Positions 1 to 64,000 of a stretch of 64,000 nt of DNA are shown here, in pieces. Where the stretch lies: assembly GCA_045653805.1 (NCBI GenBank), contig JAZOMF010000075.1:123200-187199 (forward strand). The letters are read 5' to 3'. Under the pieces are notes generated by a model that worked only from the letters and a program-made list of their open reading frames with translations, was not told the origin of the DNA and did no database searches. The translations under genes were made by a program, and so were the position numbers. This DNA is from Eubacteriales bacterium (GTDB lineage Bacteria > Bacillota > Clostridia > Oscillospirales > CAG-272). The stretch's first letter is position 1. Each line of letters begins with the position of its first letter.

Positions 1-274
1 CGAGGAATCCCGCCGAATGGAGGACATGATGAAGATGTACGCCAGCATGGGTATGGATATGGGAGGAGCATTCCCCACGGAATACACTCTGGTGCTCAAT
101 TCCGCATCTCCCCTCATCAAAAAACTCGCTACTATCAATGACACAGATATGGGCAAGGCAAAGCTGATTGCAAACGAGGTTTACCGTTTGGCACTTATCT
201 CCCAGCGACACATGACCGCCGAGGAGCTTAAAGCATTCCTCTCCGACAGTTTCAAAATATTGGAGATGCTCTGA
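1..274 (+). CDS. htpG: HtpG/Hsp90-family chaperone, C-terminal end only (5' part lies upstream of the window)
   Basis: The frame is open to the left edge. The tail (YTLVLNSASPLIKKL...ANEVYRLALISQRHMTAEELKAF) reads like the HtpG C-terminal domain. Stop TGA at 272-274. Confidence 0.75.
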   Translation, partial: EESRRMEDMMKMYASMGMDMGGAFPTEYTLVLNSASPLIKKLATINDTDMGKAKLIANEVYRLALISQRHMTAEELKAFLSDSFKILEML

Positions 275-1242
275 TGGGACTTATCTATTCGGATATTCCC
301 GAGCTTGAGGGCAGCAACACAGAAATCACTCTCGCCAATCTTTCGGAGCTTGAGCAAGAGCTTGAACTGATATTGGAGCAAAGGCTTGCTCATCTCGGTG
401 AGCTTTCTGCGGCAATACTGACCGACGGCGGAGATATAGACATCATAAAAAGCATAATTCTTTCGATAAAGTCAGAGGGCAAGGCAGATTCGGGCGAGAT
501 TATAAGCGAAAATCGCCATATTGCCGACGTTATTTTCTCAAAGCTGTCGCTAATCGAAAGATTAACGATTTTCAAAGAGGCGTTTGCCAATTTAAGTGAC
601 GAAAACAAGCAATCCTTGAAAAATTTATGGCAGAACCCTACCCTTAGATTGACCGCATACTCTGCCGAAAGAATAGCATACATCAAAAACTCATATAATG
701 ACACCGCATATATGCAATTCTCCTCTCTTTTGAAATCTCCCAAGGTGTCATATTTCACAAACGTAACCGACGTTTGTGACAGCGTTTACAAGGGAGATTG
801 CGAATATTGCATACTGCCCGTTGAAACCTCATCCGACGGAAAGCTTTTGTCTTTCTACGAGCTTATCTTCAAGTATAATTTCAAGATCGCATCGGTATAC
901 GATCTTCACAGTAACGACGGATACACAAGATATGCGCTTTTGAGTAAGCGATTGGGTACGCAAGGCTCAGCAATTAAGACCAAGGCGAGAAACAGACATT
1001 TTGAGTTTGCCATTTCAAGCGGTGATAACGTAAAGATTGAAGATGTTTTGTGCGCGGCAGAATTTTGTTCGCTTAAGCTCAGGCGAATCGACACGTTAAG
1101 TATGCACCGCGGTGGAAATGACAAGGAAACCTATTTCTGCCCCATTTTCAGAGCTGACGGCGCAGACTTACAAACTTTTCTATCATTTTTGGCAATAGAT
1201 TGCCCCGATTTTATCCCAATCGGACTCTATACACAGATATAA
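274..1242 (+). CDS. Divergent prephenate-dehydratase-like protein (PDT-like core plus ACT-like C-terminus, coiled N-terminal ~110 aa)
   Basis: The ATG overlaps the htpG stop (TGATG). The block RIAYIKNSYNDTAYMQF...CDSVYKGDCEYCILPVETSSDGKLLSFYELI...GYTRYALL follows the PDT pattern (Gly-rich start lost, PxEN -> PVET, TRF -> TRY). Function is not assignable. Confidence 0.45.
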   Translation: MGLIYSDIPELEGSNTEITLANLSELEQELELILEQRLAHLGELSAAILTDGGDIDIIKSIILSIKSEGKADSGEIISENRHIADVIFSKLSLIERLTIFKEAFANLSDENKQSLKNLWQNPTLRLTAYSAERIAYIKNSYNDTAYMQFSSLLKSPKVSYFTNVTDVCDSVYKGDCEYCILPVETSSDGKLLSFYELIFKYNFKIASVYDLHSNDGYTRYALLSKRLGTQGSAIKTKARNRHFEFAISSGDNVKIEDVLCAAEFCSLKLRRIDTLSMHRGGNDKETYFCPIFRADGADLQTFLSFLAIDCPDFIPIGLYTQI

Positions 1243-1285
1243 AAATTAAAACAAATGAATATATTTTGAAAGGAAATACAAAACC

Positions 1286-1537
1286 ATGGAACACATTACT
1301 TACAAAACTCAGGGCACCTGCTCCCGTCAGATCGACATTGACGTTGAAAACGGCATTGTAGTAGAAGCAAAGTTTACCGGCGGATGCTCCGGCAACACCC
1401 AAGGAGTTGCTGCTCTCGTTAAGGGAATGAGCATTGAAGAAGCAATCAATCGCCTTCGTGGAATTCATTGTGGCCCCAGACCCACCTCCTGCCCCGACCA
1501 GTTGGCTCAGGCTCTCGAACAGTACAAGAATGCTTAA
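1286..1537 (+). CDS. TSCPD domain-containing protein (TIGR03905-type small protein)
   Basis: 83 aa with literal TSCPDQ motif and GGCSGNTQG block. RBS GAAAGGAAA lies upstream. Confidence 0.8.
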   Translation: MEHITYKTQGTCSRQIDIDVENGIVVEAKFTGGCSGNTQGVAALVKGMSIEEAINRLRGIHCGPRPTSCPDQLAQALEQYKNA

Positions 1538-1569
1538 ATTCAAATTTTAAATTGAAAGGATGTTTTTCA

Positions 1570-3282
1570 ATGACTTATCTTGAGAATTACAATCTTTGGT
1601 TAAACTCCCCCGTCCTCACCGAAGCTGAAAGACAGGAGCTTCGTGACATTGCAGGAAACGATGACGAGATCAAGTTCCGTTTCACTTCCGGACTCACATT
1701 TGGTACCGCTGGACTCCGTGGCACTATGAAGATCGGTATGAACGCTATGAACGTTTACACCGTAGCTCAGGCTACCCAGGGTCTTGCTACCCTTATTCAC
1801 AAGGAAGGCAGAGCGGCAGACGGCGTTGCAATCGCTTATGATAGCCGCAACAATTCCGAGCTTTTCGCTCGCGTTTCCGCAGAGGTGCTTGCGGCATCTG
1901 ATATTCCCGTTTATATTTTCGACGCTCTCCGTCCTACTCCCGAGCTTTCCTTTGCTCTCCGTGAGCTTAAGTGCGTTGCAGGTATCAACATCACCGCATC
2001 TCATAATCCCAAGCAGTATAACGGATATAAGGCTTACTGGGAGGACGGCGCACAGCTTCCCCCCGAGCACGCTAATACCGTTTACGAGGAGATCTGCAAG
2101 ATAGATATTTTCAACGATGTAAAGCGAGTTGATTTCGACGAGGCAGTTGCCGCAGGAAAGATCAAGATCCTTGGCAAGGAAATGGATGAGCTTTATCTTG
2201 CCGAGGTGCAGGCACAGGCGGTCAACCCCAATGCTGTAAAAGCGGTAGCAGATGAGCTTAAAATTGTCTACTCTCCCCTTCACGGTACGGGTCACAAGCT
2301 TATCCCCGAGATACTTTCAAGAACCGGCATTAAGCACCTTTACAAGGTTGAGGAGCAGTTCGTAATCGACGGCAACTTTCCCACTGTGTCAAAGCCCAAT
2401 CCCGAGTACGCAGAGGTATTTGAACTTGGTATCGCTATCGCTGACCGTGTAGGAAGTAATCTGGTAGTTGCCACCGACCCCGACGCCGACCGTGTTGGCG
2501 TTGTTGCAAGAACCAAGGACGGTAGCTTTAAAACCATCACGGGTAACCAGATGGGCGCGCTCCTTATCGATTATATCATCACCGCATATGAGGAGACCGG
2601 CACTATGCCCGATCAGCCTTACGTTGTTAAGTCTATCGTGTCATCTGAGCTTGCTACCAAGATTTGTGAGGCACATAACGTTGAGATGTTCAATGTTCTC
2701 ACCGGATTTAAGTTCATTGGTGAGGTTATAAAGAACCACGAGGCGACCGGTGAAGGATCTTACATCTTCGGATTCGAGGAAAGCTACGGCTATCTCAAGG
2801 GCACCTACGCTCGCGATAAGGATGCAGTTGTTGCTACCATGCTTATCTGCGAGATGACCGCATACTACCACGCCAAGAATATGACCCTCTACGACGCGCT
2901 TGAAGGTCTCTACGCGAAGTACGGCTTCTGCCTTGAGCAGAACGTTGAGATCTACATGGAAGGCGTTGAAGGCCCTGCAAAGATGGCGGCCCTCCTTGAC
3001 GGTATGAGACAAAATACTCCTACCGAGCTGGGCGGCATCAAGGTAGTTACCTTTGGTGACTACAAGGAGCAGACCTTCACCAACGTGGCAAACGGAGAAA
3101 AGACCTCCACGGGTCTTCCTAAATCCAACGTGCTCTCATTCAAGCTTGAAAACGGCGATGTAGTTATCGTCCGTCCCTCCGGCACCGAGCCTAAGGTTAA
3201 ATTCTACTTTATGGTCTCCGCCGCAGATCAGGAAACTGCTCTTGCTAATATCGAGGCATACAAGAAGACGCTTAATATCTGA
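1570..3282 (+). CDS. Phosphoglucomutase/phosphomannomutase family (alpha-D-phosphohexomutase)
   Basis: Catalytic loop GINITASHNPKQYNGYK and metal loop ATDPDADRVG. I chose the internal ATG at 1570 (MTYLENYNLW...) because the longer ORF-track start at 1468 overlaps the TSCPD gene. Confidence 0.9.
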   Translation: MTYLENYNLWLNSPVLTEAERQELRDIAGNDDEIKFRFTSGLTFGTAGLRGTMKIGMNAMNVYTVAQATQGLATLIHKEGRAADGVAIAYDSRNNSELFARVSAEVLAASDIPVYIFDALRPTPELSFALRELKCVAGINITASHNPKQYNGYKAYWEDGAQLPPEHANTVYEEICKIDIFNDVKRVDFDEAVAAGKIKILGKEMDELYLAEVQAQAVNPNAVKAVADELKIVYSPLHGTGHKLIPEILSRTGIKHLYKVEEQFVIDGNFPTVSKPNPEYAEVFELGIAIADRVGSNLVVATDPDADRVGVVARTKDGSFKTITGNQMGALLIDYIITAYEETGTMPDQPYVVKSIVSSELATKICEAHNVEMFNVLTGFKFIGEVIKNHEATGEGSYIFGFEESYGYLKGTYARDKDAVVATMLICEMTAYYHAKNMTLYDALEGLYAKYGFCLEQNVEIYMEGVEGPAKMAALLDGMRQNTPTELGGIKVVTFGDYKEQTFTNVANGEKTSTGLPKSNVLSFKLENGDVVIVRPSGTEPKVKFYFMVSAADQETALANIEAYKKTLNI

Positions 3283-3294
3283 TATTTATAAAAT

Positions 3295-3336
3295 ACCGCC
3301 GAGAGTGACAAATGTCACTCTCGGCGGTGTTATTTA
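3295..3336. terminator. Bidirectional intrinsic terminator between the phosphohexomutase gene (+) and dnaE (-)
   Basis: Perfect 15-bp stem ACCGCCGAGAGTGAC-AAAT-GTCACTCTCGGCGGT, flanked by an A-run and a T-run. Confidence 0.85.
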
Positions 3337-3349
3337 TAAATTTATGAGA

Positions 3350-6300
3350 TTATTTCAGAACAACGTTATCCTCTCCGATAATTCCCTTCAATTCTTTTAT
3401 AGCGTACTCAGAGTAGAACATTCTCTCGCTATATTCGGAGTATTTTGCGGTAGAAGAGTCGTAGAAAATGACCTTTACAGTGCCCTCGTTGAAAATATCT
3501 ACCATATTTTTAGCCTTTTTAAAGACCTCTCCCGACATATCGGGAACACGGATATATATCTTCGTGGGGGCGGGTGCTGTTTCTCTCGGTGCGTTTGTAC
3601 GATTTTCTCGTATCGGCACGGAGTTTGCCGATGACATTCCATACATCGAAAGATACATGTTTATCATGTCGGGCGCACCCTTTGCTTCGGTAGTAGGCAT
3701 CTCCACCTTGGATTCAGCCTGCGGAGACTTTGCACGGCTCTCCTCAGTTGCCTTGGGGCGGCTGATATATCTATCGTTGTCCTCAAGGGCTGTCAACTGA
3801 TTGACAAGTATCTTGGGGCTTTCATCGTCCTTTATCGACACCGTTCCTTCAACGTAGACAGCACCGTCAACAAATATGTCGGCGTAAAATTCGTTGTATT
3901 TTTTCGGGAAAACGATACATTCGGTCTCGCCGTATTTGTCTTCAAGTGTGAAAAACGCCATTCTATCATTGTTTTTCGTAGTTTTGAGAGATACCGAGCT
4001 GATAATACCTGCAAGCTTTACTCTATCCTTGTCGGAATATATCAATTCTCCACTCTCGTCACTCTCTTGAAGCTCCGCCGTTGTGATTACATCGAGATCA
4101 TCAACATGTTTGGAATAATTATCAAGCATATGACCCGAGAAATACATTCCCGAAGCCTCTTTTTCCATGAGCAGCTTTTCCTTGATTCCGTAATCGGGAA
4201 TATCTGGATATTCAAAGGAGGGCGCACTAAAGCTTGCCATCGAGAACATATCCATTTGCCCCGCAGGGTTATTTCTGCTCTTTTGCTGAACACAGTCGAT
4301 AAGGCTCTCGTAGGATGCAAGCAACTGCGAGCGGAAAAGACCGAGACCGTCAAATGCACCACATTTTATAAGTGCCTCCACCTGGCGCTTATTGAGGTCG
4401 GTAAGAACGCTCATTCGCTCAACGAAATTATCAAAGGAAGTAAATCTTCCGCCATCCTGTCTCTCATTTATGATGGCTTCAAGCATCTGCTTGCCCACGT
4501 TTTTAAGAGCCAATAAGCCAAAACGGATATTTCCGTTTTCTCTATCGGTAGCGAATGTAACACGGCTTCCGTTTATATCGGGCGGAAGCACCGAAATGCC
4601 GAACTTTGAGCATTCGTTTATATACTCAACGCTCTTGACCTGATTACCCAGCACGCTGGTAAGGAGCGCCGCCATATATTCGCCGGTGTAATGCGCCTTG
4701 AGATATGCGGAGCGATAGCTGATTACCGCGTAAGCAGCGGCGTGAGCCTTGTTAAAGGCGTAATTTGCAAAGCTCGCCATATCGTCGAAAAGCTTTTCGG
4801 CTTTCGCTTTGTCGATGCCTCTTTCATAGGCACCCGAAATAAACTGCTCGCGCTCGGCTTCAAGCACACTTGCCTTTTTCTTGGACATAGCGCGGCGCAC
4901 GATGTCTGCATGGCCGTAGGTATAGCCTGCGACGGTGCGGAATATGCTCATAACCTGCTCTTGGTACACGGTACAACCGTATGTCGAGCGAAGAATAGGC
5001 TCAAGCTCAGGCAGGTCATATACTACCTTTGAGGGTTCATGACGGCACTCAATAAATCGAGGAATAGAATCCATGGGGCCGGGGCGGTAAAGCGAAATAA
5101 CCGAAATTATATCGTCGATACACTCGGGGCGCAAATTCTGAAGCACCTGCTTCATTCCCGCAGACTCAAGCTGGAAAACTCCTGCGGTGTCACCGCGAGA
5201 GATAAGCTCAAAGGTCTTTTTATCGTCAAATGGTATCTTTTCAATGTCGAAATCAGGCTCAAATTCCTTGATCTGGGTTTCGGCATCGTTTATAATCGTC
5301 AAGTAACGCAATGACAAAAAGTCGAACTTGAGAAGTCCGAGATCGGCAATGGTATCCATATCAAACTGTGTGACTACCGTACTGTTGCTGACAGACAGCG
5401 GTACGTATTCACTGATAGGCTTGTCCGTAATGACTACGCCTGCCGCGTGAACCGAAATATTTCGGGGCATTCCCTCAAGAGAAATTGCGGTGTCGATAAG
5501 CTTTTTTATCTGCTCCGAGCCGTTGTAAAGCTCCTTAAGCTCGGGAAAACGGAGGGCGTTTTTCAAGGTCATTCCAAGCTCACGAGGAATAGCCTTTGCC
5601 ACTACGTCAACGTCGGAATAGGACATTCCCATAGCTCGTCCGCAGTCACGGACAGCCGCCTTTGCCGCAAGAGTACCGAAGGTAATTATCTGCGAAACGT
5701 GCTCTCTTCCGTATTTTCTCGTTACGTATTCGATGACCTCATCGCGACGGTTATAGCAGAAGTCCATATCAATATCGGGCATACTGACTCGCTCGGGGTT
5801 GAGGAAACGCTCAAAGAGCAGATCGAATTTGATAGAATCGATGTCGGTGATTCCAAGCAGATACGCCACAAGGCTTCCCGCGCCCGAACCACGCCCGGGA
5901 CCTACGGGAATGTCGGCATTTTTGGCAAATCCTACGTAGTCCTGCACGATGAGGAAATAGTCGGCGTATCCCATGGTGTTTATAACGGAAAGCTCGTAAT
6001 CTATTCGATCTCTATATGCTTGCTCATTGTTATGAGTCTCGTTTCCGAAGGTGAGATGACCGTTTTTCTGTCTGCGGTCAAGTCCTGCGAGGGTCAGCTC
6101 GCGAAGATATTCCTCTGCGCTCTTGCCGCCGGGACAAGGGAATTTAGGCAAGAAAACCTTGTCAAATTCAAGCTCAAGCTGACACGCATCGGCAATTTTT
6201 ACGGTGTTTTCGATAGCCCCCGCATATGCTCCGTAAATGCGCTTCATCTCGTCGGTGGTTTTGATATAATAATCGTCCACGCCAAAGGTGGGCTTGTTTT

Positions 6301-6994
6301 GGCTATCAAGGGTTGTATTGGTTTGAATACACATCAATACCTGCTGGATTTCGGAATCCTGTCTGCGAAGATAGTGGCAGTCGTTGGTAGCAACCATAGG
6401 AAGTCCGGTTTCCTCGGCAAGACGAACAAGCAGAGGCATCAGCTGTCGCGTTTCCTCGGTGCCGTGATCCTGCAATTCAATATAAAAATTATCCTTGCCA
6501 AAAATTGAGGAATAATCAAGGGCAGTCTTTTTGGCGCCGTCAATGTCGCCAGCCGCCAAAAGTCTCGGAATCTTGCCCGAAAGGCAAGCCGACAGAGCTA
6601 TAAGTCCCTCACTGCGGGTACGAAGCAGCTCCTCATCGATACGAGGCTTGGAGTAAAATCCCTCAGTAAATCCACGGGAAACCAGATCTATAAGATTCTT
6701 ATATCCTGTCATGTTTTTGCAGAGCAGAACGAGGTGATAATAGGAATCGTTATTTGCTCGCTTATCAAAGCGCGAGGATGTGGCAACGTAGACCTCGCAA
6801 CCGATTATGGGCTTAATACCCGCCTTTTTGCAGGTCTTATAAAACTCAATGACGCCGTACATATTGCCGTGGTCGGTTATAGCCACCGCATCCTGAGAGC
6901 ACTCGGCAAGTCTATTCGGTATTTCCGCTATTCGGCAAGCGCCGTCAAGCAAACTGTATTCAGTATGAAGATGAAGATGAACGAACTCTCCCAT
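3350..6994 (-). CDS. dnaE: DNA polymerase III alpha subunit (DnaE type)
   Basis: 1214 aa. PHP domain start HLHLHTEYSLLDG and palm block GPGRGSGAGSLVAYLLGITDIDSIKFDLLFERFLNPERVSMPDIDMDF. Confidence 0.95.
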   Translation of the reverse strand: MGEFVHLHLHTEYSLLDGACRIAEIPNRLAECSQDAVAITDHGNMYGVIEFYKTCKKAGIKPIIGCEVYVATSSRFDKRANNDSYYHLVLLCKNMTGYKNLIDLVSRGFTEGFYSKPRIDEELLRTRSEGLIALSACLSGKIPRLLAAGDIDGAKKTALDYSSIFGKDNFYIELQDHGTEETRQLMPLLVRLAEETGLPMVATNDCHYLRRQDSEIQQVLMCIQTNTTLDSQNKPTFGVDDYYIKTTDEMKRIYGAYAGAIENTVKIADACQLELEFDKVFLPKFPCPGGKSAEEYLRELTLAGLDRRQKNGHLTFGNETHNNEQAYRDRIDYELSVINTMGYADYFLIVQDYVGFAKNADIPVGPGRGSGAGSLVAYLLGITDIDSIKFDLLFERFLNPERVSMPDIDMDFCYNRRDEVIEYVTRKYGREHVSQIITFGTLAAKAAVRDCGRAMGMSYSDVDVVAKAIPRELGMTLKNALRFPELKELYNGSEQIKKLIDTAISLEGMPRNISVHAAGVVITDKPISEYVPLSVSNSTVVTQFDMDTIADLGLLKFDFLSLRYLTIINDAETQIKEFEPDFDIEKIPFDDKKTFELISRGDTAGVFQLESAGMKQVLQNLRPECIDDIISVISLYRPGPMDSIPRFIECRHEPSKVVYDLPELEPILRSTYGCTVYQEQVMSIFRTVAGYTYGHADIVRRAMSKKKASVLEAEREQFISGAYERGIDKAKAEKLFDDMASFANYAFNKAHAAAYAVISYRSAYLKAHYTGEYMAALLTSVLGNQVKSVEYINECSKFGISVLPPDINGSRVTFATDRENGNIRFGLLALKNVGKQMLEAIINERQDGGRFTSFDNFVERMSVLTDLNKRQVEALIKCGAFDGLGLFRSQLLASYESLIDCVQQKSRNNPAGQMDMFSMASFSAPSFEYPDIPDYGIKEKLLMEKEASGMYFSGHMLDNYSKHVDDLDVITTAELQESDESGELIYSDKDRVKLAGIISSVSLKTTKNNDRMAFFTLEDKYGETECIVFPKKYNEFYADIFVDGAVYVEGTVSIKDDESPKILVNQLTALEDNDRYISRPKATEESRAKSPQAESKVEMPTTEAKGAPDMINMYLSMYGMSSANSVPIRENRTNAPRETAPAPTKIYIRVPDMSGEVFKKAKNMVDIFNEGTVKVIFYDSSTAKYSEYSERMFYSEYAIKELKGIIGEDNVVLK

Positions 6995-7016
6995 AGCGTC
7001 CTGCCTTTCTTATTTT

Positions 7017-7925
7017 TTAAATCAATTCTCTGCTTTTTGCAAGATTCATGATCTTTGATATTCTGTGATTTAGTCCCGATTTTGAGATTGGAGGGGTATG
7101 TATTTCCGCAAGCTCGGATAAGGTAAGCGAAGGGTTTGCCAAACGAAGTGCCGCCGTAGCTTGAATGTCATCAGGCAATTCCTCGAATACTCCCGTTGCT
7201 ATCAAAGCTTCAATAGCCAAAACCTGCGAACTTGATGCTCCAACGGACCTTGCGATATTTCTGGTAACGCAATTAGTGGCGCGATTCTCGTAATTTCGAA
7301 GATCCTTTTCGATATAGCTGTCCAAAAATTCGAACAAGGTCTTGCTTGCACCGAAAACGGTTAAAGCATCCTCAATAGCCGAGTTGTTTTTATAAAAAAC
7401 ACTCATTTTACCGTGTCTTGACGTAATTCCGGGGGCTTCGCTTACCACTTCCTCAAGAATCGAATGGATAAGCATTGCACGGGTATCGTTGGCGGCGTAT
7501 ATTTCAAAGGTGTATGACTTTTTAGGGTCGCTGACGCTTCCGCTTGCACAAAATGCGGCACGGACGAATGTCAGCTTACACTTGTCGCATCCAAAATAGC
7601 CGTCAAGAGCCTCTACGTCCTCATCAGAGCCGGAAAACTCGTCTGCAAAGCGCAAAAAATCCGCTATTTTAGCCGAAGAAAAGCGCAACTCGGTAGCGTT
7701 GTAGCAACCTCTTTTGACGTCCTTTCTCACGGGCTCTATCTTGTATATCGCCTTTAGCAGGTGGCAGATCTGATCTGCGGTTGCACTGTCGGCTACTTTG
7801 ACGTATATTGACTTTTCCTCAAGCTCGGCAGACACCAAAGAGCCGAAAATATAAGCCTTTTTACAGCAATTACTCTTTATCGGCAAGGAATTTAATTCTT
7901 CCTTTACTTGTGATGAAAACGACAT
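7017..7925 (-). CDS. whiA: Sporulation/cell-division transcription regulator WhiA
   Basis: N-terminus MSFSSQVKEEL... and a C-terminal HTH (LSELAEIHTPPISKSGLNHRISKI). Size of 302 aa is typical. Confidence 0.9.
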   Translation of the reverse strand: MSFSSQVKEELNSLPIKSNCCKKAYIFGSLVSAELEEKSIYVKVADSATADQICHLLKAIYKIEPVRKDVKRGCYNATELRFSSAKIADFLRFADEFSGSDEDVEALDGYFGCDKCKLTFVRAAFCASGSVSDPKKSYTFEIYAANDTRAMLIHSILEEVVSEAPGITSRHGKMSVFYKNNSAIEDALTVFGASKTLFEFLDSYIEKDLRNYENRATNCVTRNIARSVGASSSQVLAIEALIATGVFEELPDDIQATAALRLANPSLTLSELAEIHTPPISKSGLNHRISKIMNLAKSRELI

Positions 7926-7942
7926 TTCAAAAATCCTTTCGG

Positions 7943-8851
7943 TCAGTTATAAGGGAGATATATTATCTCGCTTTCAAGATGTACGCCAAAGGTGTCCTTT
8001 ACGGTATCTTGGGTATGCTTTATCAAGGAGAGGACGTCCTCCGAGGTAGCGCCGCCTATATTGATGGTAAATCCCGCGTGCTTTTCGGATATCTGCGCTC
8101 CACCAACGGTGTAGCCCTTCAGTCCGCAATCCTCTATAAGCTTGCCTGCGAAGTGACCCACAGGGCGCTTGAAGGTGCTACCTGCATTTGGATATTCCAA
8201 GGGTTGCTTTTCACGGCGCGAGGTCATATTTTTAGTCATCACCGCAAAAATCTCCTCGGCATTTCCCTCTTTTAATTTCAACACGGTAGAAATAATTATG
8301 TATTCGGGATGCTCGGAAAAAATCGAGTGGCGGTAATCAAATTTATGTTCTTCGCCCTTGATGGTCTTTATCTCGCCGTCCGCAGGGTCAAAATACTCTG
8401 TCTCAACTACCACGTCTGACATCTGCCCGCCGTAAGCGCCTGCGTTCATATATACCGCACCACCCACAGTTCCTGGAATTCCGTAAGCAAACTCAAGCCC
8501 CGAGAGCGAATGCTTTCTGCCCACCTCGTCGGCAAGGGCTGTCAATGATCTGCCGCAGCATACACGAATGAGAGTTCCTTCATTTCCGTGAATATACTCG
8601 GTATCGCTAACGTGACTTGTAAAAATTATTATTCCGTCAAAGCCTCGATCGTCGAAAAGCATATTGCTTCCGTTTCCGATAACTCGGTATTTATATCTGC
8701 AATTTTGAACGCCCTTTAAGACCTCAATAAGCTCATCTCTGCTCTTGGGAAATACTGCATATTTAGCGTTTCCACCAATTTTAAAGCTGGAGTGCCTTGA
8801 AAGCGGCTCGTTTTCTCTTATTTCAATGCCTTGTGCAAAATCAAGTGACAT
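7943..8851 (-). CDS. murB: UDP-N-acetylenolpyruvoylglucosamine reductase
   Basis: FAD-binding blocks FKIGGNAKY and IGNGSNMLF, plus the C-terminal substrate block AGSTFKRP...AGKLIEDCGLKG. Confidence 0.92.
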   Translation of the reverse strand: MSLDFAQGIEIRENEPLSRHSSFKIGGNAKYAVFPKSRDELIEVLKGVQNCRYKYRVIGNGSNMLFDDRGFDGIIIFTSHVSDTEYIHGNEGTLIRVCCGRSLTALADEVGRKHSLSGLEFAYGIPGTVGGAVYMNAGAYGGQMSDVVVETEYFDPADGEIKTIKGEEHKFDYRHSIFSEHPEYIIISTVLKLKEGNAEEIFAVMTKNMTSRREKQPLEYPNAGSTFKRPVGHFAGKLIEDCGLKGYTVGGAQISEKHAGFTINIGGATSEDVLSLIKHTQDTVKDTFGVHLESEIIYLPYN

Positions 8852-8869
8852 AAATTATCCTCTCGATGA

Positions 8870-9559
8870 TCAAAAAACTATATCTTCTATCTCGGAAAGC
8901 TTGCTTACTGTGTAGGTTATGCTTAAATCTTCGGGAGCGTGCGCTCCTTTGGGGTTATACCAGCAAGTGTCAATGCCCGAATTGATACCGCCCTTTATAT
9001 CAGATGAAAGCGAATCTCCGATAATGATTGCTTGGTTCTTATCAAAGTCTGGAATTTTGGAAAAGACCGCGTCGAAATATTCTCTTGAGGGCTTTTCAGC
9101 GCCCATCTCCTCGGAAATGAACATATCCTCAAAATATTTACGAATAGGGCTTTTATCAAATCTGCCGTGCTGTACTATGGCATAACCGTTTGTTACTATA
9201 TACAATCTGAATTTACCGTAAAGCTTTTGGCAAAGCTCCTCGGCACCGTCTAAAAGATAGCACTTTTGCGACAGGCTGGTAAGATAGTGCTTGGCTATCA
9301 TTTCGGCATCGGAATCGGTCAATCCGTAAAAATCGAGGAAGGTTTTCCAGCGCGCAATAAAGAGATCCTTTTTGGTAATCTCACCGCGCTCCAGCATCTT
9401 CCAATATCCCTTATTTATTTCGGAATATTTTTCAATAATTTCATTTGTTTCGGGAAGCCCAACCAGAGATAGAACGTTCTTTACCGCCTCGTGCTCAGAG
9501 CGTTTGAAATCAAACAGAGTATCATCTGCATCAAATAAAATCGTGGTATATTTATTCAT
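8870..9559 (-). CDS. HAD-superfamily hydrolase (YjjG-like nucleotidase subfamily)
   Basis: Motif I ILFDADDTLFDF and motif IV IIGDSLSSDIKGG. Confidence 0.8.
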   Translation of the reverse strand: MNKYTTILFDADDTLFDFKRSEHEAVKNVLSLVGLPETNEIIEKYSEINKGYWKMLERGEITKKDLFIARWKTFLDFYGLTDSDAEMIAKHYLTSLSQKCYLLDGAEELCQKLYGKFRLYIVTNGYAIVQHGRFDKSPIRKYFEDMFISEEMGAEKPSREYFDAVFSKIPDFDKNQAIIIGDSLSSDIKGGINSGIDTCWYNPKGAHAPEDLSITYTVSKLSEIEDIVF

Positions 9560-9656
9560 TTCAATACCGCCTTAATTCAATATACTAATATTATACAATA
9601 AATATAAGAAAATTGCAACACCAATTTATAATTTAGCGTTGCAATTTTGAGTTTAA

Positions 9657-10175
9657 TCAATATTTCACACGGCACTCGGGGCATTCATCGCCGTAGCAAC
9701 TATTAAAGCCGCATATAGGGCAAATATGTTGCTCGACCTCACGGGTGAGATTTATAGGAAAACGTGTCCCCTGTAATCTATGTACTCGGTCGCCGTTATA
9801 ATATACCTTACCGACCTTACCGTATGGAAGTCTTAACTTGACCTTTTTGCCGCTTTCATCAAGTTTTATAAGCATAACTAAATCGTCCATAGCAAAACGA
9901 GGGTGTCTGATATACTCTCTTTTAGTTGAAATAACAGTACCGGTAAATTCCTTTGCAAAAAGATTGTGGAAATAATGAATTTTCCAAGCAATAAATACCC
10001 AAATTAGCAGCGAGAGCACGGCGGAAGCAAGTGTATATGTCAAACGAATACCATAGAAATCAAATACTGCATGGGAGCCTGTATGATAACATAATCCTGC
10101 CAATGCAACCGCTATCAGCAACAGAAAAACAGTTTTTTTGAGTATTAAAAGTCTGAGTCCCTTTTTTACGGTCAT
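9657..10175 (-). CDS. Hypothetical membrane protein with C-terminal zinc ribbon
   Basis: Strong RBS (AAGGAG), two predicted TM helices, and a C-terminal CPICG...CPECR motif. No family recognised. Confidence 0.6.
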   Translation of the reverse strand: MTVKKGLRLLILKKTVFLLLIAVALAGLCYHTGSHAVFDFYGIRLTYTLASAVLSLLIWVFIAWKIHYFHNLFAKEFTGTVISTKREYIRHPRFAMDDLVMLIKLDESGKKVKLRLPYGKVGKVYYNGDRVHRLQGTRFPINLTREVEQHICPICGFNSCYGDECPECRVKY

Positions 10176-10335
10176 GATACTGCTCCTTAATTGTATTACA
10201 TCATAATTATATCATGCGGTCGCGCGATTGTCAATGGCGTTTTTGGAATTTTATGCAAATATTTAATTCTTAAGGGGTTTTAACATTTAAAAGCAAAATT
10301 CTTTCAAAATGTTATATAATATTATAAATTAACAC

Positions 10336-10364
10336 TTGAAAATTATTTCGAAATGAGGTATAAT
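10336..10364 (+). promoter_or_regulatory. Sigma-A-type promoter upstream of coaE
   Basis: TTGAAA, 17 nt spacer, TATAAT, about 60 nt upstream of the coaE ATG. Confidence 0.55.
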
Positions 10365-10422
10365 ACAAATTAGGTGTTTGTTATTAAGACAAAAAATCCA
10401 AATTTGACGAAAGGAGTCGGAT

Positions 10423-11028
10423 ATGTTCATTATCGGTATCACCGGTCCCAGCGGCTCGGGCAAGGGCGAGGTTTCAAAACATCTTTCGTCAAAGGGCGCA
10501 AAAATAATAGATGCCGACGAGGTGTATCACGACGTTATCACTCCCCCATCAGCCTGTATCAACGAATTGGTCTCAACTTTTGGCAAGGAGATATTGACCG
10601 ACACGGGGGCAATTAACAGAAAAAATCTTGCCTTGATCGTGTTCAGCGAAGAAAACAAAGAAAATCTTGAGCGATTGAACAAGATCACCCACAAATATGT
10701 GATAGAGCGCATAAACGACATTATTTTCGACTGCAAAAATCAGGGCGTTGACGTTTGCGTGATAGACGCCCCCCTGCTTATTGAGGCAGGCATACATAAG
10801 AATTGCGACTTAACTATATCGGTGCTTGCACATAAGGACACTCGCATAGAAAGAATAATGCAACGCGACGGTATCGACCGTTCCGCGGCAGAGCGACGCG
10901 TCAACTCGCAAAAGCCTGATGAGTTTTATAAAGAAAACACCGACGAAACGGTATATAATAACGGCGATCTTGCTTCCCTGTTTGCAGATGTCGATTCCAT
11001 CCTTCAAAAAAGGCGGATCAAGTTATGA
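10423..11028 (+). CDS. coaE: Dephospho-CoA kinase
   Basis: P-loop IGITGPSGSGKG at the N-terminus. 201 aa. RBS GAAAGGAG. Confidence 0.9.
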   Translation: MFIIGITGPSGSGKGEVSKHLSSKGAKIIDADEVYHDVITPPSACINELVSTFGKEILTDTGAINRKNLALIVFSEENKENLERLNKITHKYVIERINDIIFDCKNQGVDVCVIDAPLLIEAGIHKNCDLTISVLAHKDTRIERIMQRDGIDRSAAERRVNSQKPDEFYKENTDETVYNNGDLASLFADVDSILQKRRIKL

Positions 11029-11600
11029 CAAGAGGTCGCAAGAGATATGCAGGCTCCGGTTGGGGCAAAATAATACTGATAGTTCTGGCAATTTCCATCG
11101 TTTTTGGTTTTGTCTTCGACTTCGCCATAAATCAGATCGAGCACGCACTTTACCCCCAGCCCTCGAAATACACAGAATCGGTGCAAAAGTATTCCGAAAG
11201 ATTTAACGTTCCCGAGGAGCTTATATGGGCGGTGATCAAAACCGAAAGTGGATTTGATTCCTCCGCTGTATCAAGTGCAGGTGCGGTGGGACTTATGCAG
11301 TTGACCGAATCCACGTTCAATGAAATCAGCACCCAACGACTTAAAGAAGGCCTTGCGGCAGGTATGAGATACGATCCCGATACCAATATCCGCTATGGAA
11401 CATACTATCTTTCATATCTATACCAAAGATACGGAAACTGGGATGCCGCCCTCGCCGCTTATAATGGCGGACTTGGAAACGCTGACGATTGGGTCGATGA
11501 AAACGGCAAGCTCTCAGTTAATGATATTCCATTTAGAGAAACGAGAAATTACGTTAAAAAGGTTAATTGGGCAAGGAGAAAATATGAGGATCTTTACTGA
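11025..11600 (+). CDS. Lytic transglycosylase (SLT domain), membrane-anchored
   Basis: ATGA overlap with the coaE stop. N-terminal TM helix. Catalytic block IKTESGFDSSAVSSAGAVGLMQL...AYNGG. Confidence 0.85.
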   Translation: MTRGRKRYAGSGWGKIILIVLAISIVFGFVFDFAINQIEHALYPQPSKYTESVQKYSERFNVPEELIWAVIKTESGFDSSAVSSAGAVGLMQLTESTFNEISTQRLKEGLAAGMRYDPDTNIRYGTYYLSYLYQRYGNWDAALAAYNGGLGNADDWVDENGKLSVNDIPFRETRNYVKKVNWARRKYEDLY

Positions 11601-11656
11601 TCTCTCTGAAAATAAAAAACAATACATAGATAATTCTATGGAGAAAGGATAAAAAA

Positions 11657-13030
11657 ATGAGCAACGAACTTACCTACACAAAAGCTAATTTTTACGACAA
11701 GGCAACCGACTCCGAGATCAAAGCCGCTTACGATTATTGTGACGGCTACATGGCCTACATGGATGCCTCCAAGACCGAGAGAGAGGCTGTTAATGTCTCT
11801 ATCGCTATGGCAGAGGCACAGGGTTACAAGCCCTACTCCTTTGGTATGGAGATCAAGGCAGGCGACAAGCTCTACTATAACAATCGCGGCAGAAATCTCT
11901 ACCTTTTCAGAATCGGTAGCGAAAACATCAACAACGGTATGAGAATAATTGCTTCTCACATCGACAGCCCCAGACTTGACTTCAAGCAGGTTCCGATCTA
12001 CGAGGACGGCGGCTTCTGCTTCGCTAAAACTCACTACTACGGCGGTGTTCGCAAGTACCAGTGGGTAGCTATCCCCTTGGCACTTCACGGAACAGTTGCA
12101 AAGAAGGACGGCACATGCGTTGACATCTGCATTGGCGACGAGGACGGCGAGCCCGTATTCTACATCAACGATCTTCTCCCACACCTTGCAAAGGATCAGA
12201 GCGCAAAGCCCCTCGGTCAGGCAATTCCCGCAGAGAGCCTTAACATCGTTCTTGGCTCTAGACCCCTTGCAGACACCGAGGACGCAAACAAGATCAAGCT
12301 TAACGTTCTCAACATCCTCAACGAGAAGTACGGCATCAACGAGGAAGACTTCCTCTCCGCTGACATCTTCGTAGTACCCGCAGGCAAGGCTCGCGACGTT
12401 GGCTTTGACCGTTCCCTTATGTCCGCATACGGTCACGACGACAAGGTATGCGCATATCCCTCCCTCACTGCACTCTTTGAGTCCGATGCAAGCGAGCACA
12501 CCCTTATGGTCGTTCTTGCCGACAAGGAGGAGATCGGTAGCGAGGGTAACACCGGTATGCAGTGCGGTCTCTTCACCGACCTTATGGGTGCTATCACCGA
12601 GTCTCTCGGCGGCAACATCTATGCTGTAAAGGCTAACTCCAAGTGCCTCAGTGCCGACGTTAACGCTTGCTTCGATCCCAATTTCGCAGAAGTTTACGAG
12701 TCTAAGAACGCAGCTAAGATCAACTGTGGTATCGCTATGTCCAAGTATACCGGTAGCGGCGGAAAGGGTGGCACCAACGATGCTCCCGCAGAGTACATCG
12801 CTTGGATCAGAAAGATCTATGAGGAGTACGGAGTTCTTTGGCAGACCGCAGAGCTTGGCAAGACCGACCAGGGCGGCGGCGGAACCGTTGCAAAGTATAT
12901 TGCAAAGCACAACATTGAAACCGTTGACCTCGGTGTTCCCGTAATTTCCATGCACGCTCCCTACGAGGTAGTTTCCAAGGCAGACGTTTACTCTGCTCAC
13001 AAGGCATTCTACGCCTTCAACATGGCTTAA
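11657..13030 (+). CDS. M18-family aminopeptidase
   Basis: Blocks ASHIDSPRLDFK, YGHDDKVCAY, ADKEEIGSEGNTG and ISMHAPYE. Confidence 0.85.
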   Translation: MSNELTYTKANFYDKATDSEIKAAYDYCDGYMAYMDASKTEREAVNVSIAMAEAQGYKPYSFGMEIKAGDKLYYNNRGRNLYLFRIGSENINNGMRIIASHIDSPRLDFKQVPIYEDGGFCFAKTHYYGGVRKYQWVAIPLALHGTVAKKDGTCVDICIGDEDGEPVFYINDLLPHLAKDQSAKPLGQAIPAESLNIVLGSRPLADTEDANKIKLNVLNILNEKYGINEEDFLSADIFVVPAGKARDVGFDRSLMSAYGHDDKVCAYPSLTALFESDASEHTLMVVLADKEEIGSEGNTGMQCGLFTDLMGAITESLGGNIYAVKANSKCLSADVNACFDPNFAEVYESKNAAKINCGIAMSKYTGSGGKGGTNDAPAEYIAWIRKIYEEYGVLWQTAELGKTDQGGGGTVAKYIAKHNIETVDLGVPVISMHAPYEVVSKADVYSAHKAFYAFNMA

Positions 13031-13033
13031 TTT

Positions 13034-14110
13034 ATGTTCCACAAGCTTGTTTCCACTGCCGAGAAGTATGCAAGACTCGAATATGAGCTTGCCAACAACA
13101 CGGCACTGATAACAGACGCACAGGCATACGCCAAGGCTATAAAAGAATATCGCTCGCTAACTCCCGTGGTTGAAAAATATCGCGAATACAAGCGCGCCGA
13201 GCAGGACGTAGAGGATGCCTTGATGATAATTGACGAGGCAGAGGACGACGATATGCGCGAGATGGCGCAGGACGAGCTTAAGGAAGCAAAAATACGCGTG
13301 GAGCGCCTTAGTGAGGAGCTTACCGTGCTTTTGCTTCCCCGCGACCCTAACGATGACAAAAACATCATTGTTGAAATTCGTGCGGGTGCGGGCGGCGAGG
13401 AGGCGGCGCTCTTTGCGGCAGTTCTCTATCGCATGTACTCGATGTACGCCTCTGCTGTGGGCTTTAAGGTCTCGGTTGCAAATGCAAACGAAACAGAGCT
13501 TGGCGGATATAAGGAGATCTCCTTTACCGTCGAGGGTGACGGTGCATATTCCCGTTTCAAATTCGAGTCAGGAGTTCACAGAGTTCAGAGAGTTCCCGAG
13601 ACCGAGTCTCAAGGCAGAATCCAGACCTCTACCGCAACCGTTGCGGTACTGCCCGAGGTTGAGGATGTTGAAATTGAGATCAAGGACTCCGACCTTATTT
13701 ACGAATCCTGCAAATCCAGCGGCGCAGGAGGTCAGCACATCAACAAGACCGAGTCCGCCGTAAGACTTACCCACAAGCCCTCGGGTATCGTTATCGAATG
13801 TCAGGAGGAGCGCTCACAGTTCAAAAACAAGGACAAAGCACTCAAGATGCTCCGTGCAAAGCTTTATGATATAAAGCAACGTGAGCAATCCGACAAGATA
13901 GCATCCGACAGAAAGAGTCAAGTTGGAACTGGTGACCGTAGCGAAAAGATCCGAACCTACAACTATCCCCAAAACAGAGTTACCGACCACCGTATCGGAG
14001 TAACTCTCCACTCCCTTGACAGCTTCGTCAACGGAAACATCGGCCAGATGATAGACTCGCTTATCGCGGCAGACACTGCCGAAAAGCTTAAAGCCGAAAG
14101 CAACACTTAA
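13034..14110 (+). CDS. prfA: Peptide chain release factor 1
   Basis: GGQ motif SGAGGQHINKTESAVRLTH and the RF1-type recognition loop RVQRVPETESQGRIQTS. Confidence 0.95.
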   Translation: MFHKLVSTAEKYARLEYELANNTALITDAQAYAKAIKEYRSLTPVVEKYREYKRAEQDVEDALMIIDEAEDDDMREMAQDELKEAKIRVERLSEELTVLLLPRDPNDDKNIIVEIRAGAGGEEAALFAAVLYRMYSMYASAVGFKVSVANANETELGGYKEISFTVEGDGAYSRFKFESGVHRVQRVPETESQGRIQTSTATVAVLPEVEDVEIEIKDSDLIYESCKSSGAGGQHINKTESAVRLTHKPSGIVIECQEERSQFKNKDKALKMLRAKLYDIKQREQSDKIASDRKSQVGTGDRSEKIRTYNYPQNRVTDHRIGVTLHSLDSFVNGNIGQMIDSLIAADTAEKLKAESNT

Positions 14111-14134
14111 AACAAAAACAGAAAGGAGCCGCTT

Positions 14135-15172
14135 ATGAAAACAACGGTTATTAAAATTGAAGATATAGCCAAGCAAGCGCAAGATATTGAGCGCGCGGCG
14201 GCTCTCATACGCGACGGCGGATTGGTTGTCATTCCCACAGAGACGGTTTACGGTCTTGGTGGCGATGGAACCAATCCTCTGTCCGCTCAAAAAATATATG
14301 CGGCGAAGGGTCGCCCCTCGGATAACCCGCTTATAATACATATAAGCGACCCCTCCGAAGCCGAAAACTACGCCTACACGGGCGAGCTTTACTACAAGCT
14401 GGCAAAGACGTTTATGCCCGGCCCTCTTACCGTTATTCTTCCTAAAAAGGACACTGTCCCCTATGAAACCACGGGCGGACTTGACACGGTAGCTATCCGC
14501 TGCCCCTCCCATCCCATTGCTCACGCCATAATCAAGGCGGCAGGCGTGCCCGTAGCCGCACCCTCGGCTAACATTTCGGGCAAGCCCTCCACAACGGCGG
14601 TCAAACACGTAATCGAGGACTTCGACGGCAGAGTTGATATGATAATCGACGGAGGCGCGTGCGAAATCGGTCTTGAATCTACAATCGTCCTCATAACAAA
14701 AGAAGGCGGACTTATTTTGCTCCGCCCCGGTGCTATCACCTACGATGCACTTTGTTGCGTTTGCGATAATGTGACTATTTCCCCCACACTTGAGGGTACG
14801 CTAAGCGAAAACGAGCGCCCCTTGTCTCCCGGAATGAAATATAAGCACTATGCACCCGCATCTCAGCTTATTTTGCTTGACGGTGAGGATAAGAACGTAA
14901 TCGAATTTTTGAAAAACGAGCAAAAGAGATGTCGCCCCGCTATCCTTTGCTACGACGAAGAGGCAGAACTGCTTGAAAACAAGCTTTTGTTGCCTATCGG
15001 CGGCAGAGATGACCAAGTATCCCACGCGAAAATGCTTTTTGCAAGGCTTCGCGAATGTGATTCCCTGTCTCCTGACATAATTTACGCCCATCTTCCCGGA
15101 AAAGAGGGCTTGGGACTTGCCCTTTACAACCGAATGATCCGCGCGGCGGCGCACACGGTTAAAAAGGTTTAA
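14135..15172 (+). CDS. tsaC: L-threonylcarbamoyladenylate synthase (TsaC/Sua5, long form with Sua5 C-domain)
   Basis: YrdC-domain block VVIPTETVYGLGGD...KGRPSDNPLI...SANISGKPS. 345 aa. Confidence 0.9.
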   Translation: MKTTVIKIEDIAKQAQDIERAAALIRDGGLVVIPTETVYGLGGDGTNPLSAQKIYAAKGRPSDNPLIIHISDPSEAENYAYTGELYYKLAKTFMPGPLTVILPKKDTVPYETTGGLDTVAIRCPSHPIAHAIIKAAGVPVAAPSANISGKPSTTAVKHVIEDFDGRVDMIIDGGACEIGLESTIVLITKEGGLILLRPGAITYDALCCVCDNVTISPTLEGTLSENERPLSPGMKYKHYAPASQLILLDGEDKNVIEFLKNEQKRCRPAILCYDEEAELLENKLLLPIGGRDDQVSHAKMLFARLRECDSLSPDIIYAHLPGKEGLGLALYNRMIRAAAHTVKKV

Positions 15173-15204
15173 TTTTGAAAATTATACGAAAGGTAATTAT
15201 ATAA

Positions 15205-17406
15205 ATGGCAAAGAAAAAGAAACAAAACGAAGTCAGGGAGATCGTTTATGCCCCAATATTGCCTCAACCTATAACCGAGACCATCGAGAAAAACTATATG
15301 CCCTATACAATGAGCGTTATAGTTTCCCGTGCTATTCCCGAGATCGACGGCTTTAAGCCTGCACACAGAAAGATCCTTTATACCATGTACACCATGGGTC
15401 TTTTAAAGGGCTCGAGAACCAAGAGCGCGAATATCGTTGGTGCGGTAATGAAGCTTCACCCCCACGGCGACCAGTCGATCTACGAAACTATGGTTCGCCT
15501 TACCAAGGGTAACGAGACACTTCTCCACCCCTTTGTAGACTCCAAGGGCAACTTCGGTAAGCAGTATTCCTCCGAAACAAAATATGCAGCTCCCCGTTAT
15601 ACCGAGGCCAAGCTCGACTCCTTCTGCGAAACATTGTTTGACGGAATAGATAAGAATGCGGTCAACATGATCGACAACTATGACGGCACTATGAAGGAGC
15701 CTCAGCTTCTTCCCACCGCGTTTCCTAACATTCTCGTATCTCCCAACAGCGGTATTGCAGTCGGTATGGCATCCGACATCTGCTCCTTCAACCTTTCCGA
15801 AATTTGCGATGGTACTATTGCGGTGCTCAAAAAGCCTAACATCACCGTTGAAAAGATTATGGAGATAATCAAGGCTCCCGATTTTCCCGGTGGCGGTCAG
15901 ATCATTTACGATTATGAGCAGATGAAGAGCATCTACTCAACCGGTGATGGCTCCTTCAAGATTCGCTCAAGATATAATTACGATCCCGACGCAAACTGCA
16001 TCGATATTTACCAGATTCCATACTCCACAACCATTGAGCAGATAATCAACAAGGTTGCGGCAATGGTTAAGGAAGGCAGACTTAAGGAAGTTGTGGACTT
16101 TAGAGACGAGACCGACAAAGAAGGTCTTAAACTCACACTCGATCTCCGCAAGGGCGTTGACCCCGACAAGCTTATGCAAAAGCTCTTCAAGTCCACCCCC
16201 CTTGAAAACAGCTTCAAGTGTAACTTTAACATCATTATAGATGCAGAACCCCGTCAGCTTGGCGTTGTAGACATCATTACCGAATGGATAGCATTCAGAA
16301 TGGAATGCTTAAGCCGAGAGCTTGAATTTGATCTTGAAAAGAAAAAGGCAAAGCTTCATTTGCTCTTGGGTCTCGGCAAGATCCTGCTTGACATAGACAA
16401 GGCGATCCGCATCATCCGTAAGACCGAAAAGGACGAGGACGTTATCCCCAATCTTTGCTCGGGATTTGGCATCGATGAAATTCAGGCAAATTACATTGCT
16501 GACATCAAGCTTCGTAATTTGAACCGTGAGTACATTATCAACCGTATTTCCGAGATCGAAGACCTCAAGAAAGAGATCGCAGAGATCGAAGAGATACTTG
16601 CCGATGAATTCAAGCTGAAGGCACTTATTGCAAGTCAGCTTACCGAGATCAAGAAAAAGTACGGTCAACCCCGTCGCTCCCAGATCATTCACTCCGAAAA
16701 TATCGAGTTATATGTTGAGGAGGATGCGATTGAAAACTATCCTTGCAAGCTGGTTCTCTCTCGTGAGGGCTACTTCAAGAAGATCACCTATCGATCACTC
16801 CAGGGTAATGACGAGCAGTTCTTCAAGGAAGGAGACTCGCTCCGCGAGATATTCGATGCAGAAAACAAGGATACTGTTCTCTTCTTTACCGATAAGGCCC
16901 AGCTCTATCGTGCGCCTGTAAACGATTTTGAAAACTGTAAGGCGTCTGTTATGGGTCAGTTCGTTCCTTCCGTGCTTAAGATGGATCCCGGTGAGAAGCC
17001 GGTGTTTGTATCGCTCCAAAATGAATTTAGAGAGGGATATAACTACGTATTCATTTTTGAAAACGGTAAGGGTGTGAAGATTCCCGAAAAGTCATATGAG
17101 ACCTCCAGTGTCCGCCGTAAGCTCAAGGGAGTATTCTCCACCGCGTCTCCCATCGTTGCGGTATTATCCGAGAATGAAAAGAAACCTTATGAAATAATGA
17201 TGGTCACCAATGACAACCGTGCCATCATCTTCAAAACTTCTCTTATTCCCACCAAGACCACGAAGACATCTATCGGAGTTCAACTTATGACTCTTAAGAA
17301 AAACCAGACTGTAGTCTCCGCCATCTCAGACTTTGACGGTAACGCTGATAATACAAAGGGATGCAGAAAGCTTAAGCTCCCCGCATCCGGAAGTTCAATA
17401 AACTAA
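15205..17406 (+). CDS. Type IIA topoisomerase subunit A (GyrA/ParC family, ParC-like short C-terminal domain)
   Basis: Blocks MSVIVSRAIPEIDGFKPAHRKILY and HPHGDQSIYETMVRL, with the catalytic Tyr in AAPRYTEAKL. No B subunit is adjacent in this window. Confidence 0.85.
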   Translation: MAKKKKQNEVREIVYAPILPQPITETIEKNYMPYTMSVIVSRAIPEIDGFKPAHRKILYTMYTMGLLKGSRTKSANIVGAVMKLHPHGDQSIYETMVRLTKGNETLLHPFVDSKGNFGKQYSSETKYAAPRYTEAKLDSFCETLFDGIDKNAVNMIDNYDGTMKEPQLLPTAFPNILVSPNSGIAVGMASDICSFNLSEICDGTIAVLKKPNITVEKIMEIIKAPDFPGGGQIIYDYEQMKSIYSTGDGSFKIRSRYNYDPDANCIDIYQIPYSTTIEQIINKVAAMVKEGRLKEVVDFRDETDKEGLKLTLDLRKGVDPDKLMQKLFKSTPLENSFKCNFNIIIDAEPRQLGVVDIITEWIAFRMECLSRELEFDLEKKKAKLHLLLGLGKILLDIDKAIRIIRKTEKDEDVIPNLCSGFGIDEIQANYIADIKLRNLNREYIINRISEIEDLKKEIAEIEEILADEFKLKALIASQLTEIKKKYGQPRRSQIIHSENIELYVEEDAIENYPCKLVLSREGYFKKITYRSLQGNDEQFFKEGDSLREIFDAENKDTVLFFTDKAQLYRAPVNDFENCKASVMGQFVPSVLKMDPGEKPVFVSLQNEFREGYNYVFIFENGKGVKIPEKSYETSSVRRKLKGVFSTASPIVAVLSENEKKPYEIMMVTNDNRAIIFKTSLIPTKTTKTSIGVQLMTLKKNQTVVSAISDFDGNADNTKGCRKLKLPASGSSIN

Positions 17407-17435
17407 AGATAAAAAATAAAACGAGGTAAAAGATC

Positions 17436-17540
17436 ATGCTTAAAAAGCTTTGGGTTAAAGTTCTTGCCCTTGTAATGGTGGCTCTTATGGCTTTGAGCAG
17501 CATTGCAATAGCAATTTCTTTTCTTATGAACATGCTGTAA
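17436..17540 (+). CDS. Candidate 34-aa hydrophobic micro-protein
   Basis: ATG preceded by GAGGTAAAAGATC. Translation is MLKKLWVKVLALVMVALMALSSIAIAISFLMNML. It ends just before the terminator hairpin and is below the ORF-track size cut-off. Confidence 0.4.
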   Translation: MLKKLWVKVLALVMVALMALSSIAIAISFLMNML

Positions 17541-17554
17541 TAATAACATAAAAT

Positions 17555-17587
17555 AAAAGGCTCAAGAACTTCTTGAGCCTTTTATTG
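17555..17587. terminator. Bidirectional intrinsic terminator
   Basis: AAAAGGCTCAAGA-ACT-TCTTGAGCCTTTT hairpin with an A-run and a T-run, between convergent small genes. Confidence 0.8.
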
Positions 17588-17818
17588 TTATTCATCATCG
17601 TCGGAATTCAAGATGATTGTATCAACTTCTCCGTTTCCGGTAGTGTCGAGCATTATAGCATCGATTTCTCCGTCTCCGTCAAAATCAAGCTTGCCGATTA
17701 CTACAGACTTTACTTTTCTGTTAACGTAAAAATACACGCCAACAACAGCCGCCGCTACAGCAACAACAGCAGCCGAAACTATGAGAACGATCTTTAACGT
17801 AGATTTCTTATCTGACAT
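17588..17818 (-). CDS. Small single-pass membrane protein with two DxDxDG-type calcium-loop-like motifs and an acidic tail
   Basis: Start chosen at MSDKKS (RBS AAGGAGATCAAT-ATG). TM segment IVLIVSAAVVAVAAAVVGVYFYV, then DFDGDGEIDAIMLDTTGNGEVDTIILNSDDDE. Confidence 0.6.
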   Translation of the reverse strand: MSDKKSTLKIVLIVSAAVVAVAAAVVGVYFYVNRKVKSVVIGKLDFDGDGEIDAIMLDTTGNGEVDTIILNSDDDE

Positions 17819-17977
17819 ATTGATCTCCTTGAAATTATGTTGTGTTTTATATCTATGCTTCAATTATATCATTTATAAGAATAAATTATGTGAATTTGTT
17901 GTAAATTCTCTTAAAAACATAATATTTTTAAACGTTTCCCGTCAATACTTTCCTTAAATCTCAAATGGAGGTATCAA

Positions 17978-18928
17978 ATGACTGAAAACGCTACCAATAT
18001 TCGTTCCTGCGCAATAATAGGATGCGGAAACGTGGGATCTGCAACCGCTTATGCGCTTATGCACAGCAGGCTGCTATCCAAGCTTGTCCTGATAGATATT
18101 AACTCAAAAAAGGCTTACGGTGAAGCTGAAGATATATCTCACTCGCTTCCCTTTAATTCACCTATGGAAATAATATCCGGAGACTACAAGGATATAGTCG
18201 ATTGCGGCATAATAATCATCACTGCAGGGGTAAATCAAACACCCGAGCAGACAAGACTCGACCTTCTGCAAAAAAACGCCAAAATTTTCCGTGGCATTGT
18301 TGACAACATCAAGGAGCACAACAAAAACGCATTACTGCTGGTAGTGACTAACCCGGTGGACATTTTAACCTATATAACTCTTCAGGAGTCCGGATTTCCT
18401 ACATCAAAGGTGATCGGCTCGGGCACCGTGCTTGACACCGCAAGGCTTAAAGAAAAGGTGGGCAAGCATTTGGGAGTAGACAGCAGAAACGTGCATTCAT
18501 TCGTTATCGGAGAGCACGGTGACAGCGAAGTAGCGGTTTGGAGCAGTGCAAACGTATCGGGCATTGATCTCGATAGCTACTACCGTGAGCGACACATGGA
18601 ATTCGATCGTTCCGCCCTTGATCGTCTCGCCGCAGAGGTTATGACCAGCGCATATCGAATTATCGAAGCAAAAGGAGCAACCTACTACGGAATTGCAGAC
18701 TCGGTACGCAGGATCGTCTCGGCTATCGTTAATGACGAACACACCATTCTCCCCATATCTGCCAAGCTTTCAGGAGAATACGGCGTTTATGAGGTCTGTA
18801 TGGGTGTTCCCTGCATTGTTGGTAAAAATGGTATAGAACAGATTTTAGAGATACCTTTAGACAAGACTGAAAAGGAAAGACTCAAGGCATCTGCCCAATC
18901 GCTTAAAGACGCCATTGAGCATCTTTGA
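17978..18928 (+). CDS. ldh: L-lactate dehydrogenase
   Basis: Rossmann block IIGCGNVGSATAYAL, plus VVTNPVDILTY and the catalytic region VIGEHGDSEV. Confidence 0.92.
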   Translation: MTENATNIRSCAIIGCGNVGSATAYALMHSRLLSKLVLIDINSKKAYGEAEDISHSLPFNSPMEIISGDYKDIVDCGIIIITAGVNQTPEQTRLDLLQKNAKIFRGIVDNIKEHNKNALLLVVTNPVDILTYITLQESGFPTSKVIGSGTVLDTARLKEKVGKHLGVDSRNVHSFVIGEHGDSEVAVWSSANVSGIDLDSYYRERHMEFDRSALDRLAAEVMTSAYRIIEAKGATYYGIADSVRRIVSAIVNDEHTILPISAKLSGEYGVYEVCMGVPCIVGKNGIEQILEIPLDKTEKERLKASAQSLKDAIEHL

Positions 18929-18934
18929 CAGCAA

Positions 18935-18958
18935 AAAAGCCGAGGAATCTCGGCTTTT
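18935..18958. terminator. Bidirectional intrinsic terminator after ldh
   Basis: AAAAGCCGAG-GAAT-CTCGGCTTTT. Confidence 0.85.
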
Positions 18959-18966
18959 TCATATAC

Positions 18967-19563
18967 TTAATATACTGCTCTTGATCCACCGATAAATTTC
19001 GGACGGGTGTATGCACAAACTATTTTGGCTTCACCGATCTCTGAGACCGAAAGACGGAGAGGCACTGCAACATCGCGAAGGTGCATTCCGATAAGGGTCA
19101 ATCCGATATCTACTCCGGCGTGAGCCTTTATATGCTCAACGACTACCGGGGATCTCATATTCTCATAGGTCAAGGTAGCAAAAGAGCCGCCTGCCTTCGG
19201 TTGAGGAATCACCGCAACAGGCTCATAACCGTATCTTTCGGCGCATTCCGCCTCAATTACAAGTGCACGGTTAAGATGCTCACAGCACTGCGCGGCAAGA
19301 TATATTCCTCTTTTGCAGAGTTTGGGATATATTGCATCAAAAACGATCTTTGCTGCCTCGAACCTTGAGCCCTTACCTATTTTAGAACCGAGAATCTCAG
19401 ATGACGAGCATCCTATAACCAAAATGTCACCCTTCTTCAACGAGGTGTTTTCAAGGAGCTCGTTTATAACCGTCTCGGCATCTTTTCTTATCTTTTCTTC
19501 AAACGCGGTATCAACTACTGCATCCGCGCCTCTATAATTCTCTGCCATGATCTTATTCTCCAT
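18967..19563 (-). CDS. UPF0340 / TIGR01440-family protein
   Basis: Blocks GDILVIGCSSSEI, YLAAQCCEHLNRALV and AGGSFAT match my memory of the YwlG/UPF0340 family. An alternative start at 19548 (MAENY...) has better RBS spacing. Confidence 0.7.
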   Translation of the reverse strand: MENKIMAENYRGADAVVDTAFEEKIRKDAETVINELLENTSLKKGDILVIGCSSSEILGSKIGKGSRFEAAKIVFDAIYPKLCKRGIYLAAQCCEHLNRALVIEAECAERYGYEPVAVIPQPKAGGSFATLTYENMRSPVVVEHIKAHAGVDIGLTLIGMHLRDVAVPLRLSVSEIGEAKIVCAYTRPKFIGGSRAVY

Positions 19564-19585
19564 ATATATTGACTATCATTGATTA

Positions 19586-20788
19586 TTACAGCTTATCACT
19601 TTCGTCTTCGGGAATAACTTCCTTCATAGCCACGATAGCACACTCGATCATATCGTCGCCGGGCTCGAGAACGGTGATGTGCTGGAGCCAAACGCCGGGA
19701 GCGGAAATTATCTTGGTAATGAAATTATCGTGCTTGCCCGAAATCTTTATAAGCTCGTATCCAATACCGACGATAAGAGGGATAAGACCAACTCTGATGG
19801 CGGCACGAATTGCATTATACAGCGTTTCATTTTCAATAGCGCTTCGCAATGCGGGATGCAATCCATCATATCCACTAACAAGTTCCAAGCCAAGACCGAC
19901 GCAGAATGATACGAAAATACTTACAAGAACCATCAAAATAAGAAAGCTGGTTCCGCATCTAGGATGGAATCTTTTCTGCTTTTTAACGTTTTCAACAGTA
20001 AGCTCAAGTCCAGCCTCGTAGCAGAAAATGGTCTTATGCTCTGCGCCATGGAACTGGAAGGTTCTTCTTATATCCTTCATAAGAAGCATAAAGCCCATAT
20101 ATCCTACGAGAACAACAACTTTAAAAACACCTTCAAAAACAGATTGAATAATATTTTCAACTGTGGAATTTTCATTATTCAAAAAAGGAAACCAATCTTG
20201 CGCCCATCCGAAAAGGTGAGTAGGCAAAACAAAGAAAAGCAATATAGCAATACCGAGAGAAAGAATAGTTACGATGGGCATCATAACTCCGAGGGTGGTA
20301 GAGCCCTCTTTCTTTTTCTTATCCTGAATATCTGTATTTTCTTCTTTAACCTCAGGCTCTGCAACCATCTCTTCAGCCACAGACTCTTCGGTTATGCTTA
20401 CGGTATCCTGCTGATCATTCCCCTGCTTTTTTGCAAACTTTTCAGGCTTTTTTGCCGCTTTTGCCGCCTTTTTGGCTTCCTTTTCGCGGCGAAGCTCCTC
20501 TTCTGCCTCCTCAAGACCGGATATCTCGGCAGATCTCATGAGGCACTTGGTGCCAAGGGTCATAGAGTCGATATAAGCCACAACTCCGCGGATTATAGGC
20601 CACTTAAGGATGCTTGCGCGTTTCTTAGCCTCGGTGGGAAACTTTTCAACAACGATCTCACCGCTTGTGTTTCGTACAGCCATGGCGGTGGTAACGGGAC
20701 CGCGCATCATAATTCCTTCCATCAGCGCCTGACCGCCAATAGAAGTCTTTTTGCAGCATTTATTACTGTTTTTACTCATTTGTTTCAA
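19586..20788 (-). CDS. DUF1385 domain-containing membrane protein, with a charged low-complexity insert
   Basis: Blocks GGQALMEGIMMRG and FHGAEHKTI, with a C-terminal TM bundle. A ~80-aa E/K/A-rich insert follows the N-terminal domain. Confidence 0.8.
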   Translation of the reverse strand: MKQMSKNSNKCCKKTSIGGQALMEGIMMRGPVTTAMAVRNTSGEIVVEKFPTEAKKRASILKWPIIRGVVAYIDSMTLGTKCLMRSAEISGLEEAEEELRREKEAKKAAKAAKKPEKFAKKQGNDQQDTVSITEESVAEEMVAEPEVKEENTDIQDKKKKEGSTTLGVMMPIVTILSLGIAILLFFVLPTHLFGWAQDWFPFLNNENSTVENIIQSVFEGVFKVVVLVGYMGFMLLMKDIRRTFQFHGAEHKTIFCYEAGLELTVENVKKQKRFHPRCGTSFLILMVLVSIFVSFCVGLGLELVSGYDGLHPALRSAIENETLYNAIRAAIRVGLIPLIVGIGYELIKISGKHDNFITKIISAPGVWLQHITVLEPGDDMIECAIVAMKEVIPEDESDKL

Positions 20789-20902
20789 TAAGTCCTTTCA
20801 ACTATTATCATTGTGCATTTAAATATTATCTACTAATTAATAATATTAACACAAAAATATTAACTACGTGTGAAAATTACGGATTTATAGGATTTTAGCA
20901 CT

Positions 20903-20938
20903 CAAAAATTGGGATACCTCAATATTGAGGCATCCCAA
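20903..20938 (-). terminator. Intrinsic terminator downstream of prs
   Basis: TTGGGATACCTCAA..TTGAGGCATCCCAA hairpin followed by a T-run on the minus strand. Confidence 0.7.
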
Positions 20939-20964
20939 TAGTTAGTTATCGTTACGAATTAAGA

Positions 20965-22092
20965 TTACTTGTTTGCTTCCGTTACGCTCTTGTGCTTTGC
21001 AACGATATTGTTGATTCTCTTTGCGGGATCAAGCAGCTCGCTAATGGTAGCGTCATGATTGAGGGTATCGATAATGTAAGAAACATACTTGCACATATTA
21101 ACGTCAACGTGCCAAGGTTTCTCAAGAAGACCGGGACGACGGTAAACGAGGTTAGTGGTAAACACTTTAGAAATAAGTCCATCCTCATATGCCTTGTCGA
21201 ATTTTTCAAATCCGTCGGTGAAGAGTCCGAAGGTGGAGAATACGAAGATTCTCTTTGCTCCTCTCGACTTAATCTGCGAGCAAACGTCAAGCATAGATTC
21301 ACCGGAGGAGATCATATCGTCAACAACGATAACGTCCTTATCGGTAAGATCCTGACCGAGATACTCGTGAGCCTCGATGGGATTCTTTCCGTTGATGATT
21401 ACGGAGTAGTTACGGCGCTTGTAGAACATACCGATATCGATTCCGAGAACCGAAGAGTAGTACATGCATCTACCCATAGCGCCCTCATCGGGAGAGATCA
21501 TCATAAGGTGCTCCTTATCGATCTCAATATTGGGAACAGCCTTGATGAGTGCCTTGATCATCTGATAGGAAGGACGAACATTATCAAAGCCGTGAAGAGG
21601 AATTGCATTGCAAACTCTGGGGTCGTGAGCATCAAATGTGATGATATTGGTGATACCCATAGCAACAAGCTCCTGGAGCATTACTGCACAGTCAAGAGAC
21701 TCTCTGGTAGACTTCTTATGCTGTCTGCCCTCGTAAAGCATAGGCATAATAACGGTGATTCTTCTTGCCTTACCTGCGATAGCGGAAACGATTCTCTTAA
21801 GATCTGCATAGTGATCGTCGGGGCTCATAGGAACGGTCTGACCGTACATACGATAGGTAACACCGTAGTTGAACACGTCACAAATAATATAAACGTCCTG
21901 ACCTCTCATGGAGTGGTGGATAAGACCCTTACCCTCACCTGTACCGAATCTGGGGCAAACTGCCTCAACAAGATAGGTATCCTCGCTGGTGTGTCTTCTC
22001 CATTCCTTCAGATAGTTATCAACCTGCTCGGCAAATGCCTCACAACCTTTCATACCAATAACACTAAGCTCTGCGAACTGTGCGTCCTTCAT
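20965..22092 (-). CDS. prs: Ribose-phosphate pyrophosphokinase family protein (long form)
   Basis: PRPP-binding loop VIVVDDMISSGESM. Start chosen at MKDAQF (GGAGG plus 8 nt). The ORF track extends to 22116. Confidence 0.85.
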   Translation of the reverse strand: MKDAQFAELSVIGMKGCEAFAEQVDNYLKEWRRHTSEDTYLVEAVCPRFGTGEGKGLIHHSMRGQDVYIICDVFNYGVTYRMYGQTVPMSPDDHYADLKRIVSAIAGKARRITVIMPMLYEGRQHKKSTRESLDCAVMLQELVAMGITNIITFDAHDPRVCNAIPLHGFDNVRPSYQMIKALIKAVPNIEIDKEHLMMISPDEGAMGRCMYYSSVLGIDIGMFYKRRNYSVIINGKNPIEAHEYLGQDLTDKDVIVVDDMISSGESMLDVCSQIKSRGAKRIFVFSTFGLFTDGFEKFDKAYEDGLISKVFTTNLVYRRPGLLEKPWHVDVNMCKYVSYIIDTLNHDATISELLDPAKRINNIVAKHKSVTEANK

Positions 22093-22137
22093 TTTCATAT
22101 CCTCCGATCTAATCATGTCAGTTTTTATAAGTCGAAA

Positions 22138-23610
22138 TTACTGAAGCTTACAGAATTTCTCGTAAGCTGCATCCCAAGCTGCTCTGTCGCTTGTGGGCTC
22201 GTAGTGCTTAAGCTCAAAGGAGTTAGCAACTACTTCTCTTGCCTCACCGAGGTCCTTGATCGCACCTGCAGCGATTGCCTGCATCATAAGGTTACCGATA
22301 GCGGTTGCCTCCTCGGGGCCTGCGCATACGGGAACGTTACATGCGTCTGCTGTCATCTGGGAGAGGAACTTGTCCTTTGTTCCGCCACCTACAACGTTGA
22401 TCATCGCGGTCTTCTTATTCATAAGTCTGTCGATAGATTCAACGGTGTATCTATACTTGAGTGCAAGAGACTCATAAATGCAACGAACTACCTCGCCAAC
22501 AGTCTCGGGAACGTGCTGAGATGTCTGGCGGCAGAATTCTCTGATCTTTTCGGGCATATTTCCGGGGGTGTTGAAGGAAGGATGGTCGGGATTGATGAGA
22601 GACTGGAAAGGAACGGCTTCCTTTGCCCAAGCTTCCATCTGAGCGAAGGAATAATCGTAACCCTCTCTTTTCCACTGTCTTCTGGACTCCTGAATGATCC
22701 AGAGACCCATAATGTTCTTGAGAAATCTAATTGTATCCATAGCGCCACCCTCGTTTGTGAGGTTAGCAGCTCTTGTGCCGTCGTTAATAAGAGGCTCAGG
22801 AAGTTCAGCGCCCATAAGCGACCAAGTTCCGCTGGATATGTAAATAAAGTCCTTATTTTGTGCGGGAACCGCAATAACTGCGCTCGCGGTATCGTGAGAA
22901 GCAACGTTAACTACCTTAATGTTGTTCTTACCAACCTCATCGTTGATCTGAGGAAGAAGTGCGCCGAGGTTATTGCAGGGCTGAACAAGAGGAGCAAAGA
23001 GCGATCTCTTTACGCCGATCTTATCGGTAAGCTCAAATGCGAAATCTCTCTTATAAGCATCAAGAAGCATACCGGTAGAAGCAATGGTGTATTCGGTTGC
23101 CATCTTGCCGGTAAGGAAGTAGTTAAGAAGGTCGGGGATGAAGAGCATCTTATCAGCACGATCAAGAAGATCTGCATCATCGCGCTTCTCTGCTGCCAGC
23201 TGGTTGAGAGTGTTGAAATCAGCCGCCTGAATACCGGTAATCTTATATATCTCCTCGGGAGACACGAACTGCTTAACGTAATCGGTGATATTTACGGTTC
23301 TCGTGTCACGGTAGTGGGTGGGGTTAGCCATCATTCTGCCGTTCTTGTCGATCAAAGCATAGTCAACGCCCCAAGTGTCGATACCCATACTGGTTACATT
23401 GTCTCCGTCGATAACGGTCTTGGTAATGGAATTCTTAATTTCGAAGAATATTCTGAGAATATCCCAAGTGAATCTACCGTTCACGAATACGGGATCGTTA
23501 GAAAAACGATGATTTTCGCGAAGTGTGAGCTTGTTGCCGTCAAAAGAGCCGACGATACCTCTACCGCTGGAAGCGCCAAGGTCGATGGCAAGCATCTTAA
23601 GTTCAGCCAT
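22138..23610 (-). CDS. rhaB: Rhamnulokinase-like FGGY-family sugar kinase
   Basis: N-terminus LAIDLGASSGRGIVGSF...RFSNDPV...GRFTWDI and C-terminal block INVVGGGTKDKFLSQMTADA. Strong RBS GGAGGTATTT-ATG. Confidence 0.8.
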   Translation of the reverse strand: MAELKMLAIDLGASSGRGIVGSFDGNKLTLRENHRFSNDPVFVNGRFTWDILRIFFEIKNSITKTVIDGDNVTSMGIDTWGVDYALIDKNGRMMANPTHYRDTRTVNITDYVKQFVSPEEIYKITGIQAADFNTLNQLAAEKRDDADLLDRADKMLFIPDLLNYFLTGKMATEYTIASTGMLLDAYKRDFAFELTDKIGVKRSLFAPLVQPCNNLGALLPQINDEVGKNNIKVVNVASHDTASAVIAVPAQNKDFIYISSGTWSLMGAELPEPLINDGTRAANLTNEGGAMDTIRFLKNIMGLWIIQESRRQWKREGYDYSFAQMEAWAKEAVPFQSLINPDHPSFNTPGNMPEKIREFCRQTSQHVPETVGEVVRCIYESLALKYRYTVESIDRLMNKKTAMINVVGGGTKDKFLSQMTADACNVPVCAGPEEATAIGNLMMQAIAAGAIKDLGEAREVVANSFELKHYEPTSDRAAWDAAYEKFCKLQ

Positions 23611-23861
23611 AAATACCTCCGTAAAATAAATAAAACTTATTAATTCTATTAAGTGATAGCACTACAAATTAAATTATAACACATTCGCTACATTTTTGTT
23701 TGAATAAACTGTTAATAAAACACTATAAAAACAATTATTTCCCATATTTTTCAAAGTCTTTTCGATTCGACACTCTTCACCATTTTTCTCTCTCGGCATA
23801 CAATGTAACGAGGCAGTAGTTTTTACCGCCCGAATTTAATGATACCAAGAGGTATTACTAT

Positions 23862-24764
23862 ATGAATAACTATACGCAAAAATATAAAATTGCCATTTTG
23901 GGTGGCGACAAAAGGCAAGGAGAAATCGCCGCACTCTTCTCATCCAAAGAGCACGATGTCAGGCTTTTTGGATTATCCGATGCCGCTGTAAATATACCGT
24001 CAAGCAAACTCTGTTCAAGTATGGACAAGGCAATGGACAGCGCCGATATTGCCATGCTTCCCTTGCCTCTCTCACGAGACAATCTGCATCTGTCAGCAAC
24101 CGGAGAGAAAGTTGCGCTCTGCGACATAGTAAAGCTTGCCGGCTCAAACAAAACTGTTCTTTTGGGTGGAATAGTTTCCGAGGAGGTAAAGAGACTTTGC
24201 ACAGCACAAGGTGTGGAAATATACGATTACTACGCTCGTGAAGAATTGCAAAATAAGAACGCTCTCCCATCAGCGGAGGGGGCTTTAATGCTTGCAATGG
24301 AAAATACCGACATCACTGTTAATGGTATGAAAGCGATGGTATGCGGATATGGTCGAATCGGCAAGATCCTTGCGTTTTTACTGCGAGGTATGGGAGCTTA
24401 CGTCACGGTTGCCGCAAGGCGAGACGAGGTGATATGCGAGGCAACGCTGGATGGCTTTGATACAGTTAAAATACAATGTAACGGAAAAGAATTGCTTAAA
24501 TCGGCTGAAAAGTGCGATGTGATATTCAACACCGTGCCCGCAATCATTTTCAGTCCAAGCGTTGTGTTGGAAATGAAAAGCAAACCGCTTTATATAGAAA
24601 TCGCCTCTGCGCCCGGAGGTATAGACTTATCTGCCGCAAGAGATAAGGGCATAAAAACCATTATAGCCCCCTCGATTCCGGGCAAATATTCGTCCAAAAC
24701 CGCAGGCAAATACATTTTTGAAACAGTATGCGATATTCTTTCCGAAAGGGGGATAATAATATGA
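23862..24764 (+). CDS. dpaA: Dipicolinate synthase subunit A
   Basis: N-terminal IAILGGDKRQ and a second Rossmann block MVCGYGRIGK. Paired with dpaB by an ATGA overlap. Confidence 0.88.
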   Translation: MNNYTQKYKIAILGGDKRQGEIAALFSSKEHDVRLFGLSDAAVNIPSSKLCSSMDKAMDSADIAMLPLPLSRDNLHLSATGEKVALCDIVKLAGSNKTVLLGGIVSEEVKRLCTAQGVEIYDYYAREELQNKNALPSAEGALMLAMENTDITVNGMKAMVCGYGRIGKILAFLLRGMGAYVTVAARRDEVICEATLDGFDTVKIQCNGKELLKSAEKCDVIFNTVPAIIFSPSVVLEMKSKPLYIEIASAPGGIDLSAARDKGIKTIIAPSIPGKYSSKTAGKYIFETVCDILSERGIII

Positions 24765-25321
24765 TCGGATACGCCCTTTGCGGCTCTTTTTGCACTTTTT
24801 CAGACTCATTTTCTGCGCTAACCGAGTTAAAAAAGAAATACGCAGAAATACTGCCAATTATGAGCTTTAATGCATACAATACCGATACCCGATTTGGTAA
24901 AAGCAAGGATTGGATAGCGAAAATTGAGGATCTTTGCGGCAAAAGTATTATTCACACCATCCCCGCTGCCGAGCCTTTGGGGCCGAAAATCTCCCTTGAT
25001 GCTCTCGTCATCGCTCCATGCACAGGGAACACCCTTGCAAAGCTGGCAAACGGCATTACAGACACTCCTGTTTGCATGGCTGCAAAGGCGCATTTGCGAA
25101 GCGACCGCCCGCTTATCATTTCCCTCGCCACCAACGATGCTATGTCCGCAAATCTTGGGAATATCGCAACTCTTCTTGCAAGAAAGAACGTATACTTTGT
25201 GCCTATGAGACAGGATGACCCGGTAAAAAAGCCTCATTCCTTAGTCGCCGACCTCTCTCTCCTACCTAAGACACTTGAGGATGCTTTATCTGAAAAACAA
25301 ACGAGAAAGCTTTTTTTATAA
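24761..25321 (+). CDS. dpaB: Dipicolinate synthase subunit B (flavoprotein family)
   Basis: MIGYALCGSFCTF...APCTGNTLAKLANGITDTPV. Start taken at the ATG overlapping the dpaA stop. Confidence 0.88.
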   Translation: MIGYALCGSFCTFSDSFSALTELKKKYAEILPIMSFNAYNTDTRFGKSKDWIAKIEDLCGKSIIHTIPAAEPLGPKISLDALVIAPCTGNTLAKLANGITDTPVCMAAKAHLRSDRPLIISLATNDAMSANLGNIATLLARKNVYFVPMRQDDPVKKPHSLVADLSLLPKTLEDALSEKQTRKLFL

Positions 25322-25361
25322 AGAGAGTCATCCATCGTGCAACAAGCTACCACACAAAAAA

Positions 25362-25387
25362 GCCCCCCGAAATTGGGGAGGTTTTTC
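25362..25387 (+). terminator. Weak intrinsic terminator after dpaB
   Basis: CCCCCC-GAAATT-GGGGAGG imperfect hairpin followed by TTTTT. Confidence 0.45.
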
Positions 25388-25427
25388 TAAAATAAATATA
25401 AAAATTTTTATATTCCCGGCAACTATA

Positions 25428-25456
25428 TTGACTTTATACCAAAACAGTGATATAAT
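25428..25456 (+). promoter_or_regulatory. Sigma-A promoter of the riboswitch-controlled unit
   Basis: TTGACT, 17 nt spacer, TATAAT. Confidence 0.7.
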
Positions 25457-25462
25457 ACATTT

Positions 25463-25740
25463 ACACAAAATGAATAACACAGTTCATCTGAATTTTTGGA
25501 AAAATTCGTTGTCGGGCACACTGCAAGACGGTATTGCTCGGGGATAAGGAAACTGCGGTGCGAATCCGCGACAACAGCCATTACCGTATCTTTGCACATG
25601 TTAGCAAACAAGTCGGAATGCTTATCGTTCTGTGAACCGATAAAGGTCTCTTGGGCAACGTGGGGAGATAGGGTTTTGACAGCATAGGAGCAGTATGCTG
25701 TTCCCTTTTTGCGCCCACGGAAGGGCGCTTTTATTTTATC
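25463..25740 (+). promoter_or_regulatory. Probable cobalamin (B12) riboswitch leader with tandem terminator hairpins
   Basis: The core AAGGAAACTGCGGTGCGAATCCGCGACAACAGCC resembles the conserved GGGAA...GGTGNGAATCC...GC core. AAGTCGGAATGC is a degenerate B12-box-like element. Two hairpins end the leader (CAGCATA..TATGCTG and GCGCCC-ACGGAA-GGGCGC plus TTTTATTTT). The downstream genes fit a B12 regulon. Confidence 0.55.
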
Positions 25741-25776
25741 CTTTTTGTAAAAAACAACACGAAAGGATCTTAAAAA

Positions 25777-26232
25777 ATGAAAAGATTACTATTAATTTCG
25801 GCTTCTCTCCTCCTGGTTCTCGCATGCGCATTTTCTATGTTTTCATGCGATCTTATGGAAGAAGAAACAACTGCAGAAACATTAGCAGAGGGCGAAGAGA
25901 TCGAGGCATCGGGTCTTTGGGCTGATGCTACATATCGCTCTAACGTAACCCTTGGTGAGGGTGCAAAAACCGTAAGCTTCACCGTTGAGGCTGAGGGCAA
26001 AATGATTACAATCACCCTCAAGACCGACAAGGCGACTCTGGGCGAAGCTATGTACGAGCACGAGCTCATCAATGATCCCTCCTTCTTCGATACTCTTAAT
26101 GGTATGGTTGCAAGCTGGAATGCGGATCAGGCATATTGGGCGTTTTACGAGGGCGAAACAATGATGACTCACGGAGTAAACGACGAAAACATCGAAGGTG
26201 GGGAGAGCTATAGATTTGTCTACACCAAGTAA
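25777..26232 (+). CDS. DUF4430-like (transcobalamin-like fold) lipoprotein
   Basis: Lipoprotein signal MKRLLLISASLLLVLACAFSMFSC. C-terminal block FDTLNGMVASWNADQAYWAFYEGETMMTHGVND...YRFVYTK. Confidence 0.65.
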   Translation: MKRLLLISASLLLVLACAFSMFSCDLMEEETTAETLAEGEEIEASGLWADATYRSNVTLGEGAKTVSFTVEAEGKMITITLKTDKATLGEAMYEHELINDPSFFDTLNGMVASWNADQAYWAFYEGETMMTHGVNDENIEGGESYRFVYTK

Positions 26233-26773
26233 TAGAAAGGTACCGAGAGACGTCTGGCGCAGACTGATTCTCCAAATGTGCATCTTCTCCATGCTGGGCG
26301 CTCTTATGTTCTGCTCAAAGGTGATTATGGAGGTGCTACCCAACATCCATCTGCTCGGGATGTTTACTATGGTATTTACCCTAACCTTTAGATGGAAAGC
26401 GCTGATACCTCTTTATATTTGCGTTTTTCTCAACGGGCTTTACGCCGGATTTAATGTCTGGTGGATACCATATCTCTATATTTGGACTATTCTTTGGGCT
26501 ATTACTATGCTCTTACCTAAAAGGATGCCAAAATGGCTATGCTTGGTAGTGTATCCCATAGTATGCTCTCTGCACGGATTTGCATTTGGAATACTTTATG
26601 CCCCCGCAGAGGCTCTGTTTTTCGGATTAAATTTCCAAGAAACCATCGCTTGGATAGCTTCGGGAGTTGTATTCGATACAATACACGGAATAAGCAATTT
26701 TATCGTTGGATTTTTGATAGTTCCCTTTGCTGATCTACTCCGAAAGCTTTCAAGAAAACAAGGCATCATATAA
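26198..26773 (+). CDS. Multi-pass membrane protein, ECF-transporter S-component-like (candidate cobalamin S component, CbrT-like)
   Basis: About 190 aa with about 6 hydrophobic helices, co-transcribed behind the riboswitch. Start is uncertain: GTG at 26198, or TTG at 26216 preceded by GGGAGAG. Confidence 0.55.
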   Translation: MGRAIDLSTPSNRKVPRDVWRRLILQMCIFSMLGALMFCSKVIMEVLPNIHLLGMFTMVFTLTFRWKALIPLYICVFLNGLYAGFNVWWIPYLYIWTILWAITMLLPKRMPKWLCLVVYPIVCSLHGFAFGILYAPAEALFFGLNFQETIAWIASGVVFDTIHGISNFIVGFLIVPFADLLRKLSRKQGII

Positions 26774-26781
26774 AAGCTATA

Positions 26782-26811
26782 AAAACCCGAGGGGATCGCC
26801 CCTCGGGTTTT
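26782..26811. terminator. Bidirectional intrinsic terminator
   Basis: AAAACCCGAGGGG-ATCG-CCCCTCGGGTTTT. Confidence 0.88.
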
Positions 26812-26820
26812 ACTGTAAAA

Positions 26821-27699
26821 TTATAAAAGATCAGCAGGTGTAAAGCTATATTTGGAGTTACAGAAGCGGCACTTAATCTCAAGCTCCTCACTCTTACCCT
26901 CGGCAATCTGCTCGTCGAACATTTTGCGAAGATCGTTTTTATTGATAGACTTCATTGCCTTCTCCATTCGCTCTCTGGAGCAGGTGCATAGGTAATCCAC
27001 ATCTATTTCGTCGAAAAGATCGTACTCGATATCCTGGAGCGCCAATGAGGCGATCTCCTCGTTGCTCATTCCCTTATCAAAAAGTCTGGAAATATTGGAG
27101 AGGAACGGAATGTTCTTTTCTATCTTGGTAACGGTTTCGTCATCCGCAAAAGGAAGAAGCTGAATAATGATTCCACCAGCAGCCTTACAGGAAAGATCGG
27201 TATCTACCAGCACTCCGAGAGCGCAAACGGTGGGAACCTGCTCGCTTTGAGCATAATACTGCGCGATATCCTCCGCAATCTCGCCCGAAACCAACTCGAT
27301 AGAGCCGTTATAAGGCTCTGCCGAGCCCATATCCTTGATGAGATTGAGGAATCCCTTACCAACCGCACCGCTTACGTCAAGCATTCCGTAGGACTTGAGC
27401 GGAATTACAACGTTGGGATTCTGAATATATCCTCTTACATTTCCAATGTAATCGCTGACCGCAAGAACTCTGCCCGCAGGTCCGTCACCGTTGAGAGATA
27501 CGGTAATGGTATCCTCCTTGTCTCCAAGCATACATCCCATCATACTTGTAACAGTGAGAAGCCTGCCAAGAGTAGCCGACGCTGTTGCAGTGGTCTTGTG
27601 ATAACCAATCGCCTTATTTACTATCTCGGTGGAATTTATAACGTGTATTCTTGCGCTACCATCGCTGGTCATAGCGCGTAAAATTTTAGACTGTGCCAT
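26821..27699 (-). CDS. hslO: Redox-regulated chaperone Hsp33
   Basis: C-terminal zinc centre CTCSRERM...CRFCNSKY. 292 aa. Confidence 0.9.
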
Positions 27700-27721
27700 T
27701 TTTGCTCCTGTATTTGCTATT

Positions 27722-28492
27722 TTATTTTTTTGCTCTTGCTACGATATACCATCGCTGGCAATCACTTTTGGGCTCGGAAAACTCAAAATCCCCGAAAAAT
27801 CCGATAACTTCAAAGCCGCATTTTTGAAGATTATTGGAAAGCTCCTCTTTGGTATAACAACGCTCGGTCTGTACCTCGTCTGCGCGAGAAAATCTTCCGT
27901 CCTCGTCTTCGGTAAATACCGAAAGATAGAAGTTACAGAGCTTGCTTTCGTTATCGTATTCATTTTGCCAGCCACAATATGCATTTTCACCGTAGGAATT
28001 TTTATCCTCAAAAATATAGTGATTGTTGCCGTATATATTTTCAAACTTATAAGGGGTGTTTACATCAAATATAAACAAGCCGTCAGGGTCAAGATAGTTA
28101 TGCGCGCAACGGAGACATTTTTCAAGATCTCCGTCCTCGGTGAGATAGTTGATACTGTCAAGGCAGCAACAGATTGCTCCAACCGTGCCGTAAAGTTCAA
28201 ACTCTCTCATGTCCTGCTTCAAAAACAGTACACCCTCTATTCCCTTGTCATAAGCCTTATCATATGCCTCCATAAGCATATCCTCGCTCATATCGGCGCC
28301 GATCATATCGTATCCGCGTGCCGCCAGCTCAAAGGTCATGCTACCGGTACCACAGGCAAGATCGAGAACCAATTCGGGCTTTTGAGGAAGATACCTTGCA
28401 AAACAAGACTCCACAAAATCCGCCCATGCAGAATAATCTATCTCAGCGTTTATGTTATCGTATATTGATGCTATTGAATCGTATCCGGGCAT
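27722..28492 (-). CDS. Class I SAM-dependent methyltransferase
   Basis: Motif [17 protein letters not shown]. Confidence 0.8.
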
Positions 28493-28506
28493 AGCTTGTC
28501 CTCTTT

Positions 28507-28812
28507 TTATTTATTAAGCTTTTTATCCTCAAGCTTCATTTGGTCAAGAACTTTAAGATATCCTTCACTTCCGTATTTAAGACAATGGTTAACTCGGCTT
28601 ATGGTTGCGGTACTGAGTCCGGTCTGCGCGGCGATCTCGGCATAAACCACTCCCTCACTGAGCATTTTTGCCGCCTTAAGTCTTCTCGACATCTCGAGAA
28701 TTTCGGACATGGTACAGATATCCTCCATAAAGTTTTGACAGTCATCCACATTATCAATGGATACCAGACTTCTGTAAAGGAATTCGATGTTTTCGTCGTG
28801 AGCTCTTTTCAT
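28507..28812 (-). CDS. YerC/YecD-family TrpR-like DNA-binding protein
   Basis: 101 aa. Block LSEGVVYAEIAAQTGLSTATISRVNHCLKYG. Confidence 0.8.
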   Translation of the reverse strand: MKRAHDENIEFLYRSLVSIDNVDDCQNFMEDICTMSEILEMSRRLKAAKMLSEGVVYAEIAAQTGLSTATISRVNHCLKYGSEGYLKVLDQMKLEDKKLNK

Positions 28813-28981
28813 GCTTTACCTCTTTATAATTTTTATTTGGTGAGCTAAGGGTTCGCGATGCGGTGACACACAAAATATATCACCTTTTATTATTCTACCA
28901 TTTTATCACGCGAAAGTAAATACTATTTTGAATTTTTCTAAAAATTTTTTAAACAATCGGTTGTTTTCTGTAAATTGATTA

Positions 28982-29010
28982 TTGACATTCACTGTAATAT
29001 GTTATATAAT
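28982..29010 (+). promoter_or_regulatory. Exact consensus sigma-A promoter for the XRE/TPR regulator
   Basis: TTGACA, 17 nt spacer, TATAAT. The ORF-track TTG start at 28982 is this -35 box. Confidence 0.75.
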
Positions 29011-29050
29011 TAATGTGTTAAATAATCTATCTAAAGAAAGGCTTTTAGAA

Positions 29051-30157
29051 ATGACTGAAATCAAGATAGGAAAAAAGATTCGTTTACTGAGGAAAAACAA
29101 CGATATTACCCAGGATAAGCTGGCGGCATACCTCGGCGTTACCCCTCAGGCGGTTTCACGCTGGGAGTCAGAAATCTGCTATCCCGATATCGAAACTCTT
29201 CCCCAGATAGCCGACTTTTTCGGTGTTGGTATGGACGAGCTTCTCTGCTACGATAGCATTCAAAAAGAATCCAAGGTTAAGGAATATCTCAAGAAGGCAG
29301 AGATTTTAACCGAGAACGAGAGTCTCGGCGAGTGTCTGGCTCTTCTCCGTGAGGCTTATGCGGAGATCCCCTCCTCATTTGAAATCCAACTTGAGCTTGC
29401 AAAAACACTTTCGGCTATCTCTGCCGAAGGCAATCCCAAAAAGAACGATCTTATGGAGGCAGTATCTCTCTGCAATCATATTCTCGACTATTGCACAGAT
29501 GACGAGCTTCGCGACGATACAAAGAAAACTCTTTGTGACATCTACTCTCACCAGCTGGATAATGACCAGATGGCTCTCGACATCGCTGAAAAGCTCCACT
29601 CTATGGATTACAGTAAGGAGATAGTTAAGGCTACCGTTCTTACCGGTGAGATCGCTTTCAAGCAAGCACAGACTAATATTATGCAATTTGCCGACAACAT
29701 GTGGTGGCACATGTATAACATTGCCTGTGTTCCCGATATTTCCGAGGATCATTATACAGTTGATCAAAAGATCGAAATTATCGAGAGAAGTATCGCACTC
29801 TTCCAGGTTGTTTTTGACGGCAATTACCTCTACTACAACGACCGACTTGCAAACTCCTTCCGTCAGCTCGCAATGCTATATCTTTTAAAGGGCAACCGTA
29901 ATGCGGCGCTTGATTGTGTTGAAAAAATGGCGGAGCATGCAGTCGCATTCGATTCTCTTCCCGAGCTTTCAAGATATGAGTCTGTTCTGCTCAACACAGT
30001 TGACTACAAGATCGAAAAGCACGAGGACTTTGAGGGCGTGACCCTTTGCGATAAGCTTCTTCGCGGAAGATTTGCAAACCGCATCTGGTCTCCTATAAGA
30101 AACGACGAAAGATTCATCGCCGCTATCGAAACGATGTTAAAATTTTCACGTGCTTGA
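29051..30157 (+). CDS. XRE-family HTH regulator with long helical-repeat (TPR-like) C-terminal domain
   Basis: HTH block IRLLRKNNDITQDKLAAYLGVTPQAVSRWESE, followed by ~300 aa of all-helical repeats. Confidence 0.8.
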   Translation: MTEIKIGKKIRLLRKNNDITQDKLAAYLGVTPQAVSRWESEICYPDIETLPQIADFFGVGMDELLCYDSIQKESKVKEYLKKAEILTENESLGECLALLREAYAEIPSSFEIQLELAKTLSAISAEGNPKKNDLMEAVSLCNHILDYCTDDELRDDTKKTLCDIYSHQLDNDQMALDIAEKLHSMDYSKEIVKATVLTGEIAFKQAQTNIMQFADNMWWHMYNIACVPDISEDHYTVDQKIEIIERSIALFQVVFDGNYLYYNDRLANSFRQLAMLYLLKGNRNAALDCVEKMAEHAVAFDSLPELSRYESVLLNTVDYKIEKHEDFEGVTLCDKLLRGRFANRIWSPIRNDERFIAAIETMLKFSRA

Positions 30158-30164
30158 TTTGATT

Positions 30165-30629
30165 ATGAAAATTCCAACCGAAACACTTACAGAAAACACA
30201 TCAATGACCGAGAAAGTCGGCAAAGAGCTTGCAGCCATGCTGGTAAGCGATCCTAACCTTCCCCGTTTCGTTGCAATGTATGGAGACCTCGGCGTTGGCA
30301 AGACCTCCTTTACAAGAGGATTTTGCTCCGAACTTTGCCCTGCATCCGCGGTAAAATCTCCTACATTCGCATTGGTCAATGAATACAAATGCCCAAATCC
30401 TACGGGAGGCATTAAGAGAGTATATCATTTCGATATGTACCGCATAGTTGACGAGGATGATCTTTATTCTATCGGATTTTACGATTATCTCCGCCCCGAT
30501 GCCATCTGCATAGCCGAGTGGTGCGAAATGATCCCCTATGCCCTGCCCGATAGTTATATCAGGGTGGAAATTGGAAAGATCGACCTTTCCGATAAACGAA
30601 ATATAAAAGTCGAACTAATTGGAGCTTGA
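30165..30629 (+). CDS. tsaE: tRNA t6A37 biosynthesis ATPase TsaE
   Basis: P-loop MYGDLGVGKTSFTRG and block SPTFALVNEY. Start at the ATG at 30165; GTG at 30150 is also possible. Confidence 0.85.
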   Translation: MKIPTETLTENTSMTEKVGKELAAMLVSDPNLPRFVAMYGDLGVGKTSFTRGFCSELCPASAVKSPTFALVNEYKCPNPTGGIKRVYHFDMYRIVDEDDLYSIGFYDYLRPDAICIAEWCEMIPYALPDSYIRVEIGKIDLSDKRNIKVELIGA

Positions 30630-30636
30630 TCTTAAA

Positions 30637-31335
30637 ATGAAAATATTATCACTTGACACCTCGGCTGAGGTCTGCACCGCCGCACTTTGCGAGGATAGCA
30701 AGCTGATTGCCGAAACAACGGTAAACACGGGAAATACTCATTCCCAAACACTGCTCCCTGTTATCGAACAGCTTTTAAAGATAACCGAAACGTCTGTCAG
30801 CGAGATTGATTGCTTCGCTTGCAGCACAGGCCCCGGCTCCTTTACGGGAGTGAGAATTGGAGTATCTACAATAAAGGGCATGGCCTACGGCAAAAACAAG
30901 CCTTGCGTATCGGTCTCCACCTTGGAGGCTCTTGCATATAATCTGGTAGGATGTGACGGTATCATCTGTCCCGTTATGAATGCCCGAAGAAATCAGGTTT
31001 ATAACGCTCTTTTCGAGTGCAAAAACGGCGAGATAGTAAGACTCTGCCCCGACAGAGCTCTGTCGATCGACGAGCTTGACGAGGAGCTTTCAACAAATAC
31101 TTCCGCCATATACTTGGTTGGAGATGGATATGATATAACCGCGAGAGGATTCAAAAAGACCTCGATCTCCTACGTTCCCGAAAGACAGCGAGTGCAGAGC
31201 GCATATAGCGTTGCGCGTTGCGCGGCAAAAAAAATATCGGCAGGTGAAATCCTTACCGACGCGGAGCTTGTTCCCATCTATCTCCGTCCCTCTCAAGCAG
31301 AGCGAGAAAGAAACGAGCGTTTGGGAATACAGTAA
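30637..31335 (+). CDS. tsaB: tRNA t6A37 biosynthesis protein TsaB
   Basis: MKILSLDTSAEVCTAAL...GPGSFTGVRIG. Confidence 0.85.
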   Translation: MKILSLDTSAEVCTAALCEDSKLIAETTVNTGNTHSQTLLPVIEQLLKITETSVSEIDCFACSTGPGSFTGVRIGVSTIKGMAYGKNKPCVSVSTLEALAYNLVGCDGIICPVMNARRNQVYNALFECKNGEIVRLCPDRALSIDELDEELSTNTSAIYLVGDGYDITARGFKKTSISYVPERQRVQSAYSVARCAAKKISAGEILTDAELVPIYLRPSQAERERNERLGIQ

Positions 31336-31373
31336 AAATCAAACTGTAATAATTTAAATTGTGAGGATAAAAA

Positions 31374-31820
31374 ATGAAAAAAATAATTATTGGATGCGAT
31401 CACGGTGGATTTGAGCTTAAGAATGAGGTTATTGCTCATCTTGAAAAAAGAGGCATTGAGGTTACCGACGTTGGAACGTATTCCACCGATTCTTGCAACT
31501 ATCCTGACTATGCCCGTGCGGTTTGCAAAAGAATTCAAAGCGGCGAATTTGAGCGCGGAATTCTCGTTTGCGGAACCGGTATAGGTATTTCTATTGCAGC
31601 TAACAAGCACAACGGTATCCGTGCGGCTTGCTGCTCCGATACCTTCTCTGCAAGAATGACCAGAATGCACAATGATGCAAACGTGCTCTGCTTCGGCGGA
31701 CGCGTTGTAGGTGCAGGTCTTGCTTGCGATATGGTCGATCTCTTCGTTGACACCGAATTTGAGGGTGGCAGACATCAGGCAAGAGTAGACCTCCTCGCAG
31801 ATATTGAAAAGGACAACTGA
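31374..31820 (+). CDS. rpiB: Ribose-5-phosphate isomerase B
   Basis: IIIGCDHGGFELK...VCGTGIGISIAANK. Confidence 0.9.
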   Translation: MKKIIIGCDHGGFELKNEVIAHLEKRGIEVTDVGTYSTDSCNYPDYARAVCKRIQSGEFERGILVCGTGIGISIAANKHNGIRAACCSDTFSARMTRMHNDANVLCFGGRVVGAGLACDMVDLFVDTEFEGGRHQARVDLLADIEKDN

Positions 31821-31841
31821 TTTTAAGAAAGGCGGTTTAAG

Positions 31842-32651
31842 ATGTCGGAAAGACAGGATATACCCCACAAGATCGCCGAGGCGCTTCGCGCGATTGCGGG
31901 AAAAACCGAAAAGAAATATTTCACTTCAGCCATAATTCTCGCCGCAGGATCATCCTCTCGAATGGGAGCGGGCTTGACCAAGCAGTTTATTGAACTCGAC
32001 GGACTCCCCGTTGTAGCAAGAACACTGATACAGTTTAACCGTTCCTCTAACATCGATGAGATAATCGTTGTGGCAAAGGCTGACGAAATTCAAAATTATG
32101 ACGATTTTGCGAAACAATATAATATCACAAAGCCGTTCAAGGTGATAGAAGGCGGGGCTACCCGTCAGGAATCTGCCCGAAAAGGTGTAGATGCGGTTAG
32201 CGAAAAGTCTAAATTTATCGCTATTCACGACGCCGCAAGATGTCTTATTACCGATGAGCTTATTCACAACGTATGTCACGGAGCATATCTCCACGGCGGA
32301 GCAATATTGGCTATAAAGGCAGTGGATACGGTAAAGATAGGCACAAAAAGCCTCTTTATCGAAAGCACACCAGACAGAAGTATGACCTGGCAGGCTCAGA
32401 CTCCTCAAGTATTTAAGGTAAACGCCTTCCGTGCGGCAACATACGTTGCAAGAGACGAGGGATTTGAGGGTACTGACGACGCTTCCCTGCTTGAGCATAT
32501 AGGAATCCCCGTAAGACTTGTTGAGGGCTCCAAGGAAAATATCAAGGTCACCGAACCGATGGATATATACTTTGCTGAAGCTATTCTTCGTGCAAGGAAA
32601 GATTCATCTGCTAAAAAACAGGAAAACAACAGCGAGGTGAATGGAAAATGA
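31842..32651 (+). CDS. ispD: 2-C-methyl-D-erythritol 4-phosphate cytidylyltransferase
   Basis: [13 protein letters not shown]...IHDAARC. It has an N-terminal ~25-aa extension, so the true start could be internal. Confidence 0.88.
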
Positions 32652-33121
32652 GAATTGGTCACGGTTACGACGTTCACAGACTTGTTCCCGGCAGAAAATG
32701 CATTATCGGAGGAGTAGATATTCCCTATTCCAAGGGGCTTCTCGGTCATTCCGATGCAGACGTGCTTACCCACGCCATTATGGACGCTATCATAGGCGCT
32801 CTTTGCCTTGGTGACATCGGGCACCTTTTCCCTGATAATGACCCTGCATTTCTTGATGCAGATTCCCTTATTCTCTGCTCCCGCATCTGCGAGATCATGA
32901 AGAAAAAAGGCTATGAGATAGGCAACATTGACGCTACCATAATCGCTCAAGCCCCCAAAATGGCTCCTCACATTGAAAAAATGCGTGAAAATCTGGCGCG
33001 TGTGCTTGATACTGACGTATCCAATATCAGTGTAAAGGCAACAACCGAGGAAAAACTGGGATTTACAGGCGAGGGACTGGGTATATCGGCTCACGCCGTT
33101 TGTCTTTTGGCAAAAAAATAA
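32648..33121 (+). CDS. ispF: 2-C-methyl-D-erythritol 2,4-cyclodiphosphate synthase
   Basis: [12 protein letters not shown]...[11 protein letters not shown]. 4-nt overlap with ispD. Confidence 0.93.
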
Positions 33122-33330
33122 TCCCAATAGGTGGGATCGCCGATAAACAACGATCCCTATATTATCGCCACGGCAAGGTCTGAAAGTACTCCCACATCCT
33201 TTTATATTCAACAAAGAAAAAGGCCTTTCCATAGGCGTTGCCTTACGACATAATATGCCATTTGGCAACTAAATTCTACATTTTTTAAAGTCAATTAAAA
33301 AACATCAATCAAACGAAAGGTAATTTAGCT

Positions 33331-34002
33331 ATGATATACATTGCTCCTTCTCTGCTTGCCGCTAACTATGCAAACCTTGAAGCAGACATCAAAAGAGTTG
33401 ATGACGGCGGCGCACAGTATCTCCATCTTGATATAATGGACGGCGCATTCGTTCCCAACATAAGCTTTGGTCCCGAACTTATTGCAGGAATTAGAAAGAC
33501 CACAGATATGATATTCGACGTGCATCTTATGATAAAGCGTCCCGAAAGATACATAGATAGATTCGTAAAAGCGGGAGCTGACATTATCACCGTGCATTAC
33601 GAGGCTTGTGAGAACCCCATGTCGGTTATTCACCTCATCCATTCTTACGAGATGAAGGCGGCTTTGGCTATCTCCCCCAAGACACCGGTTGAACATCTCT
33701 TTCCCTTTATCGGTCACATTGATATGGCTCTTATTATGACGGTTGAACCCGGATTTGGCGGTCAGTCTCTTATTCCCGAGACCCTTGAAAAGGTTTCGGT
33801 ACTCCGCAAATACGTTTCCGAGAGAGGCATAAAACTTGACATTGAGGTTGACGGCGGTATCAATGCAGATAATGTTGGACTCCTCACAAGCGCGGGTGCT
33901 AACGTGATCGTTGCAGGCTCTGCTATCTTCAAGGCAAAGAAGCCCAAGCAGGTCATCCAGGATATGAAGGACGCGGCAGTTAAAAATCCCTTTATAGGAT
34001 AA
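33331..34002 (+). CDS. rpe: Ribulose-phosphate 3-epimerase
   Basis: IAPSLLAANYANL, LHLDIMDG and MTVEPGFGGQ. Confidence 0.92.
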   Translation: MIYIAPSLLAANYANLEADIKRVDDGGAQYLHLDIMDGAFVPNISFGPELIAGIRKTTDMIFDVHLMIKRPERYIDRFVKAGADIITVHYEACENPMSVIHLIHSYEMKAALAISPKTPVEHLFPFIGHIDMALIMTVEPGFGGQSLIPETLEKVSVLRKYVSERGIKLDIEVDGGINADNVGLLTSAGANVIVAGSAIFKAKKPKQVIQDMKDAAVKNPFIG

Positions 34003-34088
34003 TTTTATAAAATAAAACAAAAAAGCGGTGCAAAAATGAAATGAACATCAAACAGTTCGTTTCAAAAACACCGCTTTTTATGATATAA

Positions 34089-35435
34089 TCAGTTAATAAC
34101 AAGCATAGTTCTATTCAAAAGTTTCGCCATGTCACCTCTGGTAATAGCCGAATTTACACAAGCCTTCATATCGGGAAGCTCAAGAATGCCCAATGTGTGC
34201 AAGGATTCTATAGCAGTTTCCGACCAAGCGGGTATCTCATTGGCATCAGCAAACACAGGGGACACCTTCGGCTTTGCATATCCGATCATATTGCTGACGA
34301 TAACCGCTGCCTCGGATAATTTTATAGTTTCATTTGGATCAAAATAAAGCGCTCCGTCCACATTTTTTCCGCTAATATATCCTTTTGAATAAGCTAATGC
34401 GATATATCCCTTCATTTCTTTACTTATTTCCCTATCGTCAGCAAACACGGTGGTACTTACCTCGGGCACATTCTTTATTCCAACCGCATTCATAGCTGTA
34501 ACGAGAAACTCTGCACGAGTTACCTCTCTATCTGCTTCGAAATAGAAATAATCACCCACTTGGATACCATTCATAAGACCATTCTCAGTCATAGCGATAG
34601 CATGGGCATAAAGACCATCTCCCAAAAGATCACTGTATACAGTAGATATCGCAGGGGCAGAAATTGTTATATTAACCTCTTTTGCCTCACTGTAATTTCC
34701 GTATTTATCATATACAACGTAGGTAAAGCTGTCTGTACCGGTATAGGCTTCGCCGGGCACATAGGTATAAGTACCCATACTTTCATTTTCAAGAAAAGCT
34801 CTGCCATTTTCGGGATATTTCACTATCTCGAAAACCATTTCATCTCCTTCGGGATCGTATGCTGACAGCACACCACAGGCAGTCACGTCACGATACGTTT
34901 CGCAAATAAGACTTGCCGCAGGAGTAAGAGACAGTGTGGGCGAATAGTTGATATCTTCAATCATATTGATACTACAGCATATCTCATAAGTGCTATCGTT
35001 GACCTTAAAATTAAAGGATGAGCTCTTGCCAAGCCCATTACCCGCTTCCTCGTAGGTCATGAGAGCAATATCCGATGCCTTTATCTTCTGCCCTACCGAA
35101 ACTCCCTCACTTCCGATATAAAGTCCGCCACAAGCAGTGCTTGGAAGCTCGGTTACAGTTATGGAATCCACTCGTGACAAATTAAGGGCGCAAGCAAAAC
35201 GTTCTGCGGAAAAATTAAGTGCATTTCCTGTGATTCCCGTGATTATCATTCCCTTTTGACTCGCAATAACGTCCAATCCATAGGAAATCCTATTGTCTTC
35301 AACCTTTTCTGCATTGTTCGGATTTGTCAGGCTATGTAATACCGAGCCCTCCGAAGCGGATACAGATACCGTGGCAATTCCCAAAATCATCCCCACAGAT
35401 AACAACATAGCGCATATCAGCTTTATGCTTCTCAT
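34089..35435 (-). CDS. Secreted cell-wall protein: cadherin-like/Ig-like domain plus three C-terminal SLH domains
   Basis: Signal peptide. Block DPEGDEMVFEIVKYPENGRAFL...GTDSFTYVVYDKYGN. SLH-type repeats (VTRAEFLVTAMN; FADDREI...GYISG; FADANEIPAWS...ITRGDMAKLL). Confidence 0.75.
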   Translation of the reverse strand: MRSIKLICAMLLSVGMILGIATVSVSASEGSVLHSLTNPNNAEKVEDNRISYGLDVIASQKGMIITGITGNALNFSAERFACALNLSRVDSITVTELPSTACGGLYIGSEGVSVGQKIKASDIALMTYEEAGNGLGKSSSFNFKVNDSTYEICCSINMIEDINYSPTLSLTPAASLICETYRDVTACGVLSAYDPEGDEMVFEIVKYPENGRAFLENESMGTYTYVPGEAYTGTDSFTYVVYDKYGNYSEAKEVNITISAPAISTVYSDLLGDGLYAHAIAMTENGLMNGIQVGDYFYFEADREVTRAEFLVTAMNAVGIKNVPEVSTTVFADDREISKEMKGYIALAYSKGYISGKNVDGALYFDPNETIKLSEAAVIVSNMIGYAKPKVSPVFADANEIPAWSETAIESLHTLGILELPDMKACVNSAITRGDMAKLLNRTMLVIN

Positions 35436-35582
35436 AAATCAACCTCCATAATAATTCTTTGTTCAATTATATTTTAGATTGTTCCGCCATATTACAAATA
35501 TTTTTATTGATTTCACAAAATCTTCTTATATTCATAAACAAAAGATGGTATAATAATTTATACTCTAAATTCAAGGTGGATT

Positions 35583-36530
35583 ATGACTTTCACAATTACC
35601 AAGGATCATGCCGGCAAAACGGTTTTGTCCTTTTTACGTTCAAAGTTGAAAATATCATCATCGGCACTTGCCGATCTCAAACGAGACCCTATGGGAATAT
35701 GCGCAAACGGAGTACACGTAACCGTCAGATACATATTAAAGGAAGGCGACTCTTTGTCTGTCAACGAGATAGATCTACCCGAGGATGGCAACGAAGCTAT
35801 ACTTCTCGTCAATATACCTTTGAACGTTATCTTTGAAAATGATGATATTCTGCTCATTGATAAGCCTCCTCATATGCCTACACATCCCTCCCACGGACAT
35901 TTTGACGATACACTTGCCAACGCGGTGGCATACAAATACAAAGAGAAAGGAATCCCCTTTGTATTTCGTCCCATTGGAAGACTTGACCGAAATACCAGCG
36001 GTATCTCCCTCGTAGCAAAGCACTCTATCGCGGCATCATTTATGTATTACGCAAGACAAAAGGAGCTTATAAGCAAAAAGTATCTTGCCATTCTCTGTGG
36101 ACGCGTTGAAAGTGACGGAGATTTTCATACCATTGAAACCTACATGAAGCGTCAGGAGCAAAGCATAATCGTAAGATGTGTAAGCAAATCGGACGAGGAA
36201 GGCGCGTTTTCCGCCGTAACAAAATGGAGATTGCTTTACACAAATGGAGATATAAGTGTGGTCGAGGCTATTCCCATAACCGGAAGAACTCATCAGCTAC
36301 GCGTTCATTTTGCACATATGGGTCATCCCATTTTAGGTGACGACGTTTATGGCAAGGAATCAGATATTATCAACAGGCATGCTCTTCATGCCGCGCTCCT
36401 ATCTCTCCCCATCCCTTATGATGACGGTACTCAAGATTTTATTTCTGTTCCACCAGCTGATATGATCGAGGCGGCGAGATATTATGGATGCGATCTTGAA
36501 AAAGTATTCGAAAGTTGTTTCAACAAATAA
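35583..36530 (+). CDS. RluA-family pseudouridine synthase with S4-like N-terminus
   Basis: Catalytic GRLDRNTSGISL and RTHQLRVH. Confidence 0.88.
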   Translation: MTFTITKDHAGKTVLSFLRSKLKISSSALADLKRDPMGICANGVHVTVRYILKEGDSLSVNEIDLPEDGNEAILLVNIPLNVIFENDDILLIDKPPHMPTHPSHGHFDDTLANAVAYKYKEKGIPFVFRPIGRLDRNTSGISLVAKHSIAASFMYYARQKELISKKYLAILCGRVESDGDFHTIETYMKRQEQSIIVRCVSKSDEEGAFSAVTKWRLLYTNGDISVVEAIPITGRTHQLRVHFAHMGHPILGDDVYGKESDIINRHALHAALLSLPIPYDDGTQDFISVPPADMIEAARYYGCDLEKVFESCFNK

Positions 36531-36546
36531 AACAAAAGGAATTAAT

Positions 36547-37758
36547 ATGTGCAAACAAAAAAACAAAGCAAAAGCAGAAAAAACAGAAGAAATTTACGAG
36601 ATTTCCTCCGAAGAATATGCTATCCTTGAAGAAGATGAGCGCGATCAATGGTCTCCTGTAAAGGCAAAATACGAAAAAATTCCAAAAGTCTGCTTTGTAA
36701 CCTTTGGTATTGCCGCTATTTGCGGAATAATTTATATAATAGCATTGTTTAATGCAGACTTTGCAGATTTTATCAATCTTTATCCCGGAACTGCGGTAAG
36801 ATTCATTCTCGCCAAGCTCAGCGGAATACTCCCATTCTCATTAGCAGAGGCAGTAATTCTGCTCATACCGTTTATATGCTTTATCGGAATATGGTATCTG
36901 ACTAAATTCAGATGCGATACCCGAAGATCATCCATAGTCTCGATAGTTTGCATTCTTTCGGTAAGCGCTATGCTGCTATCATCATTTGTACTTTGTCTCG
37001 GAATAGGATATAAGGGAAATCCCCTCGAAGATAAGCTGGGACTTGTGGCAGAACCCGTAGAGGTCACAGAACTTTCCGACTCCACAAAGCACCTTATAGA
37101 TAAGATCAACGAGCTCACTCCTCAAATAATGTTTGGAGAAGACGGATTTTCTATAATGCCATATAGTTTTGAAGAAATGAACGAAAAACTGCTCGATGCC
37201 TATGATGACTTTGACGATAATCACGATTTTCTTATTAGCTTTAACAGCAGATTAAAGCCCGTGTTGATAAGCGAGGCTATGTCCTATGCTCATATCGCAG
37301 GAGTGTATACCTTCTTTACGGGAGAATCAAACATAAATATGAATCTTCCTGATTACACTATTCCTTACACCGCCGCACACGAGCTGGCTCATCAGCGCGG
37401 TGTCTCACGTGAGGATGAAGCAAATATGATAGCATTTTTGGTTTGTATCAGATCCAACGATCCTTACATTCAATATAGTGCCTACCTTAACATGTACGAA
37501 TATGTAGCAGCCGCACTCCAGAAGGCTGATCGTGATGAATACAATTTGATTTCCCGAAAGCTTGATCTATCAGTATATAACGAGCTGCTAGCTTACTCGG
37601 AATTTTTCAAAAAATACAAAAAGTCCGTCACCAGCCAAGTTTCAGGCACGGTAAACGATGTGTTTCTCAAGGTCCAAGGAACCGAGGGGCGCGCCAGCTA
37701 TGGAATGGTAGTAGACCTAACGGTAGCATATTTCAAGAGTGAAAATATCATAGATTGA
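36547..37758 (+). CDS. DUF3810-family membrane protein (zincin-like HExxH)
   Basis: Start at MCKQKNK (RBS AAAGGA). TM helices, then AAHELAHQRG. Confidence 0.75.
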   Translation: MCKQKNKAKAEKTEEIYEISSEEYAILEEDERDQWSPVKAKYEKIPKVCFVTFGIAAICGIIYIIALFNADFADFINLYPGTAVRFILAKLSGILPFSLAEAVILLIPFICFIGIWYLTKFRCDTRRSSIVSIVCILSVSAMLLSSFVLCLGIGYKGNPLEDKLGLVAEPVEVTELSDSTKHLIDKINELTPQIMFGEDGFSIMPYSFEEMNEKLLDAYDDFDDNHDFLISFNSRLKPVLISEAMSYAHIAGVYTFFTGESNINMNLPDYTIPYTAAHELAHQRGVSREDEANMIAFLVCIRSNDPYIQYSAYLNMYEYVAAALQKADRDEYNLISRKLDLSVYNELLAYSEFFKKYKKSVTSQVSGTVNDVFLKVQGTEGRASYGMVVDLTVAYFKSENIID

Positions 37759-37788
37759 TTCCTCTCACAAACTTAATATTCACCAAAA

Positions 37789-37828
37789 AGCATTTTGCGG
37801 AATATACTGTCCGTAAGATGCTTTTTTT
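37789..37828 (+). terminator. Intrinsic terminator after the DUF3810 gene
   Basis: 12-bp stem AGCATTTTGCGG/CCGTAAGATGCT (two G-U pairs) followed by TTTTTTT. Confidence 0.7.
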
Positions 37829-38118
37829 GTGTAAAAAATGCAATTTGATTATCGAATACTTATTCATTTTTATGTCGTGGTAAATTACATTAGTGTAATA
37901 ACGACATTATTTTTGAATACAATTCGATTTTTATTCGTATTTTATTTAAATTTTATTGTTTTGTTCTTTTTTTATTCTCATTTTCTGCTATTTTACAACA
38001 TATATAGAACATTTGCTCTTGTAGGCGTTTTAAAAATGTCGTCTTTATACGCGCGAATTATTTACATTTTTTTGGAAATTTAAATTGTAAACAAATTATT
38101 AAATATGCATAAAACCTA

Positions 38119-38147
38119 TTTACTTTTATGCACTTTTGTGATATAAT
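38119..38147 (+). promoter_or_regulatory. Extended -10 sigma-A promoter giving murA a ~150-nt leader
   Basis: TTTACT, 17 nt spacer, TG-A-TATAAT. Confidence 0.5.
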
Positions 38148-38300
38148 ATAAACATACCGCTCAAAGAAGCAAATCAACAAAAATCTCTAAAATTCGACTG
38201 AAAAAAGCACCGATTCGACAGCGAAAAAAACGAGAAAACGAGATGCGCAGAGAGAACAAAAAACACACCGTCAGAAAGGCGGAAATCACGGAGGCTAATC

Positions 38301-39590
38301 ATGGAACAGATCATTATCAACGGCGGCAAGACCCTTAACGGTAACGTTTCTATTTGCGGCGCAAAGAACGCTGCTCTTCCCATCATCTGCGCTTGTATTC
38401 TCAACGAGGAGAGCTGTATCATCGACAACATCCCTCCCGTTAGCGACATCGAGACCCTTCTCGACCTTCTCGCTTCCATGGGTGCAAACATAAACAGACT
38501 CACCAAGAACTCGGTGGAGATCAACTGCAAGAACCTTGTTCCCTGCACCTCCTCCGTTGAGATGGCTTCTAAGATCAGAGGCTCCTCTTACCTCCTCGGT
38601 GCCGAGTTCGGTCGTTTCAGAAAGTCCAGTGTTCCCCACCCCGGTGGATGCAGTATCGGCTCTCGTCCTCTCGACCTTCACATGAAGGCTTTCGAGGCTC
38701 TCGGTGCTAACTGTTGCCACAAGAACGGCAGAGTTGAAGTTGAGTCTGACGAGATTGTTGGTAACAACATTTATTTCGATAAGGTATCCGTTGGCGCAAC
38801 CGCTAACGCTATACTCGCTTCCGTTTACGCAGAAGGCACTACCGTTATCGAGAACGCAGCTCGCGAGCCCCACATCGTTGACCTCGCAGTATTCCTCAAC
38901 TCCTGCGGCGCTAACATTTCAGGCGCGGGTACTTCCGTAATCAAGGTAAAGGGTGTTGAAAAGCTTCACGGTTGCCGTTACTCCATCATCCCCGACATGA
39001 TCGAGGCTGGAACTTTCATGGCAGCAGTTGGTGCGACCGGTGGAAGAGTTACTGTTAGAAATATCATCCCCAAGCACATGGAAGCGATCTCCGCAAAGCT
39101 TGAAGAGGCAGGCGCTACCGTTATCGTTGGCGATGACTACATAACCGTTGAAAGCTATGGCAAGCTCAAGGGTATCAGCATAAACACTCAGCCTTATCCC
39201 GGATTCGCAACTGATATGCAGCCCCAGTTCTCTGCTATGCTCTGCTTCGCAGAGGGTGCTTCCGACGTAGTTGAAAACATCTTCAACAGCAGATTCCAGT
39301 TTATGGATGAGCTTGCAAAGATGGGCGCAGACGTTAAGGTTGACGGTAATCACGCAGTTATCCGCGGCGGCGCAGAGCTCTCCGGCGCTCCCCTTTTCTG
39401 CCACGACCTCAGAGCAGGTGCGGCTATGGTAATCGCGGCTCTCGCAACCAAGGGCACTTCAACTCTTGAGGGTATCGATAAGATCGAGCGTGGATATTAC
39501 AATATCGTAGGCAAGCTCCGCGAGCTTGGCGCAGACATTCAAAAAAAAGTCAGCGTTCAGGACGAGCAGAGATATACCGCAGCATATTAA
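38301..39590 (+). CDS. murA: UDP-N-acetylglucosamine 1-carboxyvinyltransferase
   Basis: INGGKTLNGNVSICGAKNAALPI and active-site Cys in HPGGCSIGSRPLDLH. Confidence 0.95.
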   Translation: MEQIIINGGKTLNGNVSICGAKNAALPIICACILNEESCIIDNIPPVSDIETLLDLLASMGANINRLTKNSVEINCKNLVPCTSSVEMASKIRGSSYLLGAEFGRFRKSSVPHPGGCSIGSRPLDLHMKAFEALGANCCHKNGRVEVESDEIVGNNIYFDKVSVGATANAILASVYAEGTTVIENAAREPHIVDLAVFLNSCGANISGAGTSVIKVKGVEKLHGCRYSIIPDMIEAGTFMAAVGATGGRVTVRNIIPKHMEAISAKLEEAGATVIVGDDYITVESYGKLKGISINTQPYPGFATDMQPQFSAMLCFAEGASDVVENIFNSRFQFMDELAKMGADVKVDGNHAVIRGGAELSGAPLFCHDLRAGAAMVIAALATKGTSTLEGIDKIERGYYNIVGKLRELGADIQKKVSVQDEQRYTAAY

Positions 39591-39607
39591 TTTGAAAGAG
39601 GCTTAAA

Positions 39608-39688
39608 ATGAAAAAAGTATTATTTGACAGTTTCTACATATTCATTGAAACCTTTAAAAATACTAAAAAACGCAAATCAAGACATTAA
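39608..39688 (+). CDS. Candidate 26-aa basic micro-protein
   Basis: RBS AAAGAGG, 6 nt, ATG. Translation MKKVLFDSFYIFIETFKNTKKRKSRH. It sits between the murA stop and the terminator. Confidence 0.35.
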   Translation: MKKVLFDSFYIFIETFKNTKKRKSRH

Positions 39689-39695
39689 AAAACAT

Positions 39696-39728
39696 AAAAA
39701 ATCCGAGGCTTTTAGCCTCGGATTTTTT
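39696..39728. terminator. Bidirectional intrinsic terminator (murA unit / spoIVA)
   Basis: AAAAAATCCGAGGCT-TTT-AGCCTCGGATTTTTT. Confidence 0.88.
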
Positions 39729-39736
39729 ATACGACA

Positions 39737-41215
39737 TCAAAGAATGATACAAATAAGTCCGCCGCTTCCCTCGTTGATGATACGCTCAAGAGTTTCGGAA
39801 AGCTTAACGCGAGAAGCCTCGGGCATATGCTCAAGCTTGGAGTGGAGTCCCTCGTTCATAAGCTCGTAGAGGCTCTTTCCGAACATATTGGACGCCCAGA
39901 TCTTTTGAGGATCTTCTTCAAATTCGTTGAGCATATATTTCACAAGATCCTCGGATTGCTGTTCCGTACCAACGATAGGATTGATCTCGGTTTCGATATT
40001 GGCTCTTATCATATGGATTGATTGAGCCGATGCACGAAGTCGTACGCCATAGCCACCGGGTTGCTTGACTATTTCGGGATCGGCAAGACGAAGCTCGCTG
40101 ACATCAGGCATAACTATTCCGTATCCATTCTCCTCTGCTTCGTCAAGTGCCTCCTCAATCTTATCGTATCTCGCCTTCATTTCGGATAGCGACTTGAGAA
40201 GCGAGATAAGTTCCTCCTCACCGCTTATCTCAAAGCCAGTCAGCTCACTGATAACATCGTAATACAAGCCATCATTCATCGTTACCGATATGTGCGCTTT
40301 TCCCGTACCCAAGTCTATTTCGTCAACGGTTGCGCTCTTTATATACTCATTGTTCACCAAAGGTGCAAATGCATCCTTAATATCTCCTGCCTTCTTCACC
40401 TTGTCAGCGCACTCACGAACATCACTCAAAATAGAATCCTTTATTTTGTGTCTGCCATCAAGTGCCGTAGTCCATTCGGGCAGAGACACTCTTATTTCGG
40501 TAACGGGAAATTCATGAAGCACAAGTTCAAGTATATGTCGTATATCCTCGGCATCAAGATCAATACAAGAAACCAGTGCAACGGGCACGTCATATTTCGC
40601 CTCAAGCTCATAGGCTAATGCTACTGCCGCCTCACTTTCTGGGTGTGCGGAATTAAGTATCATAGCAAAGGGCTTTCCAAGGGCTTTAAGCTCGCCCACT
40701 ATTCTCTCCTCGGCTTCAACATAGCTGGGACGTGAAATATCCCCAATAGTGCCGTCAGTGGTGATGAGCATACCAATAGTAGAATGCTCACTGATCACCT
40801 TGTGAGTTCCCATCTCCGCCGCCTCGACGAAGGGCATAGGCTCTTCTCTCCAAGGTGTGCGAACCATTCTTGGCTGACCGTCCTCGATAGTACCCAGGGC
40901 CTCGGGAACTATGTAGCCTACACAGTCTACCATCTTGACTTTAAGGTTTGAGCAACCGTCCACACTTATCTGCACCGCTTCGTCAGGAATAAACTTAGGC
41001 TCAGTGGTCATAACCGTTTTGCCAGCCGCGCTTTGAGGCATTTCGTCTCTCGCCCGCTCTCTTGAATAGCCCTCGGCTATATTGGGAAGCACAAGTGCCT
41101 CCATAAATCTTTTGATAAAGGTAGATTTGCCCGTTCTCACAGGACCTACGACACCGATATAAATGTCTCCACCCGTTCTCTCGGCAATATCCCTATAAAT
41201 TGAATGCTCTGCCAT
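39737..41215 (-). CDS. spoIVA: Stage IV sporulation protein A (spore-coat morphogenetic ATPase)
   Basis: MAEHSIYRDIAERTGGDIYIGVVGPVRTGKSTFIKRFME. 492 aa from the RBS-supported ATG. Confidence 0.93.
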   Translation of the reverse strand: MAEHSIYRDIAERTGGDIYIGVVGPVRTGKSTFIKRFMEALVLPNIAEGYSRERARDEMPQSAAGKTVMTTEPKFIPDEAVQISVDGCSNLKVKMVDCVGYIVPEALGTIEDGQPRMVRTPWREEPMPFVEAAEMGTHKVISEHSTIGMLITTDGTIGDISRPSYVEAEERIVGELKALGKPFAMILNSAHPESEAAVALAYELEAKYDVPVALVSCIDLDAEDIRHILELVLHEFPVTEIRVSLPEWTTALDGRHKIKDSILSDVRECADKVKKAGDIKDAFAPLVNNEYIKSATVDEIDLGTGKAHISVTMNDGLYYDVISELTGFEISGEEELISLLKSLSEMKARYDKIEEALDEAEENGYGIVMPDVSELRLADPEIVKQPGGYGVRLRASAQSIHMIRANIETEINPIVGTEQQSEDLVKYMLNEFEEDPQKIWASNMFGKSLYELMNEGLHSKLEHMPEASRVKLSETLERIINEGSGGLICIIL

Positions 41216-41253
41216 AAAAATATCCTCCCACAAATTGAGCGTTGTTTCGCTAA

Positions 41254-41281
41254 ATTATATGGGAGGAATTTTAAATTTATT
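41254..41281 (-). promoter_or_regulatory. Possible sigma-E-type promoter of spoIVA
   Basis: Minus strand reads AATAAAT, 13 nt spacer, CATATAAT, compared with the remembered consensus ATATT-N14-CATACAAT. Match is only approximate. Confidence 0.3.
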
Positions 41282-41312
41282 ACAGTTTGTATTTTTTATT
41301 TGCGGACAAGCA

Positions 41313-43583
41313 TCAGCTTTCCATCTTGGACATCTCTCTTTGAGCCATTACAAGGCCGTAGTAGATTCCCTTCTTTTCTACAAGCTCATCGTGAGTGCCT
41401 ACCTCGGCAATCTTACCTTTATCAAGCACCACAAGGCGCGTTGCGTTTCGAAGGGTGGAAAGACGGTGGGCGATGGCTATTGTGGTTCTGTTTTTGGAGA
41501 GGTTCTGAAGCGCGTCCTGGATCTGCTTTTCGGTTTCGGTATCAAGAGATGCCGTAGCCTCATCAAGGATCAATATCTTGGGGTTATGAAGCAGTGCGCG
41601 TGCGATTGCAACTCTCTGTCGCTCTCCACCCGAAAGGCTATGACCCTTCTCGCCCACCTTGGTATCGTATCCGTCGGGAAGCTTGATGATAAAATCGTGA
41701 CATCCCGCAAGCTTTGCCACGGCAATTATCTCTTCTCGTGAAGCCTCGGGTTTGGCGTAAGCGATATTTTGGTAGATCGTTCCCGAGAAAAGGAAGGTTT
41801 CCTGAAGCACCACGCCCATTTGAGATCTCAAAGCATCTTGGGAAATATCTCTTATATCAACTCCGTCAACACAGATGCTTCCGTCCTCAACGTCGTACAT
41901 TCTCATAATAAGATTTATGAGAGTAGATTTACCAACGCCCGATTTTCCCACAAGACCGATAAATTCACCCGACTTAATGTGCAGATCAATATTGGTAAGT
42001 ACATCGGCGCACTTATCGTAGCCGAAGGAAGTGTTGTTAATATCAATGTCGCCCTTAATCGTAACGGTCACGGCATTGTCCTTGTCGCTTATCTCCTCGC
42101 TCTCGTCGATTATCTCGAACACCTTATTAGTTGACGTAAGGAAGTTTACTATCTGGCGGGGCAGGTGCGAGAACATTCTTAGAGGCCCGTAGATCATACT
42201 TGCGTAAAGCGAATATTTGGACATATCACCGATACTCATATCGGCGTTAAGTATGGCGTTACCAACGTACATAAGGATAATGAACTCACCAAAGCACATA
42301 AGGAACTGCATTATAGGCATAACGCTATACCAAAGAGTATCCGATTTCATCTGCAATTCTCTCTCCTCCGCCGCCACCTTTTCGTAGCGCAGAGTTTCCT
42401 TGCGCTCCATTCCAAAGGATTTAACCACACGTATTCCGGAGAAAATGTCGTGCAATACCGAGTTGGATTTCGCCGCTGCCTGCCAACAACGGCGGAAGAG
42501 CTTATGTATCTTTTTCCAAAGGAATCTAAATAGAAACACCACCAGCGGTGCGGGTATGAGAATGAGCAAAAGCAGTACGCCAAGATCATTAGCTATGAAC
42601 ATAACAGCAACTGCTATAAGCAATAGAGCCTGCTCTACGATAGACGGAAATGAATGAACCAAAAATCGCTGTATCTCGCCTACATCGTGAGAAACTCTTC
42701 TCATAAGCTCACCTGCGGTGCGCTGGGATATTTTTGCGATCGACAGTCTTTGTATCTTCTCAAAAAGCATATCGCGAAGATCGACTATCATACTGTTACT
42801 TGCATTTATCAAGGCGTGACTTCTAAAAACGCCCATTGCACGAAGAACCACTTGTGACAAAAGCAACAAAAGAACCACACCGACATATTTAAGTGCATCG
42901 GTATTTCCCGCAATGATATAATCATCAACCAGTACCTTATTTATTTCCGGAACAAAGAGGTTCAAGCAGCTGATAGTAACGAACAATATAATCGAAATGA
43001 ATATAAACCACTTATAGGGCTTGATTATTCCCCACAGGCGCTTTATGGTGGTCAGCTTGCTGACACAACGCGGACACTTTTGTGAACCTCTTGGCAAGGG
43101 TCTTCCGCACTTGGGGCATCTGCTCCTATGCTCAAAGCCAGCCAAGCCCACTTTGGCTTTCATCTTGTCATAGTATTCTATTCCTCGCTCGGCGATACGG
43201 TTGAGCATCTTTATACTTCCGATCATTCTCTTGGCGCACGACATGGTGCCGATGCACAAAAGATGAGTTTCACCGCTCTTCAAGGTATATGAAGCAAACA
43301 CGGTGCCAACGCCGTTATCGGTCTTGAAGGACACTACGTCATCAAGAGCTATCTTGCTAGAGACCGCTCCATCGATTATTACGTTGATGTATTCTCTATC
43401 AACGAATACCATTCCGTCAACTCTCACTCCCGCCTTTTCGGGATGGAGATCGAAAGTAAACAAAGAAACTACGTCTTCCCTTTGTACGTCAGGGAATATT
43501 TTCTTTAGCTTTTCTACGGGAGACACGCCATTTTTGCGCTTCCTTCGTCGAAGTCTCAACACGTTTTCACCGCCTTTCTTCAA
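41313..43583 (-). CDS. ABC exporter half-transporter (TMD-NBD) with ~185-aa N-terminal PH-like plus zinc-ribbon extension
   Basis: Walker A GKSGVGKST, signature LSGGERQR, Walker B ILILDEATA. The N-terminus carries CPKCGRPLPRGSQKCPRC before TM1. Start is uncertain: TTG at 43583, or GTG at 43562 behind AAAGGCGGTG. Confidence 0.85.
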   Translation of the reverse strand: MKKGGENVLRLRRRKRKNGVSPVEKLKKIFPDVQREDVVSLFTFDLHPEKAGVRVDGMVFVDREYINVIIDGAVSSKIALDDVVSFKTDNGVGTVFASYTLKSGETHLLCIGTMSCAKRMIGSIKMLNRIAERGIEYYDKMKAKVGLAGFEHRSRCPKCGRPLPRGSQKCPRCVSKLTTIKRLWGIIKPYKWFIFISIILFVTISCLNLFVPEINKVLVDDYIIAGNTDALKYVGVVLLLLLSQVVLRAMGVFRSHALINASNSMIVDLRDMLFEKIQRLSIAKISQRTAGELMRRVSHDVGEIQRFLVHSFPSIVEQALLLIAVAVMFIANDLGVLLLLILIPAPLVVFLFRFLWKKIHKLFRRCWQAAAKSNSVLHDIFSGIRVVKSFGMERKETLRYEKVAAEERELQMKSDTLWYSVMPIMQFLMCFGEFIILMYVGNAILNADMSIGDMSKYSLYASMIYGPLRMFSHLPRQIVNFLTSTNKVFEIIDESEEISDKDNAVTVTIKGDIDINNTSFGYDKCADVLTNIDLHIKSGEFIGLVGKSGVGKSTLINLIMRMYDVEDGSICVDGVDIRDISQDALRSQMGVVLQETFLFSGTIYQNIAYAKPEASREEIIAVAKLAGCHDFIIKLPDGYDTKVGEKGHSLSGGERQRVAIARALLHNPKILILDEATASLDTETEKQIQDALQNLSKNRTTIAIAHRLSTLRNATRLVVLDKGKIAEVGTHDELVEKKGIYYGLVMAQREMSKMES

Positions 43584-43604
43584 GATTTTATTTTGTGCAA
43601 AATT

Positions 43605-44147
43605 TTATAGGTAAAGTTCTATTTTTCTGTAGCTTTTTCTATCAAGCTCGGACACTTGAGCGATAGAATATCGGTTTCCGTCTACGTCGATAAGGATAAC
43701 GCTATCCTCACCCGTATGGATTATATTACGGAAGGTATCCTGCATGGTAAATTCAAACTTTTTACCGCTCTTGTCAGTGACCTTCCAATAGGAAAATCCG
43801 TATCTTTCCTTCTGAGAATGTATCACACTTATCTCGGGAGAAAAATACTTTCTTTCGATCTCGGTGACAAGCAACGCCTTATCCTCTTCTCCGAAATCAT
43901 CAATATTGTATATAAGACCTATCTCTCGGTTTTCTTCACCAAGCACCGCTATGTATTCCCAAAGCAGCTCGTGAGGAAATGCTCTGTGAAGAAAAACTCT
44001 GTCGTGCGACACTTCTTCGTCACCTGATTTAACGGTGACCATAAGAAATCCATTTTTCATCTTAAAGCTTGCATTTGAACCGTCAAGTCTTAATATCTTG
44101 GCGGCATCCTCAAGCATTATTTCATTTTTGTTTTCTATCTGTTCCAT
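43605..44147 (-). CDS. DUF1854 domain-containing protein
   Basis: 180 aa sandwiched between the two ABC genes. Block FLHRAFPHELLWEYIAVLGEENREIGLI...YFSPEI matches my memory of DUF1854. Confidence 0.7.
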   Translation of the reverse strand: MEQIENKNEIMLEDAAKILRLDGSNASFKMKNGFLMVTVKSGDEEVSHDRVFLHRAFPHELLWEYIAVLGEENREIGLIYNIDDFGEEDKALLVTEIERKYFSPEISVIHSQKERYGFSYWKVTDKSGKKFEFTMQDTFRNIIHTGEDSVILIDVDGNRYSIAQVSELDRKSYRKIELYL

Positions 44148-44165
44148 TTTTACCTCGTTTATAAG

Positions 44166-46460
44166 TCACTCGGTGATTCCCGCATTTTTGAGCGCTTCAA
44201 GCTGCAAGGTGTAGAGCTTATTATATACTCCGCCTTCAATTTCAAGCAGCTCCTTGTGAGTTCCCCTCTCCGCCACCTTGCCGTGCTCAATAACTATAAG
44301 CTCGTCGGCATCACGAAGGGTGGAAAGTCTGTGGGCTATCATTATGGTAGTTTTGTTTTGAGTAAGTGCGGTTATGGCATTTTGTATTCTCTTCTCGGTC
44401 TCGGTATCCATCGCCGCAGTCGCCTCATCGAGAATAAGTATCTTGGGATTTCGGAGAATGGCGCGAGCTATGGAAAGTCTCTGCTTCTCTCCTCCCGAAA
44501 GTCCTTTGTAGCCAAAGCCTATCATAGTATTATAGCCGTCGGGCATTTTGATAATAAAATCGTGGGCACCCGAGAGTTTTGCCGCCCTTATGACCTCCTC
44601 ATAGCTGGCTTCAGGGTTGGCATATTTGATATTATCAAGGATAGTACCGATAAAGAAGTAGGTCTCCTGGGAAACGATGGCGATATTGTCGTAGAGTGTC
44701 TTAAAGGAAAGATCCTTTACATCAATACCGTCAACAAGTATTTCCCCTTCTTGCGGATCGTAAAGTCGCATAAGAAGATTTACAATAGTGCTCTTTCCCG
44801 CACCGGTGTGGCCCACGATTCCCAAGGTCTTGCCCGCAGGCACGTCAAAGCTTACGTTATCGATGATCTTCCTATTTTTATTGTAAGAGAAATCAACGTT
44901 TTTAAACTCTACTCTACCCTCTACCGTGTCAAGGGTAATAGCGTTTTCCTTTTCGGTAATATCGGGCTCGGTATCGTATATTTCAAATAGTCTTTGGAGC
45001 GCATTGGTACTGGAAGCAGACCAGTCCACCATCTCAGCAAAGAAATACATTGGACTGTATATCATATTTACGTACGCCACGAACTTTATAAGCTTGCCGT
45101 AGGTGAAATCGTTGTATCCGTTAATAACCATCCATCCGCCAACACCGAGAGCTATGATGTTACCAAGATAAAGGATAAGTCCCAGCGAAGGATATACGTA
45201 ATTATTAAAAAGAGAGAGCTTTTTCTGATTTTTAGCCGCTTTTTTGCTGGTTTTACTAAATCTTTCTATCTCCGCCTCTTCTTGAGAAAAGGCTTTTACT
45301 ACTCGCATTCCTCCAAGCACGTCGGAAAGCTGACCGTTAAGCGAGCGCGAGCCGGAATAATTCTTGGCGTGGAGCTTCATTCCCATTCGATAGCTTCTCA
45401 ATATCAAAAGGAAGAATATCGGAACGGTTATGAGCGACAAAGCCGCCAAAAGCGGGTTTTCAATGAAAAGCAATACGCAAACTACGGCAACTTGAACCAC
45501 ATTTATAAGGAAATACGGTACTCCGTCGCAGAAAAAATTGTATATTGTGTTGGAGTCATTATTGACCTGGGTCATAAGTCCGCCGGTCTGTCTGCCGCCA
45601 AAAAATGTTAAGGACAGCTTTTCAATGGCAGTAAACACCGTCATTTTAAGATCAAATACAATTCTTGCCGCAATTCTTGCAGAAAGCACTCCGTTAATGG
45701 TGGAAAATGCTTGAGATAACAGTCTTGTTCCGACTATAATCGCGATTGCAAACAAAATGTCCTTATAGAATTTTCCACCCTCGGTAAGCACCTCGTCATA
45801 GAAAAATTCATTTGACAAGTAAGGCACTAAAATGCCTGTAGCAGTAAGCAGAACGAGGGACAAAAGCATAAATAATATGTATTTTTTATACTTAACAAGG
45901 AATATTCCAAATCTGCGGTAAAGCTTGCCCTTTTCCATACAACGGGGGCAGATCTTGCGGTTCTTATCGGGATAGCGCATGCCGCACTTGGGGCAACAAC
46001 GCTCGCGCGGGTCGTCTTCCTTATCGATCTCAAAATCGGGAGAGCTTATTTCCCCCTTTTTCATTCTTTCAAAGTACTTGACAAAAAGCAATACCGAATG
46101 TCGGCAGGTATTTGTCAGGGCAGTGAGAAAAACATACTCTCCGTCCTTTTTCTTGGCGGTAAGTCTTGCTCCCGACAAAAACTCCTCGAATTTAAGCTTG
46201 TCTATCTCGGATATGTCGTACTCACAGAATGAGGTCTCTCGCCATATTTTTTCAACTTTCTTTTTTCCGTCTCCTGATTCAAGCGCCTCGCTTCCGCTCG
46301 CAACGTAAATTTTCTCTGCGGTAGCAAGGATATAGGTGTCGCAAAATACGTGATCTCGGTTCATGTCGCAGTATGCCGCCAGCATAAGCTTCGAGCAATC
46401 TACTCCCTCATCTTCAAGAGATCTATATATATAACTCGGGATCTTATCTATTAAAAGCAC
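44166..46460 (-). CDS. ABC exporter half-transporter (TMD-NBD) with ~195-aa N-terminal PH-like plus zinc-ribbon extension
   Basis: GTG start behind GGAGGTG. N-terminal CCPKCGMRYPDKNRKICPRC. Walker A GHTGAGKST, signature LSGGEKQR, Walker B ILILDEATA. Confidence 0.85.
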   Translation of the reverse strand: MLLIDKIPSYIYRSLEDEGVDCSKLMLAAYCDMNRDHVFCDTYILATAEKIYVASGSEALESGDGKKKVEKIWRETSFCEYDISEIDKLKFEEFLSGARLTAKKKDGEYVFLTALTNTCRHSVLLFVKYFERMKKGEISSPDFEIDKEDDPRERCCPKCGMRYPDKNRKICPRCMEKGKLYRRFGIFLVKYKKYILFMLLSLVLLTATGILVPYLSNEFFYDEVLTEGGKFYKDILFAIAIIVGTRLLSQAFSTINGVLSARIAARIVFDLKMTVFTAIEKLSLTFFGGRQTGGLMTQVNNDSNTIYNFFCDGVPYFLINVVQVAVVCVLLFIENPLLAALSLITVPIFFLLILRSYRMGMKLHAKNYSGSRSLNGQLSDVLGGMRVVKAFSQEEAEIERFSKTSKKAAKNQKKLSLFNNYVYPSLGLILYLGNIIALGVGGWMVINGYNDFTYGKLIKFVAYVNMIYSPMYFFAEMVDWSASSTNALQRLFEIYDTEPDITEKENAITLDTVEGRVEFKNVDFSYNKNRKIIDNVSFDVPAGKTLGIVGHTGAGKSTIVNLLMRLYDPQEGEILVDGIDVKDLSFKTLYDNIAIVSQETYFFIGTILDNIKYANPEASYEEVIRAAKLSGAHDFIIKMPDGYNTMIGFGYKGLSGGEKQRLSIARAILRNPKILILDEATAAMDTETEKRIQNAITALTQNKTTIMIAHRLSTLRDADELIVIEHGKVAERGTHKELLEIEGGVYNKLYTLQLEALKNAGITE

Positions 46461-46522
46461 GAAAACACCTCCATTCCGCAGAAATTATATCAAAATTTGT
46501 AAAATATCCGACTATTAGATTT

Positions 46523-46551
46523 ATTATACAATTTTTCTGCAATTATGTCAA
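46523..46551 (-). promoter_or_regulatory. Exact consensus sigma-A promoter of the ABC-DUF1854-ABC operon
   Basis: Minus strand reads TTGACA, 17 nt spacer, TATAAT, about 60 nt upstream of the GTG start. Confidence 0.75.
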
Positions 46552-46692
46552 TCTTTTTCTTCATTCAGTTGGCTGAATGTTTGAATTTCGATTTTTTAGG
46601 CGTTTTTTCAACTGTTTACAATTTATTATCACTTTTAAATTAAAATTATGTTATCATAATATTGGAAATTATATAAAGGATATATAAATATA

Positions 46693-48087
46693 ATGAAAGG
46701 CTTAAAAACCATATTTATCTGCTCAAACTGCAGTTATCACTCACCTAAATGGATGGGTAAATGCCCCTCTTGTTCGAAATGGAATACCTTCGTAGAGGAC
46801 GTTATAAGCACTGCTCCCGAAGAAACCGCTGTCCCCAAGAGAAAGAGTATGCTTGCAAGTAATACCGAAAACCGCGCTATATCATATAACGAGCTTGAAA
46901 TCCCCGAATACATCCGATCCAGCACCGGACTTTCCGAGCTTGACCGCGTGCTTGGCGGGGGCTTAGTTCACGGCTCTGTCGTACTAATTTCGGGTGAGCC
47001 CGGAATAGGAAAATCCACCCTGCTGATGCAGATCTCCGAGTGTCTTGGAGATAGCCGCAAGGTGCTTTACATATCGGGCGAGGAATCGGGCGGTCAGCTC
47101 AAGCTCCGCGCTAAAAGATTGGGCGTTTCGGGAAAGAATCTTTTCGTGCTCACCGAGACAAATCTCGACAGTATTCTCAAAGAAGCCGACAAGATAAAGC
47201 CCGATATTATGATAGTCGATTCTATCCAGACTATTTATGATGATGCTATTAAATCAGCTCCCGGCAGTGTTACACAGGTGCGTGAATCTGCGCTCACTCT
47301 TATTAATCGCGCCAAGACCGAGGGCATCTCAATGCTCCTCGTCGGTCACGTTAACAAAGAGGGCGGAATTGCAGGCCCTAAGGTGCTTGAGCACATGGTT
47401 GATGCAGTTCTCTGCTTTGAGGGAGAGAAGCTTCAATCCTACAGGATCATTCGCGCCAACAAAAACCGCTTTGGCTCAACTAATGAAATAGGCGTTTTTG
47501 AAATGAGCGACAAGGGTCTTATCGAGATTCCCAACCCCTCGGAAATGCTGCTTTCGGGTAGACCCAAAAACACCCCCGGCAACTGCGCCGTATGCACCAT
47601 TGAGGGCACAAGACCTATAATTGCGGAGATTCAAGCATTGGTTTCCCCCACCGCATTCCCTGCTCCCAGAAGAACCGCAAACGGCATAGATTACAATCGT
47701 CTTTGCCTGATCATTGCAGTGCTCGAAAAGCGTCTGGGCTTGAAATTTTATCAGAACGACGTTTATATGAACGTTATCGGCGGTCTTTACTTAAACGAGC
47801 CCGCAAGTGATGCCGCAATTGCTCTCGCGCTTATCTCTTCCCTCACCGACAGAGCCGTACCCGATGACCTCATCGCCATTGGAGAGCTTGGTCTTTCGGG
47901 CGAATGTCGCGCAGTGTCCAATCTTGAGCAAAGAGTCAAGGAAGCGGCTCGACTCGGGTTTACCAAAGCAGTCATCCCCGCTAAAAACATTGAAAAACGC
48001 AGCTTTGATACCGACATTCAGTTAATACCCATACAAAGCATTTACGAGGCTATAAGGGTTCTGTCACACAAAGAGTCTGCGGATTGA
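46693..48087 (+). CDS. radA: DNA repair protein RadA
   Basis: Zinc finger CSNCSYHSPKWMGKCPSCSKW, Walker A GEPGIGKST, KNRFG motif and a Lon-like C-domain. Confidence 0.95.
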   Translation: MKGLKTIFICSNCSYHSPKWMGKCPSCSKWNTFVEDVISTAPEETAVPKRKSMLASNTENRAISYNELEIPEYIRSSTGLSELDRVLGGGLVHGSVVLISGEPGIGKSTLLMQISECLGDSRKVLYISGEESGGQLKLRAKRLGVSGKNLFVLTETNLDSILKEADKIKPDIMIVDSIQTIYDDAIKSAPGSVTQVRESALTLINRAKTEGISMLLVGHVNKEGGIAGPKVLEHMVDAVLCFEGEKLQSYRIIRANKNRFGSTNEIGVFEMSDKGLIEIPNPSEMLLSGRPKNTPGNCAVCTIEGTRPIIAEIQALVSPTAFPAPRRTANGIDYNRLCLIIAVLEKRLGLKFYQNDVYMNVIGGLYLNEPASDAAIALALISSLTDRAVPDDLIAIGELGLSGECRAVSNLEQRVKEAARLGFTKAVIPAKNIEKRSFDTDIQLIPIQSIYEAIRVLSHKESAD

Positions 48088-48146
48088 AAGTATACCCCTG
48101 TTTTAAAGTTGATCCGAATTACCTAAAAACAATATTCTAATTCCCT

Positions 48147-48180
48147 TTGGGGCTTGCTTTTAAGCAAGCCCCAATTTATA
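48147..48180 (+). terminator. Intrinsic terminator after radA (left edge of the island)
   Basis: TTGGGGCTTGC-TTTTAA-GCAAGCCCCAA followed by TTTATAT. Confidence 0.8.
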
Positions 48181-48244
48181 TGTTTCAAATTTTGATTTTT
48201 TTAGCACTACATGCAAAAAATTTATAAAAACACGTCTTTCATAT

Positions 48245-48273
48245 TTGACAAGATATATTTTTTGTGGTATAAT
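48245..48273 (+). promoter_or_regulatory. Exact consensus, extended -10 sigma-A promoter of the TerB-N/ATPase/helicase operon
   Basis: TTGACA, 17 nt spacer, (TGg)TATAAT. The RBS AAAGGAGAGG follows about 25 nt downstream. Confidence 0.8.
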
Positions 48274-48311
48274 GATATATTACAGAAATACTCTTGAAAG
48301 GAGAGGAAAAT

Positions 48312-50090
48312 ATGTCTGAAAATGAAAAAAAAGACACCCAAGACCTTGATTTTTGGAATTTGGATCAATATATAAAAAAACGCCCCTCTCCTGCGCCCAT
48401 AAAGCCTTTTTCAAAAAGCTCTCTTGAGGCGGTAGAAGTGAGATCGGTAGAGAGCGGCAAAAATCAAGCAACTGTTACCCGCGAAAGTGCTTTTGGGGTC
48501 TCTCCATTCTCAAAAGCAAGCGAAAAGGTTGGAGAAGGCACTATCACGCGCTTTATCCCCCCTCACCGCGATCCCGCTTTTGCAAAAAAATACATTTTAT
48601 TTGAATATGTCCCCGAAAATCCATTGATAAAAAGTGTCAAGGTCTGCTCCGAGCGACCCGATGAAAAGGTATTTGTAGACACAAACCTTTTCATTAGAGA
48701 AAGACGCGTTATTTTGAACAAAAAGGCTTCCGAAACTCCTTACACGGCTTATTATTCCTACTCACCCAGATATTCGCAGATGAGCCGCGCGCAGCTTTCC
48801 TACTACCTTTGGTGGCGAGAAAACACGCGCAACGGCATTTTTCTTAAGGCTGACGAATCATATATAATCCTCTACGCCTACGAGCTTGCGGCAACGGGCG
48901 AGGGTGAGGACAAGGTGGCGGCACTCTCAATGCTCTGCGCACTTTTGACAAACTACACCGACAAAGAGCTGAATCCAATCTATCGCTTGATGATAAGGGA
49001 TATTTTATGTGATTTCTGCCTTATTCACGGTCTCGCGGCGCCTCGCGAGCTTTTGAGCAAGCTCAATCGCCAGTTGCTTTCAAACTCGTTTTTGCCCGAA
49101 TTTTTCATTGATCTTTCTGACGAAAACAGGTCAAGCGCACTGGAAATGGGTATATCAGCACTTTCGATGTATGATTACAGACGAAGTAAATTTTATTCCG
49201 ACGATACAAAAAAGCTTTTCAAGGATGCTATGAATGGCGCTATTGCTGCGCTTTTCTCAAATCCTGCCGCTTTTGAAACGATCACATCCTTTACAAACGG
49301 TGCTTACGGATGTGTCACCGCCGAGCGCAGACCCTTCTCTCGAATGGTCAATATCGTGAACAAAAGCATCAAGCTTGAGATCACCTACTATCAGATTTCA
49401 AATATTCAGCCCGCTGTCACCGATGCTATGCGGTATTCGGAGAACAGGATACGAGAGCATCTTGGTGTGAAGAACAAGCTCCATATTATGGGCATAAATC
49501 CTCTCGTCAAGGCGGCATTGGATGCTTATTTTGACGAACACTACCCTACCAAACCTATTATTGACAGGCGCAGAAAAAATGCCACTGTAAGCGAAGACGA
49601 GCCCCACGAATACGATCATTTTTACGATGCACCCAAGGTTGAGATCTCTCCCGAGCGAGCGCTGGAGATCGAGCGCGAATCATGGAGTACGACAAAGATC
49701 TTGACCGAGGCATTCGCAGACAGTGAAAAAGATACTATATTGAATGCTCCCGAGCTTATAATTGAACCGATATTTGATATTACAGCACCTCACAAAGAGA
49801 GTGATAAGCCCCAAATCAATGAAAATACCACCCCCGCGCATAAGACCTCCGCGCCAAGCACTCTTTTCGGTCAAATCAAGGACGAAATCGGAGAAATTGC
49901 CGAGTTTATCACTCTTTGCAAGCTGCAAAAAACAACTGAACAGCGCAAATTTGCCTTGTCGCACTCTCTTACCATTGACGAGATTGCAGACACCATAAAC
50001 GAATGCGCCGCAAATGTTTTTGGAGATATTATTCTCGAAGATGCCGGCGGATACTACACTATCATTGACGATTACATCGACCAATTCTGA
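48312..50090 (+). CDS. TerB-N / TerB-C domain protein (SngA-like)
   Basis: Start at MSENEKK (RBS AAAGGAGAGG). TerB-N-type block YYSYSPRYSQMSRAQLSYYLWWRENTRNG. C-terminal TerB-C-like block LTIDEIADTINECAANVFGDIILEDAGGYYTIIDDY. Confidence 0.75.
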   Translation: MSENEKKDTQDLDFWNLDQYIKKRPSPAPIKPFSKSSLEAVEVRSVESGKNQATVTRESAFGVSPFSKASEKVGEGTITRFIPPHRDPAFAKKYILFEYVPENPLIKSVKVCSERPDEKVFVDTNLFIRERRVILNKKASETPYTAYYSYSPRYSQMSRAQLSYYLWWRENTRNGIFLKADESYIILYAYELAATGEGEDKVAALSMLCALLTNYTDKELNPIYRLMIRDILCDFCLIHGLAAPRELLSKLNRQLLSNSFLPEFFIDLSDENRSSALEMGISALSMYDYRRSKFYSDDTKKLFKDAMNGAIAALFSNPAAFETITSFTNGAYGCVTAERRPFSRMVNIVNKSIKLEITYYQISNIQPAVTDAMRYSENRIREHLGVKNKLHIMGINPLVKAALDAYFDEHYPTKPIIDRRRKNATVSEDEPHEYDHFYDAPKVEISPERALEIERESWSTTKILTEAFADSEKDTILNAPELIIEPIFDITAPHKESDKPQINENTTPAHKTSAPSTLFGQIKDEIGEIAEFITLCKLQKTTEQRKFALSHSLTIDEIADTINECAANVFGDIILEDAGGYYTIIDDYIDQF

Positions 50091-50122
50091 TTATGCCGAG
50101 TTTCGGCAGAATGGAGATCAAA

Positions 50123-51523
50123 ATGAACGAAATTACTCAAAATAATATGCCCCAAGTGCCTCGCCGCATACTCTCTTCTCTGCTTTCCAGTATTTCTGCG
50201 GGAGTTGTACCGAGAGCGGGAGCCCCATATATTGCAATCGGCAGAAAGGATGAAATACAAGCCTTTCTATCCGATCTTGAAGAAATAAACGAGGGCGGCG
50301 GCGCTATGCGCTTTCTCATCGGTCGCTACGGAAGTGGTAAGAGCTTTCTTATCCAGCTTATCCGAGGATATGCCCTTGAGCGCGATTTTCTCACCGCAGA
50401 TTGCGACCTTTCCCCCGAGAGAAAGCTGAGCGGAAGCGGAAACAGTGCCATCGCAACATATCGCGAGCTGATGAAGAATCTTGCATCCAAGTCCTCTCCC
50501 GACGGCGGCGCTCTCCCCAAGATCATTTCCCGTTGGATAGGAAAGATTCGAGGCGACCTTATGGCGGAGGATATTTCTCCCGACGATGAAAAATTTGAGC
50601 GCGAGCTTGGCAAGCGCATCTACTCTGAGCTTTCCGACCTTGAATTTTTGGTTGGTGGCTTTGATTTTGCCCGTGTAATTTTAGAATATTACAAGGCGAG
50701 CATTTCCGACGGTGAGGAGGCTACCATTCGCATGAGCGCCTGCCTGCGCTGGCTTCGAGGCGAATATTCCACCAAGACTGAGGCTAAAAACGGACTTGGA
50801 TTCTCGGTATCGGTCATTATCAACGACGACAACTGGTACGATTTTCTCAAGCTTTGGGCGGTGCTTTCCAAGAAGATGGGCTACCGCGGACTTGTCGTGT
50901 TCATCGACGAGTGCGTAAACCTCTACAAGATTCCCCATCGAGTCAGCCGTGAGAACAACTACGAAAAGATACTTTCCATGTTCAACGATACTTTGCAGGG
51001 TCGCGCTCCCGGACTTGACATCATCTTCGGCGGCACGCCTCAATTCCTTGAGGACACACGCCGCGGTCTTTTCAGCTACGAGGCGCTTCGCTCCCGTCTT
51101 TGCGACAGCAAATTCGCACTTGAAGGATTTAAAAACCTCATCGGACCCGTTATCAGGCTGCGTCGCCTTACCGACGATGAGCTTTTCGCTCTCATTCAGC
51201 GTGTGACCGTACTTTATTCTCAATTCTACCAATGGGATTGCAGAGTTACAAACGAGGATAGACTTAAATTCCTTAATATCTGCCTCTCTCGTGCGGGTGC
51301 TGACAGTATGATAACTCCCCGTGAAATGCTCCGCGACTATATGACCGTTCTCAACATTCTGATGCAGAATCCCGAGGCAAGCTTTGATGACGTAGTAGGC
51401 AGCCACGTAACACTCAAAACTGACAAGGACTCTGACCCCGACGCGCTTTCAACCAATGAAAGCGAAGAGAGTGCCGCAAGTGCGCCCACTAAAAAATTTA
51501 CCGCTAACGATATAGAATTTTAA
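50123..51523 (+). CDS. DUF2791/BrxD-like P-loop ATPase (SngB-like)
   Basis: ISAGVVPRAGAPYIAIGRKDE...FLIGRYGSGKSFL (Walker A) and LVVFIDECVNL (Walker B). Start at MNEITQ (GGAG plus 6 nt); an ATG at 50093, 2 nt after the upstream stop, is the alternative. Confidence 0.75.
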   Translation: MNEITQNNMPQVPRRILSSLLSSISAGVVPRAGAPYIAIGRKDEIQAFLSDLEEINEGGGAMRFLIGRYGSGKSFLIQLIRGYALERDFLTADCDLSPERKLSGSGNSAIATYRELMKNLASKSSPDGGALPKIISRWIGKIRGDLMAEDISPDDEKFERELGKRIYSELSDLEFLVGGFDFARVILEYYKASISDGEEATIRMSACLRWLRGEYSTKTEAKNGLGFSVSVIINDDNWYDFLKLWAVLSKKMGYRGLVVFIDECVNLYKIPHRVSRENNYEKILSMFNDTLQGRAPGLDIIFGGTPQFLEDTRRGLFSYEALRSRLCDSKFALEGFKNLIGPVIRLRRLTDDELFALIQRVTVLYSQFYQWDCRVTNEDRLKFLNICLSRAGADSMITPREMLRDYMTVLNILMQNPEASFDDVVGSHVTLKTDKDSDPDALSTNESEESAASAPTKKFTANDIEF

Positions 51524-51558
51524 ACGCTCTGCTAAAAAGAGCCGCAAAAGGAGGATTT

Positions 51559-53907
51559 ATGACCGAAGCAGATCGCATTTTTGAGCGCTTTCCCGACTTC
51601 ATAAGAGAATATATCTACTCTCATTCTTGGGAATCTCTGCGCGCCGTTCAGGTTGCGGCAGCAAGGACTATATTTGACACCGAAAATAATCTTCTTCTCA
51701 CCTCCTCAACAGCCAGCGGCAAGACCGAGGCGGCATTCTTCCCCATCCTCTCGCTTTTAGAGGAGGATAAGCCCTCCAGCATCGGCGTGCTTTACATCGC
51801 TCCCTTGAAGAGCCTTATAAACGACCAATTTGAGCGACTTGAAGAGGTCTTGGATATGACGGGCGTTAAGGTGACCCATTGGCACGGCGACGTGGCGGCA
51901 TCTCACAAGCGCAAGCTACTTGAAAAGCCCGAGGGCATTTTGCAGATAACTCCCGAGTCCCTTGAAGCGATGCTTATCAATCGCTCCAATGATATTCCCC
52001 GTCTTTTCGGTGACCTCAGATTCGTGGTCATCGACGAGATACACACCTTAACGGGCACCGACCGAGGAAATCAGATAATCTGTCAGCTTTCCCGAATTGC
52101 TCACCTTATAGGCTATCATCCTCGCCGCATTGCCCTCTCGGCAACCATCGGTGATCCCTCTCTTGCAGCAGAATGGCTAAACGCCGACACGGGCCGCGAG
52201 ATAGACGTGCCCGAATTCGGTCAGGAGAAGATTCGCTGGAGACTTGGCCTTGAGCATTTCTACATTCAAAATCCCGAGCTTGAAAAGCTTAAAGCGGAAG
52301 AAGAAAAGGCTAAGATCGCCGACAAAAAATCAAATAAAGATGACGTACTGTTCGTAGAAAAGGTCAAAGATGCCCCAAGCGGCAACGATTATAACGGAGA
52401 CTCCGCATCATACGAAAATAACGGCTTGAAAAAGCCCTATTACATCGACCCCGGTTACGAATATGCCTACGATTGTGTAAAAGACAAAAAATCCTTGGTT
52501 TTCTCAAATTCACGAGAGGAAACCGAATACGTTTGCGCAACTCTCCGCCAGATAGCAAAATATCGAGGAGATGAAGATAGCCATATCCTCATTCATCATG
52601 GAAACCTCTCGGCGTCACTCCGTGAGGAGGCTGAAATGAAGATGCGTGACGACGAGGAATTTGCCGTCACCTGCGCTACGGTAACAATGGAGCTTGGCAT
52701 CGACATAGGTCAGCTTGAGCGAGTTATGCAGATAGAAGCGCCCAACAGTGTTTCAAGCTTTTTGCAAAGGCTGGGGCGCTCGGGCAGAAGAAGTCAGACA
52801 CCCGAAATGATGATGGTATTCCGCGAGGAGGAGGCTCTGCCCAACACACCTCTCCCACAAATCATTCCGTGGGAGCTGCTACGAGGTATAGCTATCATTC
52901 AGCTTTACATTGAAGAGCGATTTATCGAGCCGCCCTCACGCAAAAAGATGCCATTCAGTCTGCTTTTCCATCAGACGCTCTCAACTCTTGCGTCCTGCGG
53001 CGAGCTGACTCCCGCAAGGCTTGCGCAGAGAGTTCTATCTCTCCCTCCCTTTAGGTTTGTAAGCCGCGAGGACTACAAGGAGCTTATCGTTTCCATGCTC
53101 AACAACGAGTTTTTGGAAATGACCGAGGAAAAGGGTCTTATCGTGGGTCTTGTTGGCGAGAGATTGCTTAAAAGCTTTAAATTCTACGCCGTTTTCAAGG
53201 ATAGTGAGGACTTCACCGTCCGTTGCGGCTCGGATGAAATAGGCACTATAACCACCCCTCCCCCCGTGGGCGACCGATTTGCTCTTGCAGGTCGCGTTTG
53301 GGAGGTCGAAGAGCTGGACGTACAAAGAAAGCTCCTTTACGTCAAAAAGGTTGACGGAAAAATGGAGGTCTCATGGCCCGGTGACTTCGGTGAGATACAC
53401 ACCAAAATTTTGCGCCGTATGAAGCAGATACTTGAGGAGGATACAGTTTACCCATATCTCAAGGAAAACGCCGTAAAGCGCTTAAATCAGGCTCGTGCGA
53501 CCGCAAGAAACACTGGTATGCTTGAACACTCCCTGGTTCACCTTGGCGGATACTCTTGGTGCCTCTTCCCTTGGCTCGGCACTCGCTCCTTCCGCACTCT
53601 GCGCAAGTATATAAAGAAAAACGCCGCCGAAAATAATATCAGCGGCATTGAGTTCGAGGGATGCTATTACATCACCTTCAAGATGGAAAAGGTCAGCGAC
53701 ATTCAGTTTGTGTCCCGCCTGCTTGACGGCGTTGAGCGCGAGGGTATCATCTGTGAGCACCTCGTTGAAAACAGCGAGATACCCGTATTTGAAAAGTACG
53801 ACAATTATATTCCCCATTCTCTGCTCCGCAAAGCCTACGCCGCGGATAAGCTCCGCGCCGACGAGGCAGAAGAACAGATCCGACATATATTTGAAGAGTT
53901 TGAATAA
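51559..53907 (+). CDS. Lhr/BrxHI-like SF2 (DEAD/DEAH-box) helicase with ~330-aa C-terminal extension (SngC-like)
   Basis: Motif I SSTASGKTEAAF, motif II VVIDEIHTL, motif III SATIGD, motif VI QRLGRSGRR. RBS AAAGGAGG. Confidence 0.85.
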   Translation: MTEADRIFERFPDFIREYIYSHSWESLRAVQVAAARTIFDTENNLLLTSSTASGKTEAAFFPILSLLEEDKPSSIGVLYIAPLKSLINDQFERLEEVLDMTGVKVTHWHGDVAASHKRKLLEKPEGILQITPESLEAMLINRSNDIPRLFGDLRFVVIDEIHTLTGTDRGNQIICQLSRIAHLIGYHPRRIALSATIGDPSLAAEWLNADTGREIDVPEFGQEKIRWRLGLEHFYIQNPELEKLKAEEEKAKIADKKSNKDDVLFVEKVKDAPSGNDYNGDSASYENNGLKKPYYIDPGYEYAYDCVKDKKSLVFSNSREETEYVCATLRQIAKYRGDEDSHILIHHGNLSASLREEAEMKMRDDEEFAVTCATVTMELGIDIGQLERVMQIEAPNSVSSFLQRLGRSGRRSQTPEMMMVFREEEALPNTPLPQIIPWELLRGIAIIQLYIEERFIEPPSRKKMPFSLLFHQTLSTLASCGELTPARLAQRVLSLPPFRFVSREDYKELIVSMLNNEFLEMTEEKGLIVGLVGERLLKSFKFYAVFKDSEDFTVRCGSDEIGTITTPPPVGDRFALAGRVWEVEELDVQRKLLYVKKVDGKMEVSWPGDFGEIHTKILRRMKQILEEDTVYPYLKENAVKRLNQARATARNTGMLEHSLVHLGGYSWCLFPWLGTRSFRTLRKYIKKNAAENNISGIEFEGCYYITFKMEKVSDIQFVSRLLDGVEREGIICEHLVENSEIPVFEKYDNYIPHSLLRKAYAADKLRADEAEEQIRHIFEEFE

Positions 53908-53956
53908 ATTAATCTACCCCCGACAGTACTGTCGGGGGTAGACCTAAGTGCGGCTG
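53860..53956 (+). repeat. Helicase 3'-end module, copy A (in situ): last ~15 codons, stop, 12-bp GC hairpin and ACCTAAGTGCGGCTG
   Basis: Aligns base-for-base over 97 nt with 57180-57276 (about 90% identical by eye). Hairpin is CTACCCCCGACA-GTAC-TGTCGGGGGTAG at 53914-53941. Confidence 0.9.
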
Positions 53957-54030
53957 AAAAATACACATTGTTTATATATTGATTTTGTATTTTTTATGTA
54001 ATACAGTTTTTAAGGACAGTAATTCTAATT

Positions 54031-54696
54031 TTATTCCTGCTGTGCCTCTTGTGAAAATATGTTGTCTGCAATAACCTTTGCAAACTGAATGTTCAATTTG
54101 GGATATATTTCATTCATTATTTTTCTTGATTCTTCAATTTTTCCCTGCTTGAATAAAAATATGGCGTTGAGATAATTCACCATATTTTCCGTTTCGTTAG
54201 TTTCCTTTAAAGATTCATAGTAACCTTCTGCAGTTTTCAAGTCATTCTGAAGCAGATAATACATACACAACCAACTGCTTTTAAATGCTTTTCTATGCTT
54301 TACGGCATTAATATGCTTTAAAAATTTTTCGTTATCTACTTTTGCTAAAAAGGAAACAGCGAGCATTCCGTTAAGATCGTCAATTATGCGCCGCACACTT
54401 GGGAAGGGCGATGTTTTTGATATGATATAATACCATTTAGTTATTTTTTTGCCTTTTGAAATAACAACATCATAGTTTCCTGACAAATAAGCATTGTATG
54501 CTTTCATATAAAGTCCTCTTGCAACAAGACTGACTATAAAAAATATAAAGATCAGAATTAGCAAAACAAAGGGCAGTGCTATTATGGCAAGAGATCCAAA
54601 AATCGTGATGAAGGCACGAAGCAAATCTCTTATACTAATAAACAAACAGACAATAAAAACATAAATAACGTATAATATCTGATTTAACGTTTCCAT
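54031..54696 (-). CDS. Membrane-anchored helical-repeat (TPR-like) protein, paralog of 56227-56817
   Basis: ATG behind GGAGGTG. Two N-terminal TM helices. C-terminal half aligns with the paralog (FLKHINAV...LCMYYLLQNDLKTAEGYY...FLFKQGKIEESRKIMNEIYPKL...KVIADNI). Confidence 0.65.
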   Translation of the reverse strand: METLNQILYVIYVFIVCLFISIRDLLRAFITIFGSLAIIALPFVLLILIFIFFIVSLVARGLYMKAYNAYLSGNYDVVISKGKKITKWYYIISKTSPFPSVRRIIDDLNGMLAVSFLAKVDNEKFLKHINAVKHRKAFKSSWLCMYYLLQNDLKTAEGYYESLKETNETENMVNYLNAIFLFKQGKIEESRKIMNEIYPKLNIQFAKVIADNIFSQEAQQE

Positions 54697-54722
54697 ACAC
54701 ACCTCCAAAAATTAAAATTGCA

Positions 54723-54890
54723 TTAAAGTATAGGGATAACAGGATTACCCAATAGAATTGATATGGGTGCAGAGGTTACGTTACCTGCTGCATCGTAGCT
54801 GAAGGCCTCGACAGAAACTATCGAGTTATCGGAAGTCTTTCTGATCACTCTGGCAGTTACTCTGCTGAGTTCATCATAAGTATAACACAT
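54723..54890 (-). pseudogene. RHS/YD-repeat fragment (55 codons, no RBS, stop 8 codons upstream of its ATG)
   Basis: Translation is MCYTYDELSRVTARVIRKTSDNSIVSVEAFSYDAAGNVTSAPISILLGNPVIPIL. It contains two YD-repeat cores (YTYDELSRVT and FSYDAAGNVTS) at the canonical spacing. Confidence 0.6.
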
Positions 54891-54917
54891 TTTGGTCGAA
54901 CTTGCAAGTACTTAGAT

Positions 54918-54948
54918 AAAAAAACAGCCGCACCCGAAAGTGCGGCTG
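54918..54948 (-). terminator. Intrinsic terminator after the bPH-domain gene
   Basis: CAGCCGCAC-CCGAAA-GTGCGGCTG, followed by a T-run on the minus strand. Confidence 0.75.
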
Positions 54949-55010
54949 GAAAACAATGTTTTTAATACTTAATGAAAACTGTAAAGAAGCAAATTGTGTA
55001 ACTAAACTAT

Positions 55011-55529
55011 TTAATTCTTATTATCCAAAGACCTAACGTTATCTTTACAATTTAATATGAAAGACTCAATTGTACTTTGATGTTTTTTTAATACTATACC
55101 ATAAACACAATGAGTTTTAATATCAGGAAGATGAGAAATGTGCTTCTTGGCGTATATTTGGTTATTTCCGGAAAAAGTCAAATGGGCGATACCCAAAACT
55201 CGTTCGACAACATTTTGTTGCAATTCAATTTTGGTAATATTAGTTACAGTATAATGCGTTTTTACACATTTAAAACCGCTTCCTCCGGGTGTTGGAAAAG
55301 TGATGGGAGTAACATATTTTATTTTGCAGTTATCTAACTCAATATATTTGGGAAAGTTCAATGGAGAGACAATCAAATATATTAATAAAACTATGATCGC
55401 AGCTAAAACAAGATCATATCTGAATGGTCGTATCATTGCCATCACAACGGAAACAGCGAAAAGAAGTATAAATACTAAATAAAATTTCGAATTGAAAATA
55501 TTACCATATCTGCATAATTTAAGTTTCAT
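55011..55529 (-). CDS. Membrane protein with bacterial PH (bPH_2/YdbS-like) domain
   Basis: ATG behind GGGAGAAG. Two TM helices, then ITKIELQQNVVERVLGIAHLTFSG. Confidence 0.6.
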   Translation of the reverse strand: MKLKLCRYGNIFNSKFYLVFILLFAVSVVMAMIRPFRYDLVLAAIIVLLIYLIVSPLNFPKYIELDNCKIKYVTPITFPTPGGSGFKCVKTHYTVTNITKIELQQNVVERVLGIAHLTFSGNNQIYAKKHISHLPDIKTHCVYGIVLKKHQSTIESFILNCKDNVRSLDNKN

Positions 55530-55684
55530 TTTCTTCTCCCGCGACAAAAATAATAATTATGCCTTAATCAAATAGTTCTCTCAAACAAAAATTGTAATTT
55601 TTGAACTAGTTATAACGCAAATTGCTTTTATTTTTTCTAAATATATTTTGTTGCAAGCATTATCAAATGCGTTTTCTTGTATTA

Positions 55685-56131
55685 TTATGAAATTTCAACT
55701 AAGCCAAGTACAAATTGGAATGAGGTAAATCCTTCACCGTAATTATCAGAAAGATATACCATGGTTAAGTAAAGAACTTCTCCGTCAGTCAGCGTCACTG
55801 TATAGGTCGCATGCTCTTCCATGGTGTTTCCTGATGTACTGAAAGAATTTTGAACATTAAAGCTTATTTGCTCTATTGAAATGGCTTCGCGACCTGCCAA
55901 GTATCTACTCATTTGTGCGATAGCGGCATCGGAATTTTCAACTGATTGAGGGTGCATCATCTTTTTGGCATCAGACATGCTATTTTGTGCCAAAACCATC
56001 ATCATTTCCTCTACTTTAGGGAACGAGTCTACTTCGGTCGACACCCCTGACATATTTGTGTTACAAGCGCACGCCGTCCAACAGCCAAGCATAGACAACA
56101 AAATCAAAGTTAAACAGATTATTTTTTTCAT
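55685..56131 (-). CDS. Small lipoprotein of unknown function
   Basis: Lipobox MKKIICLTLILLSMLGC. 148 aa. No family assignable from memory. Confidence 0.6.
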   Translation of the reverse strand: MKKIICLTLILLSMLGCWTACACNTNMSGVSTEVDSFPKVEEMMMVLAQNSMSDAKKMMHPQSVENSDAAIAQMSRYLAGREAISIEQISFNVQNSFSTSGNTMEEHATYTVTLTDGEVLYLTMVYLSDNYGEGFTSFQFVLGLVEIS

Positions 56132-56226
56132 AGAAAATACTACCTTTAAAATTTGGTTTTTTAAATTAAGACTTTAGCAAAGAATAAATTACAAATATAA
56201 CTACTCCGACTAACATAGTAAAAATA

Positions 56227-56817
56227 TCAGCTTTTGATTACCGAATCTGCGATTTGTTTTAGTACAGGAATTGTTAGTTTATCAAATATCTCAAGCATTT
56301 TCGTTTTTGCAATCTCTTCATTTCCTTGCTTATATGCTTCGAAAGAAGTTAAAAACGTTCGTTGTACGTATGTTCTATCATCGGATGCAATCCGGGCATA
56401 GTGGGCAGATGCATTTTCAAAGTCGTTTTTGTTTAGATAGAATAACGATATCCAAAACTCTTTAATATCTATATTTAAGCTCAATTCGTTTATATGCAAT
56501 AAAAACTGATCATCATTAGATGTAGCAAAATATGAAACCGCAAGCGAAAAATGTAGATATTCCACTCTAGATAAAATCTGCTTAGTTAAGAGTCTTGCGT
56601 TATACTTCCGATAAATATGCAACAATTTCTCACCGTTTTCTATGATGTTGTTGTAATCGCCTATAACAAGTTTTTTTGTAATGTCCCGAAATCTCAACTC
56701 TAAAACAACAGAGCGAATCAACTGAAAAAATAAAATCAGAAAACATACTATCGCAGTAATTATGAGAAGGCTAGGATCAAAATGAACGGTAACATCGCCG
56801 ATCTGTGTTGTGAACAT
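56227..56817 (-). CDS. Membrane-anchored helical-repeat (TPR-like) protein, paralog of 54031-54696
   Basis: RBS GAGGT. N-terminal TM helix. Block FLLHINEL...ISLFYLNKNDFENASAHY...FEAYKQGNEEIAKTKMLEIFDKL...KQIADSV. Confidence 0.65.
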   Translation of the reverse strand: MFTTQIGDVTVHFDPSLLIITAIVCFLILFFQLIRSVVLELRFRDITKKLVIGDYNNIIENGEKLLHIYRKYNARLLTKQILSRVEYLHFSLAVSYFATSNDDQFLLHINELSLNIDIKEFWISLFYLNKNDFENASAHYARIASDDRTYVQRTFLTSFEAYKQGNEEIAKTKMLEIFDKLTIPVLKQIADSVIKS

Positions 56818-56840
56818 TATATATACCTCGCAAAATTATT

Positions 56841-56966
56841 TTAGTTTATGTTGGTAGCGGTGCTCCGCTGCCAGCCAAAGCGGAAGCCAATGCGCCTAAA
56901 GCGTAAAGTACCATAGCAACGGATCACCACTATGATAATTATTGCAATAATTTTTTTCTTGTTCAT
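56841..56966 (-). pseudogene. Truncated remnant: first 15 codons of a 57981-58538-type gene fused to unrelated sequence (41 codons)
   Basis: MNKKKIIAIIIIVVI (compare MNKRKIIAMIIIVVI at 58538), then RCYGTLRFRRIGFRFGWQRSTATNIN and a stop. It lies inside repeat copy 1. Confidence 0.6.
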
Positions 56967-57227
56967 AGCAAACCCTTTCTATAGATGAAGTTGAATTACA
57001 GATAATATGGTACCACGTATGAATTTTTGAAGAACTATTCCCATATGTTGGCTTGTATATTATATCATACATTACATTGAATGTCAATACAGCTCCCGTT
57101 AATGACTATTTATCCAAACAAAAAAATTAGCCCGCCGAGAAAATTTGAAGACAAGGCGCACCGGAGAAAGCAGGGTGCAGACGAGGCTGAAGAACAGATC
57201 AGAGCGATTTTTGAAGAATTTGAATAA
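56922..57227. repeat. ~305-bp direct repeat, copy 1 (signal-anchor codons, leader, minus-strand promoter and helicase-tail remnant)
   Basis: Collinear with 58494-58797 with scattered substitutions and 1-2-nt indels (read by eye). Confidence 0.9.
57059..57087 (-). promoter_or_regulatory. Exact consensus sigma-A promoter inside repeat copy 1
   Basis: Minus strand reads TTGACA, 17 nt spacer, TATAAT. It would drive the remnant ORF and the 56817-to-55011 genes. Confidence 0.7.
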
Positions 57228-57276
57228 ATTAATCTACCCCCGACAATACTGTCGGGGGTAGACCTAAGTGCGGCTG
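57180..57276 (+). repeat. Helicase 3'-end module, copy B (displaced)
   Basis: Encodes ...ADEAEEQIRAIFEEFE and a stop, then the same hairpin (57234-57261) and ACCTAAGTGCGGCTG as copy A. Confidence 0.9.
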
Positions 57277-57306
57277 CAAAAAATTTGATTATTGTTTGGG
57301 GATTTG

Positions 57307-57951
57307 TTAAGAAATGATATTGTTTTCTATTAGTGCATCACGAAAATTATCAGAAAGCTGATAGGCATAATTGAAATCCATATTGTGGATAAAGACATAG
57401 TAAATTTCGTCTTTTACCCAAATCTCCGCATTGATGTATAAAGAATTATGCTTTTGGGAACGCAAGCGTATTTCTTTATATTTACTATGTGAACCTTCGG
57501 CTTGTATAGTGTTTTGGGTAAAAATTTCAGAAAACTCAAATGCTATCGTTGTTCCCTCAACAATAAAAATCTCATTTTTATAGTCAAAGGTTTCTTTGAA
57601 AAAAAACACTTCTTCTTGGGGAGGAAAGATATAATCGGGAGACTCGGTTGTGTAAGAATAATAATACTGAGCGATATTAAAAGGAAAACAATAATACCAT
57701 CCCAGATCATGCCAATCTTCTTTATCGATATCTATGTGAAACATGCCGTATTTTTCACAAGAATAATATTTTTCATTTTGGTATTCCAAATAGTATACTT
57801 CCTGTTCCTCATCATAGCGGTAGTCTACATTTCGATATATATCAGTATCAAGATCGAACATTCCGGCAACCATATAATGAACATGATTACAGGATGAAAA
57901 TGACATTATAACAATTAAAAGTAATGATATCGCAATAATTCGTTTACACAT
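57307..57951 (-). CDS. Lipoprotein of unknown function (Tyr/Asp/Glu-rich)
   Basis: RBS GGAGGA. Signal MCKRIIAISLLLIVIMSFSSC. Confidence 0.6.
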   Translation of the reverse strand: MCKRIIAISLLLIVIMSFSSCNHVHYMVAGMFDLDTDIYRNVDYRYDEEQEVYYLEYQNEKYYSCEKYGMFHIDIDKEDWHDLGWYYCFPFNIAQYYYSYTTESPDYIFPPQEEVFFFKETFDYKNEIFIVEGTTIAFEFSEIFTQNTIQAEGSHSKYKEIRLRSQKHNSLYINAEIWVKDEIYYVFIHNMDFNYAYQLSDNFRDALIENNIIS

Positions 57952-57980
57952 AAGTCCTCCAAAACATTAATAAATATTTT

Positions 57981-58538
57981 TTAATCGGTATATAGCCATC
58001 TCACATATTGATAAGTCAACACTTCACCGGTTGCTTCATCCACTACAGTATATTCCATACCAACATATTCGTCTGGAACGCCGTCTATCGATTGTAAAAC
58101 AGCAATTTTTTGTAAAATTGTTTTAGCTTGTGTTCGAATTGATTGGTATTCTTCTCCATTGGGATCGGTGCCGTGTGGTATATATACTGTTAATTCTTTA
58201 AAATCAGATGAAATAGAGAAGGGCTCTTTGTCAGGATATTCCGAAAATCCTGATAACCATTCGGTTTTTTTCCACGCTTGAGCTTGATATCGTGTTATTC
58301 TCAAAGTCAATACTCCACTTTCATCTATAGAAGCTCTTTTTCTTAAATCGCCCGTTTCATCGTAAAATTCAAAATATGTATCCATAAATTCCTCGGGAGA
58401 AACTCCAAATAAGTACATACAGTGTTTAGGGGGCAAGTACAACTCAAAGTAAGTATCAATAAATATATAATTTACACAAAGAGCAGATATACAGATCACC
58501 ACTATGATAATCATTGCAATAATTTTTCTCTTGTTCAT
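57981..58538 (-). CDS. Signal-anchored protein of unknown function
   Basis: MNKRKIIAMIIIVVICISALCV..., RBS AAAGGG. It is the first gene behind the repeat copy 2 promoter. Confidence 0.6.
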   Translation of the reverse strand: MNKRKIIAMIIIVVICISALCVNYIFIDTYFELYLPPKHCMYLFGVSPEEFMDTYFEFYDETGDLRKRASIDESGVLTLRITRYQAQAWKKTEWLSGFSEYPDKEPFSISSDFKELTVYIPHGTDPNGEEYQSIRTQAKTILQKIAVLQSIDGVPDEYVGMEYTVVDEATGEVLTYQYVRWLYTD

Positions 58539-58629
58539 AGCAAACCCTTTCTATAGATGAAGTTGAATTACAGATAATAGATACCCCGTATAAATTTTTG
58601 AAGAACTATTCCCATATGTTGGCTTGTAT

Positions 58630-58658
58630 ATTATATCATACATTACATTGAATGTCAA
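58630..58658 (-). promoter_or_regulatory. Exact consensus sigma-A promoter inside repeat copy 2
   Basis: Minus strand reads TTGACA, 17 nt spacer, TATAAT, about 85 nt upstream of the ATG at 58538. Confidence 0.7.
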
Positions 58659-58749
58659 TACATCTACCGTTAATGACTATTTATCCAAACAAAAAATTAG
58701 CCCGCCGAAAATTTTCGAAGACAAGGCGCACCGAAGAAAGCAGGGTGCA

Positions 58750-58797
58750 GACGAGGCTGAGGAACAGCTCAGACGAATTTTTGAAGAATTTGAATAA
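58750..58797 (+). repeat. Helicase 3'-end module, copy C (tail codons only)
   Basis: Encodes ...ADEAEEQLRRIFEEFE and a stop. It is followed by a different hairpin from copies A and B. Confidence 0.85.
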
Positions 58798-58800
58798 CAC

Positions 58801-58837
58801 AAAACCGCTGTTGCGCCTAAGCGCAACACCGGTTTTT
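58801..58837. terminator. Bidirectional intrinsic terminator (right edge of the island / downstream of rny)
   Basis: AAAACCGCTGTTGCGC-CTAA-GCGCAACACCGGTTTT (one mismatch), flanked by A and T runs. Confidence 0.75.
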
Positions 58838-58971
58838 ATCAAATATTTTATCCGGCTGTGCCGTGGTAATAAGCCTCTGTGTTCTATGTTAAATATATGT
58901 GAATCCTTAACTGTAACTAAGGAACAAAGATTACAGAATTTTCTGTATATTTGACTTTTGCTCGTGGCAAA

Positions 58972-60525
58972 TTACTTCGCGTAGTCTACTGCGCGACTCT
59001 CACGAATGAGATTGATCTTGATCTGACCGGGATACTTAACTTCAGCCTGGATCTTCGCCGCCATCTCGCGTGCGATAACCTTCATGCCTGCGTCGTTAAC
59101 CTCCTCGGGCTTGACCATAACTCTGATCTCGCGTCCTGCCTGAATTGCAAATGCCTTGTCAATTCCGTCAAAGCTCTTTGCGATCTCCTCAAGCTTTTCA
59201 AGACGCTTGATGTAGTTTTCCATATCCTCGCGGCGCGCTCCGGGTCTTGCGGCGCTGATAGCGTCGGCAGCCTGAACGAGAACTGCGATGATGGTCTTGG
59301 GTTCAACGTCGTTGTGGTGCGCTTCGATAGCATGGACAACCTCGCGGCTTTCCTTATACTTCTTAACAGCGTTTACACCGATCTCAACGTGAGATCCTTC
59401 AACGTCGTGGGGGAATGCCTTACCGATATCGTGGGGCAGACCTGCGCGCTTTGCAAGGTTGGAGTCAACTCCAAGCTCGTCTGCCATAATACCTGCAAGG
59501 AATGCAACCTCAATAGAGTGCTTAAGTACGTTCTGACCGTAACTGGTTCTGTACTTGAGTCTACCGAGCAATCGAACAAGCTCGGGATTAATGCCGTGGA
59601 TTCCGACCTCAAAGGTAGCTCTCTCTCCCGCCTGCTTGACGGAAATATCAACTTCCTTCTGTGCTTTCTCTACCATCTCCTCAATTCTTGCGGGATGGAT
59701 TCGTCCGTCGGAGATAAGTCTCTCAAGAGCAATTCTCGCAACCTCTCGTCTAACGGGATCAAATCCCGACAGAGTGATGGTTTCGGGAGTATCGTCGATA
59801 ATAAGCTCGACACCCGTAAGTGTTTCGATCTTCTGGATGTTACGACCCTCACGACCGATAATTCTACCCTTCATTTCCTCGCTGGGCAGTGCCACGCTGG
59901 AAACGGTAGCCTCAGATACGTGATCGGACGCATATCTTTGAATGGCAAGCGACAAAATGTTCTTTGCCTTGTCGTCTGCTTCTTCCTTGAACTGTGTTTC
60001 AAGCTCGTCAAGTCTTTGTGCAAGCTCGTGCTTAACCTCGCTCTCTACGCGCTCGATAAGCTCTTCCTTAGCTCTTTCGCAGGAATATCCGGAGATCTCC
60101 TCCAGCTTTTTAAGCTGACCTTCGATTATCTCGCCTTCTTTTTGCTGAAGGGCCTCATAATCCTTGATCTTCTTATCGAGAATTTCGTTCTTCCTTTCAA
60201 GAGCCTCACTCTTTTTATCAAGTGTTTCCTCTTTCTTAGTCAAGCGGTTCTCGGTGCGAACGATCTCATTTCTTCTTTCCTTGATCTCTCGGTCAAGCTC
60301 ATTTCTCTGAGCCATAATGGTTTCCTTAGCCTCGATCAGAGATTCCTTCTTTGCGGATTCTGCACTTTTCTTAGCTTCTGCAACGATCTTTGCAGCCTCA
60401 GCCTCAGCAGAGCCTATCTTCGCTTCACCGATCTTCTTTCTGATGAGAAATCCGATAAGAAATCCGAGAGCAATACCGACAGCGGCACAACCTATGCCGA
60501 TCAGTATTACAAATTCTATTGGCAT
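58972..60525 (-). CDS. rny: Ribonuclease Y
   Basis: N-terminal TM helix, coiled coil, KH block [11 protein letters not shown] and an HD domain (HSIEVA...LPHDIGK...EAHH). Confidence 0.95.
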
Positions 60526-60645
60526 TTCCTTTACACCTCCTTTTTCTTTCTTGTCTTTTTGTTCTGTTTAATCAGGTATATTAAAACGTTTTTGCCAAAT
60601 CGGGCAATCCGTAAAATATCAATATATACCTTATTTTATTATATA

Positions 60646-60698
60646 TAAAAAAATGTGTTTTGTCAATAGCATTTTACAATACTACTGACAAAACACAT
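60646..60698 (-). terminator. Intrinsic terminator downstream of pmbA
   Basis: 13-bp perfect stem ATGTGTTTTGTCA / TGACAAAACACAT with a 20-nt loop. A T-run follows on the minus strand. Confidence 0.65.
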
Positions 60699-60744
60699 AA
60701 AAATTCAAAAAATATTCACAGAAAAGTGAAATTTGAAATTTTAA

Positions 60745-62073
60745 TTATTTTCCTGCAACACTCATTCCCTTTACAAGCACGTCAGGAGATCCAAACACCA
60801 CGAATCCGCCGGGAATTCCCCACTTCACCTCGTTGCCGAGAGAATCAATATCCTTGAGCATCTGGAAGAAGTTTCCTGCGATTACAAAGGACTTGATAGG
60901 ACCTGCCTTCTTGCCGTCCTTTATAAGGAATCCAACACTCTCTACTGAGAAATCACCGGTAATAGCGTTAGCACCTGCATGGAGACCCTTGACACCGGTT
61001 ACGTAGATACCGTTACCGATCTTCGCAAAAAGCTCTTCCTGACTTTCGGTGCCTGCGCAGATACCAAAGTTATATGGAGCGATGTTTCCGCCGCGGCGAC
61101 CGTTACCTGTAGTGGTCTTGCCGGTCTTATAAGCGGTAGTAAGGTCATAGAGCAAGGTACACAGAACACCGTTCTCAACTACAGTCTTTTTATAGGTAGC
61201 AACACCCTCGTCGTCAAAGGGAGTCTGCACAGGGCACCCCTCTCTCATAGGATCGTCGGTGATGGTAACTATATCAGCAGCGATCTTCTCGCCTTCCTTA
61301 CCTGCAAGACGGGACATACCTAAAAGCGCGTTCTTTGCGGAGAAAGCCGAGGAGAATGCGGACAAAAGCGAGCGCATCTGTGTGCCGTCGATAACTATGT
61401 CATATTTACCACTGGGAATTTCGGTAGCACCTATCATTTCAAGCGCACCCTGAACTGCCTTTGCGGGAAGATTTTTTGCATCCTCGCTGTAAATATTTTC
61501 AGCAAACTCAAAGTTGTTTCTGGACTCACCGTCCTTGCTTACTACTGCCTCAACATAGCAGCCGGACATACCAACTCTGTTGGAAAGCTCAAGGCCGTGT
61601 GAGTTGTAGAGATAGATCTCGTTTCTGAAGGACATCGCAACGGACTGAGTACCGTCAACAACGGACGTGTCTGCGGCGTAGGTTGCCTTTTGAATTTCAA
61701 GCGCCTTGTTTTTAAGCTCGCCTGCATCTACTACTACGGGTTCGGGAGCGGTGGTCTTGGCATAGGACTCGGAGCCCTTGAAAATGAAGACTACGTCATC
61801 GTTTTCAATCGCGCCTGCGTTTTCCTTTGCACGAACAACCAGGTCTGCAAGCTCGTCCTCGTTGAAATAGCTGCTGGAGGCGTAGCCCATGTGACCGTCT
61901 ACGAGGCAACGGAAATATACCTTTGCGCTCTCACCCGAGGAAAATGCGCTTACCTCATCCTTGAGGGTCTCTGCGCTGATGTCCTCACCCTTGGTAAAAT
62001 AGATCTCGTACTCCAAAACGTCAAACTTCTTACAAGCGGCGGAGATTATTTCTTTAATTTCGGTAAAATTCAT
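60745..62073 (-). CDS. pmbA: TldD/PmbA-family metalloprotease subunit (PmbA-like)
   Basis: 442 aa immediately downstream of the tldD-like gene, with a 1-nt gap. C-terminal Gly-rich block typical of the family. Confidence 0.8.
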   Translation of the reverse strand: MNFTEIKEIISAACKKFDVLEYEIYFTKGEDISAETLKDEVSAFSSGESAKVYFRCLVDGHMGYASSSYFNEDELADLVVRAKENAGAIENDDVVFIFKGSESYAKTTAPEPVVVDAGELKNKALEIQKATYAADTSVVDGTQSVAMSFRNEIYLYNSHGLELSNRVGMSGCYVEAVVSKDGESRNNFEFAENIYSEDAKNLPAKAVQGALEMIGATEIPSGKYDIVIDGTQMRSLLSAFSSAFSAKNALLGMSRLAGKEGEKIAADIVTITDDPMREGCPVQTPFDDEGVATYKKTVVENGVLCTLLYDLTTAYKTGKTTTGNGRRGGNIAPYNFGICAGTESQEELFAKIGNGIYVTGVKGLHAGANAITGDFSVESVGFLIKDGKKAGPIKSFVIAGNFFQMLKDIDSLGNEVKWGIPGGFVVFGSPDVLVKGMSVAGK

Positions 62074-62074
62074 A

Positions 62075-63460
62075 TCAGCGACCTCCTACTGTGATTTTAG
62101 AAACTCGGATAAGGGGCTGACCTACGTCGGTAGGAACGCTACCACTGGAAGAGCCGCACATACCCTGAGCGGTGTCAAGATTCTGACCTACCATGTCGAT
62201 GTCCATAAGGATCTGGGAGCCTGTTCCAACGAGGGATGCGCCTCTTACGGGCTCGCAAATAACACCGTTGCGAACGATATAACCTTCGCTTACGCCGAAG
62301 TTAAATTCACCTGTCAAGGGATTTACCGAGCCGCCGCCCATGCTCTTTGCATAAAGACCGTACTCGATAGACTTGATAATATCCTCGTTCTTGTCCTCAC
62401 CGTTTGCGATAAAGGTGTTAGTCATACGGGAGGTGGGCTCGTACATAAAGCTCTCACGGCGACCGTTACCCGTCATAGCCATACCCATTCTGCGAGAGCC
62501 GAGACGGTCGATCATATAACTCTTGAGAATACCGTTTTCGATAAGAACGTTTCTCTGTGTGGGAGTTCCCTCGTCATCGATGTTGACAGAGCCCCATGCA
62601 CCGGGGATAGTACCGTCATCAATAGCTGTAACCTTCACGTTGGCGATCTGCTGACCCAGCTTGCCGCACATCTGGCTGGTACCGGTACCTACGCTGGTCG
62701 CCTCAAGAGAGTGACCGCAAGCCTCGTGGAAGATAACTCCGCCGAAGCCGTTTTCAATAGCAACGGTCATCTGTCCTGCGGGACAGTAGTCTGCGCGGAG
62801 GTTTACAAGCGCCTGATCAGCCGCCTTGATACCTACGCTCTTGGGGTCCAGAAAATCAAACATTTCAAGACCCATTCCGCGTCCGGGAGATGCGCTTCCG
62901 GACTGATTGTCGCTTCCATCTGCCGAAAGAGCAACTGCGCTTACTGCAATTCTGGTTCTTACATGCCTGTCGGAGGTGTAGAGTCCTTCGCTGTTAGCGA
63001 TAAGGATAGTATGATCGACCGATGCAAGATTACCCATAACCTGCTTGATCTTTTCGTCTCTTTCCTGAGCCGCAAAGCAAGCAGTTTTAAGGATGTCGGT
63101 TCTCGTTGCGAGAGCAGCGCTTCCGGGAAGTATCTTTACGGGGTGGATATTGGGGAAAATTCGCTCGGTAAGGTTAATGCTAAGTTGCGCCTTGCTCTCT
63201 CCAAGTGCATCGGCAACTGCCTTTGCACAACGAATAAGACCTGATCTTGAAATATCAGTAGTGGTAGCGTATACGGTTCTTGTGCCGATAAAAGCACGGA
63301 TACCAACGCCCGATACCATATCGTCATTTACGGTATCGATCTTTCCGTTGAGGAAACGGATGCCGTTGTTTCTTGTCTTCTCTGCATAGACCTCTGCGAA
63401 GTCTGCGCCTGTTGACATAGCGGCGGCAATAACGTCCTCAAGCAAAATTCTTGAAATCAT
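62075..63460 (-). CDS. tldD: TldD-family metalloprotease subunit
   Basis: HEACGHSLE metal-binding motif. 461 aa. Confidence 0.85.
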   Translation of the reverse strand: MISRILLEDVIAAAMSTGADFAEVYAEKTRNNGIRFLNGKIDTVNDDMVSGVGIRAFIGTRTVYATTTDISRSGLIRCAKAVADALGESKAQLSINLTERIFPNIHPVKILPGSAALATRTDILKTACFAAQERDEKIKQVMGNLASVDHTILIANSEGLYTSDRHVRTRIAVSAVALSADGSDNQSGSASPGRGMGLEMFDFLDPKSVGIKAADQALVNLRADYCPAGQMTVAIENGFGGVIFHEACGHSLEATSVGTGTSQMCGKLGQQIANVKVTAIDDGTIPGAWGSVNIDDEGTPTQRNVLIENGILKSYMIDRLGSRRMGMAMTGNGRRESFMYEPTSRMTNTFIANGEDKNEDIIKSIEYGLYAKSMGGGSVNPLTGEFNFGVSEGYIVRNGVICEPVRGASLVGTGSQILMDIDMVGQNLDTAQGMCGSSSGSVPTDVGQPLIRVSKITVGGR

Positions 63461-63484
63461 TTTGTTTCTTCCTTTCTATGTGGT

Positions 63485-64000
63485 TTATTTTATTCCGTTT
63501 TCACTCTTTATAAGGTCGATGACCTCAAAAAGGCTATGATATATGGCAAAGCACAATGGCTCTGCTTCATCACTTGGCAGACCGGAGTCGATGACCATGA
63601 CGGGTCTCATACCCGCTCTATGTCCTCCGATCATATCAACAGAGGCGTCACCAACTACGACCGTCTCGGTGGGGTCTGCACCGATAAGTCTACCCGCCTC
63701 AAGAAAAATGTCGGGAGCAGGCTTGCCGTTGGACACCATATCTCCGGTAACCAGCGCGTCGTATTTATCCGTGAGACCAAGGTTTGTAAGATTTTTCAAA
63801 GCTCTCGCCTTGGTGGTTGAGGTGGCAATTGCTATCTTGATTCCCTGCGCTCGAAGAAAATCAAGGATCTCAAGGCATCCCTCTTTAAGCGGTATTCCTT
63901 CCTCCATCATTTTCCAAACCATTTGAAGTCTTTCTTCCATAAATACCTCTGCATTGATGCCCTCATAGGTCTCACGCAAAAAATCTATGGCTTTTGTAAT
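63485..64000 (-). CDS. HAD-superfamily hydrolase (beta-phosphoglucomutase-like), N-terminus beyond the right edge
   Basis: Motifs ATSTTK and VVGDASVDMIGGHRAGM. The frame stays open to the window edge and the DxD motif is not yet reached. Confidence 0.7.
   Translation of the reverse strand: MTKAIDFLRETYEGINAEVFMEERLQMVWKMMEEGIPLKEGCLEILDFLRAQGIKIAIATSTTKARALKNLTNLGLTDKYDALVTGDMVSNGKPAPDIFLEAGRLIGADPTETVVVGDASVDMIGGHRAGMRPVMVIDSGLPSDEAEPLCFAIYHSLFEVIDLIKSENGIK

Follow-up and report, generated by a model that had tools for sequence, protein, structure and literature searches.

Shango is an already named defence system, and its anti-phage activity has been shown by experiment in E. coli and P. 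aeruginosa PA14 (Millman et al. 2022; Johnson et al. 2023). In PA14, where the genes lie in the order A-B-C (PMC10250203), it lowers the efficiency of plating 10-100-fold and makes plaques smaller. Several described systems resemble it in part. Type 2 BREX contains BrxD and BrxHI, a PF10923 ATPase paired with a helicase of the same clade, and SngC, BrxHI, DruE and DpdJ make up a defence-specific SF2 clade (PMC12278908). Hachiman (HamAB) is likewise a helicase-centred defence thought to read DNA state and offers a conceptual model of a helicase that senses DNA or acts on it (PMC12278908), but HamA is a dedicated nuclease effector and HamB is Ski2-like, whereas Shango has no nuclease and its SngC falls in another SF2 clade. 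Bunzi, Dionysus and the ter tellurite-resistance cluster resemble Shango in the TerB-family naming and in a hypothesised link to stress or membranes; their proteins have the TerB core, partners that are transmembrane or pore-forming, or both. Finally, Lhr-core and MrfA (YprA) share with SngC the SF2 motifs and the RecA1-RecA2-winged-helix-domain-4 layout.

Here we analyse a Shango locus in a window (the whole stretch of DNA studied, 64,000 nt) from an uncultured spore-forming gut Clostridia bacterium, a host unlike E. coli and P. aeruginosa. The occurrence of Shango here is ordinary; the new details all concern SngA, namely its rapid divergence, its lack of a TerB core or membrane segment, and a conserved N-terminal DxFWD[LI] motif.

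Identification of the triad as Shango

The features of the locus are as follows.

48147..48174, + strand: predicted hairpin terminator of radA; 12-pair stem, 7 GC pairs, T-rich tail
48245..48273, + strand: predicted sigma-A-type promoter; TTGACA, 17-nt spacer, TGgTATAAT (extended -10); 12/12 matches plus TG
48312..50090, + strand: sngA (ORF1), 592 aa from ATG, alternative TTG start at 48294; Pfam, PADLOC, AlphaFold2
50123..51523, + strand: sngB (ORF2), 466 aa (476 aa if from ATG 50093); BrxC/BrxD-family (DUF2791) P-loop ATPase
51559..53907, + strand: sngC (ORF3), 782 aa; SF2 helicase of Lhr/BrxHI type; PADLOC, Pfam, fold match
53911..53944, no strand assigned: perfect hairpin with a 15-bp stem, likely terminator
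58972-60525, minus strand: rny, not adjacent to sngC

The three genes are co-directional and lie between the extended -10 promoter and the second hairpin, in keeping with the single operon proposed by the first-pass annotation. PADLOC profiles assigned ORF1, ORF2 and ORF3 to SngA (3.2e-38, spanning positions 75-522 of the 528-position profile), SngB (1.1e-159) and SngC (1.4e-242), respectively. Pfam searches matched TerB_N (1e-12) and TerB_C (2e-9) in ORF1, BrxC_BrxD/DUF2791 (PF10923, 1.1e-150, full length) in ORF2, and DEAD and Helicase_C, plus a weak WH_Lhr match, in ORF3. By these profiles the triad is a complete Shango (SngABC), consisting of a TerB-N/TerB-C protein, a BrxD-like ATPase and an Lhr-like helicase. 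Both the composition and the name had been put forward in the first-pass annotation, which had also described the family correctly as an anti-phage TerB/ATPase/helicase triad with no known mechanism. The A-B-C gene order is identical in PA14 and on Clostridium and Klebsiella plasmids and, as in the E. coli and PA14 systems, no effector domain is recognisable.

The second-best PADLOC matches, at a distance, were BrxD (5.8e-46, ORF2) and BrxHI (1.6e-127, ORF3), and the Pfam family itself bears the name BrxC_BrxD, which would suit a pair that survives from a type 2 BREX (Pgl-like) system or serves as its accessory. However, the Sng profiles are far ahead (530 vs 155 bits for SngB and BrxD, 805 vs 425 bits for SngC and BrxHI), and the NCBIfam BrxD equivalog gives SngB 152.6 bits, under its 350-bit cut-off. 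Moreover, there is no PglZ, PglX, PglW or BrxC candidate among the neighbouring ORFs and no further PADLOC match, and in relatives the SngB-SngC pair always has sngA upstream, so that a TerB-N/TerB-C protein is coupled to it instead. We regard the BREX reading as highly improbable.

Promoter, start sites and terminators

The promoter has the exact TTGACA-17-(TG)TATAAT form noted at first reading. Only two sites with 12/12 matches occur in the 46-56 kb region, while promoter-like sites overall number 27 vs 16.4 +/- 4.1 in shuffles. The block from -35 to about +10 (TTgACAA...ATTTTTtGTGgTATAAT..ATATATTA) is near-invariant across 9 lineages, and in these same lineages divergence sets in both farther upstream and at the beginning of the coding sequence. 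By its sequence, the hairpin at 48147..48174 sets radA apart from the Shango transcription unit, and equivalent hairpins trail radA in the related contigs L001 and L002. The hairpin at 53911..53944, directly 3' of the sngC stop codon, is likely the operon terminator; it was listed on the minus strand, and the palindrome reads alike on both.

ATG 50123 of sngB is preceded by a GGAG ribosome-binding site and the identical start is called in a conspecific contig (L081), making it the most likely start of SngB. This leaves about 32 nt, not 2 nt, between sngA and sngB, which corrects the lower end of the 2-35 nt range given earlier for the intergenic gaps. The catalytic motifs of the ATPase and the helicase are all intact, and the operon as a whole is intact and probably transcribed constitutively.

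The ATPase and the helicase

In SngB the motifs ISAGVVPR, Walker A (GRYGSGKS) and Walker B (VVFIDE) were located exactly, in the layout of DUF2791/BrxD ATPases that had been read from them. The same is true of motifs I (GKT), II (DEIH), III (SAT) and VI (QRLGRSGRR) of SngC, taken from the outset as an SF2 helicase. Its C-terminal 350 aa are modelled (pLDDT 88.8) as a winged helix followed by an Lhr-like domain 4, with the Lhr core 5v9x as best fold match (prob 1.0, TMq 0.48). The closest solved sequences are MrfA/YprA (1e-27) and Lhr (8e-27), so that these helicases are the best solved-structure matches by both sequence and fold. Nevertheless, identity to the Lhr core is only about 13% over the C-terminal half, neither the DUF1998 zinc module of MrfA nor the Lhr C-terminal extension was found in SngC by Pfam, and NCBIfam repair-helicase equivalogs score far under their cut-offs. 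SngC also differs from both in being operonic with SngA and SngB.

Unequal divergence of the three subunits

Across lineages, amino acid identity is 50-69% for SngA, 79-93% for SngB and 78-92% for SngC, compared with 87-96% for RadA and 88-95% for Rny. SngA thus diverges 3-5 times as fast as SngB, SngC and the housekeeping neighbours, while the conservation of SngB and SngC is on a par with that of RadA, Rny and PmbA. With synonymous sites saturated, dN is 0.22 for sngA vs 0.04-0.06 for sngB and sngC, and dN/dS of the latter two, under the same saturation, is 0.03-0.05. No segment of sngA exceeds a pN/pS of 0.56. Since the rank order of divergence is identical in all three genes, we conclude that SngA has a faster clock rather than having undergone allele swapping. 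Relaxed constraint could also be the source of this rapid evolution.

Genomic context and inheritance

Each of the eight related lineages recovered from the clade (RadA 87-100% identical) has the triad in this position, six contigs of the sample extending upstream to radA and six downstream to rny. Its GC content equals that of the host. The large neighbouring ORFs encode DnaE, a GyrA/ParC-type topoisomerase subunit, ABC transporters, SpoIVA, RadA and RNase Y, and no gene of another known defence system was found close by. These data do not bear out the idea that a defence island has inserted between radA and rny: presence/absence polymorphism of the triad was not seen within the clade, and what varies in relatives is cargo flanking Shango on both sides. 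The operon does lie between the two genes, although not directly beside rny, from which it is separated by a 4.84-kb low-GC block, part of this variable cargo, with six small minus-strand ORFs. Judging from synteny and composition, Shango has long resided on the chromosome of this Clostridia clade as a vertically inherited module and is not a recent island, unlike copies that occupy a variable hotspot such as cDHS1 or a plasmid. In one conspecific strain, a gene for a multi-pass membrane protein is inserted between sngB and sngC; neither the window nor seven other lineages have it.

Defence systems do not usually show such core-like conservation beside radA, which would suit a housekeeping role as well. 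The triad could have been domesticated for genome maintenance, as an Lhr/MrfA-like helper in DNA repair or recombination, with phage defence lost or never its main role. Its constant position, the constraint on SngB and SngC, the near-invariant promoter, the host-equal GC, the housekeeping neighbours and the kinship of SngC with repair helicases all agree with this. Against it, homologous triads are anti-phage by experiment and conjugative plasmids often carry the family (697 records, 542 of them conjugative), while in species with RadA at 75% identity or less the triad is absent at radA. In addition, the 3-5-fold faster divergence of SngA is atypical of a repair factor, radA has its own terminator before the operon, and the repair-helicase equivalogs fall short as described above. 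Taken together, we consider a maintenance role unlikely.

Architecture of SngA

In SngA a disordered N-terminus is followed by the TerB_N core motif and a mainly helical core; a disordered linker (aa 471-514) then leads to a TerB_C region that terminates in a helix-helix-helix-hairpin unit (AlphaFold2, pLDDT 77.7). The TerB_N block (aa 147-175) and the TerB_C tail (aa 553-588) of this 592-aa protein were both located exactly, as first described. The disordered N-terminus carries a DFWNL motif (aa 13-17); the conserved N-terminal motif, DxFWD[LI], occurs in 125 of 149 family representatives. The TerB core (PF05099) was not found by Pfam, in contrast to the 769-aa SngA of a Klebsiella plasmid, with whose clade only the TerB_N core motif can be aligned. 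No fold match was found in the PDB or BFVD, and a winged-helix reading of the C-terminus has weak matches (prob 0.4-0.5). As noted from the beginning, ORF1 has no transmembrane segment (top 19-residue Kyte-Doolittle mean 1.33), nor do SngB and SngC, and Pfam and fold searches of the three proteins turned up neither a nuclease nor a toxin family. An effector could sit in the unclassified core of SngA, or be a host protein.

Millman et al. suggested membrane surveillance as the role of Bunzi and Shango, both TerB systems, an idea repeated in the Dionysus preprint: SngA would monitor a membrane, metal or stress signal, and arrest or death would follow through an effector in SngA that has escaped recognition. 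The SngA core, which lacks a known fold and is rich in invariant Asp, Glu and Arg residues, might indeed have enzymatic or metal-binding activity, and the membrane protein gene of the conspecific strain points the same way. Yet that gene was seen in this strain only, and SngA here consists only of TerB_N and TerB_C, with no TerB core, transmembrane segment or detectable amphipathic anchor; its partners, unlike those of Bunzi, Dionysus and ter, are nucleic-acid motors. This makes an abortive membrane-surveillance system a rather improbable explanation.

A model for Shango action

The target of the system might also be something other than phage. An Lhr-type 3'-to-5' single-strand DNA translocase would suit conjugative or transforming DNA entering in single-stranded form, the family abounds on conjugative plasmids, where shutting out competitors would pay, and 50,697 phage records contained no homologue. 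Defence against plasmids or mobile elements is compatible with the explanation that we prefer, but the published phenotypes are anti-phage and nothing in the window bears directly on plasmid exclusion, and we consider it unlikely.

The explanation we favour, with somewhat better than even confidence, is an intact Shango anti-phage system, vertically inherited in the clade, with non-suicidal interference driven by SngC. As neither biochemical nor structural work on Shango, nor a mechanism for it, was found in the searchable literature, every mechanistic step is inferred. SngA would face the phage as specificity or sensor subunit, or be the target of phage inhibitors, acting through its variable surface and disordered N-terminus, while the conserved DxFWD[LI] peptide may dock it to a conserved partner. 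SngB could serve as a nucleotide-dependent switch or assembly factor. SngC, as a predicted 3'-to-5' translocase, would be the working end, engaging intermediates of phage replication or recombination (3' tails, R-loops, D-loops) and dismantling or stalling them. The outcome would be a direct block of phage DNA replication, with neither DNA cleavage nor cell killing. We count the drop in efficiency of plating and the smaller plaques seen in PA14 in favour of such a non-abortive action.

Identity and layout of the operon

The sngA, sngB and sngC genes lie adjacent and co-directional between radA and rny (the RNase Y gene), with a single promoter and a single terminator, and the same A-B-C order was also found in relatives and on plasmids. 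The operon, the promoter and all the peptide motifs quoted in the first-pass annotation were located in the window, where the elements are:

46523-46551, - strand, second promoter with a 12/12 match (TTGACA-17-TATAAT), facing away from radA
48147-48174, hairpin terminator of radA, with the sng promoter just downstream
48245-48273, + strand, sigma-70-type promoter with TG extension, 12/12 match
48294/48312-50090, + strand, sngA (ORF1), 592 aa from the ATG
50093-51523, + strand, sngB (ORF2) as called; likelier start at ATG 50123
51559-53907, + strand, sngC (ORF3), 782 aa
53911-53944, perfect hairpin with a 15-bp stem, 3' of sngC

The ATG at 50123 is the likelier sngB start, given the GGAG found 6 bases 5' of it and the start that was called for the gene in a conspecific contig. 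Intergenic gaps are 32 (or 2) nt between sngA and sngB and 35 nt between sngB and sngC. The promoter at 46523-46551 presumably drives the ABC-transporter/DUF1854 operon at 41313-46460.

Across nine lineages, a 40-bp block at the sng promoter is nearly invariant, while the DNA flanking it on each side has diverged. Such conservation (window 48245-48285) exceeds the need of two hexamers, and the block might have a regulatory role, for instance as an operator. Both the spacer ATTTTTTGTGG and the ATATATTA found right after the -10 hexamer are invariant in the nine lineages.

Using PADLOC, SngA matched the SngA profile at 3.2e-38 (130.6 bits, profile positions 75-522 of 528), SngB covered the whole SngB profile at 1.1e-159, and SngC matched positions 5-716 of 720 of the SngC profile at 1.4e-242. 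In Pfam, SngA showed TerB_N (1.1e-12, profile positions 43-97 only) and TerB_C (1.9e-9), both above the gathering scores, SngB gave a full-length match to BrxC_BrxD/DUF2791 (PF10923, 1.1e-150), and SngC matched DEAD and Helicase_C, with a sub-threshold match to WH_Lhr. The Walker A and Walker B motifs of SngB are intact, as are helicase motifs I, II, III and VI of SngC. Pfam and PADLOC agree on the Shango triad that had been called from the sequence at first. These matches, together with the published composition of the triad, identify the locus as a Shango system, and it is very probably a functional one.

Shango was first found in E. coli defence islands (10.1101/2022.05.11.491447) and, independently, in the cDHS1 hotspot of P. 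aeruginosa, where it lowers plating efficiency 10-100-fold, gives smaller plaques and strongly protects liquid cultures (PMC10250203). Resistance to phage has so far been demonstrated with the homologues from E. coli and P. aeruginosa alone (10.1101/2022.05.11.491447, PMC10250203), and our literature search found no paper on the mechanism or structure of Shango. The system itself is already known and named; what is new is a member from an uncultured Clostridia clade, which leaves unchanged the definition of Shango, a validated defence system without an obvious effector.

The runner-up PADLOC profiles, BrxD (5.8e-46) and BrxHI (1.6e-127), were far lower. We rejected membership in type 2 BREX, since SngB reached 152.6 bits against the NCBIfam BrxD equivalog NF033438 (cut-off 350) and the BREX core (PglZ, the PglX methyltransferase, BrxC/PglY and PglW) is absent from the locus, the neighbours being housekeeping genes or small unknown ORFs. 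PADLOC gave no BREX match among 20 further proteins, 16 from the window (including those of six small ORFs downstream of the operon) and four from related loci. A BREX remnant, against which the low equivalog score and the missing core both speak, is most improbable. Regarding the Ter tellurite-resistance cluster, the TerB core is not present in SngA and there are no TerC, TerD, TerZ or TerA neighbours.

Domains and predicted structure of the subunits

The TerB core domain (PF05099) is listed for Shango SngA in a domain review (PMC10952713). With Pfam we found none at E <= 0.01 in the window SngA, and none at the same threshold in the 533-aa SngA of a C. estertheticum plasmid. The 769-aa SngA of a Klebsiella IncFII plasmid consists of TerB_N, TerB and TerB_C (PF05099 at 2e-7), and the profile of the window SngA clade aligned with it in the TerB_N core motif only. 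Since the PADLOC SngA profile still matches, a TerB-less SngA marks a sub-type and gives no ground for exclusion.

None of the three Sng proteins has a hydrophobic stretch long enough to span a membrane, in line with the lack of a TM segment noted at first for SngA. A whole SngA clade with neither TerB core nor membrane anchor weakens the idea of membrane surveillance, and we regard a membrane or abortive model as decidedly unlikely.

We modelled SngA from 69 homologues (pLDDT 77.7). The model has a disordered N-terminus (pLDDT <50 for residues 1-8 and 41-81), a confident and mostly helical core at residues 90-470, a disordered linker (471-514) and a C-terminal helix-helix-helix-hairpin unit. 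A fold search with this model against the PDB and the viral BFVD returned nothing at E <= 0.001, the last ~75 residues giving only weak winged-helix similarities, and sequence searches against the PDB detected no relative of SngA or SngB.

The SngA clade is large: clustered at 50% identity, it yields 2246 representatives at E <= 1e-3 and, at the stricter E <= 1e-30, 415. Among the 149 top representatives, which are distant family members, 125 carry FW[DENSQ][LIMFV] within the first 80 residues, usually as DxFWD[LI], which is often followed by xxLxPxKK and sits in an otherwise disordered and variable N-terminus. In the window it reads DFWNL (aa 13-17, 48348-48362). We propose DxFWD[LI] as a candidate docking peptide; short and kept in most of the family, it is a target for mutagenesis and interaction mapping.

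By sequence, the solved structures nearest to SngC are MrfA/YprA (1e-27) and M. smegmatis Lhr (8e-27), in both cases over the helicase core only. SngC differs from both: it scored 98-212 bits against the NCBIfam models for Lhr and Lhr-core (PRK09751, PRK13767 and TIGR04121), whose cut-offs are 849-1496, and the C-terminal DUF1998 zinc-binding domain of MrfA/YprA has no Pfam match in SngC, whose alignment with 6znp is confined to the helicase core. The C-terminal 353 residues, modelled from 45 homologues (pLDDT 88.8), gave as best fold match the Lhr core 5v9x (prob 1.0, E 2.7e-3, TMq only 0.48), followed by winged-helix regulators and then MrfA. From the Lhr-core match, the ~330-aa extension of SngC is predicted to combine a winged helix with an Lhr-like domain 4, and not to be a hidden nuclease.

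Rates of evolution and proposed mode of action

Amino-acid identities between the window proteins and those of seven diverged lineages were 50-69% for SngA, 79-93% for SngB, 78-92% for SngC, 87-96% for RadA and 88-95% for Rny. Relative to the related contig L082, whose SngA is 69% and whose SngB and SngC are 92-93% identical to those of the window, dN was 0.22 for sngA, 0.040 for sngB, 0.057 for sngC and 0.037 for radA. SngB and SngC are under housekeeping-level constraint and SngA is the fast subunit, its divergence being elevated along the whole protein, with peaks in the N-terminal ~90 residues and the linker (470-535). The rank order of the lineages is identical for the three genes, which points to a faster SngA clock and not to allele replacement. 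With SngA fast and SngB and SngC constrained, SngA is the natural candidate for a sensor or specificity role.

A dN/dS test of positive selection on sngA was set aside: between species, synonymous sites are saturated (pS 0.6-0.8) and no 60-codon window exceeded a pN/pS of 0.56, so positive selection is not demonstrable and the claim is limited to a difference in dN rate. We also rejected a recent sweep of an sngA allele, which a comparison of the window with L081, a conspecific contig, had suggested through a dS of 0.013 in sngA, vs ~0.1 in its neighbours. The mismatches are clustered in mosaic patches across the whole region, so that the low value reflects only a lack of mosaic patches in sngA.

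In sum, a single operon with intact catalytic motifs, no membrane segment and no recognisable effector encodes a conserved motor pair and a fast third subunit. Direct interference appears to fit the action of Shango better than suicide. In a tentative sketch, SngA would be the phage-facing subunit, whether it senses the phage, sets specificity or is what phage inhibitors target, and its conserved N-terminal peptide would tether it to a constant partner; SngB would act as a nucleotide switch, and SngC as an Lhr-type 3'-to-5' translocase disrupting phage replication or recombination intermediates. Taken as one account, a functional Shango system together with this sketch is reasonably probable.

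Genomic context and inheritance

The flanks consist of core genes, among them those for DnaE, SpoIVA and a topoisomerase subunit of the GyrA/ParC type; RadA and two ABC transporters are encoded upstream, and RNase Y, PmbA and TldD downstream. The presence of SpoIVA is consistent with a spore former. The closest genomes are MAGs of uncultured Clostridia that come from the guts of herbivores. After a RadA-based recovery of 80 species, we found Shango following radA in the two closest only (RadA 87-88%), and not in the other 78 (RadA <=75%). A search for SngA homologues added the contigs of six lineages to the two found through RadA. Of these eight, six extend as far as rny, each with the triad directly upstream of rny-pmbA-tldD; radA is also reached by six of the eight, always with the triad downstream of it. 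GC content is 45-50% in the sng genes, 44% in the whole window and 49% in radA and rny.

The first-pass annotation had described an inserted defence island. This does not agree with the host-like GC, nor with the presence of the triad at the same radA-rny locus in all the relatives that reach those genes; the synteny comparison proposed there found the triad in every related contig recovered from this clade and, within that set, no presence/absence polymorphism for Shango itself. PADLOC matched no other defence-system profile in the neighbours or in the 20 further proteins, and Rfam and tRNA scans of the 44-64 kb region found nothing. From the fixed locus in relatives, the host-like GC, the nearly invariant promoter and the absence of other defence profiles, we conclude that in this clade the triad is, in its behaviour, a resident gene set passed on vertically and not a recently inserted island. 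A scan of metagenomes with RNase Y for an empty site between radA and rny was not informative, as the relatives reached only 75% identity at best and had neither radA nor Sng genes nearby.

The fixed position beside radA, the invariant promoter and the housekeeping-level conservation would also suit a domesticated triad, whose main work would be to help the host repair or recombine its DNA, or to guard genome integrity permanently. The fast-evolving, TerB-less SngA would then be the only part still in an arms race. We consider both the domestication and this view of SngA unlikely. If true, they would mean that TerB and the membrane are dispensable for Shango, and that the DxFWD[LI] peptide of SngA is the conserved element by which a variable sensor is coupled to a motor of the BrxD/BrxHI type that stays constant.

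Taken as a whole, the Shango family is clearly mobile: 697 plasmids, mostly conjugative ones of Klebsiella and Salmonella, carry SngB homologues, and one homologue is on a Clostridium plasmid beside a relaxase gene and IS110; there were none among 50,697 phage records. Plasmid exclusion, which is compatible with the functional Shango system that we favour, has a low probability as the role of the triad. On the Clostridium estertheticum plasmid pCF002-344 (L164), an 849-aa ATP-binding cassette protein is encoded co-directionally 17 nt after the triad (9599-12145), and may be an accessory gene of plasmid-borne Firmicute Shango.

Variable DNA around the operon

Between sngC and rny the window holds a block of 4.84 kb that L081 (98% DNA identity) lacks, with a GC content of 33.5% vs about 49% in the neighbours. 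The block and the copies of the sngC 3' end are:

53908-58746, low-GC block with six small ORFs on the - strand, each with an N-terminal TM or signal segment
53848-53907, real 3' end of sngC (last ~50 nt)
57168-57227, second copy of the sngC 3' end
58738-58797, third copy of the sngC 3' end

The six products are membrane-anchored or secreted, and neither Pfam nor PADLOC assigned any of them to a family. The block is missing from L081 and from L002, another related contig, and partial in L082, where three of the six ORFs recur at 92-97% identity beside an SMI1_KNR4-family gene. The triplicated sngC end encodes ADEAEEQIRxIFEEFE*. Including flanks, the repeats extend over 53848-53961, 57168-57281 and 58691-58797, and 56919-57227 matches 58491-58797. 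After the second copy comes the terminator that also follows the real sngC end, and after the third the sngC terminator of L081; the three copies bound two cassettes. A second sngC-end copy is also found in L082 (17117-17174). Judging by the repeats, two cassettes without an integrase seem to have accreted in tandem at a site that overlaps the 3' end of sngC.

Within the operon, L081 carries between sngB and sngC a gene for a 251-aa multi-pass membrane protein (6177-6951, Pfam TMEM164), a gene seen neither in the window nor at any other Shango locus fetched. The insertion site corresponds to 51524-51546 of the window, and a diverged patch adjoins it at the sngB 3' end.

Other lineages have different cargo in the sngC-rny gap or between radA and sngA, including an AraC-type regulator, a 598-aa unknown protein, an SMI1_KNR4-family gene, giant ORFs of 1600-1970 aa and a 1809-aa protein with an ADP-ribosylating exotoxin domain. 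Very large genes were seen just upstream of sngA in three related contigs, L083 (1-9708), L165 (1-9841) and L169 (4352-9781). In L169 the giant gene is between radA and sngA; examples are ORFs of 1613-1974 aa that match no Pfam family and the 1809-aa exotoxin-domain protein. The large genes in relatives make the sngA-proximal side an insertion hotspot as well, and the locus shows that a defence system can be a stable, core-like gene set with insertion hotspots on both sides.

We also considered that Shango had moved to another locus in L083, where it comes after giant ORFs. This was rejected, given that a further contig, L166, which has the same SngA as L165 (P0014), carries the triad directly upstream of rny. 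The upstream context of L165 resembles that of L083, and none of L083, L165 and L166 reaches radA. Judging from these gene neighbourhoods, Shango in L083 probably keeps the same locus, with the giant ORFs as cargo inserted on its upstream side.

What the first reader, a model, noticed from the sequence alone, without database searches (positions are those of the whole stretch)
53860..58797. Three diverged copies of the helicase 3' end: displaced gene tails marking serial cargo replacement downstream of the triad
Seen in sequence:
- The last ~15 codons plus stop of the helicase gene (copy A, 53860-53907) recur in the same orientation at 57180-57227 (B) and 58750-58797 (C).
- The encoded tails are DEAEEQIRHIFEEFE, DEAEEQIRAIFEEFE and DEAEEQLRRIFEEFE.
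- Most nucleotide differences are synonymous (gca/gct, cga/aga, ata/att, gag/gaa). Only two codon positions change the amino acid.
- A and B also share the 12-bp GC hairpin CTACCCCCGACA-n4-TGTCGGGGGTAG and ACCTAAGTGCGGCTG to the right. B and C share ~260 bp to the left. B is therefore a mosaic of the other two contexts.
- In copy B the frame stays open for 48 codons (57081-57227). It reads ...IYPNKKISPPRKFEDKAHRRKQGADEAEEQ..., loosely like the helicase ...NYIPHSLLRKAYAADKLRADEAEEQ....

Inference:
- The tails evolved as real coding sequence in different helicase alleles and were then displaced.
- This pattern arises when incoming DNA recombines or integrates in the 3' end of a gene and supplies its own version of that end. 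Examples are elements targeting gene 3' ends and orphan C-terminal modules in polymorphic toxin loci.
- The conserved helicase C-terminus may be the homology anchor for swapping the downstream cargo.
Basis: partly seen in the sequence, partly recalled or inferred. Interest (0 to 1): 0.7.

Follow-up and report, generated by a model that had tools for sequence, protein, structure and literature searches.

The report
Immunity-gene cassettes flanked by helicase-tail repeats
A 4.9-kb AT-rich insert next to an anti-phage helicase gene consists of two small cassettes of likely toxin-immunity genes, each bounded by a copy of the helicase's last 48 bases, and these copies appear to be the recombination points through which cassettes are gained and shuffled between species with no recombinase nearby.

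Summary
The last 15 codons plus stop of the helicase gene occur three times in direct orientation. The helicase is SngC of a Shango anti-phage system. The differences between copies are those of functional alleles.

- **It is an insertion.** Related genomes have an empty site, with the helicase tail followed directly by the rny terminator. Copy C plus its right flank reproduces that site. So 53908-58749 (30-36% GC) is an insert bounded by tail repeats.
- **It is two cassettes.** They share a 54-nt left frame (hairpin terminator) and a 309-nt right frame. The right frame holds a consensus promoter and half of a structured element, fused to the tail.
- **Cassette 2 has moved.** An independent MAG of another species carries it at 96% identity, while flanking core genes are 78-87% identical. 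There it sits at a different place in the array, again between tails.
- **The cargo is probably orphan Rhs-toxin immunity genes.** There is also a truncated Rhs stub.
- **No recombinase** was found in the insert or among 36 of the larger ORFs across the window.

Best reading: one illegitimate joint created a cassette that carries a copy of its own target. It now spreads by homologous recombination at the conserved sngC 3' end. This is a new variant of orphan-immunity and island-accretion systems. The mechanism is not proven.

The parts
48294..53907 (+). Shango anti-phage operon: sngA 48294-50090 (TerB), sngB 50093-51523 (BrxC/D-like ATPase), sngC 51559-53907 (DEAD helicase)
   Evidence: PADLOC SngA 3e-38, SngB 1e-159, SngC 1e-242; Pfam
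53860..53907 (+). Tail A: the functional last 15 codons plus stop of sngC. It forms the left boundary of the insert.
53908..53961 (.). Left frame of cassette 1: ATTAAT, the 12-4-12 GC hairpin (53914-53941), and ACCTAAGTGCGGCTG. The last piece is the 3' half of an Rhs-array spacer terminator. The hairpin scores as a minus-strand terminator.
   Evidence: a related hairpin follows intact sngC in L001 and L004
54031..54708 (-). c225: membrane protein with a weak TPR-like C-terminal region. Paralog of c196. Putative immunity gene. A homolog lies in the L105 array (89% nt identity across the module).
54723..54890 (-). Truncated 5' stub (55 codons) of an orphan Rhs/YD-repeat toxin module
   Evidence: Pfam RHS_repeat 3.8e-5; 88% nt identity to the start of an orphan Rhs ORF in L112 and L113; tblastn 6e-16 to the L107 orphan Rhs
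54925..54948 (-). Intrinsic terminator, the same one that separates modules in the Rhs arrays of L106-L111
55011..56817 (-). Cargo genes c178 (55011-55547, membrane), c148 (55685-56131, lipoprotein-like) and c196 (56227-56817, membrane, paralog of c225). No family hits.
56919..57179 (-). Right frame of cassette 1. It holds the first ~16 codons of a c185-like gene (truncated ORF 56841-56966), a 12/12 consensus promoter (57087-57059), and the 5' half of the long-hairpin element (57127-57179).
   Evidence: 13 mismatches and 2 gap columns over 261 aligned columns against 58491-58749; promoter; half-element alignment
57180..57227 (+). Tail B: orphan helicase tail at the junction between the two cassettes
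57228..57281 (.). Left frame of cassette 2 (hairpin 57234-57261)
   Evidence: 2 mismatches in 54 nt against 53908-53961
57307..58538 (-). Cassette 2 cargo: c214 (57307-57951, lipoprotein-like) and c185 (57981-58538). c185 belongs to a family encoded directly after Rhs C-terminal toxins, so it is a likely immunity protein.
58539..58749 (-). Right frame of cassette 2: leader, 12/12 consensus promoter (58658-58630), and the half long-hairpin element (58697-58749)
58750..58797 (+). Tail C: orphan tail joined to the native rny-side flank. Together they reproduce the empty-site arrangement.
   Evidence: colinear with L094, L081 and L013
58798..60525 (-). Native right flank: rny terminator (58809-58828), a conserved non-coding block, and RNase Y (58972-60525)

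Best explanation
**What it is.** The stretch between the Shango helicase gene sngC and rny is a recombination hotspot. Two small cassettes without a recombinase have accumulated there: 53908-57227 and 57228-58797.

Each cassette has a conserved frame.
- On the left is the helicase's own hairpin terminator, fused to half of a terminator from an Rhs array.
- On the right are a strong promoter, half of a structured intergenic element, and a 48-nt copy of the sngC 3' end.

The interiors hold genes taken from Rhs polymorphic-toxin arrays. These are likely orphan immunity genes.

**How it most likely works (inferred).**
1. The joint between the half element and the tail arose once, by illegitimate recombination. 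The break was near the apex of the long palindromic element, at a short microhomology with sngC. It probably happened in a genome like L087, where the complete element lies between sngC and rny.
2. That event left a cassette carrying a copy of its own target.
3. Such a cassette can enter any genome with a conserved sngC tail by homologous recombination. Two routes are possible. One is a circle, formed by tail-tail recombination, that integrates Campbell-style. The other is linear DNA that uses the sngC gene as a long arm and the orphan tail as a 48-nt short arm.
4. Each entry duplicates the tail.
5. Later exchanges inside the frame replace the cargo.

**What is shown.** The insertion, the empty site, the frames, the coding-type divergence of the tails, and the transfer and re-positioning of cassette 2.

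**What is inferred.** The recombination pathway and the immunity function.
For: **Insertion and empty site**
- Relatives carry helicase tail, then rny terminator, then rny with nothing between. These are L094 (helicase 97% aa identical), L081-86, L013, L005, L006, L011 and L045.
- Tail C plus its flank is colinear with that arrangement.
- The insert is 30-36% GC against about 48% in the flanks.

**Frames**
- The left frames of the two cassettes differ at 2 of 54 nt. The right frames differ at 13 of 259 aligned positions. The interiors are unrelated.

**Transfer and re-positioning of cassette 2**
- It is 96.2% identical over 1625 nt to L105.
- The flanking ABC, radA, Shango, rny and pmbA/tldD genes are 78-87% identical.
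- The homology begins and ends at the tails.
- In L105 it sits between sngC and the c225 module. In the window it sits after that module.

**Tails as the recombination points**
- Tails differ synonymously, as functional alleles do.
- The tail is conserved in all but four of the 120 best homologs listed.
- The crossover must lie in the tail, because C has no hairpin to its right.

**Single origin of the joint**
- All three orphan tails (B, C, L105 t2) share the identical joint between half element and tail.
- The complete element lies at this locus in L087.

**No recombinase**
- None in the insert, and none among the 36 larger window ORFs scanned with Pfam.

**Cargo**
- c185 homologs lie immediately after Rhs C-terminal toxin ORFs.
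- There is an Rhs stub in the insert.
- L105's array also has a Tox-GHH remnant followed by a SMI1_KNR4 gene.
Against: - Forty-eight nucleotides at 85-90% identity is a poor substrate for RecA. The longest perfect run between tails is about 21 nt.
- Only two genomes with orphan tails were found, so crossover positions cannot be mapped.
- No circular form, or any other intermediate, could be observed.
- A recombinase encoded elsewhere in the genome cannot be excluded.
- Sliding-window identity along sngC is mosaic but shows no clear co-transferred tract.
- The trend for tails to be more diverged than their flanks is not significant (P = 0.08 and 0.17).
- An immunity function is supported by context only for c185, and weakly for c225 and c196.
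- Both assemblies are probably short-read MAGs.
Confidence: 0.55

Rival explanations
1. The cassettes are non-autonomous integrative elements, comparable to cis-mobilisable elements (CIME) or Xer-exploiting elements (IMEX). A site-specific recombinase encoded elsewhere in the genome, or on a helper element, moves them. It recognises a core within the sngC tail. The three tails are attL, an internal att, and attR of a tandem accretion.
For: - Direct repeats of a gene's 3' end flank the insert.
- There is a precise empty site and a tandem array with an internal hybrid site.
- Transfer between species has occurred.
- The short, imperfect homology is easier for a dedicated enzyme than for RecA.
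Against: - No recombinase lies in or next to the array in either genome, and none was found among the 36 larger window ORFs scanned.
- The tail has no inverted-repeat arms or dif-like organisation (by inspection).
- All orphan tails share a single left joint, as expected from one ancestral accident rather than repeated enzymatic integration.
- No relatives were found in phage, plasmid or viral collections.
Confidence: 0.22
2. The array arose purely in place. A tandem duplication of the sngC 3' end and its downstream region was followed by divergence, deletions and gene conversion, and was then inherited vertically. The tails are passive scars and nothing is mobile.
For: - B looks like a duplication junction, with the right end of one unit joined to the left end of the next.
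- The frames of the two units are 95-96% identical.
Against: - Cassette 2 is 96% identical between genomes whose adjacent core genes are 78-87% identical.
- Module order differs between the two genomes.
- The closest relatives have an empty site.
- The tails differ mostly at synonymous sites, to near saturation (pS 0.6-0.7), while adjacent non-coding frames differ by about 4-5%.
Confidence: 0.08
3. The array is an assembly artefact. Alternative islands from co-existing strains were concatenated through shared tail and hairpin k-mers in a metagenome assembly.
For: - Repeats of 48-310 nt are present.
- The contig of close relative L087 ends 315 nt after the helicase (L094's also ends soon after it, but with an intact empty-site flank).
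- The source is probably a short-read MAG.
Against: - The copies differ every 5-10 nt in the tail. Exact shared runs across the A and B contexts are 30 nt or less.
- The junction of half element, tail and hairpin is also present in an independent assembly from another species, L105.
Confidence: 0.05
4. The orphan tails are functional. The 48-57-codon ORFs ending in the helicase C-terminus would encode decoy peptides that modulate Shango.
For: - The ORFs are open (57081-57227 and 58624-58797; also L105 9740-9913).
- The 15 tail residues are intact.
Against: - The start codon lies inside the -35 box of a divergent consensus promoter.
- There is no Shine-Dalgarno sequence (by inspection).
- The upstream frames differ between B and C because of an indel.
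- The upstream part is a truncated structured element, not coding sequence.
- No such ORF family was found in 5.8 billion proteins.
Confidence: 0.03

Closest known systems
Orphan toxin/immunity modules downstream of rhs and cdi genes (displaced C-terminal modules; e.g. Koskiniemi et al. 2014, PMC3967940)
   Same: - A conserved coding 3' segment serves as the homology anchor.
- Displaced modules keep a short piece of that conserved coding sequence.
- Arrays hold immunity genes and truncated toxin stubs.
- The cargo here is actually derived from such arrays.
   Different: - The repeated coding piece is not from the toxin gene. It comes from a convergent, functionally unrelated anti-phage helicase.
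- No full-length rhs gene heads the array.
- The cassettes carry their own promoter.
Acquired interbacterial defence clusters (AID-1/2, rAID-1) of gut Bacteroidales (Ross et al. 2019, bioRxiv 10.1101/471110)
   Same: - Consolidated arrays of orphan immunity genes with toxin-gene remnants.
- Skewed G+C content and repetitive intergenic sequences.
- Evidence of horizontal transfer in gut bacteria.
   Different: - rAID-1 is defined by an adjacent XerD-family recombinase, and AID-1/2 lie on mobile elements. Here no recombinase or mobile element was found.
- The host is a Gram-positive Clostridia MAG.
- The toxins are Rhs-type rather than T6SS effectors.
- The repeat is a gene tail.
Islands and cis-mobilisable elements accreted at the 3' end of a gene, such as ICESt1/ICESt3 and CIMEs at fda, or tRNA-gene islands (from my own knowledge)
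   Same: - The target gene's 3' end is duplicated as direct repeats.
- An empty site exists in relatives.
- Tandem arrays have an internal hybrid site.
- Members of the array lack an integrase.
   Different: - Those depend on a known tyrosine integrase and a defined core.
- Here there is no integrase, the cassettes are only 1.6-3.3 kb, and all copies share one accidental left joint.
Integron gene cassettes
   Same: - Small cassettes of one to a few genes in one orientation, separated by repeated recombination sites.
- The same cassette is found at different positions in different arrays.
   Different: - There is no intI, attI or attC-like imperfect palindrome.
- The cassettes have their own consensus promoter.
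- The repeat is a coding fragment.
Homology-facilitated illegitimate recombination and short-arm recombineering (from my own knowledge)
   Same: One long homologous anchor (sngC) plus a very short second homology would be enough to insert foreign DNA.
   Different: Here the short arm is carried permanently by the cassette and is 48 nt long, so insertion can recur and is targeted.

Membership tests
Shango defence system (context gene set) | Adjacent genes for a TerB-domain protein (SngA), an ATPase (SngB) and a helicase (SngC) | tested here: met
   PADLOC HMMs: 3e-38, 1e-159 and 1e-242. Pfam: TerB_N/TerB_C, BrxC_BrxD, DEAD/Helicase_C.
Site-specific integrative element (island / CIME accretion) | The insert is flanked by direct repeats that duplicate the target gene's 3' end, and relatives have an empty site | tested here: met
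Site-specific integrative element (island / CIME accretion) | A tyrosine or serine recombinase is encoded in or beside the element | tested here: not met
   None in the insert, none in the L105 neighbourhood, and none among the 36 larger window ORFs scanned with Pfam. A recombinase acting in trans cannot be tested.
Site-specific integrative element (island / CIME accretion) | A fixed crossover core and a circular excised form | not testable with these tools
   Only two arrays are available, and there are no reads.
Integron | intI integrase with attI and Pc next to the array | tested here: not met
   The neighbours are sngC and rny.
Integron | attC imperfect palindromes at cassette ends, and promoterless cassettes | tested here: not met
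   The repeat is a non-palindromic coding tail. The hairpin is a perfect 12-4-12 terminator that is absent at C. The cassettes have a 12/12 promoter.
Rhs orphan toxin/immunity array | A full-length rhs gene heads the array, with orphans downstream in the same orientation | tested here: not met
   Only a 55-codon stub is present. The only ORF over 1000 aa in the window is DnaE.
Rhs orphan toxin/immunity array | An immunity gene lies immediately 3' of a C-terminal toxin domain | tested here: met
   This holds for the c185 family in other contigs (L106-L115). In the window the toxin parts are deleted.
AID / rAID-1 orphan immunity cluster | An array of orphan immunity genes without cognate toxins, with toxin remnants | tested here: inconclusive
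   Context supports immunity for c185. L105's array has a Tox-GHH remnant followed by SMI1_KNR4. The other cargo has no family hits. No functional test was possible.
AID / rAID-1 orphan immunity cluster | A conserved XerD-family recombinase at one end of the cluster (rAID-1), or carriage on a conjugative element (AID-1/2) | tested here: not met
   family definition taken

The most novel reading that the evidence does not exclude
The conserved 3' end of the Shango helicase gene is the dedicated docking site of a family of recombinase-free cassettes that carry a copy of their own target as a portable homology arm. That would give gut Clostridia an integron-like platform for acquiring interbacterial immunity genes, needing only general recombination and physically coupled to an anti-phage system. 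A bolder version is that Shango's own helicase/ATPase machinery, or palindrome processing at the long-hairpin element, promotes the capture.
Probability: 0.25. Interest if true: 0.75.

Novelty: new variant of a known kind. Interest (0 to 1): 0.55.

Why it matters
**Immunity arrays outside Bacteroidales.** Orphan-immunity arrays are known mainly from Bacteroidales and Proteobacteria. There they depend on recombinases, mobile elements, or the toxin gene's own conserved core. This locus suggests that Gram-positive gut Clostridia build similar arrays in a different way.

**A simple route to targeted gene acquisition.** A single accidental fusion gave a cassette a copy of a conserved neighbouring gene's end. 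After that, ordinary recombination could insert, stack, shuffle and transfer cassettes across species boundaries. If this is general, orphan gene tails next to conserved genes could serve as a searchable signature of recombinase-free cassette platforms.

**Two kinds of defence side by side.** The locus places anti-phage defence (Shango) next to likely anti-bacterial defence (Rhs immunity) at one hotspot.

Tried and rejected
- **Protein search with the orphan ORFs.** It returned only a truncated helicase at a contig end (P0121). No ORF family exists.
- **Rfam on the hairpins and the long-hairpin element.** Only generic terminator-like sRNA hits and one insignificant attI-leader hit (E = 1.8).
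- **Phage, plasmid and viral-contig searches with the insert, the motifs, c185 and c225.** Nothing was found, so there is no evidence for a phage or plasmid vehicle.
- **Hairpin as the crossover site.** Rejected, because tail C joins the native flank directly with no hairpin.
- **Integron/attC and dif/Xer-like readings of the tail.** Rejected by inspection: no palindromic arms.
- **Recombination tract in sngC.** Sliding identity against six relatives is mosaic everywhere and uninformative.
- **'Tails more diverged than frames'.** Only a trend (P = 0.08 and 0.17), so it is not used as evidence.
- **Exact look-ups of the window's SngC and c214.** Neither is on record.
- **tblastn of cargo proteins against the 95 helicase loci.** No homologs, so the cargo is specific to this lineage and L105.
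- **NCBIfam and Pfam on the cargo.** No significant families.
- **A possible toxin 3' remnant upstream of c196 (56818-56918).** It could not be confirmed by tblastn.

Full report
**1.

The 48-nt 3' end of ORF 51559-53907 recurs in direct orientation at 57180-57227 and 58750-58797.
- A degenerate protein pattern for the tail finds one copy per helicase in the 43 of 80 related species loci where it matched at all. It never finds a second copy there, and finds three only in the window.
- A and B share 54 nt to the right, with 2 mismatches. This stretch is ATTAAT, a perfect 12-4-12 GC hairpin, and ACCTAAGTGCGGCTG.
- B and C share 261 nt to the left, with 13 mismatches and 2 gap columns.
- A vs B has 7 nt differences and 1 changed codon (P = 5e-5 under random placement).
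- A vs C has 8 differences and 2 changed codons (P = 5.5e-4).
- For both pairs pS is 0.6-0.7 against pN 0.07.
- B vs C is not significant (5 differences, 2 changed codons, P = 0.056).

**2. What the gene is**

The 'triad' is a Shango anti-phage system: SngA (TerB), SngB (ATPase) and SngC (helicase).
- radA lies upstream and RNase Y (rny, minus strand) lies downstream.
- The tail DEAEEQ-I/L-R/K-x-IFEEF-E/K is native to SngC. It is conserved in all but four of the 120 best homologs listed.
- The two residues that differ among A, B and C are the ones that vary among intact alleles.
- The B-type tail occurs in P0002, P0020 and P0027. The nearest to C is IRRIFEEFE, in P0004 and P0006.
- At nucleotide level, no intact tail in hand is closer than 5 differences to B or C.

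**3. It is an insertion into a hotspot**

In L094 (helicase 97% aa identical), L081-L086 (91%), L013, L005, L006, L011 and L045, the helicase stop codon is followed directly by the rny terminator and rny.
- Window 58747-59100 (tail C plus flank) is colinear with that empty site.
- So 53908-58749 is an insert bounded by tail repeats. It is 30-36% GC against about 48% in the flanks.
- Its ORFs longer than about 130 codons are all on the minus strand.
- Across species the sngC-rny interval varies from 0.17 to 2.7 kb. It carries unrelated low-GC cargo such as lipoproteins and AraC regulators, without orphan tails.

**4. Anatomy: two framed cassettes**

- Cassette 1 is 53908-57227 and cassette 2 is 57228-58797.
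- Both begin with the hairpin, which scores as a minus-strand terminator. A related hairpin follows intact sngC in L001 and L004.
- After the hairpin comes the 3' half of a terminator. Its complete form (54925-54948) is the spacer terminator of Rhs arrays in L106-L111.
- Both cassettes end with the same four pieces, in order:
  - the first ~16 codons of a c185-type gene;
  - its leader;
  - a 12/12 consensus promoter with extended -10, at 57087-57059 and 58658-58630;
  - about 55 nt that are the 5' half of a roughly 120-nt long-hairpin element, fused directly to the tail.
- The complete long-hairpin element lies between sngC and rny in L087, whose helicase is 96% aa identical.
- The sequence at the joint shows a short microhomology (AAGC...GCGC.G.CG) between the element and the sngC sequence just upstream of the tail.
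- The same joint occurs in B, C and the L105 orphan tail, so it arose once.

**5. Cassette 2 has moved**

L105 (GCA_045538195.1) is an independent MAG with the same synteny: ABC, radA, sngABC, array, rny, pmbA/tldD.
- In window orientation it reads:
  - sngC with its own tail;
  - hairpin, c214, c185, promoter, half element;
  - an orphan tail;
  - hairpin, c225 homolog, SMI1_KNR4, Tox-GHH remnant, then rny.
- Cassette 2 is 96.2% identical over 1625 nt, and that homology starts and stops at the tails.
- The flanking core genes are only 77.6-87.2% identical.
- The order of cassette 2 and the c225 module is reversed between the two genomes.
- This argues for recent transfer between species and for the tails as the joints of rearrangement. 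It also argues against an artefact private to one assembly.

**6. Cargo**

- c185 homologs at 61-78% identity sit immediately after Rhs/YD-shell ORFs with C-terminal toxin domains, in several contigs.
- ORF 54723-54890 is the truncated start of an orphan Rhs module.
- c225 and c196 are paralogous membrane proteins with weak TPR-like signals.
- c214, c148 and c178 have no family hits.
- The L105 array adds a Tox-GHH remnant followed by a SMI1_KNR4 immunity gene.
- The cargo is best read as orphan immunity genes taken from Rhs arrays. This is inferred from context for c185, weaker for c225 and c196, and unknown for the rest.

**7. Mechanism**

- No recombinase lies in the insert, in the L105 neighbourhood, or among the 36 larger window ORFs scanned with Pfam. 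Of the 30 ORFs scanned upstream of 44 kb, the 26 with a hit are ordinary chromosomal genes, mostly housekeeping, and four had no family hit.
- The crossover must lie within the 48-nt tail, because C lacks the hairpin.
- I favour homology-driven spread at 0.55:
  - a palindrome-associated illegitimate event created a cassette bearing a copy of the sngC tail;
  - it then inserts downstream of any conserved sngC;
  - it does so either as a circle (Campbell-type) or as linear DNA, with sngC as the long arm and the orphan tail as the short arm;
  - later exchanges replace the cargo inside the frame.
- The main rival, at 0.22, is a site-specific recombinase acting in trans. It cannot be excluded, because only two arrays are available and the homology is short and imperfect.
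- In-place duplication alone (0.08) is contradicted by the excess identity of cassette 2 and the swapped module order.
- Assembly artefact (0.05) is made unlikely by L105.
- A decoy-peptide function for the orphan ORFs (0.03) is unlikely:
  - the start codon lies inside a promoter -35 box;
  - the upstream frames differ between B and C;
  - no such ORF family exists.

**8. Comparison and novelty**

The logic matches displaced orphan modules of rhs and cdi loci, and island accretion at gene 3' ends. The content matches the AID/rAID-1 orphan-immunity clusters of Bacteroidales.

It fails defining features of each family:
- there is no recombinase or conjugative element;
- there is no heading rhs gene;
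- there is no intI or attC.

The repeated coding fragment comes from a convergent, unrelated anti-phage gene. I rate it a new variant of a known kind, with interest 0.55. It is a clean, testable natural example of a cassette carrying its own homology arm, but it rests on two short-read assemblies and the mechanism is unproven.

Noticed in passing
L087 8790-8924 (+); L105 583-719 (-); L096, L098, L099, L101, L103, L104; window halves 57127-57179 and 58697-58749: A long imperfect hairpin of about 120-135 nt with an invariant core (AAGGCGCACCGNAGAAAGCAAGGCG ... AGCCGCTTTCGAGGAGCAACG) and covarying outer and apical stems. It recurs in unrelated intergenic sites of low- and high-GC contigs. The fold has z = -7, and 12 of 34 pairs show compensatory changes. 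A covariance model finds a second complete copy between mutL and tgt in L105. No Rfam 15 family matches. It may be an undescribed structured RNA or a dispersed palindromic element.
   Followed up: partly
window 58836-58971: A non-coding block of about 130 nt between the rny stop codon and its terminator is conserved at 76-95% across species, while the sequence beyond it is hypervariable. It could be a structured rny 3' UTR or a small RNA. Rfam gives no hit.
   Followed up: no
L087 3882-6263: In this close relative a 793-aa ORF (Lipase_GDSL, weak Peptidase_M73) sits between sngB and sngC, interrupting the Shango operon.
   Followed up: no
P0007 (helicase homolog, 92% identical overall): Its last ~70 residues come from a distant allele (...LDPAVAAARLLEIESEY). 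This shows recombination breakpoints inside the sngC 3' region in natural populations.
   Followed up: no
L081/L082 1-6562; L088 1-6351: Two giant ORFs (1573-1935 aa, no Pfam hit) lie upstream of Shango where the window and L105 have radA. The left side of the Shango locus is therefore variable too.
   Followed up: no
L089 2560-2740: AT-rich tandem repeats with a unit of roughly 40 nt (ttattcgaaattttttcaaaaaagaatatttt...) fill part of the 547-nt sngC-rny spacer in the P0005 lineage.
   Followed up: no
window 46693-60525 and loci L001-L023, L105: Shango is syntenic with rny, and in 12 loci also with radA, across many species whose helicases are 71-93% identical. A chromosomal position this stable is unusual for a defence system.
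   Followed up: partly
window 56818-56918 (minus strand): The segment between the truncated c185-like start and c196 reads, in one frame...AMVLYALGALASALAGSGAPLPT*. It resembles the Gly/Ala-rich C-terminal ends of the Rhs toxins in L107 and L112, so it may be a toxin 3' remnant. tblastn did not confirm this.
   Followed up: partly
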